A DNA stretch of 47,690 bases from Bacteroidales bacterium (GTDB lineage: Bacteria > Bacteroidota > Bacteroidia > Bacteroidales > 4484-276), in contig JAAYIU010000437.1 in assembly GCA_012523265.1 (NCBI GenBank), positions 1 to 47,690 on the forward strand, written 5' to 3'. The position numbers and the translations under genes are program-made. Of this stretch, positions 1 to 47,690 are shown one piece after another (the stretch's first letter is position 1; each line of letters begins with the position of its first letter). Under the pieces are notes generated by a model. The model did no database searches, had not been told where the DNA came from, and saw only the letters and a list, made by a program, of their open reading frames with translations.

Positions 1-82
1 GCGTCAAAATCCATCAAGAACCCGATCCAGATTACATTCAAGAAGATAGAATAGAGCTAATTTTCTAGTATCGATATTCAAT

Positions 83-333
83 AACCACAGAGTTCACAAA
101 GATTTTCACAGAGTTCACAGAGATATTCCTCCGTGTTCTTTGCGTCTTCTATGCGTTCTCTGCGGTTAAAAAATATTTAGCGGCAATTCGGCACCATTGG
201 CGGAAATTAGCGGACAGTCAAAAGCATCCGCGAATTCAGACGAATCAAGCGAATGAACACGAAAAAAGCATTAAGAACCTTTCCTCTGCGTCTCCGCGTC
301 TCAGCGGTGAAAAACAAAGAAAAACCACAGAGG
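83..333. repeat. cluster of three long imperfect hairpins built from about 9-nt units
   Basis: The first hairpin (83-167) pairs units ccacagag/ttcacagag with ctccgtg/ctctgcgg. The second (about 177-258) pairs ATT(A/G)GCGG units with inverted (C/G)CGAAT units. The third (283-333) pairs cctctg with cagagg and also contains tctccgcg/tctcagcgg units. Confidence 0.7.
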
Positions 334-362
334 ACAAGTCATCCCACTTAATACTTAATAAT

Positions 363-404
363 TTCTCACCTCTCACTTCTCACCTCTCACTTCTCACCTC
401 TCAC
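363..404. repeat. perfect 14-nt tandem repeat ttctcacctctcac x3
   Basis: The copies lie at 363-376, 377-390 and 391-404. The third copy contains the cyclase stop codon (394-396) and its last 3 codons. Confidence 0.95.
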
Positions 405-2376
405 TTTCAACCTCTTCCTCCACAAAATACATCTCAAAGGAAAGTCCGTTTTTTACTTCCACCTGTCCGCGGGGCGTACATTGGAAATGATCCTTCACCA
501 GGAGCCAGGTGGCGCGCGAAATATTTATCTTGCCTACTTCGCCGCCCGATTCCATGCGTGAGGCAATGTTGACGGTGTCGCCCCAGATGTCGTAGGCGAA
601 TTTACGGTTGCCCACGATACCGGCTACTACCGGGCCGGTGTGCAGGCCAATTCGCGCTTCAAACCACTGCATTCCGGCTGCCTGCCGTTGTTGTTTATAT
701 TCCTCCATAAACCGACGGATGGCGCAGGCGGCGCGCACGGCATCCACAGGATTGGTAGTATTGGCCAGAGGTAGCCCGGCAGCACACATGTATGAGTCGC
801 CGATGGTCTTGATTTTTTCGACGTGGTGCTGCGTGATGATGTCGTCGAAATGTTTGTAGCAATAGTCGATTTCGGCTACCAGCGCTTCGGGTTCCATTTC
901 TCCGGCCATTTGCACAAATCCTTTGAAGTCGGTGAAAAGAACTGTCACCTGATCGTATTTGCGAGCTTTGGATGTGCCGCTGTTTTTGAGTTCTTCGGCA
1001 GTTTCGGAAGGCAGGATATTTAGCAGCAGGTCGTCGGAGCGTTGGCGTTCGTGGGTGATCACCCGGTTTTTGTCCTCCAGCTCGCGACGGGTGCGCTGCA
1101 CGTAGCGGTAGCGGTGCAGCAGCAGCAGGGCGACAGCCAAAAATAATGCTCCGATAACGATGATTAGGTTGCGCAACTGCTTTTGGCGTTGGAGCTGGAG
1201 CTTTTGTATTTCGATATTTTTGGCAAACAGCTCTATTTCTTTATCAGATTTCTCTTTTACATAAGCATTCACGCTCATCTGCGACTTGCTTTTTTCGATG
1301 TTTTGCAGCGAGTCGCGCAGAGAGATGTATTTTTCGTTGTATTCAAAAGCGTGTTTATAATCATCGATACCCTGATAGGCTTTGCTCAGCTCCTTATAAA
1401 CATCTACCAGGATGCTGCGATAGTTCATTTCAAGCGCAAGCTGTTGTGTTTCGTTAAGCACCTGAAGCGCCGCGGTATGTTTCTTCTTTCGGTTCAAAAG
1501 ATCGCCTTGTGCAACCATTAAATTTAAAATCCCATATTGATCGTTTACCTGGTGCGCCAGGTCAAGCGCTGTATCCAGGTTAGCGGCGGCAAGTCCGATT
1601 TCATTTTTGTCGAGATAGAGATACACGAGCGCCTGATAAGCATATTCGAGCTTGTACAAGTCGTGGCTTTGTCGGTGCAGGCTAATGGCTTTTTGATGAT
1701 AATAAAAGGCCGAATCATATTGTTCGAGCGCCTGAAATGCAACGCCGATATTCGAGAGGTTGGTAGCGTATTTGGCGGTGTCGTGGCTTTTCAAATTGTA
1801 GCGCATCGCATTGCGAAAGTAATCGAGCGCAATGCCGGGGCTTTTCATCTCGTGGTAGCGCAGCCCAATGTTGTTGAGTGCCACGGCCATGCGCATGGTG
1901 TCGTGTTGGCTTTCGGCCAGCGAGAGCAACTCCAGCAGATAGTCGATCGAGGTAGAATATTCGCCCATGAGCGAATAAACGATGCTCAGGTTGTTGTAAA
2001 CCGAAGCGGCAAGATTCCAAAGATTATTTTCTTTCGCAATTTCCAGACATTGCTCGTATTTTGCTATCGCAGCCGGATAGTTACTTTGCTCGAGCATCAT
2101 GCCCTGAAGGTTGAGTGCGGTGGCAATTCCGGGATAAAAACCTTCGCGCTTCGACAAGTTATAGAGCTGTTCGGCATAATAGGAAACCGTGTCAGGATGG
2201 CTACTGCTCAGGTCGTACATTGCTGCAGTCAGATCCATGAGCAGCAGGCTGTCGGCGGGTTGCTTCAATATTTCTAAAAACAAGCTGTCGCATAATGCAA
2301 TTTTCTTTTCGGCCTGTGAATATGAGAACAGAGCTATCAAAAGCAAAAGCAACAGAAGCAGTTTTTTAGCGTGCAT
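394..2376 (-). CDS. membrane-anchored TPR-repeat class III adenylate cyclase
   Basis: 660-aa ORF. It has an N-terminal signal/anchor (KKLLLLLLLLIALFSYSQA), about 330 aa of TPR-like repeats, a coiled coil and a TM helix (LIIVIGALFLAVALLLL). The C-terminal cyclase core has FTDFKGF (metal Asp), KTIGDSYM and AYDIWGDTVNIASRME (the Lys/Asp adenine-specifying pair). Its start overlaps the cheB stop by 11 nt. Confidence 0.9.
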   Translation of the reverse strand: MHAKKLLLLLLLLIALFSYSQAEKKIALCDSLFLEILKQPADSLLLMDLTAAMYDLSSSHPDTVSYYAEQLYNLSKREGFYPGIATALNLQGMMLEQSNYPAAIAKYEQCLEIAKENNLWNLAASVYNNLSIVYSLMGEYSTSIDYLLELLSLAESQHDTMRMAVALNNIGLRYHEMKSPGIALDYFRNAMRYNLKSHDTAKYATNLSNIGVAFQALEQYDSAFYYHQKAISLHRQSHDLYKLEYAYQALVYLYLDKNEIGLAAANLDTALDLAHQVNDQYGILNLMVAQGDLLNRKKKHTAALQVLNETQQLALEMNYRSILVDVYKELSKAYQGIDDYKHAFEYNEKYISLRDSLQNIEKSKSQMSVNAYVKEKSDKEIELFAKNIEIQKLQLQRQKQLRNLIIVIGALFLAVALLLLHRYRYVQRTRRELEDKNRVITHERQRSDDLLLNILPSETAEELKNSGTSKARKYDQVTVLFTDFKGFVQMAGEMEPEALVAEIDYCYKHFDDIITQHHVEKIKTIGDSYMCAAGLPLANTTNPVDAVRAACAIRRFMEEYKQQRQAAGMQWFEARIGLHTGPVVAGIVGNRKFAYDIWGDTVNIASRMESGGEVGKINISRATWLLVKDHFQCTPRGQVEVKNGLSFEMYFVEEEVESER

Positions 2377-3421
2377 TTTTCACTTTATTAATTACAAATT
2401 CAGCGATATGGTTTATGGGCAGCACGTATTGCGCAGCGCCAATTTTTTCGGCTTCTTTGGGCATTCCGTATACTACGCTTGTGGCTTGATCTTGAGCGAT
2501 AGTCAGTGCTCCCGCCTGTTTCATTAAGAGCATGCCGGCGGCACCGTCAGCGCCCATTCCTGTAAGTAGAATGCCTGAAGCGTTGCTTCCGGCCACACGC
2601 GCTGCCGAATTAAAAAGTACATCCACGGCAGGGCGGTGCCGGTTGACCAGCGCGCCGCTATAAACGTCAGCGCAAAAGCCGTCAGCGCAGCGTTTGATAG
2701 CCGTATGAAAACCACCGGGCGCTATCAGCACTTTGCCGGCGGTGAGTTTTTCTCCATTTTCAGCTTCCTTCACCCGAAATGGAAATAAGCTGTTGAGCCT
2801 TTCGGCAAATGTTCGTGTAAAGCCCGCCGGCATATGCTGCACAACGATTACCGGCGGCGTGTTGGCAGGAAGCCCGGCCAGGAGTGTCTGGATGGCTTCC
2901 GTGCCACCGGTGGAGGCGCCAATAGCAATGATTGTTTTGTTATTAAAACCAAAAGCCGACACTGCATTAGCGGATTGCGCGGAGGCTTTCGGCAGTCGGG
3001 TCATATTGCGGCGAAGTGGCCGCGACATGCTGGCGGCTATCACGGCATCGACAATCTGAATACAGCTTTCGCTGATGTTTTCCTGATTGATAAGATTGGG
3101 TTTATGGATGACCTCCACAGCGCCATATTCCAATGCCCTGATCACTTCGGGGGAGCCTTTGCGCGTAAGGCTCGAAATCACCACTACCGGCACAGGGTGC
3201 TGTGTCATAATGCGATGAAGAAACGTAAGCCCGTCCATGCGAGGCATGTCCAGGTCGAGGGTGATCACGTCAGGAATTTCTTTTTTCATACAGGCTGCCG
3301 CCACATAAGGGTTGGGGGCTGTGGCAATAATTTCGATCAGCCCCGAGCGCTCAAGTATCCCGGTCAGCGAATGTCGGATTACAGCGGAATCATCGACAAT
3401 TAATACACGAATTTTTTTCAT
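2366..3421 (-). CDS. cheB: chemotaxis response regulator protein-glutamate methylesterase CheB
   Basis: REC domain (MKKIRVLIVDDS, LDLDMPRMDG) plus a methylesterase domain with GASTGG (Ser), VVQHMP (His) and GMGADG (Asp). The ORF extends to 3448, but the ATG at 3421 gives the canonical REC N-terminus. Confidence 0.93.
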   Translation of the reverse strand: MKKIRVLIVDDSAVIRHSLTGILERSGLIEIIATAPNPYVAAACMKKEIPDVITLDLDMPRMDGLTFLHRIMTQHPVPVVVISSLTRKGSPEVIRALEYGAVEVIHKPNLINQENISESCIQIVDAVIAASMSRPLRRNMTRLPKASAQSANAVSAFGFNNKTIIAIGASTGGTEAIQTLLAGLPANTPPVIVVQHMPAGFTRTFAERLNSLFPFRVKEAENGEKLTAGKVLIAPGGFHTAIKRCADGFCADVYSGALVNRHRPAVDVLFNSAARVAGSNASGILLTGMGADGAAGMLLMKQAGALTIAQDQATSVVYGMPKEAEKIGAAQYVLPINHIAEFVINKVKNAR

Positions 3422-3464
3422 AATAAAACTGGCTGTTGACGCATTCATCTCTTTTGTCCACCAT

Positions 3465-3926
3465 TCAAAGATATTTCTGCATCACCTCGCCGGTTTGTGT
3501 GTTAAAGAATATTTTACGTCCGCGGGTGCCGCCGGTGCTGCCTTTGGCTATTTGGATGCCATAGTCTGCATAAATATCAAAAGCCAACTCAACATTGTGC
3601 TGACCAATATCAAAAACCCTTGCGGTATCGTCGAGTATTCTGGCGCCGCCAAAAAATTTGGCAATAAGGTTTTCTGTTTTGCTGCCGTTGTTTAGCATTT
3701 TCTTTACCAGCAGATCGTTGGCAATATTTCCATATTTTGGTGAAGCCAATCCTACACCATTCCACAGCGGCAGCATGTAATGGTTCATCCCGCCGGTGTT
3801 TTTCGCTCTGTCCCACAGGCACACAGCCACACACGATCCCAAAATAGTATTGAGGATGATGGGCTGCTGTGCCACAAAAAGGGCTGATGAGTAAATGTAT
3901 TTCGCCTGCAGGTTGTTCATTATCAC
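3465..3926 (-). CDS. cheD: chemoreceptor glutamine deamidase CheD
   Basis: 153 aa with the CheD signature ILGSCVAVCLWD and NHYMLP. It starts 2 nt after the stop of the upstream kinase-like gene. Confidence 0.9.
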   Translation of the reverse strand: MIMNNLQAKYIYSSALFVAQQPIILNTILGSCVAVCLWDRAKNTGGMNHYMLPLWNGVGLASPKYGNIANDLLVKKMLNNGSKTENLIAKFFGGARILDDTARVFDIGQHNVELAFDIYADYGIQIAKGSTGGTRGRKIFFNTQTGEVMQKYL

Positions 3927-3928
3927 AC

Positions 3929-4819
3929 CTAAAACAATTCACTTTGGTCGAAGAGAAAATCCTCTCCATGGGTGGCTGAGCCGCTGCTGTCGGTGGTATG
4001 TGTACGATCCGGAATTCGGATGATAAAGGTGCTGCCATGATCGCGCTGGCTATGCAATTTTATTTCGCCGCCAAGAAGCTCAAGGTAATATTTTGTCAGT
4101 GGAAGCCCCAGGCCATGTCCTTGGCCGGGTGTAGCCACGGCAGGGTTTATTCTGCTGAACCGGTCGAAGATGCGCTCATGGTCAGCACTGTCGATACCGG
4201 AGCCATGGTCGGTTACGGCAATGGACACCATTTCTTCTTTGTGCGTTAGCGCAATATTCACCTCGGTACCGTGATAGGTGTATTGCACAGCATTCATAAT
4301 CAGATTTTCGAGGATGAGTTGCAGCTTTTGCGGATCGCTGCGAATAATGAGTTTGTCAGGCGAAAACCCGTCATAAACAAAGCGTACATTTCTGTCGGCA
4401 GCAATTTTTTTAAACTTTGCAGTAATGTCTTTGACCGCCTGCATAATGTCAAAATCATAAAATTCTATCGCCACATCACCGGCTTCTATCTCGGCAGAGG
4501 CAAAGATGTTGTGCCATTGGAAATCGAGATGTACCGCTTCCTGATAGATCAGTGCTGCCCGGCGACGAATCTCTTCTGCTGGCAGGTTTTCATTCGCGCT
4601 AAGCGATTCCGATAAACTGAGTATCGCCGTGAGCGGGTTGATGATCTCGTTGCGTGCATTCGACAGAAAGTTCGTTTTCAGCCGCTCTGCCTCAATGAGT
4701 TTGCGATTCACCTGCCGGAGCGTACGGTTGAGCTGTTCCAGTTCTTCGTAAGCCTGGCTGCGCTGGTCGATGCGCCGCTGCAGTTCGTCGATAAGTTGCC
4801 GGTCGGTAAGTGATGTCAT
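3929..4819 (-). CDS. HisKA/HATPase_c histidine-kinase-like protein lacking the phospho-acceptor His
   Basis: 296 aa with an N-terminal coiled coil. The H-box reads FLSNARNEIINPL where FLxNxSHExRxPL is expected, so His is replaced by Asn while ExxN is kept. The N box (LENLIMNAVQYT), G1 (DHGSGID), F (IFDRFSR) and G2 (GHGLGL) are intact. There is no sensor, TM or REC domain. Confidence 0.85.
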   Translation of the reverse strand: MTSLTDRQLIDELQRRIDQRSQAYEELEQLNRTLRQVNRKLIEAERLKTNFLSNARNEIINPLTAILSLSESLSANENLPAEEIRRRAALIYQEAVHLDFQWHNIFASAEIEAGDVAIEFYDFDIMQAVKDITAKFKKIAADRNVRFVYDGFSPDKLIIRSDPQKLQLILENLIMNAVQYTYHGTEVNIALTHKEEMVSIAVTDHGSGIDSADHERIFDRFSRINPAVATPGQGHGLGLPLTKYYLELLGGEIKLHSQRDHGSTFIIRIPDRTHTTDSSGSATHGEDFLFDQSELF

Positions 4820-4859
4820 AGTTTATGGTGTAATGTCAGTTCTGGTAATGATGGTAAAA

Positions 4860-4906
4860 ATTCCAAATTCCAAATCTCAAATAAATTCCAAAAAGCAAAT
4901 TCCAAA
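4860..4906. repeat. ATTCCAAA (sense strand TTTGGAAT) iterated 4 times plus one degenerate copy
   Basis: Perfect copies lie at 4860, 4867, 4885 and 4899, and a degenerate copy atctcaaa at 4874. They sit in the 177-bp spacer between cheR and the kinase-like gene. Confidence 0.9.
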
Positions 4907-4996
4907 AACAAATATTGGTGGCATGCAGCAGTTTGGATTTTTGATTGTTTACACCAACTACTGGTGGTTGCCTTGTTGTGATTTGTTTTTTACAGC

Positions 4997-5854
4997 TTAA
5001 ATCTTTTGATACACAGCGGGTGCTACCCTTTTCAGTGGGCGCCACAAGTCGTTTGATAAGGATTCGGAGTGACCAATAAAAAAATACCCGCCCGGACGCA
5101 GTTTTTTAAGCAGCGCCCGCACTACGCGCAACTGCACCGCACGATCGAAATAAATCAACGTGTTGCGGCAAAAGATGGCATCAAAGTCTTTCTGCTGAAA
5201 GCGCTCTGTTTGCATTAGATTTTGCCTTTCAAACTGCACCTTCTGTCGCAGTGCCGAAACGATACGCACCCTCTTGGCTGTCCGGTCGCGGCTGCGCAAG
5301 AGGTAGTTCTGGCGCAGACTCAGCGGTATCACCTGGGTTTTGCTTTCGGGATAGATGGCCAGGGTAGCTTGTCGCAATGCTGTTGCCGAGATGTCGGTAG
5401 CCACAATTTTAAAATTGAAACGAGGATGCAATGATTTGAACTCACTCATGATAATGGCCATCGTGTAAGCCTCTTCGCCTGTGGAGCATCCGGCACTCCA
5501 TATTTTAAAGGATGGATCTTCGGAATGCTGGTAATGATCGATAAAGACATTTTTGTATAAAAAATCAAAATGATCGGGTTCGCGGAAGAAATCGGTTTTG
5601 TTGGTAGTCACCGCGTCGATCATGTGGACAAGCTCAATCTGCCGGCCACGGCTGCTGAACAAAAAAGTGATATAGGTGGCGAAGTCGCTGCACGCGTTTA
5701 TCTTCAGGCGCGAGCGCAGGCTGCTTTGGAGCATCAGCTTCTTATGCGGCGGCAGGTGGATGCCGTACTCGCGGAAGATAAATTCGCTGAGCCGCCCAAA
5801 GTCGGCCTGGCTCATCTCTGTCTTATAAAGCCTATGTAGTTCGTTGGTCTGCAC
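4997..5854 (-). CDS. cheR: chemotaxis protein methyltransferase CheR
   Basis: 285 aa with the CheR N-terminal helical domain and a SAM-binding fold (IWSAGCSTGEEAYTMA, IFCRNTLIYF). Confidence 0.93.
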   Translation of the reverse strand: MQTNELHRLYKTEMSQADFGRLSEFIFREYGIHLPPHKKLMLQSSLRSRLKINACSDFATYITFLFSSRGRQIELVHMIDAVTTNKTDFFREPDHFDFLYKNVFIDHYQHSEDPSFKIWSAGCSTGEEAYTMAIIMSEFKSLHPRFNFKIVATDISATALRQATLAIYPESKTQVIPLSLRQNYLLRSRDRTAKRVRIVSALRQKVQFERQNLMQTERFQQKDFDAIFCRNTLIYFDRAVQLRVVRALLKKLRPGGYFFIGHSESLSNDLWRPLKRVAPAVYQKI

Positions 5855-5902
5855 CGGGTTTTAGGTGGTTGCGAAAATCTGTTTGTTAATAATTAATTTG
5901 TA

Positions 5903-7909
<2,007 letters not shown>

Positions 7910-7947
7910 TCTCTTCTTTTAAAAACTACACTATGTATGTGAAAACG

Positions 7948-7955
7948 CAAAAGTA
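7948..7955 (-). promoter_or_regulatory. Bacteroidota -7 promoter box (TActTTTG) for hutU
   Basis: The plus strand reads caaaagta, which is TACTTTTG on the minus strand and matches TAnnTTTG. It lies 39 nt upstream of the hutU ATG. Confidence 0.45.
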
Positions 7956-8137
7956 CATAAAAGCCTCATTTGATAAATTGTCGGCCAGGCAGCATGTAGC
8001 GCCACAAGGCCGATGGCTGTAAGGTAATGTCAATTTAAAACAGCCATAAATTTTGAAATGTATGACTTTTTAAGATCGTTAGTGTGAAAATAATTTAAAC
8101 TTTGCACCAGTATTATTTAATTCAAAAACCAAATAAA

Positions 8138-8305
8138 ATGGCATACGTAATTTCAGATGATTGTACCGCTTGTGGTACTTGCATTGACGAGTGTCCTGTA
8201 GAGGCAATCTCAGAGGGCGAAATTTACAAAATTGATCCTGATGTTTGTACCGATTGCGGTGCATGCGCTGATGTTTGCCCCGTTGAGGCAATTCATCCTG
8301 AATAG
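8138..8305 (+). CDS. 2x[4Fe-4S] ferredoxin
   Basis: 55 aa from the ATG at 8138 (MAYVISDDCTACGTCIDECP...CTDCGACADVCP), giving two CxxCxxCxxxCP motifs. The track ORF start at 8102 is a non-ATG extension. Confidence 0.9.
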   Translation: MAYVISDDCTACGTCIDECPVEAISEGEIYKIDPDVCTDCGACADVCPVEAIHPE

Positions 8306-8339
8306 TTCAGGGTTCAAATTTATTTTAACCAAGCAAAAG

Positions 8340-8371
8340 GCCCGGGTAGTAAAACTATCCGGGCTTTTTTT
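8340..8371 (+). terminator. rho-independent terminator of the ferredoxin gene
   Basis: The stem gcccgg(gta)/(tat)ccgggc is followed by a T7 run (8365-8371). Confidence 0.75.
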
Positions 8372-8490
8372 GTTAAAGTCTTACTTCTAAAGGTTTGAAC
8401 GAGGCTGTGCCTCGTCCATTCTATTTTACAGGCTGTGCTTGTTCAAATATTAAAAACTATAAAAGATAAAGCAGGCACAGCCCTTATTCC

Positions 8491-8549
8491 TCAAAAAAGA
8501 AAATCACGAATTTTCTCTACAATTTGTGCTGTAAAGAAAACGCGTGATT
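8491..8549 (-). terminator. rho-independent terminator of rny
   Basis: On the minus strand, aatcacgcgttttctttac...gtagagaaaattcgtgatt forms 7+10 bp stems with a 2x2 internal loop, followed by ttcttttttg. It begins 15 nt after the rny stop. Confidence 0.7.
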
Positions 8550-8563
8550 ATTTTTAGATGCGT

Positions 8564-10111
8564 CTATCGAGCGTAGTTGATGGCGCGTGTTTCGCGGATC
8601 ACCGTAATTTTGATTTGCCCGGGATAGGTCATCTCGTCTTGGATTTTCTTCGACAAATCGTATGACAGCAACCTTGCCTCTTCGTCAGAAACGGCTTCAG
8701 CGCCCACAATTACGCGTAGCTCCCGACCGGCTTGTATAGCATAGGTTTTTACTACGCCGGGATAGGCGAGTGCCAGGGCTTCGAGGTTTTTGAGCCGCTG
8801 GATGTAGGCCTCTACCACTTCGCGTCGCGCTCCCGGACGTGCGCCCGAGATAGCATCGCACACCTGAACGATGGGTGCCAGCAGCGTGGTCATCTCCACC
8901 TCTTCGTGGTGCGAGCCGATGGCGTTGCACACCTCTTCGTTTTCTTTGTATTTCTCGGCCAGCTTCATGCCCAGCAGTGCGTGTGGGAGTTCCGATTCGT
9001 TGTCGGGCACCTTGCCAATGTCGTGCAGCAGCCCGGCGCGTTTGGCTTTTTTGGGATTCAAGCCCAGCTCGGCGGCCATGGTGGCGCACAGGTTGGCCAC
9101 TTCGCGTGAATGCTGCAAAAGGTTTTGGCCGTAGGAGGAGCGGTATTTCATCTTTCCTACCAGCCGCACCAGCTCGGGGTTCATGTTGTGGATGCCCAGG
9201 TCGATACAGGTTCGTTTCCCGGTTTCGATGATCTCCTGTTCGATTTGTTTTTTGGTTTTTCCCACTACCTCTTCGATGCGTGCCGGGTGTATGCGTCCGT
9301 CGGTGACGAGCTTGTGCAGGGAGAGACGGGCTATTTCGCGGCGTACCGGGTCGAAGCCCGAAAGGATGATGGCGTCGGGGCTGTCGTCGATGATGATCTC
9401 GATGCCGGTGAGCGCCTCGAGGGTGCGGATGTTGCGCCCTTCGCGACCGATGATGCGGCCTTTGATTTCGTCGTTATCAATATTAAAAACCGAAACAGAG
9501 TTTTCTACAGCATTCTCGGTGGCTGTACGCTGAATGGTTTCTACGATAATTTCGCGGGCTTTCTGGTTGGCGGTGAGTTTGGCTTCGTCGAGGATGTCCT
9601 GAATAAACACCATAGCTTCGCTTTTGGCTTCGTCTTTTAGCGTTTCGATGATCTGCGCTTTGGCCTCTTCGGCGGTAAGCCCCGAAATGGCTTCGAGCTG
9701 CGCCACTTGTTTGTTTACAAACTTGTCGAGTTCTTCCTGCTTTGCGTTGATCACTTCGAGCTGCGAGGTGAGATTTTTGCGCAGGTTGGCGAGTTCTTTC
9801 TCTTTTTTGTTTAGCTCTTCAAGTTTCTGTGAGGCTGTGGTTTCCTTTTGTTTAAGTCTGTTTTCGTTTTTTAATAAGATGTTGTTGCGTTCGTTTACAA
9901 CTTGTTCGTGCTCTGTTTTGAGCTGCAAAAATTTCTCTTTGGCCTGAAGGATTTTCTCCTTCTTAATCATTTCAGCTTTTTCCTGTGCGTCGAGCAGCAG
10001 CATCTGGCTTTTTTTTGTCACCCTCTTCCGCAGTATTGTGGAAGAAAGCAACACTCCGAGGGCTATTCCTACAACCCCCACGAAAATCGCAATCAATAAA
10101 GTATCCATCAT
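8564..10111 (-). CDS. rny: ribonuclease Y
   Basis: N-terminal TM helix ([22 protein letters not shown]), a long coiled coil, a KH domain ([12 protein letters not shown]) and an HD domain (LLHDIGK). The track ORF extends to 10324, but that extension has no homology and overlaps a structured RNA. The ATG at 10111 gives the canonical N-terminus. Confidence 0.93.
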
Positions 10112-10140
10112 TTTTCGTGTTTTAGGTGAGGGCATCAGAA

Positions 10141-10370
10141 AAAGAAAAAAACCCGCAAGTATTCCAGTGGAGTTTAGTAAACCCCGTTCTTCAAGATTAG
10201 GGTTACCGGCAGCATCAAACGTCCACTGACCCGCCGGATGGCGGATTTCCGCCGAAGCGGAATGAGGCCTGCTTTTAACTGCCTGCGCTTTCCCTTGAGT
10301 GTAAAATGTTGAGTTTACAAACAAATATGGAATAAATGCGGGTATATTATTCCACCGCTGTGCGGGTTTT
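10141..10370 (-). ncRNA. structured RNA candidate between zapA and rny (6S-like RNA or rny leader)
   Basis: The ends pair (ACCCGCA 10367-10361 with UGCGGGU 10157-10151) and are followed by a U7 run. Interior complementary segments are GGUGG/CCACU, GUAAACUC/GGGUUUAC, UCAAG/CUUGA and GGCAG/CUGCC. The apical region has a UUCCGC-UUCG-GCGGAA tetraloop hairpin and a CCGCC-AUCC-GGCGG hairpin. No covariance-model search was possible. Confidence 0.45.
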
Positions 10371-10381
10371 CCTGCCCTGCT

Positions 10382-10708
10382 TTAGCGGCGTTTTTCAAAG
10401 AACGTCGGTTGAACTTCGTCGGTCAAATGTTCGGTTAATACTCTGTCGATCTCTTCTAATTTCTCGCTCAGCTTATCCTGTTGAAAGTTCAACTGGATAT
10501 CCATGTGCTTGTTGCCGATGGCATTTTGCAGTACCACCATGGCAAGCAAATCCTGTGTGTCTTTAAACTCGTAGCTCTCTGCATATTTTCTGAGGTCATC
10601 GTTGATTTTTTTTACTACTTCCCGCACCAGCGCCTCATGCTTTCGTTCGATGTGCAACCGGTATTCTCTTTCGGCTACCCGTACGGTTATAAAAAATTTA
10701 TCCATCAC
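10382..10708 (-). CDS. zapA: cell division protein ZapA
   Basis: 108 aa with a ZapA-like N-terminus (ITVRVAEREYRLHIERKHEALVREVVKKINDDLRKY). It sits upstream of rny, which is typical synteny in Bacteroidota. Confidence 0.8.
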   Translation of the reverse strand: MMDKFFITVRVAEREYRLHIERKHEALVREVVKKINDDLRKYAESYEFKDTQDLLAMVVLQNAIGNKHMDIQLNFQQDKLSEKLEEIDRVLTEHLTDEVQPTFFEKRR

Positions 10709-10729
10709 AGCGTATTATAAAAATGCATG

Positions 10730-11017
10730 TCAATCATTCATCAGGCCGATACATCTGTCAACTTCCCGCAACAGCCCGCTGACGAGCTGCTTTGCTTCTT
10801 TCGATCCTTTTTTCCCTTCTAATGCCTTTGCAATTTTAATTATCTGGTTAGTGTATTCTAATTGTTTAACTTTTAATTTTAGTTCGTTTGTCTCTTCTGT
10901 TAGTTTATTATTGTGTGTCTGTAATTTATCAATTTGCTTCTTGCAACTGTGCAACTGGCTTGTTAACTGTCGGGTCTTGTATTCGATGCCACTTACCAAC
11001 GCAATCAAATCCTTCAT
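10730..11017 (-). CDS. small coiled-coil protein (possible ZapB-like partner of ZapA)
   Basis: 95 aa from the ATG at 11017, heptad-rich (KKQIDKLQTHNNKLTEETNELKLKVKQLEY). It lies 21 nt upstream of zapA. The track start at 11056 falls inside the predicted -7 box. Confidence 0.55.
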   Translation of the reverse strand: MKDLIALVSGIEYKTRQLTSQLHSCKKQIDKLQTHNNKLTEETNELKLKVKQLEYTNQIIKIAKALEGKKGSKEAKQLVSGLLREVDRCIGLMND

Positions 11018-11053
11018 AAATCTTCTCTGTAATTGATCAAAATCACAACCTGA

Positions 11054-11061
11054 CAAAATTA
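11054..11061 (-). promoter_or_regulatory. -7 promoter box (TAatTTTG) for the coiled-coil/zapA/rny unit
   Basis: The plus strand reads caaaatta, which is TAATTTTG on the minus strand. It lies 37 nt upstream of the ATG at 11017. Confidence 0.45.
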
Positions 11062-11115
11062 GACTTTTTTATTAATCAAAAAATATTTTAATCTGCTTTT
11101 TATAAAAATGTTTTT

Positions 11116-11123
11116 TAGTTTTG
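11116..11123 (+). promoter_or_regulatory. -7 promoter box (TAgtTTTG) for the DUF2851 gene
   Basis: tagttttg lies 19 nt upstream of the ATG at 11142. Confidence 0.4.
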
Positions 11124-11141
11124 TCAGCAAAGCTAAAGCAG

Positions 11142-12419
11142 ATGAACGAAAGTTTCCTGAATTTTGTATGGCAATACCGTCTTTATCATCCTCAACTGCG
11201 CACTACTGACGGGCAGCAACTGGAGGTGATTCATCCGGGCATCCTCAATAGCGATGCGGGTCCCGACTTTGCCAACGCCCGCATCCGCCTCGACGATACT
11301 ACCTGGGCCGGCAACATCGAAATTCATCTCAAGTCGGCCGACTGGTACCAGCACAATCACCAGAACGACGAAGCTTTTTCTAATCTTATCCTGCACGTGG
11401 TTTTCGATCACGACCGCATAATCCACGACCGCAACGGTGTGCCCGTGCCTACGCTTGAGCTGCGCGGCATCATCAACGAAGACGTGTATCGCAGGTATCA
11501 ATACTATATTAATAACCACCATTGGATACCGTGCCAGACGGATATTGGCCGCATCAGGCCGCTGACGATGAAAAGCTGGCTGGAGCGTTTAATGATCGAG
11601 CGGCTGGCGCGCAAAAACCACGAGCTGGAAACGTTGCTTGCGCATAATACCAACAACCTGAGCGAGACTTTTTATCAGATGCTGGCCGGCAACTTTGGCT
11701 TCAAAGTGAATGAGCAGCCTTTCCGGATGCTGGCACGCCTGGTTCCTGCCAATATTCTGGCAAAGCACAAAAGCTCGTTGTTTCAAATTGAGGCGTTGCT
11801 GTTTGGTACTTCCGGCTTGCTCAGCAGCGATTATCAAGATGCGTATCCGATGGCGCTGCTGCACGAGTATCGTTTTTTACAAAAAAAATATGATCTGGTG
11901 ACCATGGAAAAACATCTGTGGAAATTTCTGCGGCTGCGGCCGGTTAACTTTCCCACCATCCGTATCGCGCAACTGGCGGCGCTGGTGCACCAGAGCGAGA
12001 GCATGTTTTCGCGTATCATCAATACCGAAAGCATCGACGAGCTGCGAAGCTTTTTTGCGGTGGAGGCAAGCGAATATTGGCACACACATTATAATTTTGA
12101 TAAAAAAGTTCCGGTCAAACCCAAGCCGCTGGGCAGAAGTGCTGCCGACAACCTCCTGATGAATACCATCGTGCGTTTCCTGTTTTTCTATGCCGGACAT
12201 ACCGGTCAGGCCGAATATCGCGACCGGGCCATCGACCTGCTGCTGGCGCTGCCTGCCGAAAAAAATCAAATCATCAGCCACTGGAATGAGCTGGGCGTGG
12301 TAGCTGCCAATGCCTTTGAATCGCAGGCGCTGCTGGAGCTCAAAAATAGCTACTGCCGCACCCGCCAATGTTTGCGGTGCAGCATCGGCAGCAAACTGTT
12401 GCGCAGTGGGGAAGAATGA
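11142..12419 (+). CDS. DUF2851 family protein
   Basis: The N-terminus (MNESFLNFVWQYRLYHP...GPDFANARIRLDDTTWAGNIEIHLKSADWYQHNH...LHVVFDHD) matches the DUF2851 pattern, and there is a C-terminal CxxC. Confidence 0.85.
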   Translation: MNESFLNFVWQYRLYHPQLRTTDGQQLEVIHPGILNSDAGPDFANARIRLDDTTWAGNIEIHLKSADWYQHNHQNDEAFSNLILHVVFDHDRIIHDRNGVPVPTLELRGIINEDVYRRYQYYINNHHWIPCQTDIGRIRPLTMKSWLERLMIERLARKNHELETLLAHNTNNLSETFYQMLAGNFGFKVNEQPFRMLARLVPANILAKHKSSLFQIEALLFGTSGLLSSDYQDAYPMALLHEYRFLQKKYDLVTMEKHLWKFLRLRPVNFPTIRIAQLAALVHQSESMFSRIINTESIDELRSFFAVEASEYWHTHYNFDKKVPVKPKPLGRSAADNLLMNTIVRFLFFYAGHTGQAEYRDRAIDLLLALPAEKNQIISHWNELGVVAANAFESQALLELKNSYCRTRQCLRCSIGSKLLRSGEE

Positions 12420-12495
12420 GGGTGCTACCTGTGATTCGTGTTTTTAATTTACTATTGCAGGAGCAACGATTTACCAATTACTTTGAAAATTAACG

Positions 12496-13521
12496 ATGCA
12501 AAAGGAAGCCGGCAACCGAAAGATTCTTATCGCAGCAATTCTGCTGGCAATAATTATTTGCATTGGCGTGGCGGGCTACATCATCCTCGAAGATTTTGGG
12601 CTGGTAGATGCTTTTTATATGACCATCATCACCCTTACCACTGTGGGTTTTGGTGAAGTGCACCCGCTGGGCGACGAGGGAAAAATCTTTACCGCCGTGT
12701 TGAGTTTTCTTAGTCTTGGTTTCTTTGCTTATTCCATCTCGCTCATCACCACACATTTCATCGAAGGGCAGATCAGCTATATTTTCAGGGGTTATCGTTT
12801 TAAATCTAAAATCAAAATGGAAAATCATATTCTGGTTGTCGGCTTTGGCCGCAATGGCCAGCAGGTAATAGAAGAGTTGCAGGCGCATCACAATCAGTTT
12901 GTGGTGATCGACAACAAGCACGATGTGATGCAGCAATATCGCGGTAAGCAGATACGATTTATCGAAGGCGATGCCACCGAAGATGTGGTGCTGCTCAAAG
13001 CGGGCGTGCAAAAGGCGCGTGCCATCATCACCACCCTGCCCAACGATGCCGACAATTTGTTTGTGGCGCTCACGGCGCGCTCGCTCAACAGCGCCATCAC
13101 CATCGTGTCGCGCGCTTCGAGTGAAGCCAACGAAAAAAAGCTGCGCACTGCCGGAGTAAAAAGTGTGGTGATGCCCGAAAAAGTAGGCGGCGCCCACATG
13201 GCCAAGCTCATTGCCCATCCCGATGTGGTGGAGTTTCTCGAGCATCTTTCCATCCGCGGCGAGGCGCCCACCAACCTGGAAGAGATAGAGTGCAAAAATC
13301 TGCCCGAGGCATTTATTGGCAAAACCATTTACGAGATAGGTGTGCGCAAAAAGTCGGGTGCCAATATCGTTGGTTTTAAAACCTCGGAAGGAAAATACAT
13401 CATCAACCCTTCGCCCGACACACGCGTAATCCCCGAATCAAAACTTTTTGTGCTGGGCACCCGCCAACAAATCGACAGCATGAAACACATTTTGGAGCAT
13501 GGAGATGGTGTGGCGGTGTAG
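12496..13521 (+). CDS. 2-TM potassium channel with RCK (TrkA-N/TrkA-C) domains
   Basis: It has the selectivity filter TLTTVGFGE, two TM helices, a Rossmann segment ILVVGFGRNGQ and a C-terminal TrkA-C-like domain. Confidence 0.88.
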   Translation: MQKEAGNRKILIAAILLAIIICIGVAGYIILEDFGLVDAFYMTIITLTTVGFGEVHPLGDEGKIFTAVLSFLSLGFFAYSISLITTHFIEGQISYIFRGYRFKSKIKMENHILVVGFGRNGQQVIEELQAHHNQFVVIDNKHDVMQQYRGKQIRFIEGDATEDVVLLKAGVQKARAIITTLPNDADNLFVALTARSLNSAITIVSRASSEANEKKLRTAGVKSVVMPEKVGGAHMAKLIAHPDVVEFLEHLSIRGEAPTNLEEIECKNLPEAFIGKTIYEIGVRKKSGANIVGFKTSEGKYIINPSPDTRVIPESKLFVLGTRQQIDSMKHILEHGDGVAV

Positions 13522-13566
13522 CCATCACAGACATTTGAAGAAAACAGATGGCTGTAATAGTTGGCT

Positions 13567-14469
13567 TTAATTACGCTTCCATTTCAACCTTTTCCCCAGC
13601 ACCAGCAGCATTGCGCCCGAAATGGTGAGCGCACCTCCGGCAAGTTGATAGTCAGCCGGAAAACGTCCAAAAATAAAATATGCTCCCACCAGAACAAACA
13701 GCGCTGTTGTGCTCTGTATGATGGCTGCACGTGAGGCTTCGATGTATTTGAGCGAACTGTATTGGCTGATAGAAGTGATAAATGGCCCGAAAAATGAGCC
13801 GAAGGCAATATTTATCAATGCCGAAGTTGGAATTACAAAACTGTGCCCCGTGATTTTTAAAATCAGCAGCGAAAATAAAAGCAAATAAATGGCTCTGTTG
13901 ATGGCCAACATGGTGGGAGTAATGACCCGGATATTCTTTTTGGCTATGATGGTGCGGGCGCCGAAAAACAAAGTGGTAATAAACATTAGCCCTGCTGTGC
14001 CTGTAAAGTACGAGGATAACGGAGCGCTTTTCTGGTAGCTGATTACCAGAGCGCCCGTAAAAGTGAGAACAATTCCCAGAACTTCAGCAGGTGAAAATTT
14101 TTCTTTGAGCAAAAAAACACCGAACAAGGTTACGAAAACATATTCCATGTTGCGCAAAAACGATGGTATAGCAGGATTTGGGGTTATTTCGATGGCTCCG
14201 TAAAATGAGGCGGTGGCAATAATTTCGATTGTGCCAAGGATAAAAAGTATTTTAAACGATTTTAGGGAAATGCGATGAAAGCGCCGGTGTTCAGCCGATC
14301 GCATTGTGAACAATGTATTCCAAAGTAATGCGCCGGTAAACCAGTAAACTCCAAACTGTGGCAGGCTTACCTCCTGAAGGGCGGCCTTGCTAAAAATGTA
14401 AACGGTCGATACCGAAATAGTAGCAATCAAGGCTAAGAGATAGCCTTTTATTTTGGGTTGGATGATCAT
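13567..14469 (-). CDS. EamA/DMT family transporter
   Basis: 300 aa with about 10 predicted TM helices in two EamA-like halves. Confidence 0.8.
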   Translation of the reverse strand: MIIQPKIKGYLLALIATISVSTVYIFSKAALQEVSLPQFGVYWFTGALLWNTLFTMRSAEHRRFHRISLKSFKILFILGTIEIIATASFYGAIEITPNPAIPSFLRNMEYVFVTLFGVFLLKEKFSPAEVLGIVLTFTGALVISYQKSAPLSSYFTGTAGLMFITTLFFGARTIIAKKNIRVITPTMLAINRAIYLLLFSLLILKITGHSFVIPTSALINIAFGSFFGPFITSISQYSSLKYIEASRAAIIQSTTALFVLVGAYFIFGRFPADYQLAGGALTISGAMLLVLGKRLKWKRN

Positions 14470-14559
14470 TATCGATCTGAATTAAGTAGGAATGATCGGG
14501 ATGTGCCGGGGTTTATTTGTCAGTTGTTATTTGATTTTTGGGATTTTAAAAATTCTCGT

Positions 14560-15969
14560 TCATAATTTTTCGGCAGAGCTTACAATCTTCTTAGCCAGCC
14601 CATGCTGGTCGATCCCGTCAAAACTTCCTGAACTCATCATCAAAAGATTGCTGTTGGCGTAATTTTGCGAAAGCAAAAATTCCAGTAACTCTTCGGCCTG
14701 TGTAAAAACGTTTAGGTCGCTTCGGCCAAAACCATCTATAACTTCCTGCGGGGTGATGGGTGGGAGTTTTTTAAGCTGCAGTGCGTGGTGGCTGTAAAAT
14801 ACTACGGCTACATCCGCCGGATCGAGGCTGTGGCGGTAGTGACCAAGAAAATGCCTGCTCAGGCTGCTAAAGGTGTGCAGCTCAAGCACGGCCACCAGCC
14901 GCCGCTCAGGATACTGATTTTGGATGGCCGCTACGGTAGCCGTCACTTTGGAAGGCGCGTGGGCAAAATCTTTATAAACCACCATGGTGTCGTTTTGCGC
15001 AATACACTCCAGCCGACGGGCAGCGCCGGTAAAAGTAGTGATGACCTGGTAAAAGACAACATCAGAAATCCCCAACTCGCGGCACACCAACTGGGCGCCG
15101 GCCAGGTTTTGCAGGTTGTGGCGGCCAAAGATACGGAGTGGAACCTCGGCTTTGTGGTTTTCATCGGGCAAGAGATAAGTTGTTCCGTTTTTAATTTTAG
15201 ATGGAAATTCATGATAGGGCAGCACATTGTGAGGGCAATTCTTATTTGCGCTACAGCGCGATATCACTTCCTGAAGCACCTCATCGTCGGCGCAATAAAC
15301 CAGCGTTCCTTCTGTGCCGATGCTTTCGATGAATAGTTCAAACTGCTGTTTGTAACCCTCCCACGACGGAAATACGTTGATGTGGTCCCAGGCGATGCCG
15401 CTGATGAGCGCAATGTGCGGATGATAATGCAGGAACTTTGGGCGCGGGTCGGTGGGGGAGGTGAGGTATTCGTCGCCTTCGATGACCATAATGGGCGCAT
15501 CGGTGAGTTTTACCATCACATCAAAACCCTCTACTTTGGCGCCGACCAGATAATCGAAATCCTGGCCGATATGGCGCAGCACATGCATCACCATAGAGGT
15601 GATGGTGGTTTTGCCGTGACTTCCGGCAATTACTACACGGGTTTTTTGTTTGGAATGTTGGTACAGATATTCCGGAAAGGAGTAAATCTTTAATCCCAGC
15701 GCGACGGCTTTTTCAAGCTCAGGATTGTCGTTTTTGGCGTGCATGCCCAGAATTACCGCATCGATGTCGGGCGTAATTTTCCCGGCAAACCATCCTTGTT
15801 TGTCAGGCAACAAGCCATGGTTGGCCAGATTGGAACGGGCGGGTTCGAAAATTTCGTCGTCGGAGCCGCTCACCCTGTGGCCTTTGTTGTGCAGGGCAAT
15901 GGCCATGTTGTGCATCACCGCGCCACCAATGGCGATGAAGTGTATCCGTTGGTTTTTATTTTCCGACAT
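14560..15969 (-). CDS. mpl: Mur ligase family protein, Mpl-like UDP-N-acetylmuramate:tripeptide ligase
   Basis: 469 aa, collinear with E. coli Mpl (IHFIAIGGAVMHNMA, GSHGKTTITSM, EGDEY, DFAHAPSK). Confidence 0.8.
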   Translation of the reverse strand: MSENKNQRIHFIAIGGAVMHNMAIALHNKGHRVSGSDDEIFEPARSNLANHGLLPDKQGWFAGKITPDIDAVILGMHAKNDNPELEKAVALGLKIYSFPEYLYQHSKQKTRVVIAGSHGKTTITSMVMHVLRHIGQDFDYLVGAKVEGFDVMVKLTDAPIMVIEGDEYLTSPTDPRPKFLHYHPHIALISGIAWDHINVFPSWEGYKQQFELFIESIGTEGTLVYCADDEVLQEVISRCSANKNCPHNVLPYHEFPSKIKNGTTYLLPDENHKAEVPLRIFGRHNLQNLAGAQLVCRELGISDVVFYQVITTFTGAARRLECIAQNDTMVVYKDFAHAPSKVTATVAAIQNQYPERRLVAVLELHTFSSLSRHFLGHYRHSLDPADVAVVFYSHHALQLKKLPPITPQEVIDGFGRSDLNVFTQAEELLEFLLSQNYANSNLLMMSSGSFDGIDQHGLAKKIVSSAEKL

Positions 15970-16000
15970 AAATATCTTTTTTAAAACAAATACAAAACTT

Positions 16001-16735
16001 TTATGGCTCCTGGTTTACGTCTACCAGTTCGCCATCGCGCATGATGGGAACCACAGCAGTAGAATCCTGTTGGAAAGAAAACTCCAGCACGTCATCCACG
16101 CCCAGCATACGCAGGCGCTGGCGGTGCGCAGCCTTTTCGATGTATTGCAGCACGTCGGCTTTGGCGACATTCCATAGGTCGAGGGCGGCATGCGCCGAGT
16201 CGCTGGCGATTTCGTAAGCTTTTAGCTCCAGCAGTTTTTCGATAAAGGCGCCGGCAAAGAGGGTGTCCTCGAGGCAGAAGGTATTTTTCCAGCCGGCGCA
16301 AAGTATCAGCACATCAATCTCCTGCTTCGCTACCCATTGCGCCAAAGCGCTTATGTTGGTGAAGGCGCCGATTACCACCTTCTGGCTTTGGCGGCAGGCG
16401 GTTTCGATGGCTAAAGTGCCGTTGGTGGTGGTGAAAACGAGTTTCTTATTTTTCACCTCTCCCTTTTGAAAAGCAAAGGCCGAGTTGCCAAATTTTGCAA
16501 AGCTCAGCATTACACCATCGCGCTCGGCAGCAACAGGGAAACCAATTTTCTTTAGCTCCATTGCTTTTTCTATCGACAAAACGGGAATTACCGACCGGGC
16601 GCCATGCTCCAGTGCTGAAACCATGGAGGTGGTTGCGCGCAAAATGTCCACCACAACGACTACCGTGTTGCTGCTGATGGTGCGGTGCTCGGCCTGTGCG
16701 GGAGTAAAACAAACATCTACATTAAAATTCATCAT
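16001..16735 (-). CDS. comB: 2-phosphosulfolactate phosphatase (ComB) family protein
   Basis: 244 aa with the ComB signature VVVVVDILRATTSM. Confidence 0.75.
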   Translation of the reverse strand: MMNFNVDVCFTPAQAEHRTISSNTVVVVVDILRATTSMVSALEHGARSVIPVLSIEKAMELKKIGFPVAAERDGVMLSFAKFGNSAFAFQKGEVKNKKLVFTTTNGTLAIETACRQSQKVVIGAFTNISALAQWVAKQEIDVLILCAGWKNTFCLEDTLFAGAFIEKLLELKAYEIASDSAHAALDLWNVAKADVLQYIEKAAHRQRLRMLGVDDVLEFSFQQDSTAVVPIMRDGELVDVNQEP

Positions 16736-16800
16736 CTGTTTATTAAAAACAAGAAAGGATGGCCTGCCGTAGCAACACCATCCTTGCCTGTGGAGTTTTG

Positions 16801-17892
16801 TTAGCCTTTATAAAATGGCACCTTAACGATTTTGGCGCGCAGCAGTTTGCCCCGTATTTTGATGAATATCTCCTTGTCGAATCCGGCGTGTTTACTTTCA
16901 ATGTACCCCAGGCCAATGGCTTTTTTTAGTGACGGTGCCATGGTTCCGGAGGTTACTTGGCCGATTACGTTGCCCTGCTCGTCGCAGATTTCGTAGTGCT
17001 GCCGCGGGATTCCTTTGTCGATCATCTCGAAGCCGCGCAGCCTGCGTTTTGGACCATCGTTTTTGATTTTTTCGTGATAGTCGCGCAGGATGAAGTGTTT
17101 GTAGTCGGTAAATTTGGTTATCCAGCCCATCCCGGCTTCTATGGGTGAGGTAGTATCGTCGATGTCGTTGCCGTATAGGCAAAAGCCCATTTCGAGACGC
17201 AGTGTGTCGCGTGCACCCAGTCCGATGGGTTTTATGCCAAATTCTTCACCGGCTTCAAAGAGCGCTTTCCATAATTTTTCGGCATCGTCATTAGCAAAAT
17301 AAATCTCGAAACTGTTTTTCTCGCCGGTGTAGCCGGTAGCCGAAATGATGACGTCGGGCACGCCGGCTACTGTGGCGCGTCGGAAAGTATAGAAGCCGAT
17401 GGTGCTAAGGTCGGTGTCGGTAAGCTTTTGCAGTGTAGCCATGGCTTTGGGGCCCTGAATGGCCAACAACGAGGTTTCGTCGGATGCGTCGTAGAGAATG
17501 GCACCCTCGGTGTTGTGTTGGTTTATCCATTTCCAGTCTTTGTCGATGTTGGAGGCGTTGACTACCAGCAGGTAGTTTTCGGCATCGAAACGATAAATGA
17601 TCAGGTCGTCCACAATACCGCCTTTGTCGTTGGGCAAGCACGAGTATTGCGCGTGGCCGTCTTCGAGTTTCGACACGTCATTGGTGGTAATGCGCTGTAG
17701 CAGTTCAACAGCCTTGGGGCCTTTCACCCAAAACTCGCCCATGTGCGAAACATCAAATACTCCTACGCCCTTGCGCACAGTTTCGTGTTCGGCATTCACA
17801 CCTTCGTATTGTATCGGCATATTATAGCCTGCAAAAGGAACCATCTTGGCTCCCAATGATTCATGGATTTTGGTTAATGCAGTATCTTTCAT
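16801..17892 (-). CDS. gcvT: glycine cleavage system aminomethyltransferase GcvT
   Basis: 363 aa with typical T-protein motifs ([29 protein letters not shown]). Confidence 0.93.
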
Positions 17893-17917
17893 CTGGATTA
17901 TGATTTTTTTGGAAAGG

Positions 17918-17925
17918 CAAAAATA
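17918..17925 (-). promoter_or_regulatory. -7 promoter box (TAttTTTG) for gcvT
   Basis: The plus strand reads caaaaata, which is TATTTTTG on the minus strand. It lies 25 nt upstream of the gcvT ATG, so the leader is short. Confidence 0.45.
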
Positions 17926-18102
17926 CAGATTTGGTGATTATCAGCCACAGCAAATCCTTTCATTTTTGTACTTATCTTAGCACAAATCATTTTTGTAATG
18001 AAAATCAAAGAATAGATCCAAACAAAAGTTGATACACCCGAGCCTGATGATTTGAGATTAATTAGTGTCTGTCCATAAAGAATTATTGATTTGTTATTTT
18101 GT

Positions 18103-18157
18103 CTTCCCCCGTCCTCGCTGGGATTGCCGAAGGCAATCCCAGCGAGGACGGGGGGAG
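18103..18157. repeat. near-perfect 26-bp-stem inverted repeat (GAA loop)
   Basis: ccccgtcctcgctgggattgcc-gaa-ggcaatcccagcgaggacgggg gives 23 Watson-Crick pairs, plus 3 flanking pairs that include one G-T. Confidence 0.9.
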
Positions 18158-18184
18158 TTGACATCCCTTCATTTCAAACCCAGG

Positions 18185-18231
18185 CATAAATCTGGGCTAT
18201 GGATTTCATAAATGCCTGGGCTATGGATTTC
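18185..18231. repeat. tandem direct repeat cataaat(gc)ctgggctatggatttc x2
   Basis: The 16-nt core ctgggctatggatttc is perfect at 18192-18207 and 18216-18231, a period of 24. Confidence 0.85.
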
Positions 18232-18457
18232 CTCAATAAACCTTACTTTAAAGACAGACAATAATTAAAGTGTTGATAGCATCTTTATCGGACAAGCGAA
18301 AGATGAGGAGATAAATAATGTTCCAAATAAATCCCAAATGACAATAAAACAACCGACGGTTGGAACTTATTTGTTATTTGGTCATTGTTATTTGGAGCTT
18401 CTACTTACAACTCTGCTTTTTCTGTTCATTTTGTTTCAACAGTCTAAGCTGTAAAAA

Positions 18458-18497
18458 TTAAAAAAAAGCTCCCTGCACGTCTAAGTTGCAGGGAGCT
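18458..18497 (-). terminator. rho-independent terminator of sucC (structurally bidirectional)
   Basis: An 11-bp stem agctccctgca/tgcagggagct is flanked by an A7 run on one side and T5 on the other. It lies 28 nt after the sucC stop. Confidence 0.8.
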
Positions 18498-18524
18498 TTT
18501 TGTGTAGATTTTATTTGGTAAGGC

Positions 18525-19715
18525 TTACGCCAAAACTTCGTTTACCAGCCGTGCTGCATCTTCGAGGGCGATGGCGGAATGAACTTTCAGGCCCGACTTG
18601 TCGATAAGCTCTTTGCCTTCGGCGGCGTTGGTGCCTTGCAGGCGGACGATGATGGGGATTCGGATGTCGCCGATATTTTTGTAAGCATCCACGATGCCTT
18701 GCGCTACGCGGTCGCAGCGGACGATGCCGCCAAAGATATTGACCAAAATGGCTTTTACGTTTTCGTCTTTGAGGATGATGCGGAAGCCTTCTTCTACGCG
18801 CTTGGCGTTGGCCGAACCTCCTACGTCGAGAAAGTTGGCCGGGTCGCCGCCCGACATTTTTATCATGTCCATGGTTGCCATGGCCAGCCCGGCGCCATTG
18901 ACCATGCATCCCACGTTGCCATTAAGTTTCACATAGTTAAGGTCGTAGCGGCTGGCTTCTACCTCTATGGGGTCTTCTTCGGCGAGGTCGCGCATGTGGG
19001 CGATGTCAGGATGACGGAACAAGGCGTTGTTGTCGATAGAAACTTTGGCATCTACAGCAAAAACACCCTCGTCGGAAGTACGCACCACCGGGTTGATCTC
19101 GAAAAGTGAGGCGTCGCTGCCCACATAAGCTTTGTATAATGCTGATGCAAATTTCACCATGTTTTTGAACGAGGTGCCGCTCAGTCCCAGGTTAAAAGCG
19201 ATACGGCGCGCCTGGAAGCCTTGCAGCCCCATGCATGGGTCGATTTCCTCGGTAAAAATCTGGTCGGGCGTTTCTTCGGCTACTTTCTCGATGTCCATAC
19301 CACCGCGTGGGGAATACATCAGCATATTGCGGCCCGTCTTGCGGTTGAGCAGCACACTCATGTAATACTCCTGAATTTCGGCCTTCCCGGGGAAATAGAT
19401 GTCCTGCTGAATCAATACCTTGCTCACCAGTTTGCCCTCCGCTGAGGTTTGTGGTGTCACCAGGTGCATCCCGATGATTTTATCGGCCAGCTCTTTTACC
19501 TGGTCGAGCGATTTTGCCAATTTAACGCCGCCGCCTTTGCCACGTCCGCCGGCATGTATCTGGGCTTTGACCACCCACATGGCGGTGCCGGTTTGTTTTT
19601 GTAAAGTCTTGGCAGCTTCCACGGCTGATTCGGGTGAGTCGGCAACGATGCCCTCGGGAACGGCTACTCCATAAGATTGTAAAATAGATTTGCCTTGGTA
19701 TTCGTGTAAATTCAT
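18525..19715 (-). CDS. sucC: succinate--CoA ligase (ADP-forming) beta subunit
   Basis: 396 aa (MNLHEYQGKSILQSYGV..., ATP-grasp domain plus CoA-ligase domain). Confidence 0.95.
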   Translation of the reverse strand: MNLHEYQGKSILQSYGVAVPEGIVADSPESAVEAAKTLQKQTGTAMWVVKAQIHAGGRGKGGGVKLAKSLDQVKELADKIIGMHLVTPQTSAEGKLVSKVLIQQDIYFPGKAEIQEYYMSVLLNRKTGRNMLMYSPRGGMDIEKVAEETPDQIFTEEIDPCMGLQGFQARRIAFNLGLSGTSFKNMVKFASALYKAYVGSDASLFEINPVVRTSDEGVFAVDAKVSIDNNALFRHPDIAHMRDLAEEDPIEVEASRYDLNYVKLNGNVGCMVNGAGLAMATMDMIKMSGGDPANFLDVGGSANAKRVEEGFRIILKDENVKAILVNIFGGIVRCDRVAQGIVDAYKNIGDIRIPIIVRLQGTNAAEGKELIDKSGLKVHSAIALEDAARLVNEVLA

Positions 19716-19753
19716 GCGTGTAGATTATTAAAGTTTTTGTGCTGATGCGGCGA

Positions 19754-19761
19754 CAAAATTA
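19754..19761 (-). promoter_or_regulatory. -7 promoter box (TAatTTTG) for sucC
   Basis: The plus strand reads caaaatta. It lies 39 nt upstream of the sucC ATG. Confidence 0.45.
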
Positions 19762-19872
19762 TTACTTTTCGCCAATCTCATTCATACTAAAACAGAGTGT
19801 TTTGCGATATTACCATGTGCGCCTGGCTATCAGGCGTCTATCTTAACAAACATTGCAGACTGAAAACGATTT

Positions 19873-22314
19873 ATGCACAAGAGATGGGTTTTAATAATTT
19901 TTACGGTAATGATAGTTGTTTCGGTTTTTGCCATCCGACCCGAAGGCGGAAGACTGGCCGAAATTACCCGCACTGCTACACCGCCGCGCATCGATGGTCT
20001 CACCGATGAAGACGTCTGGCAAAATGCCATGCTTCTTTCGGGCTTTTTGCAGTACAATCCCGATTATGGCCGCCCTGCCACACAAACTACCGAAGTTTTT
20101 CTGCTTTACGACGATGCTGCCATTTATGTGGCTGCCCGCATGTTCGACACTGCCCCCGACAGCATTCTTACACAGCTGGGCAACCGCGACGATGGTGGCC
20201 TCAACGCCGATTGGTTTGGTGTACAGTTCGATACCTACAACAATCAGCTCGATGCCTATACTTTTAGGGTGTATGCTTCGGGAGTGCAGATGGACAACCG
20301 CGTGAGCGACTGGACTTACGATGCAGTATGGAAAAGCGCCGTGCGTATTGATGAGGCAGGCTGGAGTGTGGAGATGGAAATTCCCTGGTCGGCTTTGCGC
20401 TTCCCAAGTCAGCCGGTACAGATTTGGGGTTTACAGATGCAGCGTTATATCCGTCGCAACCGCGAAGATGCGCAATGGGCGCTGGGACATAAAGGTGTTC
20501 CAAACCAACTGGTGTACTGGGGAACGCTGGTTGGCCTACGCGACATAAAGCCTCCGGTGCGCCTGTCGCTTACGCCCTATTTTGCTGTTGCAGGATTACA
20601 CGATCAAAGCATTGAAGAAGCTGCAGGGCGTACCGCATACAGTTTTGGTGGTGGTGCTGATCTTAAGATAGGTCTCAACGAAAGTTATACCCTCGACATG
20701 ACATTGTTCCCGGATTTCAGTCAGGTGAAATCCGACAACAAAGTAAAAAACCTTAGCGCTTTCGAGACGGTTTACTCCGAGCAGCGTCCTTTTTTTAACG
20801 AAGCGGTGGATTTGTTTAAACAAGGCGGCTTGTTCTATTCACGACGCATTGGCGGTGTTCCGCTTTTGCGCGACGAAACCGAAGATTCCGCCACCAGTAC
20901 TGAAGTTGTCATTGAAAATCCGGCACAAACGCGCCTGCTGAACGCGATGAAAATTTCAGGCCGCGGCAATAACGGGCTGGCCATTGGTTTTCTCAATGCC
21001 TTTACGGGAAATACCTATGCTACTCTCGAAAATAATCAGGGAACCGCGCGCCGCGTACTCACCGATCCTTTTACCAACTACAACATCGTAGTGCTCGACC
21101 AGGCATTGCGCAACAACTCGTCGGCCTATCTGATCAATACCAGTGTGTTGCGCAGCAAGAAATTCGACGATGCCAACGTTACAGGAGGCGGTTTTAATTT
21201 GCTTAATGCAAAAAATACCTATCGTATTAATGCTTCGGGGGCTGTGAGTCAGAAATTTAATTTTGATGATGAAAGGTCTGATTACAATGTTCAGCGTGGC
21301 TATAAATATTATGCCTCCGCCGGACGTGTGAGTGGCAATTTTCAATTTAGCCTTTATCGTTCGGCTATGAACGACAGTTATGATGATAATGATCTGGGCA
21401 TCACGCACCGCAACGATTTCATCGAAAATGGTGCGGGCATCAATTACTACATCTTTGAGCCGGTGGGAATTTTGCGCAGCGCCAACAGCTATCTGCGGCT
21501 TAGCCGCCAAACGAGCTTTACCACCCGCAAAAACCTGAATTTTTTGCTTCAGGCCGGTGCCGGCATTACCTATCGCAACTACCTCAGCAACTGGGTTAAC
21601 TTTAATTCTTCGCTTGCCGAGCGCTACGACTATTACGATCCGCGCACCGAAGGACGTTTTATTATCCGCCCTGGGTACATCAGCGGCGACTTGAGATTCT
21701 CTACCGATTACAGGCGCTTGCTGGCGGCTGATGGCAGTGTGTGGATGTCCATTGATTCCGAAGGCTATTATAGCCGAACCTACAGTTTCAGCCCACGGGT
21801 GCGTATGAGCGACAAACTGTTTTTCGACTATAGCTTTCGCCTCGCTGTAACCGACAATTACAAAGGGTATGTTACCACCATCGATTCCACCAGCCAGATT
21901 ATTTATGGCAACCGCATCACCCAATCCGTCGAAAACGTAATGTCGGGACGCTTTATGTTTCGCAACAACCTCTCGCTGAGCCTTTGGATGCGGCACTATT
22001 GGTACAGGGGTACCTATGATAAATATTATTCGCTGGCCGAAGATGGCTATCTCATTCCCAACAGCAATTACTCCGAAAACAATGATTTTAATTTTAATAC
22101 TTTCAATCTTGATCTGGTTTTTAATTGGGAGTTTGCTCCCGGAAGCAACCTCAGTGTGGTATGGAAAAATTCGGTGGTGCAGGACGATGCCTTCATCATC
22201 GACAGCTTCATGGACAACCTGGACCACACCCTGCAGGCCGATCAGTTAAACCAGATTTCGGTGAAATTCCTCTATTATATCGACTACAGCTCTATCTTTA
22301 AAGGGCGGGGGTGA
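19873..22314 (+). CDS. DUF5916 / carbohydrate-binding family 9-like outer-membrane protein
   Basis: 813 aa with a signal anchor. The N-terminal segment (PPRIDGLTDEDVWQNA...FLQYNPDYGRPATQTTEVFLLYDDAAIYVAARMFD) is typical of CBM9/DUF5916 proteins, and the C-terminal half is beta-rich. Confidence 0.8.
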   Translation: MHKRWVLIIFTVMIVVSVFAIRPEGGRLAEITRTATPPRIDGLTDEDVWQNAMLLSGFLQYNPDYGRPATQTTEVFLLYDDAAIYVAARMFDTAPDSILTQLGNRDDGGLNADWFGVQFDTYNNQLDAYTFRVYASGVQMDNRVSDWTYDAVWKSAVRIDEAGWSVEMEIPWSALRFPSQPVQIWGLQMQRYIRRNREDAQWALGHKGVPNQLVYWGTLVGLRDIKPPVRLSLTPYFAVAGLHDQSIEEAAGRTAYSFGGGADLKIGLNESYTLDMTLFPDFSQVKSDNKVKNLSAFETVYSEQRPFFNEAVDLFKQGGLFYSRRIGGVPLLRDETEDSATSTEVVIENPAQTRLLNAMKISGRGNNGLAIGFLNAFTGNTYATLENNQGTARRVLTDPFTNYNIVVLDQALRNNSSAYLINTSVLRSKKFDDANVTGGGFNLLNAKNTYRINASGAVSQKFNFDDERSDYNVQRGYKYYASAGRVSGNFQFSLYRSAMNDSYDDNDLGITHRNDFIENGAGINYYIFEPVGILRSANSYLRLSRQTSFTTRKNLNFLLQAGAGITYRNYLSNWVNFNSSLAERYDYYDPRTEGRFIIRPGYISGDLRFSTDYRRLLAADGSVWMSIDSEGYYSRTYSFSPRVRMSDKLFFDYSFRLAVTDNYKGYVTTIDSTSQIIYGNRITQSVENVMSGRFMFRNNLSLSLWMRHYWYRGTYDKYYSLAEDGYLIPNSNYSENNDFNFNTFNLDLVFNWEFAPGSNLSVVWKNSVVQDDAFIIDSFMDNLDHTLQADQLNQISVKFLYYIDYSSIFKGRG

Positions 22315-22528
22315 TAGATCTTTCCTGGGCAAGCTCAGCACAGGCTGTTGTTCTTTGTTTTTCCTTCATTTTTATTAAAACCTTGAGCAAGAATACCTAA
22401 TATGCAATATTTAAAGCGTGGTGTTCGCGGCTCTCAAAATAGCACGACCTTTGCCCTTTATGAATTTGCTTCAAGCGTTTGTTGATGGTTTTTTTGGATG
22501 TTAAACAAATTTTTATTGATAAAAAATC

Positions 22529-23578
22529 ATGCTGAAATATCTCACCTGGTTAGCGCTGCTGCTGGCATTGCTGGCCATTGCGTTTGAATTATTCAGGCCT
22601 CCTGTCAGGCAGGTTGTGATGCCCTCCATGCCGCCACCGCCTGCAATGATTTATGTTCCGGAGCTGCCGCCTCTTCAGGAGGAAGAGCCGGAGGTGAAAG
22701 AGGTAGTGCGCAAAGTGCTGGTGCCGGCCATGAGTGTGAAAATTCCTTCAGAGGCTCATTTTGCCGGCGAAAGCGTGCCCCTCGACACCTTTTATGTTCG
22801 CGAAAGTTTTGAACGCGAACTCATCGTCAATACCTATTTTCACTCCTCTACGCTCATGTTGATGAAGAAGGCGCACCGCTGGTTTCCGGTCATCGAACCT
22901 ATCCTGGCGAAAAATAATATTCCGGAAGATTTTAAATTTATAGCACTCATCGAAAGTGGCCTCGACAATGTGACCTCACCCGCCGGAGCTTCCGGCTTCT
23001 GGCAGTTTCTGAAAGGCACGGCACGCGATTATAATCTGGAGGTGAACGATCATATCGACGAGCGCTATTATGTCGAAAAAGCCACCGAAGCCGCATGCCG
23101 TTATTTTCTGGATGCTTACAACACTTTTGGCAACTGGACACTTGTTGCCGCTGCCTTCAATGCTGGCCCTAAGCGTATCCGCGACTTGCTCAAACGCCAG
23201 CAAGTTTCTTCTTATTACGACCTGCAGATTCCCGAAGAAACCAACCGGTATGTCTATCGCATCCTTGCCGTGAAAACTATTTTTGCCAATCCCGTCACCT
23301 ATGGCTTTCACGTGAAGTTTGACGAGCTTTATCCGCAGGTGCCCACCCGCGATGTTGTGGTAAATCATTCGGTGAGAGATCTGGTGATTTTTGCGCAACA
23401 AAACGGGATAAGTTATAAAACCCTCCGGATTTTCAATCCCTGGATTCGCAAGGACGAATTGCCCAACCACAGCGGAAGAACCTATACGCTGAAAATCCCT
23501 GAAGTTGATCACCTTCGTTACTCTACCCTTGGTGACGAACCTTTGCCTGACGCCGCCAAAAGCACCATCAATCCATAG
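22529..23578 (+). CDS. lytic transglycosylase (SLT) domain protein
   Basis: 349 aa with an N-terminal TM helix and the SLT catalytic region FIALIESGLDNVTSPAGASGFWQFLKGTARDY. Confidence 0.8.
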   Translation: MLKYLTWLALLLALLAIAFELFRPPVRQVVMPSMPPPPAMIYVPELPPLQEEEPEVKEVVRKVLVPAMSVKIPSEAHFAGESVPLDTFYVRESFERELIVNTYFHSSTLMLMKKAHRWFPVIEPILAKNNIPEDFKFIALIESGLDNVTSPAGASGFWQFLKGTARDYNLEVNDHIDERYYVEKATEAACRYFLDAYNTFGNWTLVAAAFNAGPKRIRDLLKRQQVSSYYDLQIPEETNRYVYRILAVKTIFANPVTYGFHVKFDELYPQVPTRDVVVNHSVRDLVIFAQQNGISYKTLRIFNPWIRKDELPNHSGRTYTLKIPEVDHLRYSTLGDEPLPDAAKSTINP

Positions 23579-23708
23579 CTGCCATTAATAATAAAACCGA
23601 AAATTGTAGGTTGGTCTTTTAAAAATTTCTATTTTGACCGTCACCAGTTGCTTACTTTTCTGCCGATAGTTTGTTTTTTGATTATTAAAGAAAAAGCCAA
23701 ATTAAATA

Positions 23709-24029
23709 ATGACTGATACAAAACAAGTCCACGTCCGGATAGAAAGAGAGAGAGATCAGCAGCAGTATCTTTCGGTCGCGCTCAGCGGCGCTCTTACCAT
23801 CGATCACGTAGCTGATGTGCAGCAGCAGTTGTTGCAACATCTCGATGCCGTTCAGGGGGTTCGGTTGTCGATAGATGAAGCCGACGAGATGGATCTGCCA
23901 TTTTATCAATTGTTGATTTCTTTGCAACAGACATTGATAAAGCAAAACAAAGAATTTAGTGCGACGATATTGTTGGATGAAGAAAAGGAAGAGCTTTTCA
24001 GGAGGGCTGGTTTTGAATTTAATTTTTAA
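23709..24029 (+). CDS. STAS domain protein
   Basis: 106 aa with STAS-like alternation (LSVALSGALTIDHVADVQQQLLQHL...RLSIDEADEMDLPFYQLLISL). There is no phosphorylatable Ser at the SpoIIAA-equivalent position (DLPF instead of DSSG). It lies 11 nt upstream of cheY. Confidence 0.65.
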   Translation: MTDTKQVHVRIERERDQQQYLSVALSGALTIDHVADVQQQLLQHLDAVQGVRLSIDEADEMDLPFYQLLISLQQTLIKQNKEFSATILLDEEKEELFRRAGFEFNF

Positions 24030-24040
24030 ATAAAAAAAAC

Positions 24041-24415
24041 ATGAACCAGGAAAAACGGACGGTAGTTTTTGTTGACGATTCGGCGAGCATGCGCGAAGCC
24101 GTGGGATGCATCCTGCAGCAAAACGGATATACTGTGCTCAAAGCCGGCGACGGGCAGGATTCATTGAAATATTTTGAAGGCACCCCCGTGGATTTGCTTA
24201 TCACCGATCTGCACATGCCGCGCATGAATGGTATCGAATTGATACAAACCCTGCGCAATAGTTCCCGCTACAGGTATTTGCCTATTTTGGTGCTAACCAC
24301 CGAAGCGCAGGTTGCCCAAAAAATGGAAGCCAAACGCGCCGGAGCTACCGGCTGGCAGGTGAAACCTTTTACACCCGAAAACCTCATGGCCGTTATCCGC
24401 CGCGTTATTCATTAA
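24041..24415 (+). CDS. cheY: chemotaxis response regulator CheY
   Basis: 124 aa single REC domain (VFVDDS, LLITDLHMPRMNG, VLTT, VKPF). Confidence 0.92.
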   Translation: MNQEKRTVVFVDDSASMREAVGCILQQNGYTVLKAGDGQDSLKYFEGTPVDLLITDLHMPRMNGIELIQTLRNSSRYRYLPILVLTTEAQVAQKMEAKRAGATGWQVKPFTPENLMAVIRRVIH

Positions 24416-24434
24416 TAAATTTCTTCAAGATTGT

Positions 24435-26573
24435 ATGAACCAGGCTGTAGAATCACCGAACGACCAATTTGCCATCGACATGGTGATGTTGAAGCAAAAA
24501 TTTACCGAGGAAGCGCATGAGCTGATCAATGACCTGGAAAATGCCATTTTGCTTCTCGAAAAAAATGCCGGCGACACACAGCAGATTGAAGCGGTGTTCA
24601 GAGCTATGCACACCCTCAAAGGCAGTGGCGGCATGTTTGGTTACCACAAGATCAGCGAGTTTACGCACGACCTGGAAACCATCTACGATTTTGTTCGCAA
24701 TGGCGATATCACCGTTACCAAGCCATTGCTCGACATCACCCTGCAGGCTGTCGATCATCTTAAAATATTGATAAAATATGGCGATGATATCGACGAACAA
24801 AACACCAAAAATCATCACCAGTTTACCGAAAGCATCCGGGTTTTTGTGCAGAAACAATTAGCGCCTTTCGATTCGCAGAGTGACGCCGGGACAGACAGAG
24901 CAGCGCTAAATGACTCTAATCCCATCATCACCTGGCGCATTCTTTTCAAGCCGCAGATAGATTTGTTTCGTAATGGCAGCAACCCGCTCTATCTCATCGA
25001 CGAGCTGCATACCTATGGCAACGCCGTATCCATTCCTCACACAAGGGCGGTGCCTGACTTGTCAGAAATCGACACCGAAAAATGCTACCTCTGGTGGGAA
25101 ATATTTATTGCCACCCGGCAATCCAAAGAAGCGCTGAATGACGTTTTTATTTTTGTTGAAGATGATTCGTACATCGAAGTGACCAAGATCGGCGATGGTG
25201 ATCTTTTTGATGAGAGCCGCTTTCGCGAATATCTCGATAAACTCTGGAATGAACAGTTGCAGGTTGATATTAACGAGCTGGAAAAAATTGTGCAAAGCCG
25301 CAATGCTTTGCATCAGCCGGCGCCGGCGGTAAGCCATTCAGTAGCAGAAGGGGATGAGGAAACCAAACCGTCGGCCGACAACAATTCTGCTGTCACCACC
25401 GATGAAAAGCTTTCGAGTATTCGTGTTGCCACGCCAAAGATCGACTCGCTGATGAATTTGGTGAGCGAGCTGGTAACGTTGCAGGCGCGGCTGAGTGGCT
25501 ACGCCGGGCAACACGACGACGACGGTTTGACAGCGCTAACCGAAAATCTTTCTACACTATCCAAACAGCTTCGCGAGGCTGCCTTTAGCATCTCATTGGT
25601 TCCTTTTGGCAGCATTACTACCCGTTTTCAGCGGCTTGTGCGCGACCTTTCCGACAATCTTAATAAAAAAACAAACCTGGTGGTGGAAGGGCAAAATACC
25701 GAACTTGACAAAACGATAGTGGAGCGCATCGCCGATCCGTTGATGCACATCATCCGCAACTGTATCGACCATGGCATCGAAAGCCCGGAAGAGCGTGTGC
25801 GCAATGGGAAATCCGAAACCGGCACTATTCATCTGCGGGCACTTCATGTGGGCAACACCATTCATATCGAAGTAAACGACGATGGCGCCGGCATAGATGC
25901 GGATGCGTTGATGCGCAAAGCCATCGAGCGAAAAGTGATCCTGGCCAATGTTGCCTTGACACACGAGCAGAAAATTCAGCTCATCTTTTCTCCGGGTCTT
26001 ACCACAGCCCGCTCTGTGACTGATGTATCTGGCCGTGGAGTGGGCATGGACGTGGTGCAACAACGCGTTGCAGGGCTGCGCGGCGAAATTCGGATAAAAT
26101 CACAACCTGGCGCCGGAACCCGCATCACGCTGGTGGTGCCGCTTACTCTAAGCATCATCGACGGGATGCACGTGCGAATAGGCGAGGTGAGTTACATTAT
26201 TCCTATCAATGCTGTGCAACAGATACATTCGGTGCAAATGCAAAACCTGCGCAATGCTTTCGACAACGTGTTGGCGATTGAGGGCGAGCAAGTGCCTTTT
26301 TTCTGGCTACGCAAACATTTCGGCCTGGATTCGACAACTCCCGAGCGTTGTGAAATGGTAACCGTTCGTTATGGCCGGCAGCAGGCCGGGTTGGTTGTTG
26401 ATAAGGTGATGGGAGAGGTGCAAGTCGTTCTGAAACCGCTGGGGCGCGCTTACCGGCAGCAGAAGTTTATATCGGGAGCTACTGTGATGGGCGACGGGAC
26501 AGTAGCGCTGGTGTTGGATACAAATGAAATAATTTCGCGATTTTTGCCCCAAAAATTAGCAACTGATAAATGA
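24435..26573 (+). CDS. cheA: chemotaxis histidine kinase CheA
   Basis: 712 aa with Hpt (FRAMHTLKGSGGMFG), a dimerisation domain, HATPase (IRNCIDHGIE, DDGAGID, GRGVGMD) and a C-terminal CheW-like domain. Confidence 0.95.
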   Translation: MNQAVESPNDQFAIDMVMLKQKFTEEAHELINDLENAILLLEKNAGDTQQIEAVFRAMHTLKGSGGMFGYHKISEFTHDLETIYDFVRNGDITVTKPLLDITLQAVDHLKILIKYGDDIDEQNTKNHHQFTESIRVFVQKQLAPFDSQSDAGTDRAALNDSNPIITWRILFKPQIDLFRNGSNPLYLIDELHTYGNAVSIPHTRAVPDLSEIDTEKCYLWWEIFIATRQSKEALNDVFIFVEDDSYIEVTKIGDGDLFDESRFREYLDKLWNEQLQVDINELEKIVQSRNALHQPAPAVSHSVAEGDEETKPSADNNSAVTTDEKLSSIRVATPKIDSLMNLVSELVTLQARLSGYAGQHDDDGLTALTENLSTLSKQLREAAFSISLVPFGSITTRFQRLVRDLSDNLNKKTNLVVEGQNTELDKTIVERIADPLMHIIRNCIDHGIESPEERVRNGKSETGTIHLRALHVGNTIHIEVNDDGAGIDADALMRKAIERKVILANVALTHEQKIQLIFSPGLTTARSVTDVSGRGVGMDVVQQRVAGLRGEIRIKSQPGAGTRITLVVPLTLSIIDGMHVRIGEVSYIIPINAVQQIHSVQMQNLRNAFDNVLAIEGEQVPFFWLRKHFGLDSTTPERCEMVTVRYGRQQAGLVVDKVMGEVQVVLKPLGRAYRQQKFISGATVMGDGTVALVLDTNEIISRFLPQKLATDK

Positions 26574-27103
26574 ACATGAATTACAACAGCAGCAATCAAT
26601 CTTATTTAACCTTTCAGTTGGCAAACGAAATCTTTGCTATCCACGCAGGTCGTGTCATCAAAATACTGGAGATGCAAAAAATTACGGAAGTCCCACGGGC
26701 ACCTTCTTTTATGAAGGGTGTAATTAATCTGCGTGGCGATGTGTTGCCGGTAATCGATGCGCGCGAGAAGTTTGGGATGATGGCCACTGCTTATGGGCAG
26801 CGTACCTGCATACTCGTGCTCACGGTTACTTCCGAAAATGAAACACTGCAGGTTGGCGCCATTGTAGATGCCGTACTGGATGTGGTAAAATATCCTGATG
26901 ATCAGATCAAAAAAGCTCCCGCACTCGGCAGCCGCTATTCTTCGGAGGTGGTGGCCGGAGTGATGAAGACAGAAGACGATTTCATTATAATATTAAATGT
27001 CGACCATGTTTTTTCGACTGACGAAATTATCAGCCTGAACGAAAACATGCAGTCACAAACCGAAAATTTATCCGCATCAAGTCAAACAAAATCAAAACAA
27101 TAA
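26570..27103 (+). CDS. cheW: chemotaxis coupling protein CheW
   Basis: 177 aa CheW fold (YLTFQLANEIFAI..., INLRGDVLPVID). Its start overlaps the cheA stop (ATGA). Confidence 0.92.
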   Translation: MNMNYNSSNQSYLTFQLANEIFAIHAGRVIKILEMQKITEVPRAPSFMKGVINLRGDVLPVIDAREKFGMMATAYGQRTCILVLTVTSENETLQVGAIVDAVLDVVKYPDDQIKKAPALGSRYSSEVVAGVMKTEDDFIIILNVDHVFSTDEIISLNENMQSQTENLSASSQTKSKQ

Positions 27104-27115
27104 CAGGAGGCAACT

Positions 27116-29143
27116 ATGGCATGGAAAGATCTTAAACTGGCTGCAAAACTGGGCGTAGGCTTTGGCATCATCATCCTGATATTAATAACAGTAGGAACCA
27201 TTTCGCTGCTCGAATTTCGTAAGATAGAAAAAGATTCGGCGCGTATTGCCGAGTGCAGCCTTCCGCAGGTAATCATCGCCAACAGCCTGGAGCGGCAGGC
27301 TATGAAGATCACCAAAAACCTCAACACCTTTGCCCTGACCAACGAGCCGCAACTGCTCGAAAAAACGGCTGCCATCATCAGGCAGGTGGAAGATGTGGTT
27401 CACAATGCCGACAGGCAATACAGCGGGTTGGGCTTGTCGTCGCGGTTTGTTGAGCAACTTAATAACGTAAGAAATTCTTTACCCGAATTTGAGGTGCTGA
27501 TGCAGAATATGAAGCTGCAAAGCGAAAAGCTGCTCGTCGACCGGAGTCTGATGGATGAGGCATCAGCCATTTTTCTCGACAACTGTTACAGCTATGCCGG
27601 AAATCAACAGGCAATTATGGCCCGACAAATCGACAATCGCAATGCACAGCAACGCCAGCTCGACAACATTGTCCTTATCAACAACCTGATCGACCGCGGC
27701 AACCAGATGCGCATCGAAAACTTTAAAGCACAGGCAAAGCTTACGCTTTCGCAGATGTCAGGTTTCAACACGTATTTCGATGAAATCGACCACTTGATCA
27801 CCAGCCTCGAATCACGCACCACCGATAACCAAAGTGTGCTGCTGCTCGGAAATATCCGCAACTCGGCACAAAGCTACCACGATGTTACCAACGATTTTGT
27901 TAACACCTACAACCTGCTGCAGCAGTACAATGAGCAGGTAACAACTATGGGCACCGGATTGGAAACAGTTTTTAGCGATCTGGCCGCAGGCAGCCTCCGC
28001 GAGTCGCTCGACTTTACCAGCAGCACCACCGTCAAATCGCAGTCGTCGCTGCGCATACTTTTTATCGGACTACTCATCGCCATAATTATCAGCATATTGC
28101 TTGGATGGCAGATTTCGCGCAGCATCACCCGCTCGCTAAAAAAAGGTGTAGCCTTTGCCCGCGAAATAGCTGACGGAAATCTACAGGCCAACATCGACAT
28201 CGACCAGAAAGATGAGTTTGGCGAGCTGGCCGAAACCCTGCGGCAGATGAAAGATAAACTCAGCGAGGTGATCGTCTCGGTGCAGGCTGCCGCCGGATAT
28301 ATTGCCGAAGCCAGCAACCAGATGAGCCTCACTTCGCAGGATGTATCGCACGGCAGCACACGCCAGGCTTCGTCGGCAGAAGAGATTTCGGCATCGATGC
28401 AACAGATGTCGGCCAGCATCTCCCACAACACCTCCAATGCCCAGCGTACCGAGCAAATTGCTGATGTGGCGACCGGAAAAATGAAACAAGGCTCGGAGAC
28501 CGTGCAGCAATTGGCCCAGGCGATTCGCGAAATTGCCGAACGCATCACCATCATTGGCGATATTGCTTATCAAACCAACATCCTCTCGCTCAACGCAGCT
28601 GTAGAAGCGGCCCGTGCCGGAGAGCAGGGACGTGGCTTTGCAGTGGTGGCCGATGAGGTGAAAAAACTTGCCGAGCGCAGTCAAAAAGCAGCTACGGAGA
28701 TCAACCGTGTGTCGGGAGCCGGCGTAAAACTTGCCGAACATTCGCAGCAGCTCTTTGGCGAGATTATGCCCAAGATCGACGAAACCCTGCGCCTGGTGCA
28801 GCAGATCACCGCCCAGAGCCTGGAACAGGATTCGGGGGCCTCATTGGTGAATGATTCTATTCAGCAGCTCAATCAGGTGATACAGCAAAATGCCGCCGCC
28901 GCCGAAGAGATGGCCACCAACAGCGAAGAACTCGCCAGCCAGGCACAGCAGATGAAAGACATCATGAGCTTTTTCAAAACCGGAAAAGAATACCGCCAAC
29001 AATTGCACAACCAGCATTATCAGCGATACAACAGCCATTATCCACAGCAAAACCACCCGCTCACCATCGAGAGTAGCCAAAAAAAGGGCGTCAACCTTCG
29101 CCTGGATGATGACGATATTGATAAGGATTTCGAACGCTATTAG
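27116..29143 (+). CDS. methyl-accepting chemotaxis protein
   Basis: 675 aa with TM1, a roughly 280-aa helical periplasmic domain, TM2, HAMP and the MCP signalling domain ([40 protein letters not shown]). It has an acidic/aromatic tail ...[12 protein letters not shown]. Confidence 0.95.
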
Positions 29144-29262
29144 CGGAATGAAGAGACGCGCACCCATGCCTCTCTACTTCGTTCCGGATAACGATAACGC
29201 GGAAAAAATTATTTTCGCCAATTATTTTCATCATTTAATTTTCATCATTAAATATTGATCAC

Positions 29263-31437
29263 ATGCTTCGGTTCAAAGCTTTGGAGATTGCCTCGGCACG
29301 CCAGCCGTTGCCAGCAAATACACCTACAGGTAAGATTTCTGAATATTTTGGCATGCTCACTTTCAACGACAGCGCCATGCGCGAATATCTTACCGCTGAG
29401 GCTTATCGTCAGGTAATAGCCGCTATCGAGGAGGGTGAAAAAATTGATCGGCGTATCGCCGATCAGATAGCAGCCTCGATGCGGGCCTGGGCCATCAACA
29501 AAAACGCAACGCACTACACGCATTGGTTTCATCCACTTACTGGTACTACTGCCGAGAAACACGATGCTTTTATCAATCCCGTGGCAGGCGGCAAAGCCAT
29601 CGAAAACTTCCGTGGCAACGAACTGATGCAACAGGAACCCGATGCCTCGAGTTTCCCGAGTGGTGGCATCCGCAACACTTTCGAGGCACGGGGTTACACT
29701 GCCTGGGATCCGGCTTCACCAGCATTTATCCTCGACAGGACGTTGTGCATCCCAACCATTTTTGTGTCATATACCGGCGAGGCGCTCGATTTTAAAACGC
29801 CCATGCTTAAGGCTCTCTATGCTGTGGACAAAGCAGCCACTGAAGTGTGCCGTTATTTTGATAAAAATGTTCGTAAAGTTACTGCTACACTGGGCATTGA
29901 ACAGGAATATTTTCTGGTGGATAAAGCATTATACCACGCCCGCCCCGACCTGATGCTTACCCGACGAACTGTTTTTGGCCACGCTTCAGCCAAAGATCAG
30001 CAGCTCAGCGATCATTATTTTGGAACTATTCCCGCAAGGGTTGTGGAGTTTATGAAGGAGTTTGAAGCAGAGTGTCATAAGCTGGGTATTCCCGTCAAAA
30101 CACGTCACAACGAAGTTGCCCCAAGCCAGTTTGAGTGTGCGCCGGTACACGAAGAGGCCAGCCTGGCTGTAGATCACAACCAGCTCCTGATACATGTAAT
30201 GAAACGTGTGGGCGATCGCCACAACTTCACCGTTTTGCTGCACGAAAAACCTTATGCCGGCGTCAATGGCTCCGGCAAACACAACAACTGGTCACTGCAA
30301 ACCGATACCGGCATCAACCTGCTCTCACCAGGCAACGACAGCAAGTCAAACCTGCGTTTTCTCACTTTCTTTATCAATATTCTCAAAGCCGTTCACGATA
30401 ATGCCGACTTGATAAGAGCTGCCATTGCATCTGCTAACAACGATCATCGCTTGGGTGCCCATGAAGCTCCACCGGCTATTATGTCGGTTTTTATCGGTAC
30501 CGAACTCACCAAAGCTTTATCGCAGATAGGGAAACAAGAAAAAAAAGTGATCGACAAAGGACGCGAGTTAAATCTGAACATCCCCAAGATTCCGGAAATT
30601 TTGCTTGATAATACTGACCGCAACCGGACATCACCATTTGCCTTTACCGGCAACAAGTTCGAGTTTCGTGCCGTGGGTTCTTCGACGATCTGCGCCAAAG
30701 CCATGACGCCGCTCAATCTGATATTGGCCAACCAGTTGCAGATTTTTAAGCAGGAGGTGGATGCGCTTATCGCAAAAAAAAACCGTAAAGAAGAGGCTTT
30801 GTTACAAGTCTTACGTGGTTATGTGATAGCGTCGGCCAACATTTTGTTTGAAGGAAACTCTTACGGTGAGCCGTGGATTGAACAAGCCCGGCAGCGCGGG
30901 TTGTCAAACATCACCAGTACCCCACAGGCACTTATCAAATCCTTTACGCCACAGATGATCGCCATGTACGAAAAGCATGGCATACTTTCCCGTCCCGAAC
31001 TCGGAGCCCGTCAGGATATAAAAATGCGGAAATATACCATGCAGAATCAGATCGAGTCGCGTGTGATTTGCGATTTGGCTACCAACCACATTATCCCGGT
31101 AGCCATTCAATATCAAAATATCCTTATCGAAAATGTGAAAGGATTGCAGGGGGTGCTCGATAACAAGACCTTTGCAAAACTCTCCAAAAACCAGCTTCAG
31201 TCGATACGGGAAATTTCCGAACATATTGATGAGATAAAAGAAAAGGTGCTGATGATGACCCAGGCGCGAAAACATGCTAATACCATCGAAGATGCCACCG
31301 ATCAGGCACTGGCCTACAACTGCGATGTACTGCCCGTTTTTTCTGCCATCCGCTACCATGTCGACAAACTGGAACTGCTCATAGACGACAAGCTCTGGCC
31401 GCTGCCCAAATACCGCGAACTGCTTTTTATGAGATAG
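29263..31437 (+). CDS. glnN: glutamine synthetase type III
   Basis: 724 aa, the length and motifs of GSIII (HYTHWFHPLTG, EQEYFLVD, NEVAPSQFE, NGSGKHNNWS). Confidence 0.93.
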   Translation: MLRFKALEIASARQPLPANTPTGKISEYFGMLTFNDSAMREYLTAEAYRQVIAAIEEGEKIDRRIADQIAASMRAWAINKNATHYTHWFHPLTGTTAEKHDAFINPVAGGKAIENFRGNELMQQEPDASSFPSGGIRNTFEARGYTAWDPASPAFILDRTLCIPTIFVSYTGEALDFKTPMLKALYAVDKAATEVCRYFDKNVRKVTATLGIEQEYFLVDKALYHARPDLMLTRRTVFGHASAKDQQLSDHYFGTIPARVVEFMKEFEAECHKLGIPVKTRHNEVAPSQFECAPVHEEASLAVDHNQLLIHVMKRVGDRHNFTVLLHEKPYAGVNGSGKHNNWSLQTDTGINLLSPGNDSKSNLRFLTFFINILKAVHDNADLIRAAIASANNDHRLGAHEAPPAIMSVFIGTELTKALSQIGKQEKKVIDKGRELNLNIPKIPEILLDNTDRNRTSPFAFTGNKFEFRAVGSSTICAKAMTPLNLILANQLQIFKQEVDALIAKKNRKEEALLQVLRGYVIASANILFEGNSYGEPWIEQARQRGLSNITSTPQALIKSFTPQMIAMYEKHGILSRPELGARQDIKMRKYTMQNQIESRVICDLATNHIIPVAIQYQNILIENVKGLQGVLDNKTFAKLSKNQLQSIREISEHIDEIKEKVLMMTQARKHANTIEDATDQALAYNCDVLPVFSAIRYHVDKLELLIDDKLWPLPKYRELLFMR

Positions 31438-31545
31438 TTGGTAGAAAATGAAAAAGTAGACATTCGCCTCTCTTTAAAATTTTTAGTGTACCTCCATCAG
31501 GTGGGATTATTTACTTTTGCGTTTTATTCAGTTTTTAATTTCATT

Positions 31546-32691
31546 ATGAAAAAGCAAATCCTTCTTGTTGTAATAATTTTGGGCATACTTCAGGTTGCCA
31601 GCGGCCAGTTCAATGTTTTTCATGTTGGCGAATATAGCGGCACCCCGGCACGCAACGGCGCCATGTACGTCTTGCCCCGTACCGTGCTCAAAGTAGATGT
31701 GGTGGTGCGGGTGGCCAAAAAATACAAAGGCCCTTACAGCGAGTACGCCCGGTTTCTGGGTGTCAATGACGCGATCAACTACGACGTAGAAAATTATTAT
31801 TTGCAGGATGTAGTTGTTAATGCCATTGCCGAACCCGATCCGGCGCAGGTCTATTTTGTCGAAGCTGCCAGCCGCGATGCTAAAGATTACAAGCCTTTGC
31901 TGCTCGAAACAAATTCGCGTGGCTTCCTGATGGCTGCCGGCACTTCCGGTTCTTCGGCTCCTTCGGTTACCGACCAGGATCGTCAGGTGATTCGTCTTGA
32001 GGTGGAAGATGGCGTGGAGTTGCAGCAGATTTTTCATCCCGTTCGCAAAGTCAACACCACCGTAGATACCATCGTTCGGCGAGTAACGGTGGATACAGCC
32101 GTAGCACAGCGAAACTTTTATCGCATCAGAGCTTCTGATAAATCCACCGAAGAGATGGCGCTGGAGGCACTGCAAAAAATTGAGGAGATCCGCACTTCAC
32201 GGCTCAACCTGTTGATAGGATTCCAGGAAACAGCTTATCAGTCGGAAGCATTGAAATATATGGATGCCGGATTGCAAAAACTCGAAAATGATTACCTCGA
32301 CCTTTTCCGTGGGAAAACGGTTGAGCATCTCGAAACCCACACCTTTTATCACACACCCTCGGGCGGCGGCAATACGGTATTGTTTAAATTTTCGGAGCAG
32401 GCGGGTGTGGGGAGTGTGCGTGGTGCTACCGGAACGCCTGTGGAGCTGCAGCTCACCGCCGGTGAGGCCGGCCAAAAAGCAGCGCAATTTGCAGAGGCTC
32501 CCGTCGCCAACCGCCTGGCTTATCGTGTGCCCGGCACTGCCTGGGTGAAAGTAGTTTATAACCAGGAGGAGTTTTTTTATCAGCCCATGGCCATAACACA
32601 GTTTGGCGCCATCCGTTACCTGCCGCCGCAGCCCTTCGATGCTACTTTCGATCCCGAAACGGGAGCCTTGCGAAAACTTAGACTGGAGTAA
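31546..32691 (+). CDS. secreted hypothetical protein (DUF4831-like)
   Basis: The ATG at 31546 gives a signal peptide (MKKQILLVVIILGILQVASGQ). The YVLPRTVLKVDV motif is recalled from DUF4831 proteins. The family assignment is from memory and is not verified. Confidence 0.6.
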   Translation: MKKQILLVVIILGILQVASGQFNVFHVGEYSGTPARNGAMYVLPRTVLKVDVVVRVAKKYKGPYSEYARFLGVNDAINYDVENYYLQDVVVNAIAEPDPAQVYFVEAASRDAKDYKPLLLETNSRGFLMAAGTSGSSAPSVTDQDRQVIRLEVEDGVELQQIFHPVRKVNTTVDTIVRRVTVDTAVAQRNFYRIRASDKSTEEMALEALQKIEEIRTSRLNLLIGFQETAYQSEALKYMDAGLQKLENDYLDLFRGKTVEHLETHTFYHTPSGGGNTVLFKFSEQAGVGSVRGATGTPVELQLTAGEAGQKAAQFAEAPVANRLAYRVPGTAWVKVVYNQEEFFYQPMAITQFGAIRYLPPQPFDATFDPETGALRKLRLE

Positions 32692-32780
32692 TTTCCTTCT
32701 ACAGCAAGAGAAACAAATTCCGATGGGATAATATTATAAAATCTATCCGACAGCGATTTTGTCTGTAAATCAGCTAATTT

Positions 32781-33206
32781 TTAAAAATTGATGGTGTATC
32801 CATACCCTGTGCTTGCGGGTGGCTTAGGCTGCGGCGGCTCCTCTTTTGCTTTTTTGGTGTAGGAATAGCTGATGCCGGATTGCACCGGAAGTTTAAAAGC
32901 TATTTGTGTGCGGATAGTAGCTGTAACGCGCAGCCCACGATTCTTGGCTTTGCCATATTTCAGCATGTTTACCAGTCGCAGCGCCTCTTCGTCGCACCCA
33001 TGACCGATGCCATGCGTTACCTCGGCAAAAACCACACGTCCATTTCCATCTACCCTGAAGCGTACGTACACCCGGCCTTCAATTTTATTTTCGAGCGCCG
33101 AGGCCGGATATTGCAGATTCTTGTGAATAAACTCCCGGAAGGCCTTTTTGCCGCCGGGATATTCAGGCATATCAATAAATTTTTTCCCTTTACCACTTTC
33201 TCTCAT
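32781..33206 (-). CDS. stand-alone TonB C-terminal domain protein
   Basis: It carries a TonB_C pattern (MPEYPGGKKAFREFIHKNLQYPASALENKIEGRVYVRFRVDGNGRV). It has no TM helix and no Pro-rich linker. A -7 box only 6 nt upstream of the 33206 ATG suggests the true start may be Met13 (33170). Confidence 0.7.
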   Translation of the reverse strand: MRESGKGKKFIDMPEYPGGKKAFREFIHKNLQYPASALENKIEGRVYVRFRVDGNGRVVFAEVTHGIGHGCDEEALRLVNMLKYGKAKNRGLRVTATIRTQIAFKLPVQSGISYSYTKKAKEEPPQPKPPASTGYGYTINF

Positions 33207-33211
33207 AACTG

Positions 33212-33219
33212 CAAAAATA
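33212..33219 (-). promoter_or_regulatory. -7 promoter box (TAttTTTG) for the TonB-C gene
   Basis: The plus strand reads caaaaata. Confidence 0.35.
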
Positions 33220-33274
33220 ACGAAAATATCTTCCGGCGCAGCCTTAGCTTTTTTGGCTCCAAACAGTTTTTGAT

Positions 33275-33282
33275 TATTTTTG
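33275..33282 (+). promoter_or_regulatory. -7 promoter box (TAttTTTG) for the acyl-CoA dehydrogenase gene
   Basis: tatttttg lies 49 nt upstream of the ATG at 33331. Confidence 0.4.
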
Positions 33283-33330
33283 TTCCCTGACGCACCATGT
33301 ACTATTCACTCACCTAATAAAAATTATACT

Positions 33331-34476
33331 ATGCTTAATTTTTCAATCACTCCTGAGCAGGAAAAAATCAAAGAGAAATACCGCAATTTTGTGGAGAGCT
33401 GGGTTATTCCCAACCGGCTGAAATACGACGAGTTGGCGGAGTTTCCGTGGGATGTCGTTAAAGCTGCTTATCGCGAAGGCATCATGAACGGTCCTATGCC
33501 TGTAAAATATGGCGGCCACGACCACAGCCTGCTCGACGGTACTATTGCCAGCGAAGAGCTTGGTGCCGGCTGCATCGGCATCGGCATTAGCATTGATGCA
33601 AATACCCTGGCGCTTACGCCACTTTATCTGGCAGCCAGCGACGAGCAAAAGAACAAATATTTCGGCCTCATCAACGAAGTGCAGGGCGTGGCGGCTTACT
33701 GCCTCACCGAGCCTAATGCCGGCAGCGACGTGCAGGGCATCAAGTCCACCGCTATCCGCCATGCCGACAAGTACATCCTCAACGGGCACAAACGCTTCAT
33801 CACCAATGCCGAGGCCTCTACTTTTCTCACCGTTTTTGCCATTACCGACCCCGAAAAAGGATCGCGCAGCCTCACCGCCTTCCTGGTTCCTACCGATTCG
33901 CCGGGAGTGGAGATGAAACCCCGCCTGAAAAAAATGGGACAAAAGGCAAGCGTACAAAACGAAATTATTTTTACAGATGTAGAAATTCCCGTCGCCAACC
34001 GCATCGGCGACGAGGGGTATGGTTTTATCATTGCCATGAAAACTTTCGACCGCACCCGTACGGGTGTAGCGGCTCTGAGCTTAGGTAATGCCCGTGCTGC
34101 CTACGAAACAGCCAAAGAGTGGACCAAGAACCGCAAGCAGTTTGGCAAACCCATTGCCGCCAATCAGGCCATTGCCTTTATGCTGGCGGATATGGCTACC
34201 AAAATAGAAAATGCGCGACTGCTCACCTGGTATGCCGCCTGGGCTTACGACAACGACCCCCGTAAAATCAACAAGCTCTCGGCGATGTCCAAACTCTATG
34301 CTTCCGATATCGGGATGGAAGTTACCACCGATGCCGTTCAGGCCATGGGTGGCGATGGATATACGTGGGATTTTGCTGTGGAGAAAATGATGCGCGATGC
34401 CAAGCTCTGCCAGATTTACGAAGGCACCAACCAAATACAGCGACTGGTGATTTCAAAGGCCATCCTGAAGGAGTAG
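33331..34476 (+). CDS. acyl-CoA dehydrogenase
   Basis: 381 aa from the ATG at 33331 (MLNFSITPEQ...) with ACAD motifs (CLTEPNAGSD, GHKRFITNA, QIYEGTNQIQR). Confidence 0.92.
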   Translation: MLNFSITPEQEKIKEKYRNFVESWVIPNRLKYDELAEFPWDVVKAAYREGIMNGPMPVKYGGHDHSLLDGTIASEELGAGCIGIGISIDANTLALTPLYLAASDEQKNKYFGLINEVQGVAAYCLTEPNAGSDVQGIKSTAIRHADKYILNGHKRFITNAEASTFLTVFAITDPEKGSRSLTAFLVPTDSPGVEMKPRLKKMGQKASVQNEIIFTDVEIPVANRIGDEGYGFIIAMKTFDRTRTGVAALSLGNARAAYETAKEWTKNRKQFGKPIAANQAIAFMLADMATKIENARLLTWYAAWAYDNDPRKINKLSAMSKLYASDIGMEVTTDAVQAMGGDGYTWDFAVEKMMRDAKLCQIYEGTNQIQRLVISKAILKE

Positions 34477-34510
34477 CAAATTACCTTTTGCTCAGTGCTT
34501 CTCCGGCTCC

Positions 34511-34552
34511 GTAGCCCAGCCATTCATGGTTCGGTAGCCCAGCCATTCATGG
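34511..34552. repeat. 19-nt perfect tandem direct repeat gtagcccagccattcatgg x2
   Basis: The copies lie at 34511-34529 and 34534-34552, a period of 23. The second copy is part of the palindrome ccagccat-tc-atggctgg and contains the hypD stop codon. Confidence 0.9.
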
Positions 34553-35626
34553 CTGGCAATAGCGATAATGCGCATGGCAGGCGCCTTCGCTCGAAACCAT
34601 GCAGGCGCCCACAGGGTCTTGTGGCGTACACACGGTGCCAAAGAGTTTGCAATCAGCGGGTGATTTTACACCTTTTAAAATCTGCCCACAAATACATCCT
34701 TTGGGCTCGCGCGTGGGTTCTATCGTCACCGGAATATTTTCGGCGTCCAAATGATTGTATTTTTCCTTTAGCATTAATCCGCTGTGGTGAAGCATTCCCA
34801 GCCCGCGCCACCAGTCGTTGCGCGGTTCAAAAACTTCGGCCACAAGCTGCTGTGCCTTTTGGTTGCCTTGGGGAGGTACAGCACGCCGGTATTGAATTTC
34901 CACTTTGGGAGCTTTGTCTTCGATTTGCTGCACCAGCATATAAATGGCTTGCAGCAGGTCAAGCGGCTCGAAGCCGGAAATTACCACGCCCACTTTATAG
35001 TTTTCGGCCAGCCCGCTGTACATGCCGCTGCCGGTGATGGCGCTCACGTGTCCCGGCCCGATGTAACCGTGGATGTTAACACCTTCGTCGATGAGTGCTG
35101 CCATGGCGGGTGGCATCACCTTGTGAGAACTGAGGAAAAAGAAATTTCTGAACTGCTGCTGGTGCGCTATTTTAATGCCTGCGGCGCTTCCCGGAGTGGT
35201 GGTTTCAAAACCTATTCCCGGGAAGAGGATGCGTTTATCCGGATTTTTTTTTGCCAGCGCAATGGCGTCGAGGATGCTGTAAACAATGCGGACATCAGCG
35301 CCACGGGCTTTCTCGTTGTCGAGCGATGAGGACGATCCCGGCACACGGATCAGGTCGCCAAAAGTGGCTACGATTACATTGGGAAGCCTTGCCAGCGCTA
35401 TGGTGTGATCGATAAAGCGGCGGCTGGTGACGCACACCGGACAGCCCGGACCCGAAAGCAGCCGGATGGTTGGCGGAAGCAAAGCAGGAATACCATATTT
35501 GCGGATAGCCATGGTGTGGCCACCGCAAACTTCCATCAGGTTGACGGAGCGTGTAGAGATGGCTTTGATTTTATCAGCAAGTGCCAGCACCAGCTTCTTG
35601 TCTCTGTATTCGTCGATGTATTTCAC
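34547..35626 (-). CDS. hypD: [NiFe]-hydrogenase maturation protein HypD
   Basis: 359 aa, collinear with E. coli HypD. It has MEVCGGHT, GPGCPVCV, GFETT, PGHVS and the C-terminal Cys cluster (CICGQILKG...CKLFGTVCTP...GACMVSSEGAC). It uses a GTG start. Confidence 0.93.
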   Translation of the reverse strand: MKYIDEYRDKKLVLALADKIKAISTRSVNLMEVCGGHTMAIRKYGIPALLPPTIRLLSGPGCPVCVTSRRFIDHTIALARLPNVIVATFGDLIRVPGSSSSLDNEKARGADVRIVYSILDAIALAKKNPDKRILFPGIGFETTTPGSAAGIKIAHQQQFRNFFFLSSHKVMPPAMAALIDEGVNIHGYIGPGHVSAITGSGMYSGLAENYKVGVVISGFEPLDLLQAIYMLVQQIEDKAPKVEIQYRRAVPPQGNQKAQQLVAEVFEPRNDWWRGLGMLHHSGLMLKEKYNHLDAENIPVTIEPTREPKGCICGQILKGVKSPADCKLFGTVCTPQDPVGACMVSSEGACHAHYRYCQP

Positions 35627-35784
35627 AAGGTCATAATTTTTACAACAGTATCATTCCACGAACTATTCATAACATTTTATTTATTTTGGGCTAAAGCCCA
35701 CTATAATTTTTCTTTAGCTTTTATCCCCGGTCTAAAGGGCAGGGTTAGTGATCAGTCGCCTACAAAAAACATCTATTTTAAAAC

Positions 35785-36861
35785 TTACTCCTTCTTAATA
35801 TTCTGTTGCCGGTTAAAATAATGCAGCGGGTCGCCCCATTCACCTATCGCTACCTTACAGCCGGCGCTTTCGATGGAAACTTTAAGATTGGCCAGATGAC
35901 TTTCGGTCTCTTCGTGCAGGTTGGGTTTGTTAGCGTAAAGCTGATATCCTTCGCGGTATTTGAGTGGCGTAAGGTTGGGCATGATTACATTGGCGCCTAC
36001 AGTGAGTGCTTTTTCCCGTCCCTTTGGATGCAGCGTTTGCATGGCGGTGGTGGCGGCAATGTTGATGTCGGGCATTATGATGCGCAGCAGTGCCACCATC
36101 TTCATCGACAGCTCAAAGCGTTCGTCGGCGGGCAGCAGCAGATGGCGATATTTATACAAATGAGTTTCCTCGTGTTCGATGTAGGGTCCCATGCCTACCA
36201 TGTCGATGTTGTGGTTCCGGATGAAAAGCAGGTCGTCGGCAAGATGGCTGATGGTTTGAAAAGGCAGCCCAATCATCACGCCAGTACCGGTTTGATAATC
36301 GCAATACTGCAAAAGCTTCAGGGCGTCGAGACGTTTGTCGAAGCTGTGCAACGAATCGTTGGGATGCATTTTTTGGTACAGCTCGCGGTTGGATGTTTCG
36401 ATGCGCAGCAAATAACGATGTGCTCCGTTGCGGCGCCAGAGTTTTAAAGTTTCTGCAGTTTGCTCGCCCAGCGACAGCGTTACGTGGAGTTCGCCATGCG
36501 TCGCGTTGCGTATCTGCGAAAGCAAAAAGGCAATTTTTTCTACAAATATTTTATCGTTACGCTCGCCCGACTGAAGCACCAATGAGCCAAAGTTGTTGCG
36601 ATGTGCCAGTAAAGCAGCTTCCAGCACTTCATCATCGGTGAGGGTGTAGCGTTTTACGTTTTTATTGCCGCGCCGCACGCCACAGTAAAAGCAGTTTTTC
36701 GTGCAGCGATTCGAATATTCGATCAGCCCGCGGTAATACACGTTGTTGCCCACCACTTGCTCTTTTGTCTGCTTTGCCTGCCGGTACAACTCTTCCAGTT
36801 CGGTACCCTGGCTCATCAAGAGCCGGGAAAGATTATCGTTATTAAAATTATCTAATGTCAT
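35785..36861 (-). CDS. hydE: [FeFe]-hydrogenase H-cluster radical SAM maturase HydE
   Basis: 358 aa, collinear with Thermotoga HydE. It has IEYSNRCTKNCFYCGVRRGNKNVKRY (CX3CX2C), HRYLLRIETSN, GVMIGLPFQT and GANVIMPNLTP. Confidence 0.9.
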   Translation of the reverse strand: MTLDNFNNDNLSRLLMSQGTELEELYRQAKQTKEQVVGNNVYYRGLIEYSNRCTKNCFYCGVRRGNKNVKRYTLTDDEVLEAALLAHRNNFGSLVLQSGERNDKIFVEKIAFLLSQIRNATHGELHVTLSLGEQTAETLKLWRRNGAHRYLLRIETSNRELYQKMHPNDSLHSFDKRLDALKLLQYCDYQTGTGVMIGLPFQTISHLADDLLFIRNHNIDMVGMGPYIEHEETHLYKYRHLLLPADERFELSMKMVALLRIIMPDINIAATTAMQTLHPKGREKALTVGANVIMPNLTPLKYREGYQLYANKPNLHEETESHLANLKVSIESAGCKVAIGEWGDPLHYFNRQQNIKKE

Positions 36862-36906
36862 GGGTTTTTTAATAAAATCCTTTCTGCTGGTGGTCTGCAG
36901 AGACGA

Positions 36907-38121
36907 TTATGCTTTATAAATTTTTAAAAAAGGAGCAACGGAGCGCTCGTAAATTCCGTGTAGCCAGGCGATGGCCATGCCGTAATTGGTTACCGGAATG
37001 CCTGCTTCCACAGCAGGTTGCAGGCGGCTGGCGATTTGCTTGCGGGTGATCATGCAGCCGCCGCATTGCACCACCAGGGCATAGTTATGGATGTCGCGCG
37101 GCAGATTGTCGAGGCCTGCAACGATGTCGAAATCCAGGTTTTTCCCCGTTTGTTTTCTCATCCAGCTGGGGATTTTCACCCTTCCGATGTCGTCGCAGGA
37201 AACATGATGCGTGCACGATTCAAGAATCAATACCCGGTCGCCATCCTTGAGGTCGCCAATTTTGGGTGTGCCTTTCAGATAATTGCCGAAGTCGCCCTTG
37301 TGATGCGCCAGCATGATGCTGAAGCTGGTGAGCGGAATGCTGCGCGGGATGATCTTGCTCACCATGCCAAATGCCTGGCTGTCGGTGATGGCGAGCGTGG
37401 GTTGTGGTTTGGCGCGTTTCAGATAATGCGCCAACTGGCTTTCGCGAAGAAGAATTGCCACGGCATAATTGTCGAGAATGTCGCGCACGGCCTGCATCTG
37501 CGGCAATATCATGCGTCCTTCGGGTGCCGCCGTGTCGATGGGCGTCACCAGCAGCACTATGTCGTTGGGAGCAAGCAGCTCGCCCAGCATCGACTTGGTT
37601 TTGTATGCCGATTCAGGTACCAGCCGTTGCAGAGTTTTTATCACTTCCGGCAGGGCGCTGGGTTGCAGGGTGCTAAAGTCGATAATAGTGTATGGCTCGG
37701 TAGCCGTAATCTTTTCGTGCGCTATTTCCGATAGTGGCTCCAGATCACTTTTGTTGTGAATGATAAAGAAAGGTATGTCGAAAGATTTGAATTCATCAAT
37801 CAAATTTTTTTCGTAGCCGCCAAACATGTTGTTGGTAATGACAAGAATCGCCAAATCGATGGTCTTGATGATGGCACGGGTGCGGGCAATGCGTTTGTTG
37901 CCCAGATCGCCGGTATCGTCGATGCCGGCAGTATCCACCAACACTGATGCGCCGATGCCGGGAATCTCAATCGACTTTTTCACCGGATCGGTGGTAGTGC
38001 CTGGCGTCTCGCTTACAATGGCCACTTCCTGCCCGGCCAGCGCATTGATGATGGAGCTTTTGCCATTGTTGCGTCGTCCGAAAATCCCGATGTGGGGTTT
38101 GGCATCTTTTCCTTTGGTCAT
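36907..38121 (-). CDS. hydF: [FeFe]-hydrogenase maturation GTPase HydF
   Basis: 404 aa with a P-loop (GRRNNGKSS), DTAG, NKSD and a C-terminal cluster motif C303-T-H305...(46 aa)...Q352-C353-G-G-C356. Confidence 0.9.
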   Translation of the reverse strand: MTKGKDAKPHIGIFGRRNNGKSSIINALAGQEVAIVSETPGTTTDPVKKSIEIPGIGASVLVDTAGIDDTGDLGNKRIARTRAIIKTIDLAILVITNNMFGGYEKNLIDEFKSFDIPFFIIHNKSDLEPLSEIAHEKITATEPYTIIDFSTLQPSALPEVIKTLQRLVPESAYKTKSMLGELLAPNDIVLLVTPIDTAAPEGRMILPQMQAVRDILDNYAVAILLRESQLAHYLKRAKPQPTLAITDSQAFGMVSKIIPRSIPLTSFSIMLAHHKGDFGNYLKGTPKIGDLKDGDRVLILESCTHHVSCDDIGRVKIPSWMRKQTGKNLDFDIVAGLDNLPRDIHNYALVVQCGGCMITRKQIASRLQPAVEAGIPVTNYGMAIAWLHGIYERSVAPFLKIYKA

Positions 38122-38194
38122 GGTTGGTTCTTCTATTATTTTTTTAAATAATTTACAGCTTTTAGCGGGCTTTCTTTAACTTTTCATATTTTAG

Positions 38195-38202
38195 CAAAAT
38201 TA
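38195..38202 (-). promoter_or_regulatory. -7 promoter box (TAatTTTG) for hydF
   Basis: The plus strand reads caaaatta. It lies 74 nt upstream of the hydF ATG. Confidence 0.35.
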
Positions 38203-38247
38203 CAGAAAACCACACGGTGGTTAGCCGCTTACTTTTTTACTAACCTT

Positions 38248-38255
38248 TATTTTTG
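38248..38255 (+). promoter_or_regulatory. -7 promoter box (TAttTTTG) for the S8 peptidase gene
   Basis: tatttttg lies 36 nt upstream of the ATG at 38292. Confidence 0.45.
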
Positions 38256-38291
38256 CTTTATTTGCAATTACAAATTCTATCAACATAAAAT

Positions 38292-41200
38292 ATGCTTACC
38301 ATGAAACTACTACGTACTATGCTGCTGCCGCTTCTTGTGCCGGCAATTTTTTTATCTGCCGGCTTTTCTTTGGCCGGACAACCCACTGCACCTGTCGGGT
38401 TGCATTTCAAAAACCTGACCATTGAGCCGCAAGCCAATGCAGATGAATATTTGGCTAAAGCCAATATTACCGACGAACAAACCTTTAACGGAAGTTTTTA
38501 TAAAATCGTTCAGTTTTATCAAATTCCTACTGTTGATCAACGGCGCGACCTGGCCGGGGCAGGCATCCGGCTGCTCGACTACATTCCCGAAAAGGGATAT
38601 TTTGCTGCTTTTCGCAATGATTTTAGCCGGGTGGATGCCGGGGCTTTTTCGTTGCGCAGCATCATGGGGATAACGCCGGCCATAAAACTGGCGCCGATGC
38701 TTTACGCCGAAAGCTATCCTGAACATGCGCTGCGTGCCAGCGGAAAAATTAGTCTGCTTGTGAGCATCTTCCCTGATGTAGATGCGGAAGCAGCCTATCG
38801 TGCGCTGCTGTCACAAAATGTAGAAGTGAGTGCTCCGGCTGAAGGGGGTGAGTTTTTTAGTGTGATTGCCGATATCGCTCAGATACAGCAATTGGCTTCT
38901 TTGCCCTTCGTGGTTTACCTCGAGCCGATTTATCCCGACCCTGAGCCTGAAAACTATACCGGACGCACATTGCATCGCGGCAACGCCATCGCCACCGGGA
39001 TGTCGGCCGGCCGGCATTATGATGGTACAGGTGTAAATGTGATGCTTCAGGACGACGGCGATGTCGGGCCGCACATCGACTTTACGGGACGCATCGCCGC
39101 TCAGTACGTCGGCTATTTTGGTGGTGACCACGGCGATCATTGTGCTGGAATTATTGGTGCTGCGGGGAATCTTGATCCAAAGGTGCGAGGCAACGCTTTT
39201 GGCGCGACGCTCTATATTTATGGAGCAGCACCTCAATATCCGGGGTTTACACAAATACCTTCTCACTATTTTAGCAACGAGATACGTGTTACTTCCACTT
39301 CCTACAGCAATGGCTGCAATGCTGGCTATACCTCGCTTGCGCGGATGCTCGACGTCCAGCTCAATCTTTACCCTGCCCTGGCGCATGTGTTTTCGGCAGG
39401 AAACGACGGAACAAGTAATTGCAATTATGGCGCAGGCCCCGGCTGGGGGAATATTACCGGTGGCCATAAGGTGGCCAAAAATGTGATAACAGTTGCCAAC
39501 CTGAACGAGACAGATGGTCTCTCCTCCTCGAGTAGCCGTGGCCCTGCCCACGATGGACGTATCAAACCCGACATTTCTGCTAAGGGAACCGACGTTTACA
39601 GCACCCTGCCCGATGATGAGTATGGCTTTAAAACCGGTACCTCCATGTCGTGTCCGGGCGTGGCCGGTGTGATGGCGCAGCTCTTCGACGCCTATCGGCA
39701 GCTTAATGGTGGTTCCGATCCAATGGGTGGATTGCTGAAAGGAATTGTGCTAAACACTGCCGAAGATCTGGGAAATCCGGGGCCTGACTTTCGTTTTGGC
39801 TGGGGACGCATCAATGCGCTGCGCGCTGTGAAGGTGCTCGAAGAAAACCGCTACGACTCGGCTACCATCGAAACCGGACAAACTTTCGTTCATAATTTTG
39901 AAGTACCTGAAAATACTGCACAACTGCGTGTGATGGTTTATTGGACCGATTATCAGGCGTCGGTTAATTCAAACTGGGCGCTGGTTAACAATCTCGATAT
40001 TACCGTTGCCGATCCCGACAACAATATTTGGCAACCCTGGGTGCTCAATCATTTTCCACATGCCGACAGCCTTAACAAAACAGCCATTCGGGGCACCGAC
40101 GAGCGCAACAATATGGAGCAGGTGACCCTGGATATGCCTGCCGCCGGAGCTTACAGCCTCTCCGTAGAAGGAACGAGCATTCCGCAGGGACCACAGAAAT
40201 ATTATATTATTTATGAATTTATCCCTGAAGCTGTGGTTTTGACCTATCCGGTTGGCGGCGAGCAACTGGCGCCGGGCACCGAAGAGTTGATTCGCTGGGA
40301 TGCCTTTGGCAGTGATGAGCTTTTTAGTATTGAGCTTTCGCTTGACGACGGAGCGACCTGGGAAGTGGTGAGGGAAAACATAAATGGTAACGACCGGACT
40401 TATAAATGGGGTGTTCCCAATGCTGCCAATGGAAAGGTGTGGATGCGCATCACACGCGGAGAATATGTTTCGCAAACTGCCGGAGCTTTCACCATTATGG
40501 CTCCGCCACGAAATCTCACTATCGACTGGGCGTGCGAGAATGCCCTACATCTGAGCTGGATGGAGGTGCCCGAAGCTACAGAATACATCATTTACCAGTT
40601 GGGCGAAAAATACATGGAGCCTGTTGCTACCACTACCATCAACTCTTTTATTGTTGACAACATCAACTCATCCGACACCTACTGGTACAGTGTAAGTGCC
40701 GCTACCTCTGACGGCGTCGAAAGCCTGCGAGCCAATGCCGTGAAGAAAAGCCCGGGTACTTTTCAGTGTTATCAGAGCGATGCCTGGCTCACGGCGGCCC
40801 CTTCGGTCGATTGGGGTCTTTTTCAGTTGTGTATGGAACTGGAAGCGCTTGATGTAACGGTAGAGATGAAAAATTTTGGCGTGGAGCCGATCATAAATCC
40901 GGAATTTGGCTACCAGCTCGATGCCGGAGTTATTTTTACAGAAACCTATTTTGGAACCATCCAGCCCGATTCTACAATACGGTTCACCTTTAGCGATCCT
41001 GTAAGCATTAACGAAATAGGCGAATACGTGCTCAAAACCTGGGTGGACTATGCTCCCGACGGCAATCCCGATAACGACCTGCTCATCACCAATCTGGAAG
41101 TAATTGAAGGCGCTCTGTTTTTACCCGGTAATATCCAGACTTTCGAGAATTTTGAGAATTGTATTCCGGCACCCCTGTGCGAGTTGCTCAACTGCCCACT

Positions 41201-41948
41201 TTCAGAAAACTGGATCAATCTTACCAACCTGGAAAAAGATGATGTGGACTGGCGCGTGTGGCATGGCGGCACCAGTACCTACAACACCGGCCCGTCGGCC
41301 GACCATACCTCCGGCACCAGTGAAGGGAAATATCTTTACACCGAGCCATCGGTTATTTGTTTTGATAAAGAAGCCATAATGATGTCGCCATGTATCGACC
41401 TTGCCGGTGGCGTGAGTCCGGCACTCGATTTTTGGGTACATGCCTACGGCACTGATATTGGCCGCCTGCATGTAGATCTTTTCGACGGTTCTACCATTCG
41501 TCGCGATATTATGCCGCCAATCATCGGCAACCAGGGCAATGAATGGAAAAATGTAGTGGCCGATCTGACCGAATACAACGGCAGAAAAATTGGCCTCCGT
41601 TTTAGAGTCTTTACCGCTGGTGGCCAAGCCGGCGACCTGGCTATCGACGACATTGCCATCACCGATGTTACAAGTATTAATAATCGCAACATTGGACCGG
41701 GCGTTTTAAATCTTTATCCCAACCCGACCAATGGCCTGGTGAATGTTTCACTAGAAAATGCCGGAACGGAACGGTTTGCACTCGACGTTTACGACATTTA
41801 TGGCCGCACAGTTTACACCAAAGCAATCGCAGCGGTTGACGGGAAAATTGTACATGCCACGGATTTGTCAGGATTGCCCGGCGGCGTTTATTTTGTCAGG
41901 CTTACCTCGCAAAGTGCCTCCTACAACAGCAAGATCACTTTACGGTAA
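38292..41948 (+). CDS. secreted S8 (subtilisin-family) serine peptidase with MAM domain and T9SS C-terminal sorting domain
   Basis: 1218 aa with a signal peptide. The catalytic triad is in VMLQDDGD (Asp), HGDHCAGIIG (His) and GTSMSCPGVAG (Ser). There is a MAM-like segment (DDVDWRVWHGGTSTYNTGPSADHTSG). The C-terminal 80 aa (LYPNPTNGLVNVSL...GVYFVRL) are a typical Por/T9SS CTD. Confidence 0.9.
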   Translation: MLTMKLLRTMLLPLLVPAIFLSAGFSLAGQPTAPVGLHFKNLTIEPQANADEYLAKANITDEQTFNGSFYKIVQFYQIPTVDQRRDLAGAGIRLLDYIPEKGYFAAFRNDFSRVDAGAFSLRSIMGITPAIKLAPMLYAESYPEHALRASGKISLLVSIFPDVDAEAAYRALLSQNVEVSAPAEGGEFFSVIADIAQIQQLASLPFVVYLEPIYPDPEPENYTGRTLHRGNAIATGMSAGRHYDGTGVNVMLQDDGDVGPHIDFTGRIAAQYVGYFGGDHGDHCAGIIGAAGNLDPKVRGNAFGATLYIYGAAPQYPGFTQIPSHYFSNEIRVTSTSYSNGCNAGYTSLARMLDVQLNLYPALAHVFSAGNDGTSNCNYGAGPGWGNITGGHKVAKNVITVANLNETDGLSSSSSRGPAHDGRIKPDISAKGTDVYSTLPDDEYGFKTGTSMSCPGVAGVMAQLFDAYRQLNGGSDPMGGLLKGIVLNTAEDLGNPGPDFRFGWGRINALRAVKVLEENRYDSATIETGQTFVHNFEVPENTAQLRVMVYWTDYQASVNSNWALVNNLDITVADPDNNIWQPWVLNHFPHADSLNKTAIRGTDERNNMEQVTLDMPAAGAYSLSVEGTSIPQGPQKYYIIYEFIPEAVVLTYPVGGEQLAPGTEELIRWDAFGSDELFSIELSLDDGATWEVVRENINGNDRTYKWGVPNAANGKVWMRITRGEYVSQTAGAFTIMAPPRNLTIDWACENALHLSWMEVPEATEYIIYQLGEKYMEPVATTTINSFIVDNINSSDTYWYSVSAATSDGVESLRANAVKKSPGTFQCYQSDAWLTAAPSVDWGLFQLCMELEALDVTVEMKNFGVEPIINPEFGYQLDAGVIFTETYFGTIQPDSTIRFTFSDPVSINEIGEYVLKTWVDYAPDGNPDNDLLITNLEVIEGALFLPGNIQTFENFENCIPAPLCELLNCPLSENWINLTNLEKDDVDWRVWHGGTSTYNTGPSADHTSGTSEGKYLYTEPSVICFDKEAIMMSPCIDLAGGVSPALDFWVHAYGTDIGRLHVDLFDGSTIRRDIMPPIIGNQGNEWKNVVADLTEYNGRKIGLRFRVFTAGGQAGDLAIDDIAITDVTSINNRNIGPGVLNLYPNPTNGLVNVSLENAGTERFALDVYDIYGRTVYTKAIAAVDGKIVHATDLSGLPGGVYFVRLTSQSASYNSKITLR

Positions 41949-41978
41949 AAGTAAAAGGTTTAATCCGATAGAAGTGAG

Positions 41979-43136
41979 ATGAAAATTGCTTTTTGCCATG
42001 TTAATTTCAATGGCCTTTTATTCCTCGGTGTATTTTTGCAATTTTTAATTTTTTCTGCAAAACCGCTGCAAGCACAAACCACCAAGGCAAACGACAGCAC
42101 AGCGAGTGCTGTTAACCTTGCCTCAAAGTTTGACGCTATAACCGATCTGTATGGCAGCCTGCGTTTTAAAGCCGGCGCAACTTTTAATGGTGAGTTTGGT
42201 ATGCGTAATCAATCCAGCAGGATAGGCCTGAAGCTGCATACCAATATCACCAAAGGTATCGACGCCATCGGGCAACTGGAGGTGGGTGTAAACTTGGTAG
42301 ACACCCAGACAAAAATCGTGTTTAATGCCGACCCGGGCGGTGCCGTTGGTGAGGTGGATAACATCTTCACCTCACGCATCGGCTGGGTGGGAATCGATAC
42401 AAAATTTGGTCAGTTGACCTGGGGCAAGCAGTGGTCGGTTTATTACGACATTGCACAGTTTGCTGATGCTTTTTACGCTTTTGGTGGCGATGCTTCGGGA
42501 GCTTTTGCCGCCGGAACTGATGGCTCCATTTCCGGCACCGGACGCCCTGCCAACGCCATTCAGTATCGTTTTATTCACGATTATTTCGGCATTGGCTTGC
42601 AGGTGCAAAACAGGTTCATTTCGCCAAACTACAAGAAGTACGCTGATGTTTATGCTGTTTCATTAGTAATAAAACCTTTAGAAAATTTCCAACTTGGCGG
42701 CGCTTACAGTAAAGTGCGCGATGGCATTTTCGATCCTGACCCCACCGAGCCTCGCCTCGGCGATGAAGCCATGATTGCCGGTGTGCAATACGATAATCGA
42801 CGCCTCAACGTGAGTGTAACGGCCAGCTCGTTTACCAACCACGAAATCGACGAGAACCGCAACTATTTTAGCGGCTATGGTGTTGAGTTCTTCACCCAGT
42901 ATCGTTTTCTTGAAAAGTGGTCAGTTTATTCCGGCCTCAACTTCTTGCAACCTAAGAGCGATCAGCCTGTTGGCGATTACACCGTGCGCTATGTGGATGC
43001 AGGCGCAAGTTATTCATTCTCCAAAAACAGCCTGGCTTTCGTAGAAATAAAATTGGACGACAGCAAAAACAGCGATGGCACCGCCGGAAAAAACAGCATA
43101 TTTTCTTTTGGTTTGTATCTTGGGTTTGAGTATTAA
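41979..43136 (+). CDS. outer-membrane porin-like beta-barrel protein
   Basis: 385 aa with a signal peptide ending AQT, alternating beta-strand pattern and a C-terminal aromatic residue (GLYLGFEY). Confidence 0.6.
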   Translation: MKIAFCHVNFNGLLFLGVFLQFLIFSAKPLQAQTTKANDSTASAVNLASKFDAITDLYGSLRFKAGATFNGEFGMRNQSSRIGLKLHTNITKGIDAIGQLEVGVNLVDTQTKIVFNADPGGAVGEVDNIFTSRIGWVGIDTKFGQLTWGKQWSVYYDIAQFADAFYAFGGDASGAFAAGTDGSISGTGRPANAIQYRFIHDYFGIGLQVQNRFISPNYKKYADVYAVSLVIKPLENFQLGGAYSKVRDGIFDPDPTEPRLGDEAMIAGVQYDNRRLNVSVTASSFTNHEIDENRNYFSGYGVEFFTQYRFLEKWSVYSGLNFLQPKSDQPVGDYTVRYVDAGASYSFSKNSLAFVEIKLDDSKNSDGTAGKNSIFSFGLYLGFEY

Positions 43137-43288
43137 TGGAAACTCAAATTGATCAATGGTTGAAAATGATGATAAAAACACCATAATCTCACTCAAAACA
43201 CCGTTGGTGCCTGTTTACATCCGGTTAACACAACCGTTAAACTTAGTTAATTGAGAATGTTAATTTTTTTGATCACAAACTATAATCC

Positions 43289-43296
43289 TATTTTTG
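43289..43296 (+). promoter_or_regulatory. -7 promoter box (TAttTTTG) for the thioredoxin-fold gene
   Basis: tatttttg lies 39 nt upstream of the ATG at 43335. A TTTG at 43268-43271 is a possible -33 element. Confidence 0.45.
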
Positions 43297-43334
43297 CGTT
43301 CCACAATTTAACAAAAAACTAAAAAATCATATTT

Positions 43335-43871
43335 ATGAAACGTTTACTTACAACCACAGGAATTTTATTGTTCTCGATGCTGATGCTGCACGCTGTTGCG
43401 CAAAGTAGCGGCGAGGTAGTTACCGGAAACGAAATTGGCAACGACATTGGCGATTTTGAAGCCAAAGGTACCGATGGTAATTTTAAAAAGCTGTCGGATT
43501 TGCGTGGCAATATGGTACTGCTGGTGTTGTGGAACTCCAAATGCGGCCATTGCGTTACCGAGAACAAATTTTATCAGGAAGCTTACAATCAGTTTCACGA
43601 CAAGCAATTTACCAAGGGCAAAGGCTTTGAGGTTTACCAGATTGGTCTTGACAAAGAAGAAGCTACCTGGAAAGAATACATCGAAGCCAGCGGTTTTCCA
43701 TACAAAAATCATGTGTATGTGCTCGATAGCTGGAAAGACCCTAATGTGCGCTTCTTTGGTGTAAAAAATCTGCCCGGAACTTTTCTCATCGATGGCGATG
43801 GCATCATCCTCGAAAAAGGTTTCGGCGGCAAAGAGCTGCCGGCCTTGTTAGAAAAATACCAGAAAAAATAG
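43335..43871 (+). CDS. TlpA-family thiol:disulfide oxidoreductase (thioredoxin fold)
   Basis: 178 aa with a signal peptide and a CxxC motif (WNSKCGHCV). Confidence 0.85.
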   Translation: MKRLLTTTGILLFSMLMLHAVAQSSGEVVTGNEIGNDIGDFEAKGTDGNFKKLSDLRGNMVLLVLWNSKCGHCVTENKFYQEAYNQFHDKQFTKGKGFEVYQIGLDKEEATWKEYIEASGFPYKNHVYVLDSWKDPNVRFFGVKNLPGTFLIDGDGIILEKGFGGKELPALLEKYQKK

Positions 43872-43873
43872 CG

Positions 43874-43911
43874 AATTATTTTTCAGGGATTTGTGTAGCT
43901 GAAAAATAATT
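43874..43911 (+). terminator. 13-bp perfect AT-rich hairpin after the TlpA-family gene
   Basis: aattatttttcag-(12 nt)-ctgaaaaataatt begins 3 nt after the stop codon and abuts the rpsT -7 box. Confidence 0.45.
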
Positions 43912-43912
43912 G

Positions 43913-43920
43913 TACTTTTG
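43913..43920 (+). promoter_or_regulatory. -7 promoter box (TActTTTG) for rpsT
   Basis: tacttttg lies 58 nt upstream of the rpsT ATG. Confidence 0.45.
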
Positions 43921-43977
43921 CAGCCCTAAAATTTAGGGCTGTATTATTTTACTGAAGCATAAAAAACTTATTTGATA

Positions 43978-44229
43978 ATGGCAAATCATAAATCGGCGTT
44001 AAAACGCATCAGAGCATCCAGAGCAAGAAGAATTGGCAACAGTTATTATGCAAAGACGATGCGTAACCAGATCAAGAAATTCAGAAGTCTGGACGACAAA
44101 GCGGCAGCACAGGAGCAATATCCCAAGCTGGCTTCTATCATCGATAAAAACGCTAAGCGTTCGATCATTCATCGTAACAAAGCTGCCAACCTGAAGTCGA
44201 AGCTGGCCAGGCACATGAGTGCTTTGTAG
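43978..44229 (+). CDS. rpsT: 30S ribosomal protein S20
   Basis: 83 aa from the ATG at 43978 (MANHKSALKRIRASRARR...). Confidence 0.93.
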   Translation: MANHKSALKRIRASRARRIGNSYYAKTMRNQIKKFRSLDDKAAAQEQYPKLASIIDKNAKRSIIHRNKAANLKSKLARHMSAL

Positions 44230-44261
44230 AAAGCAGCAGCTTTTTCCGAAAAAAATACGAT

Positions 44262-44293
44262 AGCCTCTCTGCCAATGCGCAAGGGGCTTTTTT
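44262..44293 (+). terminator. candidate rho-independent terminator of rpsT
   Basis: A 7-bp stem AGCCUCU/AGGGGCU (one G-U pair) with a 13-nt loop is followed by a T6 run. Confidence 0.4.
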
Positions 44294-44329
44294 CGTATAT
44301 TCGCGTCTCCATCATAAAACGCGAAAATT

Positions 44330-45028
44330 ATGGAACCTTACACCGGCCACAGCGCTATACCACAATGGGCTGAAAGCGATCGCCCGCGCGAAAAACTTCT
44401 GCTCAAAGGCAAAACAGCCCTCACCGATGCCGAGCTGCTTGCCATCCTTATCCGCTCGGGAACCCCCAAACTATCGGCCATCGATCTGGCCAAACAAATC
44501 CTCAGCACGGTTGACAACAATCTTATAGGCCTCTCCAGGATTACCGTTTCCGATCTTTTACAATTTAATGGTATTGGCGATGCCAAAGCCATCACGGTGG
44601 TGGCTGCGTTGGAGTTGGGGCGCCGCCGGCGGGGCGCCGAAGCCATGCAGCGAAAAACCATCACTTCAAGCGCCGACGCTTACGAGGTGCTGCAGATGCA
44701 CATTGGCGACATCGACTATGAGCAGTTTGCCATCATCATGCTCAACCAGGCCAACCAGGTACTGAAAGTAGAAAACATAAGCGAGGGCGGAATAACCGGA
44801 ACGGTGGTTGACCCCAAGCGTGTGTTCCGAACAGCTATTAATAACAATGCCATCAACATTATCCTGGCGCACAACCACCCGTCGGGCAGCCTCAAGCCCA
44901 GCAAAAATGATCTCGATCTGACGCAGAAACTCAAAAAAGCAGGAGAATATTTACAGATTATGGTGCTCGATCACCTCATTGTGGGCGACAACAAATACCT
45001 TTCGATGGCCGATGAGGGATTTCTTTGA
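44330..45028 (+). CDS. radC: RadC-family JAB/MPN domain protein
   Basis: 232 aa with an HhH region (ELLAILIRSG) and the JAMM motif HNHPSGSLKPSKND. Confidence 0.9.
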   Translation: MEPYTGHSAIPQWAESDRPREKLLLKGKTALTDAELLAILIRSGTPKLSAIDLAKQILSTVDNNLIGLSRITVSDLLQFNGIGDAKAITVVAALELGRRRRGAEAMQRKTITSSADAYEVLQMHIGDIDYEQFAIIMLNQANQVLKVENISEGGITGTVVDPKRVFRTAINNNAINIILAHNHPSGSLKPSKNDLDLTQKLKKAGEYLQIMVLDHLIVGDNKYLSMADEGFL

Positions 45029-45030
45029 AA

Positions 45031-46338
45031 CTAAGGCACCGCATAGGCAATCATCTCTTCATAAACATGCCGCCAGCCTTCCCAGCGCTTTTGGTCGCTC
45101 AGCGATTCGTTGTGCCACAAGCTGATGAAAGTCCCGTCCACCGCTTTCACCTCGTCAATTAATAATTTGATAATAGCCAGCGACTGCTCCGTAGTTTTGT
45201 ACATATAATCTTTGAGTGCTCCTTCCATCACCTGAAACGGGTGAATCAGCAGCTTGGTGACAGTCTCCATATCCAGATCATAAAAATAAAAAGGATCGCA
45301 GATGCCGGCACGGAAGCCCGGCGCCGAGGCATAACCCATGGTGTAGTCGTCGGTAATGTCGAGTTGAATGAGGTTGCGGTAGGTTGCAGGGAAATTGAGC
45401 CTGAGGAAATGTTGCCGGCTTTGGGTGATCTCACGGTTCAGGATGCGGTTGAGGCGGTCAATCTCGATTTTTAATTTTGAAAAACTTTCGTTTGAGGCCA
45501 CCGACGGATGTATGCCTACCTGTGCATAATCGGCCAGCGACTTGATGAGCACCTGAAAATGCCGGCTGGTTACCGGAAGATTCTTGTCGAGGCTGCCATA
45601 ATCGGCCAGCAGGATAAAATAGATGGGCTGAAGCTGATAGCGCTTTTGAAGCCAAAGTTGGTAATTGTAGGTGTCGAAGGGATCTTTGCGTAGCCCCAGG
45701 ATTACCTTTACGCGTTCAAGAATTTCGCGAAACTCGAATCTGGAAAGTGCCGCAACGATGCCGCCCACCGTGCGCACAGCTCCTTTGTGTTTGTAGGCGT
45801 AGGCCGAGTCGATGTCGATGGTGGGAATAAACTGGTAGTGACGTTTTTCAAACGACAGCTCCGGGAATCGTTTGGTTAAAATGTCTTTAATTTTTTGTGC
45901 CCAGATGTTGACCACGGGCTTGCGCAAAAACTCTTTTCGCCCGGCAAAGCTCTCTGCCGCCTCAAAGCGGCCAAAGCGGTCGCGCATGTAGGGCAAATAC
46001 TCTTCGTAGCGCGTCACCAGATAAAAGGCTGCTGCAAAAGGGTCGAACGGCAAGGCTGATTTGCTGTGATGCACCGGATAAAAAGCTGCATTTTTTTCGT
46101 AAAGAAAATAATTCAAATCCTGCCCTTCGATGCCGGTTTTGAAGAGCAGGTCGGTGGACTGGAAAAACAGCTCCTGGCCAAAGGGGGTCGAAGCGTAGCT
46201 GAATTTAGCCCCGGTGCAGGCTCTGAATCGCTCCGCACTGCTGGTAAGCTCAAAAGGAGTTGCCAACAACTGCTCAAAAAACAAGTTGAAAATATAGTTG
46301 ATCCTTTTGGTGATCTTTGGCGTGTAAATTAGCAGCAT
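45031..46338 (-). CDS. hypothetical protein (polysaccharide deacetylase-like / DUF7033-type)
   Basis: 435-aa intact ORF. The N-terminus MLLIYTPKITKRINYIFNLFF resembles a conserved Bacteroidota family. The family name is from memory and is not verified. Confidence 0.6.
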   Translation of the reverse strand: MLLIYTPKITKRINYIFNLFFEQLLATPFELTSSAERFRACTGAKFSYASTPFGQELFFQSTDLLFKTGIEGQDLNYFLYEKNAAFYPVHHSKSALPFDPFAAAFYLVTRYEEYLPYMRDRFGRFEAAESFAGRKEFLRKPVVNIWAQKIKDILTKRFPELSFEKRHYQFIPTIDIDSAYAYKHKGAVRTVGGIVAALSRFEFREILERVKVILGLRKDPFDTYNYQLWLQKRYQLQPIYFILLADYGSLDKNLPVTSRHFQVLIKSLADYAQVGIHPSVASNESFSKLKIEIDRLNRILNREITQSRQHFLRLNFPATYRNLIQLDITDDYTMGYASAPGFRAGICDPFYFYDLDMETVTKLLIHPFQVMEGALKDYMYKTTEQSLAIIKLLIDEVKAVDGTFISLWHNESLSDQKRWEGWRHVYEEMIAYAVP

Positions 46339-46451
46339 ACTTTAGGTTTGATTTTTCAATCGTCAAAAATAGCAAATTACCACCAGCAGACGGCAATAGC
46401 TTTTGCTGGAATTGTGAATAAAAACTGGTACGGCTTAGCGTATTAAATCAT

Positions 46452-46459
46452 TACTTTTG
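46452..46459 (+). promoter_or_regulatory. -7 promoter box (TActTTTG) for dnaX
   Basis: tacttttg lies 24 nt upstream of the dnaX ATG. Confidence 0.4.
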
Positions 46460-46482
46460 GGCTTTGATATTTTGGAGATAAT

Positions 46483-47690
46483 ATGGATAATTTTCTGGTT
46501 TCAGCACGCAAGTATCGCCCCGATACTTTTGCCTCGGTAGTGGGGCAGGATCATGTAACGCGAACGCTCAAAAACGCGATTAGAAATAATCAGTTGGCGC
46601 AGTCGTTTTTATTTACCGGCCCTCGGGGCATTGGCAAAACTACCTGCGCCCGCATCCTGGCCAAGACCATCAACTGCGAAAATCTTACCCACGACATCGA
46701 GCCTTGCAACCAATGCGAGTCGTGTGTTTCCTTTAATAAAAGCACCTCTTTTAATATCCATGAACTCGATGCGGCTTCCAACAGCTCGGTGGACAATATC
46801 CGCAGTCTGATCGATCAGGTGCGCGTGCCACCGCATCACGGCAGGTACAAGATTTACATCATCGACGAGGTACACATGCTCTCTTCTCAGGCTTTCAATG
46901 CATTCCTGAAAACACTGGAAGAGCCGCCGCCTTACGCCAAATTTATCCTCGCCACCACCGAGCGTCACAAAATCATCCCAACCATTTTGTCGCGTTGTCA
47001 GATTTATGATTTTAAACGCATCTCAGTAGATGATATCGCGCGCCATCTGCGCTTTGTAGCCGACAGCGAAAAGGTACAGGCCGAAGATGAGGCTTTGCAG
47101 ATCATCGCCCAGAAAGCCGATGGTGCTCTGCGCGATGCACTCTCTATATTCGATCAGTTGGTGAGTTTTACCGGGATGGATTTGAAATACAGCACGGTGG
47201 TCGAGAGCCTCAATGTGCTCGACTACGATTACTATTTTACCATCACCAGTCATCTGATGCAAGGTAAGCTGCACGACGCTTTACTGGTGTTGGATAAGAT
47301 CATCGACTCGGGTTTCGACGGGCAGCATTTCCTTTCGGGGTTGGGCAGCCATCTGCGCGACTTGCTGATATGCCAGGACGAGCGCACGGTGCGGTTGCTC
47401 GAAGTTGGCGAAAAAACAAAAGCGCGCTATCATCAGCAGGCTATTGCTACCGATCCGGCTTTTCTTTTGCGTGCGCTCAACATCGTTCAGAAAACCGATT
47501 ACAACTACAAAACCGGTAACAACAAACGATTGCATCTGGAGATTGCACTGATGCAGATAGCCTCGCCGGCAATGGATTTGGCAGCGCCCGACGTCATGGT
47601 CGCCGGACCAGTAGCAGCCGACGCATCGAAAAAAAAAACAGTAGTCGCTCCTGAATCGCCGGCGGCTTCTTCACCGTCACCAGTTAAGCC
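46483..47690 (+). CDS. dnaX: DNA polymerase III subunit gamma/tau (5' part, runs off the window)
   Basis: This ORF is not in the track because no stop lies in the window. My own translation gives MDNFLVSARKYRPDTFASVVGQDHVTRTLKNAI...FTGPRGIGKTTCARILAK, a Zn module (CNQCESC), IIDEVHML and SRCQIYDF. The minus-strand track ORFs here are shadow ORFs. Confidence 0.93.
   Translation, partial: MDNFLVSARKYRPDTFASVVGQDHVTRTLKNAIRNNQLAQSFLFTGPRGIGKTTCARILAKTINCENLTHDIEPCNQCESCVSFNKSTSFNIHELDAASNSSVDNIRSLIDQVRVPPHHGRYKIYIIDEVHMLSSQAFNAFLKTLEEPPPYAKFILATTERHKIIPTILSRCQIYDFKRISVDDIARHLRFVADSEKVQAEDEALQIIAQKADGALRDALSIFDQLVSFTGMDLKYSTVVESLNVLDYDYYFTITSHLMQGKLHDALLVLDKIIDSGFDGQHFLSGLGSHLRDLLICQDERTVRLLEVGEKTKARYHQQAIATDPAFLLRALNIVQKTDYNYKTGNNKRLHLEIALMQIASPAMDLAAPDVMVAGPVAADASKKKTVVAPESPAASSPSPVK

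What the first reader, a model, noticed from the sequence alone, without database searches (positions are those of the whole stretch)
394..5854. Adaptation half of a Che pathway is translationally coupled to a TPR adenylate cyclase
Five co-directional genes read cheR, His-less HisKA/HATPase protein, cheD, cheB, then a TPR class III adenylate cyclase.
- The kinase-like gene and cheD are 2 nt apart.
- cheD and cheB are 16-43 nt apart, depending on the cheB start chosen.
- cheB and the cyclase overlap by 11 nt.

The cyclase keeps both metal-binding Asp residues and the Lys/Asp adenine-specifying pair, so it should make cAMP. No flagellar, pilus or gliding-motor gene lies next to either che operon, and the surrounding context is Bacteroidota, a phylum that is usually non-flagellated. 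This suggests a chemosensory pathway whose output or feedback is second-messenger synthesis rather than motor switching. To my knowledge that wiring has not been characterised in this phylum. No TAnnTTTG box precedes cheR, so the unit may be read through from hutU or may use another sigma factor.
Basis: partly seen in the sequence, partly recalled or inferred. Interest (0 to 1): 0.7.

Follow-up and report, generated by a model that had tools for sequence, protein, structure and literature searches.

The report
Che operon ending in adenylate cyclase
In an uncultured Bacteroidales bacterium, the adaptation genes of a chemotaxis-like sensory system are followed by, and overlap, a gene for a membrane enzyme that makes cAMP; this linkage is inherited across one clade, but nothing in the sequence shows the sensory pathway controlling the enzyme.

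Summary
**Observation: confirmed.** Five co-directional minus-strand genes read cheR, His-less HisKA/HATPase protein (HKL), cheD, cheB and TPR class III adenylate cyclase (AC). The spacings are as reported: 2, 16/43 and -11 nt. The AC keeps all six catalytic residues.

**Interpretation: partly supported.**
- The genes are the 3' half of a split operon. Relatives carry it intact: STAS-cheY-cheA-cheW-MCP-cheR-(REC-HK-REC)-HKL-cheD-cheB-AC.
- The other half lies at 23.7-29.1 kb in the window.
- Che-linked ACs form one clade, down to about 50% identity.
- In this clade, every member whose upstream DNA could be read follows cheB, despite differing flanks.
- Five close paralogs outside the clade, and 80 of 80 generic TPR-AC loci, have no che neighbour.

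**Limits on the claim.**
- The AC has no receiver domain.
- Its sensor domain is inferred to be periplasmic, from two hydrophobic segments.
- Its clade-specific residues sit in that TPR part.
- The overlap exists only in the closest relatives.
- The AC was lost at least twice.
- About 33 related operons carry other genes after cheB.

**Best reading:** a co-transcribed, self-sensing cAMP branch, not a demonstrated Che output.

**Side finding:** HKL has Asn for His in 79 of 79 readable loci. cheD follows it in all 79 loci that extend past it, across several phyla. It is probably a kinase-dead partner of CheD.

The parts
5903..7909 (-). hutU (urocanase). It is the upstream neighbour and a possible read-through source. 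It carries the only TAnnTTTG box (7955..7948) upstream of the unit.
   Evidence: Pfam Urocanase N/central/C domains. The box is listed. The same hutU-cheR junction occurs in L002 and L167/168.
4997..5854 (-). cheR, the MCP methyltransferase. The ORF starts at the GTG at 5854; an ATG at 5815 is equally plausible.
   Evidence: CheR_N + CheR, E 5.9e-56. Sequence read.
4820..4996 (-). A 177-nt non-coding gap between cheR and HKL. It holds four TTGGAATTT direct repeats (4858-4905). In relatives, a REC-HisKA-HATPase-REC gene sits in this position.
   Evidence: The hybrid kinase is seen in L004, L007, L162 and L169.
3929..4819 (-). HKL, a 296-aa soluble coiled-coil + DHp-like + HATPase protein. Asn57 replaces the phospho-acceptor His. 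E58, N61 and P62 and the N, G1 and G2 ATP-binding boxes are conserved.
   Evidence: cheD follows it in all 79 loci that extend past it, and Asn is present in all 79 loci where the motif could be read.
3465..3926 (-). cheD, the receptor deamidase. Its GSC (Cys32) and HxMLP (His49) motifs align with T. maritima CheD.
   Evidence: Pfam CheD 1.8e-22. Alignment to 2F9Z chain C.
2366..3448 (-). cheB, a REC + methylesterase protein. The GASTGG, VQHMP and GMGADG motifs are visible in the translation.
   Evidence: Response_reg 6e-22 and CheB_methylest 4.8e-64. Translation.
2366..2376 (-). The 11-nt overlap ATGCACGCTAA between the cheB stop codon and the cyclase start codon.
   Evidence: The same -11 overlap occurs in L001, L002 and L167/168.
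394..2376 (-). TPR receptor-type class III adenylate cyclase, 660 aa. Layout: signal/anchor (aa 1-22), TPR + coiled coil (about aa 26-400), TM helix (about aa 401-425), cyclase domain (aa 471-653). Catalytic residues are D483, D527, K523, D596, N603 and R607.
   Evidence: Clade analysis.
23709..24029 (+). STAS-domain protein, the first gene of the other half of the system.
   Evidence: STAS_2 5.2e-8, 33.4 bits, above the 29.2 cut-off. Homologous position in L004 and L007.
24041..24415 (+). cheY, a single-domain response regulator.
   Evidence: Response_reg 1.4e-25.
24435..26573 (+). cheA, with Hpt, H-kinase_dim, HATPase_c and CheW domains.
26570..27103 (+). cheW.
   Evidence: CheW 1.8e-32.
27116..29143 (+). 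MCP with 4HB_MCP, HAMP and MCPsignal domains. Its C-terminus ...DKDFERY resembles a CheR/CheB-tethering pentapeptide.

Best explanation
**What the unit is.**
- The five genes are the 3' half of a chemosensory operon of the STAS-cheY-cheA-cheW-MCP-cheR-(kinase)-cheD-cheB type.
- That order matches the non-motility 'stage 1/2 F7' clusters, plus an extra kinase-like gene.
- I infer a non-flagellar role from the phylum, not from a whole-genome check.
- In this lineage the operon was split. STAS-cheY-cheA-cheW-MCP now lies at 23.7-29.1 kb on the plus strand.
- cheR-HKL-cheD-cheB was placed behind hutU, and the REC-HisKA-HATPase-REC gene was lost.

**How the cyclase joined it.**
- At the base of a clade related to Lentimicrobiaceae, one member of the very large Bacteroidota family of TPR receptor-cyclases was recruited as the last gene of the operon.
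- It has mostly been kept there since.
- In the window's subclade its start codon came to overlap the cheB stop by 11 nt.

**How it most likely works (inferred).**
- The cyclase is made from the same transcript as CheR, CheD and CheB. The cheB-cyclase spacers of six relatives hold no Bacteroidota -7 box.
- It sits in the inner membrane as a homodimer with two complete active sites and makes cAMP.
- It is regulated by its own TPR domain, inferred to be periplasmic, not by phosphotransfer from CheA.
- The operon therefore encodes two co-expressed sensory branches:
  - a Che branch with methylation and deamidation adaptation;
  - a cAMP branch that probably serves the same behaviour or lifestyle decision.

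**HKL.** It is most likely a kinase-dead HisKA protein that works with CheD. My preferred guess is a CheY~P or CheB~P phosphatase, or a binder of the phosphorylated regulator, analogous to CheC in the CheC-CheD pair.

**Shown:** gene content, spacing, catalytic residues, conservation and monophyly of the linkage, and the HKL-CheD pairing.

**Inferred:** co-transcription, membrane topology, independence of the cyclase from CheA/CheY, and the HKL function.
For: **Anatomy.**

**Ancestral intact operon, with the cyclase last.** Seen in L004, L007, L162 and L169.

**Monophyly of the linkage.**
- Che-linked cyclases form one neighbour-joining (NJ) clade of 26 terminals. None of the three paralogs then known to be unlinked falls inside it.
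- Two clade members tested afterwards (P0137, P0132) proved linked.
- Two paralogs outside the clade tested afterwards (P0145, P0148) proved unlinked, as had P0146, P0147 and P0155.
- Of 80 generic TPR-cyclase loci, 0 have any che gene.

**Different flanks.** The gene downstream of the cyclase is an S49 peptidase in L004, a T9SS protein in L007 and a LytTR regulator in L161. The upstream arrangement is split in the window group and intact elsewhere.

**No separate promoter signal.** No TAnnTTTG box occurs in the six cheB-cyclase spacers examined. No terminator-like site lies inside the window unit.

**Active cyclase.** All six catalytic residues are present.

**No Che-docking domain.** The cyclase has no REC domain. 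Of 35 clade-specific conserved residues, 28 lie in the periplasmic TPR part: 7.5 per 100 residues, against 2.2-2.7 in the linker and cyclase.

**HKL.**
- Asn replaces His.
- E58, N61 and P62 and the ATP-binding boxes are invariant or nearly so.
- cheD follows HKL in all 79 loci that extend past it, including stand-alone pairs between dnaN and gyrB.
Against: - No transcript data exist, so co-transcription is inferred only from spacing and the lack of promoter motifs.
- The overlap is confined to close relatives. Spacers of 68-357 nt elsewhere could hold non-canonical promoters.
- The cyclase is missing from L022/L046 and L006, which nest among cyclase-bearing operons in the CheB tree. The Che system therefore works without it.
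- About 33 other Bacteroidota operons of this type, with at least 2 kb readable past cheB, have DUF4407, GAF-PAS, CheY or other genes after cheB.
- A conserved terminal position could also reflect direct regulation that domain searches cannot see. P. aeruginosa CyaB is controlled by Pil-Chp without a receiver domain.
- The NJ trees are unbootstrapped.
- The HKL phosphatase idea is pure inference. The His itself contributes to phosphatase chemistry in HK853 and EnvZ (PMC7005713).
Confidence: 0.5

Rival explanations
1. **Direct output.** The Che array controls the cyclase, so cAMP is the adapted output of the pathway. Control could be through CheY~P, CheB~P or STAS binding to the cytoplasmic cyclase dimer. 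It could also be through contact between the periplasmic TPR domain and the MCP 4HB domain. This would resemble Pil-Chp controlling CyaB in P. aeruginosa.
For: - The cheB-cyclase linkage is strict and monophyletic, and has survived rearrangements.
- No other output gene is evident in the window unit.
- No motility genes lie nearby.
- There is precedent for a chemosensory system regulating a membrane class III cyclase that has no receiver domain.
- Clade-specific residues in the periplasmic TPR part would fit a periplasmic partner such as the MCP sensor domain.
Against: - The cyclase has no REC, CheW-like or other docking domain.
- Its cytoplasmic parts are no more clade-specific than in unlinked paralogs.
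- The cyclase was lost in nested lineages, and most operons of the type lack it.
- Relatives carry a REC-HisKA-HATPase-REC protein and a STAS protein, which are more conventional outputs.
- No interaction test was possible.
Confidence: 0.2
2. **Neutral hitch-hiking.** One of many TPR-cyclase paralogs landed behind cheB once. It persists by vertical descent and operon inertia, with no functional relation to chemosensing.
For: - The family is very large. More than 1155 hits were found among only 8000 scored candidates, and tandem arrays are common. Chance insertions next to any operon are therefore likely.
- There was a single origin.
- There were losses in L022/L046 and L006.
- The slot after cheB is evolutionarily fluid.
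Against: - Linkage is kept while the cyclase diverged to about 50% and HKL to about 45% identity. It survived an operon split, loss of a neighbouring gene and changes of downstream neighbours.
- No canonical -7 box of its own was found in the six spacers examined.
- The junction was tightened to an 11-nt overlap in one subclade.
- The TPR domain carries many clade-specific conserved residues, which indicates a specialised, selected function.
Confidence: 0.2
3. **cAMP as input or feedback.** cAMP made by the cyclase acts back on the Che system, for example on adaptation enzymes or on transcription of the two half-operons through a CRP-type regulator.
For: - The cyclase is co-encoded specifically with the adaptation genes rather than with cheA and cheY in the window.
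- cNMP-binding and Crp genes lie near unlinked paralogs in L165 and L171, so the phylum uses cAMP receptors.
Against: - No cNMP-binding domain occurs in any Che protein, or in any gene of the window or the linked loci examined.
- In relatives the cyclase simply ends the whole operon, so its pairing with the 'adaptation half' is an artefact of the split.
Confidence: 0.07

Closest known systems
Pseudomonas aeruginosa Pil-Chp chemosensory system controlling the class III adenylate cyclase CyaB
   Same: A Che-like pathway with CheR/CheB-type adaptation is tied to cAMP synthesis by a membrane class III cyclase that lacks a receiver domain (papers listed; Fulcher 2010, cited).
   Different: - CyaB is not encoded in the chp cluster, and its control was shown experimentally. 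Here only gene linkage is shown.
- The organism is a Bacteroidales bacterium, not a proteobacterium.
- The cyclase has a TPR sensor inferred to be periplasmic.
- No pilus genes are nearby.
Stage 1/2 F7 (and related F8) chemosensory clusters: V. cholerae cluster III, P. aeruginosa Che2, S. oneidensis Che1
   Same: The gene order is the same: anti-sigma antagonist (STAS), cheY, cheA, cheW, MCP, cheR, cheD, cheB (Ortega 2020). A gene-order legend using the letters S, Y, A, W, M, R, K, D and B, where K is 'a gene encoding histidine kinase', exists for Campylobacterota F classes (PMC9239204).
   Different: - An HK-like gene, and in relatives also a REC-HK-REC gene, lies between cheR and cheD.
- The MCP is a transmembrane 4HB-HAMP receptor, not an Aer2-type receptor.
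- A cyclase is appended.
- The operon is split in the window.
- Class assignment with MiST HMMs could not be run.
Wsp system (WspR diguanylate cyclase output)
   Same: A Che-like pathway is encoded together with a nucleotide second-messenger cyclase.
   Different: WspR is a REC-GGDEF response regulator that is phosphorylated by the CheA homologue. The cyclase here has no REC domain.
CheC-CheD pair of Bacillus subtilis and Thermotoga maritima
   Same: CheD is encoded next to a dedicated partner. The HKL-cheD adjacency holds in all 79 loci that extend past HKL, across several phyla. CheD keeps its Cys and His motifs.
   Different: The partner is a His-to-Asn HisKA/HATPase protein, not a CheC/CheX/FliY-family phosphatase. 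Any phosphatase or CheD-binding role for it is inferred only.
Pseudo-histidine kinases such as Caulobacter DivL (Tyr for His) and RetS
   Same: They have a DHp + CA fold without the phospho-acceptor His. DivL (4Q20) and RetS (6DK8) are among the PDB sequence matches.
   Different: - The substitution here is Asn, and it is invariant.
- The protein is small and soluble, with no sensor domain.
- It is always paired with cheD.
Class IIIa membrane adenylate cyclases (Mycobacterium Cya/Rv1625c; mammalian AC C1/C2 domains)
   Same: These are the best solved-structure matches: mammalian AC8, AC5 and AC9 at E 1e-54 to 1e-55, and the mycobacterial Cya entries 4P2M and 1YK9 at E 1e-36 to 1e-43. All six catalytic residues are present.
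   Different: The N-terminal module is a signal/anchor, TPR region and single TM helix, not a six-helix membrane domain.

Membership tests
Class III adenylate cyclase (active, adenine-specific homodimer) | Two metal-binding Asp residues | tested here: met
   D483 and D527 align with the Asp of the C1 motifs 'FADVKGF' and 'ILGDCYYC'. Both are invariant in A3.
Class III adenylate cyclase (active, adenine-specific homodimer) | Substrate-specifying Lys/Asp pair and transition-state Asn/Arg | tested here: met
   K523, D596, N603 and R607 align with the C2 motifs 'EKIKTIGS' and 'YDIWGxTVNxASRM'. All are invariant.
Class III adenylate cyclase (active, adenine-specific homodimer) | Measured cAMP synthesis | not testable with these tools
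   Needs an enzyme assay or complementation of an E. coli cya mutant.
Che adaptation module (CheR, CheB, CheD) | CheR SAM-binding and N-terminal domains; CheB REC + methylesterase; CheD fold with the catalytic Cys and His | tested here: met
   Pfam hits are far above their cut-offs. CheD's GSC and HxMLP motifs align with 2F9Z. CheB's GASTGG, VQHMP and GMGADG motifs are read.
Complete chemosensory pathway | CheA, CheW, an MCP and CheY present | tested here: met
   The 24041-29143 cluster encodes all four. In relatives they are contiguous with the adaptation genes.
F7/F8-type chemosensory class (Wuichet-Zhulin/MiST) | Gene order STAS-Y-A-W-M-R-D-B | tested here: met
   L004 and L007 show this order with extra kinase genes. 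L162 and L169 show it from cheA or the MCP onward, because their loci are cut upstream. The order is described.
F7/F8-type chemosensory class (Wuichet-Zhulin/MiST) | Class-specific CheA/CheB/CheR HMM assignment and MCP heptad class (36H or 34H) | not testable with these tools
   The MiST class HMMs are not available here. The Wuichet-Zhulin paper is not held. The heptad class was not determined.
HisKA-family histidine kinase | Phospho-acceptor His in the H-box | tested here: not met
   Asn57 aligns with HK853 His260. Asn is invariant in the family. HisKA scores 22.9 bits against a 26.9 cut-off.
HisKA-family histidine kinase | ATP-binding N, G1 and G2 boxes in the CA domain | tested here: met
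   N172/N176, D204/G206/G208 and G234/G236/G238 are invariant or at least 90% conserved. HATPase_c E 1.3e-25.
Che pathway with a second-messenger enzyme as phospho-regulated output (Wsp-like) | Output enzyme carries a receiver domain | tested here: not met
   The cyclase has only TPR and Guanylate_cyc domains.
Che pathway controlling a cyclase without a receiver domain (Pil-Chp/CyaB-like) | Cyclase activity depends on the Che proteins | not testable with these tools
   Needs genetics or biochemistry. Only conserved linkage is shown.
Operon / translational coupling | Overlapping stop and start codons, conserved among relatives | tested here: inconclusive
   The -11 overlap occurs in the window, L001, L002 and L167/168. 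The more distant linked operons L004, L007, L161, L162, L169 and L170 have 68-357 nt spacers without a TAnnTTTG box. No transcript data exist.

The most novel reading that the evidence does not exclude
In a clade of presumably non-flagellated Bacteroidales, the chemoreceptor array gates a TPR receptor-cyclase. This would give a methylation-adapted chemosensory pathway whose output is cAMP rather than a motor. The pathway would be serviced by a previously uncharacterised His-to-Asn pseudo-kinase that partners CheD in place of CheC.
Probability: 0.2. Interest if true: 0.75.

Novelty: new variant of a known kind. Interest (0 to 1): 0.5.

Why it matters
- Operons of this Che type turn up in many Bacteroidota lineages, a phylum generally regarded as non-flagellated, and my literature searches found no study of what they do there.
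- A clade in which the operon has kept a catalytically complete adenylate cyclase as its last gene gives a concrete, testable candidate for what these systems feed into or cooperate with.
- It would also extend the Pil-Chp/CyaB precedent beyond Proteobacteria.
- Separately, the invariant pairing of CheD with a kinase-dead HisKA protein across several phyla points to an unstudied accessory module of chemosensory adaptation.

Tried and rejected
- **Metagenome scan.** I used it as a background set instead (0 of 80 with che genes).
- **Class assignment.** This was not possible. The Wuichet-Zhulin paper is not held, no MiST HMMs are available, and the gene-order figure of PMC9239204 is not readable as text.
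- **Literature.** Searches on Lentimicrobium motility and on Bacteroidota chemosensing returned nothing relevant. The Geobacter che paper does not mention the kinase-CheD pair.
- **Promoter and terminator scans.** These were uninformative: 8 sigma-70-like sites against 9.5 expected, and 4 terminator-like sites against 10.5 expected.
- **Pentapeptide idea.** I considered that the HKL C-terminal tail (…FLFDQSELF) might be a CheR/CheB-tethering pentapeptide. I rejected this because position 2 of the last five residues is not aromatic. The MCP tail DFERY does fit the pattern.
- **STAS kinase idea.** I considered HKL as an RsbW-like kinase of the STAS protein. I rejected it as the main idea because HKL-cheD pairs occur alone, far from any STAS or che gene.
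- **Whole-genome motility search.** The search for fla, mot, pil and gld genes could not be done.

Full report
**1.

ORF listing and Pfam scans show five co-directional minus-strand genes:
- cheR, 5854..4997
- a 296-aa HisKA-like/HATPase protein, here called HKL, 4819..3929
- cheD, 3926..3465
- cheB, 3448..2366
- a 660-aa TPR + Guanylate_cyc protein, 2376..394

The stated spacings are correct.
- HKL to cheD is 2 nt with the GTG start, or 8 nt with the ATG that public gene calls use.
- cheD to cheB is 16 or 43 nt. Both cheB starts occur in public calls.
- cheB and the cyclase overlap by 11 nt, ATGCACGCTAA.

A 177-nt non-coding gap separates cheR from HKL. The cheR start could be the ATG at 5815.

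HKL really lacks the phospho-acceptor. HK853 His260 aligns with Asn57, and canonical kinases read SHELRTP where this family reads RNEIINP.

The cyclase has both metal-binding Asp residues (D483, D527), the adenine-specifying pair (K523, D596) and the transition-state pair (N603, R607). These are aligned to mammalian C1 and C2 domains and are invariant.

No TAnnTTTG box precedes cheR or lies in the 177-nt gap. One sits 39 nt upstream of the hutU ATG. The window holds no flagellar, pilus or gliding genes.

The context is Bacteroidales.
- The closest homologues are named Bacteroidales or Lentimicrobiaceae.
- A T9SS-sorted protease is present.
- The locus matches the end of a 148-kb MAG contig, at 97% cyclase identity and 100% HKL identity.

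**2. The 'two che operons' are two halves of one**

In relatives the genes are contiguous: STAS-cheY-cheA-cheW-MCP-cheR-(REC-HisKA-HATPase-REC)-HKL-cheD-cheB. This is seen in L004, L007, L162, L169 and many other Bacteroidota loci.

The window has STAS (23709-24029), cheY, cheA, cheW and an MCP at 24041-29143 on the plus strand. The split, with hutU now upstream of cheR, is shared with L002 and L167/168.

The order STAS-Y-A-W-M-R-D-B is that of the non-motility 'stage 1/2' F7 clusters. A figure legend for Campylobacterota F classes also lists a histidine-kinase gene 'K' among the cluster genes. I could not run the class HMMs.

The MCP ends in DFERY, a pentapeptide-like tether for CheR and CheB. 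This is consistent with the separated adaptation genes still serving this receptor.

**3. Is the cheB-cyclase link more than chance?**

Seen from the Che side, the link is uncommon. Of the genome loci with at least 2 kb readable past cheB, four (L001, L002, L004, L007) have the cyclase next and about 33 do not. The others carry DUF4407, GAF-PAS proteins, CheY, a second CheA, or genes with no known family.

Seen from the cyclase side, the link is strict within one clade.
- The TPR-cyclase family is very large: more than 1155 hits among only 8000 scored candidates.
- In a background sample of 80 metagenome loci at 30-40% identity, none has any che gene.
- In an NJ tree of 124 sequences, the che-linked cyclases form a single clade of 26 terminals, with identity to the window cyclase falling to about 49-52%.
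- Every clade member with readable upstream DNA follows cheB: the window, L001, L002, L004, L007, L161, L162, L167/168, L169 and L170.
- The nearest sequences outside the clade (P0145-P0148 at 48-51% identity, and P0155) are not linked.

The flanks differ among linked loci, so the link has been kept through rearrangement.

A CheB tree puts all cyclase-bearing operons in one clade. L022/L046 and L006, which lack the cyclase, nest inside it. This implies one gain and at least two losses (an unbootstrapped NJ tree).

**4. What the link can and cannot mean**

The overlap is confined to the window subclade (cyclase identity 79% or more). Elsewhere there are 68-357 nt spacers. None contains a TAnnTTTG box, which fits co-transcription but does not prove it.

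The cyclase has no receiver domain. Its TPR region lies between an N-terminal signal/anchor and a TM helix that is followed by a basic stretch, so the sensor is inferred to be periplasmic and the cyclase domain cytoplasmic.

Of 35 positions conserved in the linked clade but rare outside it, 28 lie in the periplasmic TPR part. What is special about this clade is therefore what it senses or touches outside the cytoplasm, not a cytoplasmic docking surface.

I conclude that the best-supported reading is a co-expressed, self-sensing cAMP branch attached to a Che operon (confidence 0.5). Direct control by the Che array, as with Pil-Chp and CyaB, remains possible (0.2). Neutral hitch-hiking is about as likely (0.2).

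**5. The kinase-like gene**

This gene is the more general result.
- A pattern-guided genome scan found 354 relatives. The best 80 are spread over Bacteroidota, Nitrospirota, Desulfuromonadales, Desulfobulbaceae and KSB1.
- cheD directly follows HKL in all 79 loci that extend far enough to show it.
- This includes stand-alone pairs, for example between dnaN and gyrB in Candidatus Magnetominusculus, and next to HDOD and REC-GGDEF genes in Trichlorobacter.
- Asn occupies the His position in all 79 loci where the motif could be read. One of the two scan patterns required RNEI, so this count is partly circular. However, the word-based protein search gives the same result, with an invariant Asn57 down to 33% identity.
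- E58, N61 and P62 and the ATP-binding boxes are conserved.

In HisKA kinases the Thr/Asn four residues after the His is required for phosphatase activity, not kinase activity (PMC3510030). I therefore suggest, as inference only, that HKL is a kinase-dead phosphatase or binder of a phosphorylated response regulator. It would work with CheD much as CheC does. The role of the His itself in phosphatase chemistry (PMC7005713) is a caveat.

**6. Novelty**

Second-messenger outputs of Che-like systems are known (Wsp; Pil-Chp/CyaB). What is new here is a clade-wide operonic link to a receptor-type adenylate cyclase in Bacteroidales, and the CheD-pseudokinase module. Neither turned up in my literature searches.

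I rate this a new variant of a known kind, with interest 0.5.

Noticed in passing
window 3465-4819; L001-L080: HKL (a His-to-Asn HisKA/HATPase protein) is followed directly by cheD in all 79 genome loci that extend past it, across several phyla. This includes stand-alone pairs between dnaN and gyrB (L015) and next to HDOD and REC-GGDEF genes (L023). It looks like a conserved two-gene module.
   Followed up: partly
window 3929-3960 (HKL C-terminus); all HKL loci: HKL ends in a conserved acidic and aromatic tail (…G-x-[DE]-F-L-F-[DE]-x3-5-E-[LIV]-F). Geobacter-type members end …FLFDQMDEK. This may be a docking peptide.
   Followed up: no
window 29126-29140: The MCP C-terminus DFERY, after a low-complexity linker, fits the x-aromatic-x-x-aromatic pentapeptide pattern that tethers CheR and CheB.
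   Followed up: no
window 4858-4905: Four TTGGAATTT direct repeats lie in the 177-nt cheR-HKL gap. These are the only four copies in the window, against 1.1 expected. They may be a regulator binding site, or a remnant of the lost REC-HK-REC gene region.
   Followed up: no
window 363-415: A 14-nt tandem repeat (TTCTCACCTCTCAC, 3.8 copies) spans the cyclase stop codon and its last codons. Further short repeats fill 1-360. The MAG contig ends about 1 kb beyond the cyclase.
   Followed up: no
L004 8438-9994; L007 8438-9994; L162 3880-5436; L169 1900-3465: Relatives carry a 518-521 aa REC-HisKA-HATPase-REC hybrid kinase between cheR and HKL. It is absent from the window lineage, where the 177-nt gap lies instead.
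   Followed up: partly
L030, L040, L063, L079; L042, L051, L070, L077; L031, L049, L055, L074: The slot after cheB in other Bacteroidota operons of this type holds recurrent but different genes. These are DUF4407 (about 430 aa), a GAF-PAS-PAS protein of about 760 aa with no recognised output domain, or a CheY.
   Followed up: partly
L007 12455-12811: The 357-nt cheB-cyclase spacer contains long, near-perfect inverted repeats (fold energy -114 kcal/mol). It looks like an inserted repeat element.
   Followed up: no
L089, L103, L105, L111, L112, L119, L120, L123, L125, L134, L146, L147: Generic TPR-cyclase genes often occur in tandem arrays of two or three paralogs.
   Followed up: no
L161 5800-6606; L164 2181-2927: A LytTR-type response regulator lies convergent and immediately downstream of the che-linked cyclase in two relatives. 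A LytTR protein also follows an unlinked paralog (L166).
   Followed up: no
window 34547-38121: A hydrogenase maturation cluster (HypD, a radical-SAM protein and HydF) is present, consistent with an anaerobic lifestyle.
   Followed up: no

What the first reader, a model, noticed from the sequence alone, without database searches (positions are those of the whole stretch)
3929..4819. Kinase-like protein without the phospho-acceptor His sits in the cheC position upstream of cheD
The H-box reads F-L-S-N-A-R-N-E-I-I-N-P-L. Aligned to the HisKA consensus F-L-x-N-x-S-H-E-x-R-x-P-L, the phosphorylatable His is Asn. The adjacent E-x-x-N is retained, and that is the HisKA motif known to be required for phosphatase activity. 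The ATP-lid boxes N, G1, F and G2 all look intact. The protein has no sensor, TM or REC domain.

Its stop lies 2 nt before cheD, which is the slot occupied by the CheY-P phosphatase gene cheC in the Bacillus cheC-cheD pair. I infer it could be a dedicated phosphatase or scaffold for CheY-P or CheB-P, a CheC/CheZ/CheX substitute, rather than a kinase.
Basis: partly seen in the sequence, partly recalled or inferred. Interest (0 to 1): 0.65.

Follow-up and report, generated by a model that had tools for sequence, protein, structure and literature searches.

The report
Kinase-dead histidine kinase paired with CheD
A small histidine-kinase-like protein that has lost its phosphorylatable histidine in almost every one of about 200 relatives is always encoded directly in front of the chemoreceptor deamidase gene cheD, so it is probably an uncharacterised accessory protein of bacterial chemosensory systems that switches off a phosphorylated signal protein rather than acting as a kinase.

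Summary
The ORF at 3929-4819 (minus strand, 296 aa) has a histidine-kinase fold: a long helical hairpin (DHp), an ATP-binding domain with intact N, G1, F and G2 boxes, and a disordered tail. It has no sensor, membrane or receiver domain. Asn57 replaces the phospho-acceptor His.

This is a family trait. Of 205 distinct relatives, 203 have Asn, one has His and one has Cys. Relatives occur in Bacteroidota, Nitrospirota, Desulfuromonadales, Magnetococcales and KSB1. E58, N61, P62 and Q101 are conserved at 98% or more, and the DHp is the most conserved part of the protein.

cheD follows immediately in 82 of 82 loci that have downstream DNA. In 30 loci the pair stands alone, with no other che gene nearby. 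The window also holds STAS-cheY-cheA-cheW-mcp about 20 kb away, and no cheC, cheX or cheZ.

Published mutagenesis shows that HisKA phosphatase activity needs the Asn/Thr at His+4 and not the His. My best reading is a kinase-dead HisKA protein that binds and probably dephosphorylates CheY~P or CheB~P and works with CheD, as CheC does.

The function is inferred, not shown. The conserved ATP site and tail remain unexplained. I rate this a new variant of a known kind, with interest about 0.6.

The parts
3929..4819 (-). HK-like gene ('HKL'), 296 aa. It encodes an N-terminal helix, a DHp hairpin, a CA (HATPase_c) domain and a disordered acidic/aromatic tail. The His is replaced by Asn57.
4475..4678 (-). 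DHp region, residues 48-115. It includes the degenerate H-box F51-L63 (4631-4669) with Asn57 (4649-4651), E58, N61 and P62, and helix 2 with the invariant Q101.
   Evidence: Aligned to HK853. Conservation is N57 203/205, E58 200/205, N61 201/205, P62 205/205 and Q101 200/205. This is the most conserved part of the protein, with mean column identity of 0.82 (residues 48-66) and 0.78 (residues 91-115) against 0.52 overall.
4010..4459 (-). CA / ATP-binding domain, residues 121-270, with N, G1, F and G2 boxes.
   Evidence: HATPase_c 1.3e-25. N176, G206, G234, G236 and G238 are about 100% conserved.
3932..3970 (-). Conserved C-terminal tail, residues 284-296. The family motif is G-N-[ED]-F-[LIF]-F-[DE], then acidic residues, usually ending in Phe.
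   Evidence: 85 sequences. Disordered in the AF2 model. Mean column identity is 0.61, against 0.28 for the preceding linker. The binding partner is unknown.
3465..3926 (-). cheD, the chemoreceptor glutamine deamidase. It lies 2 nt after the HKL stop, or 8 nt if the ATG at 3920 is the start.
   Evidence: Pfam CheD 1.8e-22. Aligns to T. maritima CheD 2f9z_C. The Cys32 and His49 active-site residues are invariant in 84/84 partner CheDs.
2366..3448 (-). cheB, with a receiver domain plus a methylesterase domain.
   Evidence: (CheB_methylest 4.8e-64, Response_reg 6.4e-22).
4997..5854 (-). cheR methyltransferase, upstream of HKL and separated from it by a 177-nt spacer.
394..2376 (-). TPR plus class III adenylate/guanylate cyclase. 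It overlaps the end of cheB by 11 nt and is probably the last gene of the operon.
   Evidence: The same arrangement is found in an 87%-identical relative (L085/L086).
23709..29143 (+). Second half of the same chemosensory system: STAS (23709-24029), cheY (24041-24415), cheA (24435-26573), cheW (26570-27103) and mcp (27116-29143).
   Evidence: The MCP has EE and QQ modification sites and a C-terminal DFERY pentapeptide.

Best explanation
HKL is a kinase-dead member of the HisKA histidine-kinase lineage that has become an accessory protein of a chemosensory pathway, and it forms a functional pair with CheD.

**Shown.**
- It has the DHp + CA fold.
- It lacks the phospho-acceptor His in 99% of family members, so it cannot autophosphorylate in the canonical way.
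- The H-box face of the DHp is its most conserved surface.
- It is always encoded directly upstream of a catalytically intact cheD.

**Inferred.**
- As a dimer, it docks the receiver domain of a phosphorylated response regulator on the DHp helices, as HK853 docks RR468. The partner is most likely the pathway's CheY, possibly CheB.
- It uses the invariant Asn61 (His+4) to position the hydrolytic water and so shortens the life of the phospho-aspartate. Asn57, Glu58 and Gln101 may help.
- The retained nucleotide pocket would serve as a conformational cofactor site, as ADP/ATP does for the phosphatase state of bifunctional kinases (from my own knowledge of EnvZ and NtrB).
- By analogy with CheC-CheD, HKL and CheD would bind each other. 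The level of CheY~P would then feed back on CheD's action at the receptors, and CheD would feed back on phosphatase activity.
For: 1. His is replaced by Asn in 203/205 family sequences, with a sharp boundary to canonical SHELRTP kinases.
2. Published mutagenesis of HisKA kinases (CrdS, HK853; PMC3510030) gave these CrdA~P half-lives: 0.7 min with wild type, 2.6 min with H371A and 53.5 min with no kinase. H371A therefore keeps phosphatase activity. N375A (His+4) abolishes it, and P376A reduces it strongly. HKL keeps Asn at His+4 in 201/205 sequences and Pro at His+5 in 205/205.
3. The same paper states that CheX uses ExxN and CheZ uses DxxxQ. HKL has E58-x-x-N61.
4. The DHp is the most conserved region. 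The AF2 model resembles HK853 in its RR468-bound complexes most closely, with target-normalised TM-scores (TMt) up to 0.85.
5. cheD is the next gene in 82/82 loci across at least five phyla. In 30 loci the pair stands alone, which argues for a self-contained two-protein unit.
6. The partner CheD keeps its Cys and His. The window's MCP has a QQ site that would need deamidation, so CheD has its normal substrate.
7. No CheC, CheX or CheZ was found in the window or in the Pfam-annotated clusters of relatives.
8. CheC-CheD reciprocity is established in Bacillus (PMC3513319 abstract).
Against: - No biochemical data exist for any family member.
- The Glu at His+1 is dispensable for HisKA phosphatase activity. 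Its 98% conservation is therefore not explained by a pure HisKA-type phosphatase.
- The strict conservation of every ATP-binding box is more than a scaffold or cofactor role obviously requires. Scaffolding pseudokinases often let the ATP site decay (from my own knowledge of RetS).
- The conserved tail and N-terminal helix have no assigned partner.
- Thirty loci have no receiver-domain gene consistently nearby.
- The HKL-CheD contact rests on synteny alone. A paired-alignment complex prediction could not be run.
- Whole genomes were not searched for cheC, cheX or cheZ. Geobacter species do carry cheC and cheX elsewhere (PMC2577667).
Confidence: 0.45

Rival explanations
1. HKL is a non-catalytic pseudokinase sensor or scaffold, like DivL. 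It binds CheY~P (or CheB~P) and CheD without speeding up dephosphorylation. It only controls where CheD is or how active it is, working as a CheC-like adaptor without the phosphatase function.
For: DivL is a histidine kinase whose His is replaced. Its kinase core is reused to sense DivK~P (PMC4211667), and DivL is among the best structural matches (4q20). In Bacillus the CheC-CheD interaction matters more than the enzymatic activity (title and abstract of PMC3513319). The HKL-cheD synteny is strict.
Against: The residue that is specifically catalytic for phosphatase activity (Asn at His+4) is kept in 98% of sequences as Asn rather than the T/N mix seen in ordinary kinases. The ATP site is also kept. 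A pure binding role predicts looser constraints on both.
Confidence: 0.22
2. HKL is an active ATP-dependent protein kinase with a non-His acceptor. The target could be Ser, Thr or Tyr of CheD, the STAS protein, the receptor or HKL itself. This would resemble SpoIIAB/RsbW or the mitochondrial PDK/BCK kinases, which share the fold.
For: Every nucleotide-binding box is close to 100% conserved. PDK isozymes and the HATPase_c_2 family give weak hits. A STAS gene lies in the che cluster of the window and of some relatives.
Against: The HATPase_c_2 hit (29 bits) lies under the much stronger HATPase_c hit (90 bits) and adds nothing. The window's STAS protein has Leu where SpoIIAA-type proteins have the phosphorylatable Ser; this is my reading of the sequence against the DSSG motif from memory. 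STAS was detected in only a few loci. The H-box face, not the CA domain, is the most constrained region.
Confidence: 0.12
3. HKL is a substrate or pseudo-substrate of the modification enzymes. CheD would deamidate an invariant amide such as Asn57 or Gln101, or CheR/CheB would methylate the DHp bundle. HKL would then be a soluble methyl- or deamidation-accepting signal protein.
For: The DHp dimer is an antiparallel four-helix bundle like a receptor's. The invariant amides N57, N61 and Q101 are family-specific. The acidic/aromatic C-terminal tail is reminiscent of the receptor pentapeptide tether, and the cluster's own MCPs end in [DE][FY][EQ][KR][FY].
Against: HKL has no match to the receptor modification consensus [ASTG][ASTG]xx[EQ][EQ]xx[ASTG][ASTG], whereas the window's MCP has two strict and four loose matches. 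The tail lacks the aromatic residue at pentapeptide position 2, which is required for CheR binding (PMC7390727). Lone HKL-cheD pairs lack cheR and cheB nearby.
Confidence: 0.06
4. HKL is an ordinary sensor kinase, and the Asn is a sequencing or assembly error or a recent pseudogenising mutation.
For: One family member on a single 2.1-kb metagenome contig has His (CAT codon) at this position.
Against: 203 of 205 distinct sequences from independent assemblies and several phyla have Asn, in full-length ORFs under evident purifying selection.
Confidence: 0.01

Closest known systems
Bifunctional HisKA histidine kinases in their phosphatase state (HK853-RR468, EnvZ, CrdS)
   Same: Same fold (DHp + CA) and homologous sequence, with E values down to 1e-27 against solved kinases. 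The closest structural match is HK853 bound to RR468. The Asn/Thr at His+4 and the Pro at His+5, which are needed for phosphatase activity, are kept.
   Different: There is no phospho-acceptor His, so no kinase half-reaction. There is no sensor or transmembrane input. It has a family-specific Arg/Lys56, Asn57 and Gln101, a conserved N-terminal helix and a C-terminal tail. It is genetically tied to cheD rather than to a response-regulator gene.
CheC / CheX / FliY CheY-P phosphatases, and the CheC-CheD pair of Bacillus and Thermotoga
   Same: The gene lies immediately upstream of cheD. An E-x-x-N motif sits on an exposed helix. There would be two active sites per functional unit, one per protomer of the HKL dimer against two per CheC monomer. 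It is the only candidate CheY~P-terminating protein in the cluster.
   Different: The fold is unrelated, and no Pfam CheC or CheX hit was obtained. HKL carries an ATP-binding domain. Neither binding to CheD nor phosphatase activity has been shown.
DivL (Caulobacter) and other histidine pseudokinases
   Same: A histidine-kinase core with the His replaced (Tyr in DivL, Asn here). DivL is a top structural match (4q20). DivL senses a phosphorylated single-domain response regulator through the DHp (PMC4211667).
   Different: DivL is a large membrane-anchored multi-PAS protein acting on CckA, whereas HKL is a bare 296-aa core. HKL keeps the His+4 Asn and all ATP boxes. Its pathway context is chemosensory with CheD, not cell-cycle control.
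CheZ
   Same: The logic is the same: a dimeric helical bundle carrying a catalytic amide, plus a flexible linker that ends in a conserved acidic/hydrophobic C-terminal peptide. In CheZ this peptide tethers CheY (from my own knowledge).
   Different: There is no sequence or fold relation. The HKL tail motif (GNEFLFD...F) does not resemble the CheZ or FliM CheY-binding peptides.
F8-type chemosensory class (CheA, CheW, CheY, CheB, CheR + CheD)
   Same: The gene content of the window's system matches. [quoted passage not shown] F8 is described as experimentally uncharacterised (bioRxiv 10.64898/2026.05.11.724241).
   Different: Class assignment by CheA phylogeny was not done here. Neither paper's text, as far as I could search it, says that the 'kinase' lacks its His or proposes a role for it.

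Membership tests
HisKA-type sensor histidine kinase | Phosphorylatable His in the H-box of the DHp helix 1 | tested here: not met
   Asn57 aligns with His260 of HK853. Asn is found in 203/205 family sequences.
HisKA-type sensor histidine kinase | DHp helical hairpin homologous to HisKA (PF00512) | tested here: inconclusive
   The Pfam HisKA score is 22.9 bits, below the 26.9 cut-off. However, full-length phmmer alignments to HisKA kinases and the AF2/Foldseek result support homology.
HisKA-type sensor histidine kinase | CA domain with N, G1, F and G2 boxes | tested here: met
   HATPase_c 1.3e-25. The boxes are about 97-100% conserved.
HisKA-type sensor histidine kinase | ATP-dependent autophosphorylation and transfer to a receiver Asp | not testable with these tools
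   Needs biochemistry. Canonical autophosphorylation is excluded by the missing His.
HisKA phosphatase-competent core | Thr/Asn at His+4 (essential for phosphatase activity) and Pro at His+5 | tested here: met
   N61 in 201/205 and P62 in 205/205 sequences. The requirement comes from PMC3510030.
CheC/CheX/FliY phosphatase family | CheC-like fold (Pfam CheC / CheX domains) | tested here: not met
   Pfam gives only HATPase_c, HATPase_c_2 and HisKA. The fold is that of a histidine kinase.
CheC/CheX/FliY phosphatase family | E-x-x-N active-site motif | tested here: met
   E58-I-I-N61 is conserved at 98%. The motif definition is from PMC3510030. A four-residue motif match alone is weak evidence.
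CheC/CheX/FliY phosphatase family | Accelerates CheY~P hydrolysis; CheC binds CheD | not testable with these tools
   Only synteny is available: cheD is the next gene in 82/82 loci.
Histidine pseudokinase (DivL-like) | Kinase core with the acceptor His replaced, conserved across orthologues | tested here: met
Histidine pseudokinase (DivL-like) | Function independent of ATP binding or hydrolysis | not testable with these tools
   Conservation of the ATP boxes hints that nucleotide binding matters here, but this was not tested.
F8 chemosensory class | [quoted passage not shown] | tested here: met
   The window holds all of these, split into two operons. Relatives have them contiguous.
F8 chemosensory class | CheA groups with F8 CheAs in a phylogeny | not tested
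   No reference set of classified CheA sequences was at hand.
CheD deamidase (partner gene) | PF03975 domain with catalytic Cys and His | tested here: met
   Pfam 1.8e-22. Aligned to 2f9z_C. Cys and His are invariant in 84/84 partners.

The most novel reading that the evidence does not exclude
The intact ATP site is catalytic. HKL would then be an ATP-consuming enzyme whose acceptor is not a His. One version is that it phosphorylates CheD or the receptor. Another is that CheD deamidates the invariant Asn57 to Asp, creating a switchable acceptor on the DHp. Either way, a deamidase and a rewired kinase core would form a new kind of energy-driven adaptation module that also works as a stand-alone pair outside che clusters.
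Probability: 0.08. Interest if true: 0.85.

Novelty: new variant of a known kind. Interest (0 to 1): 0.62.

Why it matters
Signal termination and adaptation are the least uniform parts of bacterial chemosensory pathways; CheZ, CheC, CheX, FliY, CheV and phosphate sinks all occur.

This family would add a further solution. A histidine-kinase core would be stripped to its phosphatase or receiver-binding half and coupled to CheD.

The family is widespread. It was found in 366 species-level genomes in one scan and in at least five phyla, including cultured Trichlorobacter, Rhodocytophaga and Marinoscillum.

It is currently annotated as 'HAMP domain-containing sensor histidine kinase', which is wrong on two counts: it has no HAMP domain and no acceptor His. 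The error inflates two-component-system counts.

The family also gives a concrete, testable handle on a chemosensory class (F8-like) that is described as experimentally uncharacterised. It may equally help explain why many genomes have CheD without CheC.

Tried and rejected
1. **Is HKL the methylation or deamidation substrate?** I looked for the receptor consensus in HKL and found none. The window's MCP has canonical EE and QQ sites. I kept this idea only as a low-probability rival.
2. **Is the C-terminal tail a CheR/CheB pentapeptide?** The cluster MCPs have a clear [DE][FY][EQ][KR][FY] end. The HKL tail lacks the aromatic residue at position 2, so this was not adopted.
3. **Does the tail or N-terminus resemble FliM/CheZ CheY-binding peptides?** I compared by eye and saw no convincing match.
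4. **Curated family name.** NCBIfam gives only generic kinase models far below their cut-offs. Source names are generic.
5. **Complex prediction.** An HKL-CheD or HKL-CheY prediction with a paired alignment was prepared but not submitted.
6. **Wider taxonomy from a divergent marine member.** A single-protein scan with P0060 returned only itself and unrelated kinases.
7. **Literature.** Eight searches found no description of this family. The Caulobacter Hmr paper that matched 'lacks the conserved histidine' concerns an unrelated hybrid kinase. Wuichet & Zhulin 2010 is not held.
8. **Long proteins among the top profile hits.** These are tandem canonical kinases that rank high by summed score. 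They are not family members.
Full report
**1. What is at the coordinates**

The ORF at 3929..4819 on the minus strand encodes 296 aa.

- Pfam finds a strong HATPase_c domain (1.3e-25). The HisKA match is 22.9 bits, below the 26.9 cut-off.
- phmmer against PDB chains aligns nearly the whole protein to HisKA kinases, with 7z8n at 1.6e-27 and HK853 at 1.1e-25. FLSNARNEIINPL lies on FIANISHELRTPL, so the phospho-acceptor His260 of HK853 corresponds to Asn57. The codon is AAC at 4649-4651.
- An AlphaFold2 model built on 60 family sequences has mean pLDDT 79.6 and pTM 0.70. It shows a long helix (6-75), a second helix (81-113), an alpha/beta domain (121-270), a disordered ATP lid (222-235) and a disordered tail (276-296).
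- The best Foldseek matches are HK853 in its complexes with RR468 (TMt up to 0.85) and the pseudokinase DivL.
- No sensor, membrane or receiver domain is present.
- The stop codon lies 2 nt before a GTG that opens cheD. An ATG two codons further on fits the orthologue N-termini better.

**2. The Asn is a family character**

A word-indexed search found about 60 proteins of 290-300 aa with E values of 1e-36 or better. After these there is a sharp drop to ordinary kinases.

- In the alignment of 60 members, R56, N57, E58, N61, P62 and Q101 are invariant. The next-best hits outside the family read SHELRTP.
- A scan of one genome per GTDB species found 366 loci encoding a relative. The best 80 come from Bacteroidota (Lentimicrobiaceae, other Bacteroidales, Flavobacteriia, Cytophagales), Nitrospirota (Ca. 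Magnetominusculus, Thermodesulfovibrio), Desulfuromonadales (Geobacter, Trichlorobacter), Magnetococcales and KSB1. They include the cultured Trichlorobacter thiogenes, Rhodocytophaga aerolata and Marinoscillum pacificum.
- A profile search of 1.84 billion cluster representatives returned 126 single-domain members among the top 150, each scoring at least 294 bits. The 21 long proteins in that list are tandem canonical kinases whose individual domains score at most 184 bits and carry His.

Pooling the loci and the representatives gives 205 distinct sequences:

| Position | Count |
|---|---|
| Acceptor position | Asn 203, His 1, Cys 1 |
| E58 | 200 |
| N61 | 201 |
| P62 | 205 |
| Q101 | 200 |

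- Mean column identity is 0.82 for the H-box region (48-66), 0.78 for helix 2 (91-115), 0.49 for the ATP-binding domain and 0.52 overall.
- The glycines and Asn of the N, G1 and G2 boxes are nevertheless close to 100% conserved.
- The single His-bearing member sits on one 2.1-kb metagenome contig, has codon CAT and is also followed by cheD.

**3. Gene context**

I labelled ORFs in all loci by phmmer against reference Che proteins taken from Pfam-annotated relatives. The counts below are for 83 non-duplicate loci:

| Feature | Loci |
|---|---|
| cheD is the next gene (of 82 loci with downstream DNA) | 82 |
| cheR upstream | 43 |
| cheB after cheD | 41 |
| cheA within 10 kb | 32 |
| HKL-cheD alone, no other che gene detected | 30 |
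| ...of these, with at least 5 kb on both sides | 16 |

- The usual order in Bacteroidota is (STAS)-cheY-cheA-cheW-mcp-cheR-HKL-cheD-cheB(-cheY).
- One example of a lone pair is Geobacter, with EamA-HKL-cheD-HDOD-REC/GGDEF. Another is Ca. Magnetominusculus, with dnaA-dnaN-HKL-cheD-gyrB-gyrA.
- The partner CheD keeps its catalytic Cys and His in 84/84 cases.
- In the window the system is split. cheR-HKL-cheD-cheB-(TPR-cyclase) lies at 0.4-5.9 kb on the minus strand. STAS-cheY-cheA-cheW-mcp lies at 23.7-29.1 kb on the plus strand.
- The MCP has two strict and four loose matches to the methylation/deamidation consensus, including a QQ site, and ends in DFERY. CheD, CheR and CheB therefore have their ordinary substrate.
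- No CheC, CheX or CheZ domain was found among the window's ORFs of 150 aa or more, or in the annotated clusters of relatives.

**4. Mechanism**

*Shown.* The protein cannot use the canonical His. Its most constrained surface is the H-box face of the DHp. It is genetically locked to an intact cheD.

*From the literature* (Willett & Kirby 2012, PMC3510030):
- In the HisKA kinase CrdS, with tests extended to its homologues HK1190 and HK4262 and to HK853, the His is not needed for phosphatase activity. The CrdA~P half-life was 0.7 min with wild type, 2.6 min with H371A and 53.5 min alone.
- The Asn/Thr at His+4 is essential for phosphatase activity and only for it.
- Pro at His+5 contributes strongly.
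- The same paper recalls that CheX uses ExxN and CheZ uses DxxxQ.

HKL keeps exactly the phosphatase-relevant residues and has lost the kinase-essential one.

*Inferred.* The HKL dimer docks a phosphorylated receiver domain on the DHp and Asn61 positions the attacking water. CheY is the likelier partner, because clusters such as L002 and L047 have cheY but no cheB. CheB is possible, because it follows cheD in half of the loci. Asn57, Glu58 and Gln101, all family-specific or unusually fixed, may complete the site. In CheC-CheD of Bacillus, CheY~P strengthens CheC-CheD binding and so controls CheD at the receptors (PMC3513319). The strict HKL-cheD pairing makes an analogous reciprocal regulation the most economical reading. 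I put this composite explanation at about 0.45.

**5. What does not fit, and the rivals**

- The Glu at His+1 and all ATP-binding boxes are conserved more strictly than a HisKA-type phosphatase needs.
- A cofactor role for nucleotide is possible but untested. An active kinase with a non-His acceptor cannot be excluded (0.12).
- A purely binding, DivL-like role (PMC4211667) is the main rival (0.22).
- The idea that HKL is itself modified by CheD, CheR or CheB has no motif support (0.06).
- A sequencing error is excluded.
- The conserved C-terminal motif GN[ED]F[LIF]F[DE]...F and the conserved N-terminal helix (L9, E12, L13, R16) have no assigned partner. The tail differs from the MCP pentapeptide of the same clusters ([DE][FY][EQ][KR][FY]) at the aromatic position 2, which CheR binding requires (PMC7390727).

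**6. Comparison with what is known, and novelty**

- By descent HKL is a HisKA/HATPase_c protein, but it fails the defining feature of a histidine kinase.
- By position and motif it behaves like CheC/CheX, but it has an unrelated fold.
- By logic it resembles DivL-type pseudokinases, but it keeps the catalytic Asn and the ATP site.
- Databases call it a 'HAMP domain-containing sensor histidine kinase', and no NCBIfam model is specific for it.
- A 2026 preprint describes the CheD-containing F8 class as experimentally uncharacterised.
- I found no text that notes the missing His or proposes a function. My searches cover only open-access papers, and Wuichet & Zhulin 2010 could not be read.

I rate this a new variant of a known kind. 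It is a widespread, mis-annotated, kinase-dead HisKA protein recruited as a chemosensory accessory partner of CheD. The function remains to be demonstrated.

Noticed in passing
window 23709-29143 (+): This is the second operon of the same chemosensory system: STAS_2 protein, cheY, cheA, cheW and a 4HB_MCP-HAMP-MCPsignal receptor.
   Followed up: yes
window 27116-29143 (MCP C-terminus); MCPs in L001-L083: The receptor ends in ...DKDFERY after a long Q/N/H/Y-rich linker. MCPs of nearly all related clusters end in [DE][FY][EQ][KR][FY]. This is a pentapeptide-type CheR/CheB tether with Phe/Tyr instead of Trp at position 2.
   Followed up: partly
window 394-2376 (-): A 660-aa protein has an N-terminal hydrophobic stretch, TPR repeats, a second hydrophobic segment and a class III adenylate/guanylate cyclase domain. 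It overlaps the end of cheB by 11 nt, and the arrangement is conserved in an 87%-identical relative (L085/L086). This suggests a cyclic-nucleotide output or input linked to this chemosensory operon.
   Followed up: partly
window 4858-4906 (spacer between cheR and HKL): There are three exact copies, plus degenerate copies, of AAATTCCAAA (TTTGGAATTT on the coding strand). Relatives have similar T-rich TTTGAAT/TTTGGAT repeat arrays in the same spacer (L006, L085). This may be an internal promoter or a regulator-binding array in front of HKL.
   Followed up: partly
L018, L019, L020 (Ca. Magnetominusculus and related Nitrospirota), about 10001-11367: The HKL-cheD pair sits between dnaN and gyrB, in the order dnaA-dnaN-HKL-cheD-gyrB-gyrA. 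This is the replication-origin gene block, far from any che gene.
   Followed up: partly
L007-L012, L017, L026, L054 (Lentimicrobiaceae and other Bacteroidales), e.g. L008:8438-9994: A REC-HisKA-HATPase_c-REC hybrid kinase of about 519 aa, with a canonical HisKA, is inserted between cheR and HKL. This places a true kinase next to the kinase-dead one.
   Followed up: partly
L093:858-1787 (P0246); P0208: Two exceptions occur at the acceptor position among 205 family sequences. One has His (codon CAT, one nucleotide from AAT) and one has Cys. Each is known from a single short metagenome contig. The His-bearing gene is still followed by cheD and preceded by a PilZ-like ORF.
   Followed up: partly
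L001:12555-15542 (Paludibacteraceae MAG): Downstream of HKL-cheD-cheB lie DUF6272, a SiaC-like protein and a REC-PAS-PP2C (SpoIIE) phosphatase. This partner-switching module may be the output of that cluster.
   Followed up: no
window 34547-38121 (-) and 38292-41948 (+): HypD, a radical-SAM protein and a HydF GTPase (hydrogenase maturation genes) lie here, next to a 1218-aa subtilase with MAM and Por_Secre_tail (type IX secretion) domains. This is consistent with an anaerobic Bacteroidales-type host.
   Followed up: no
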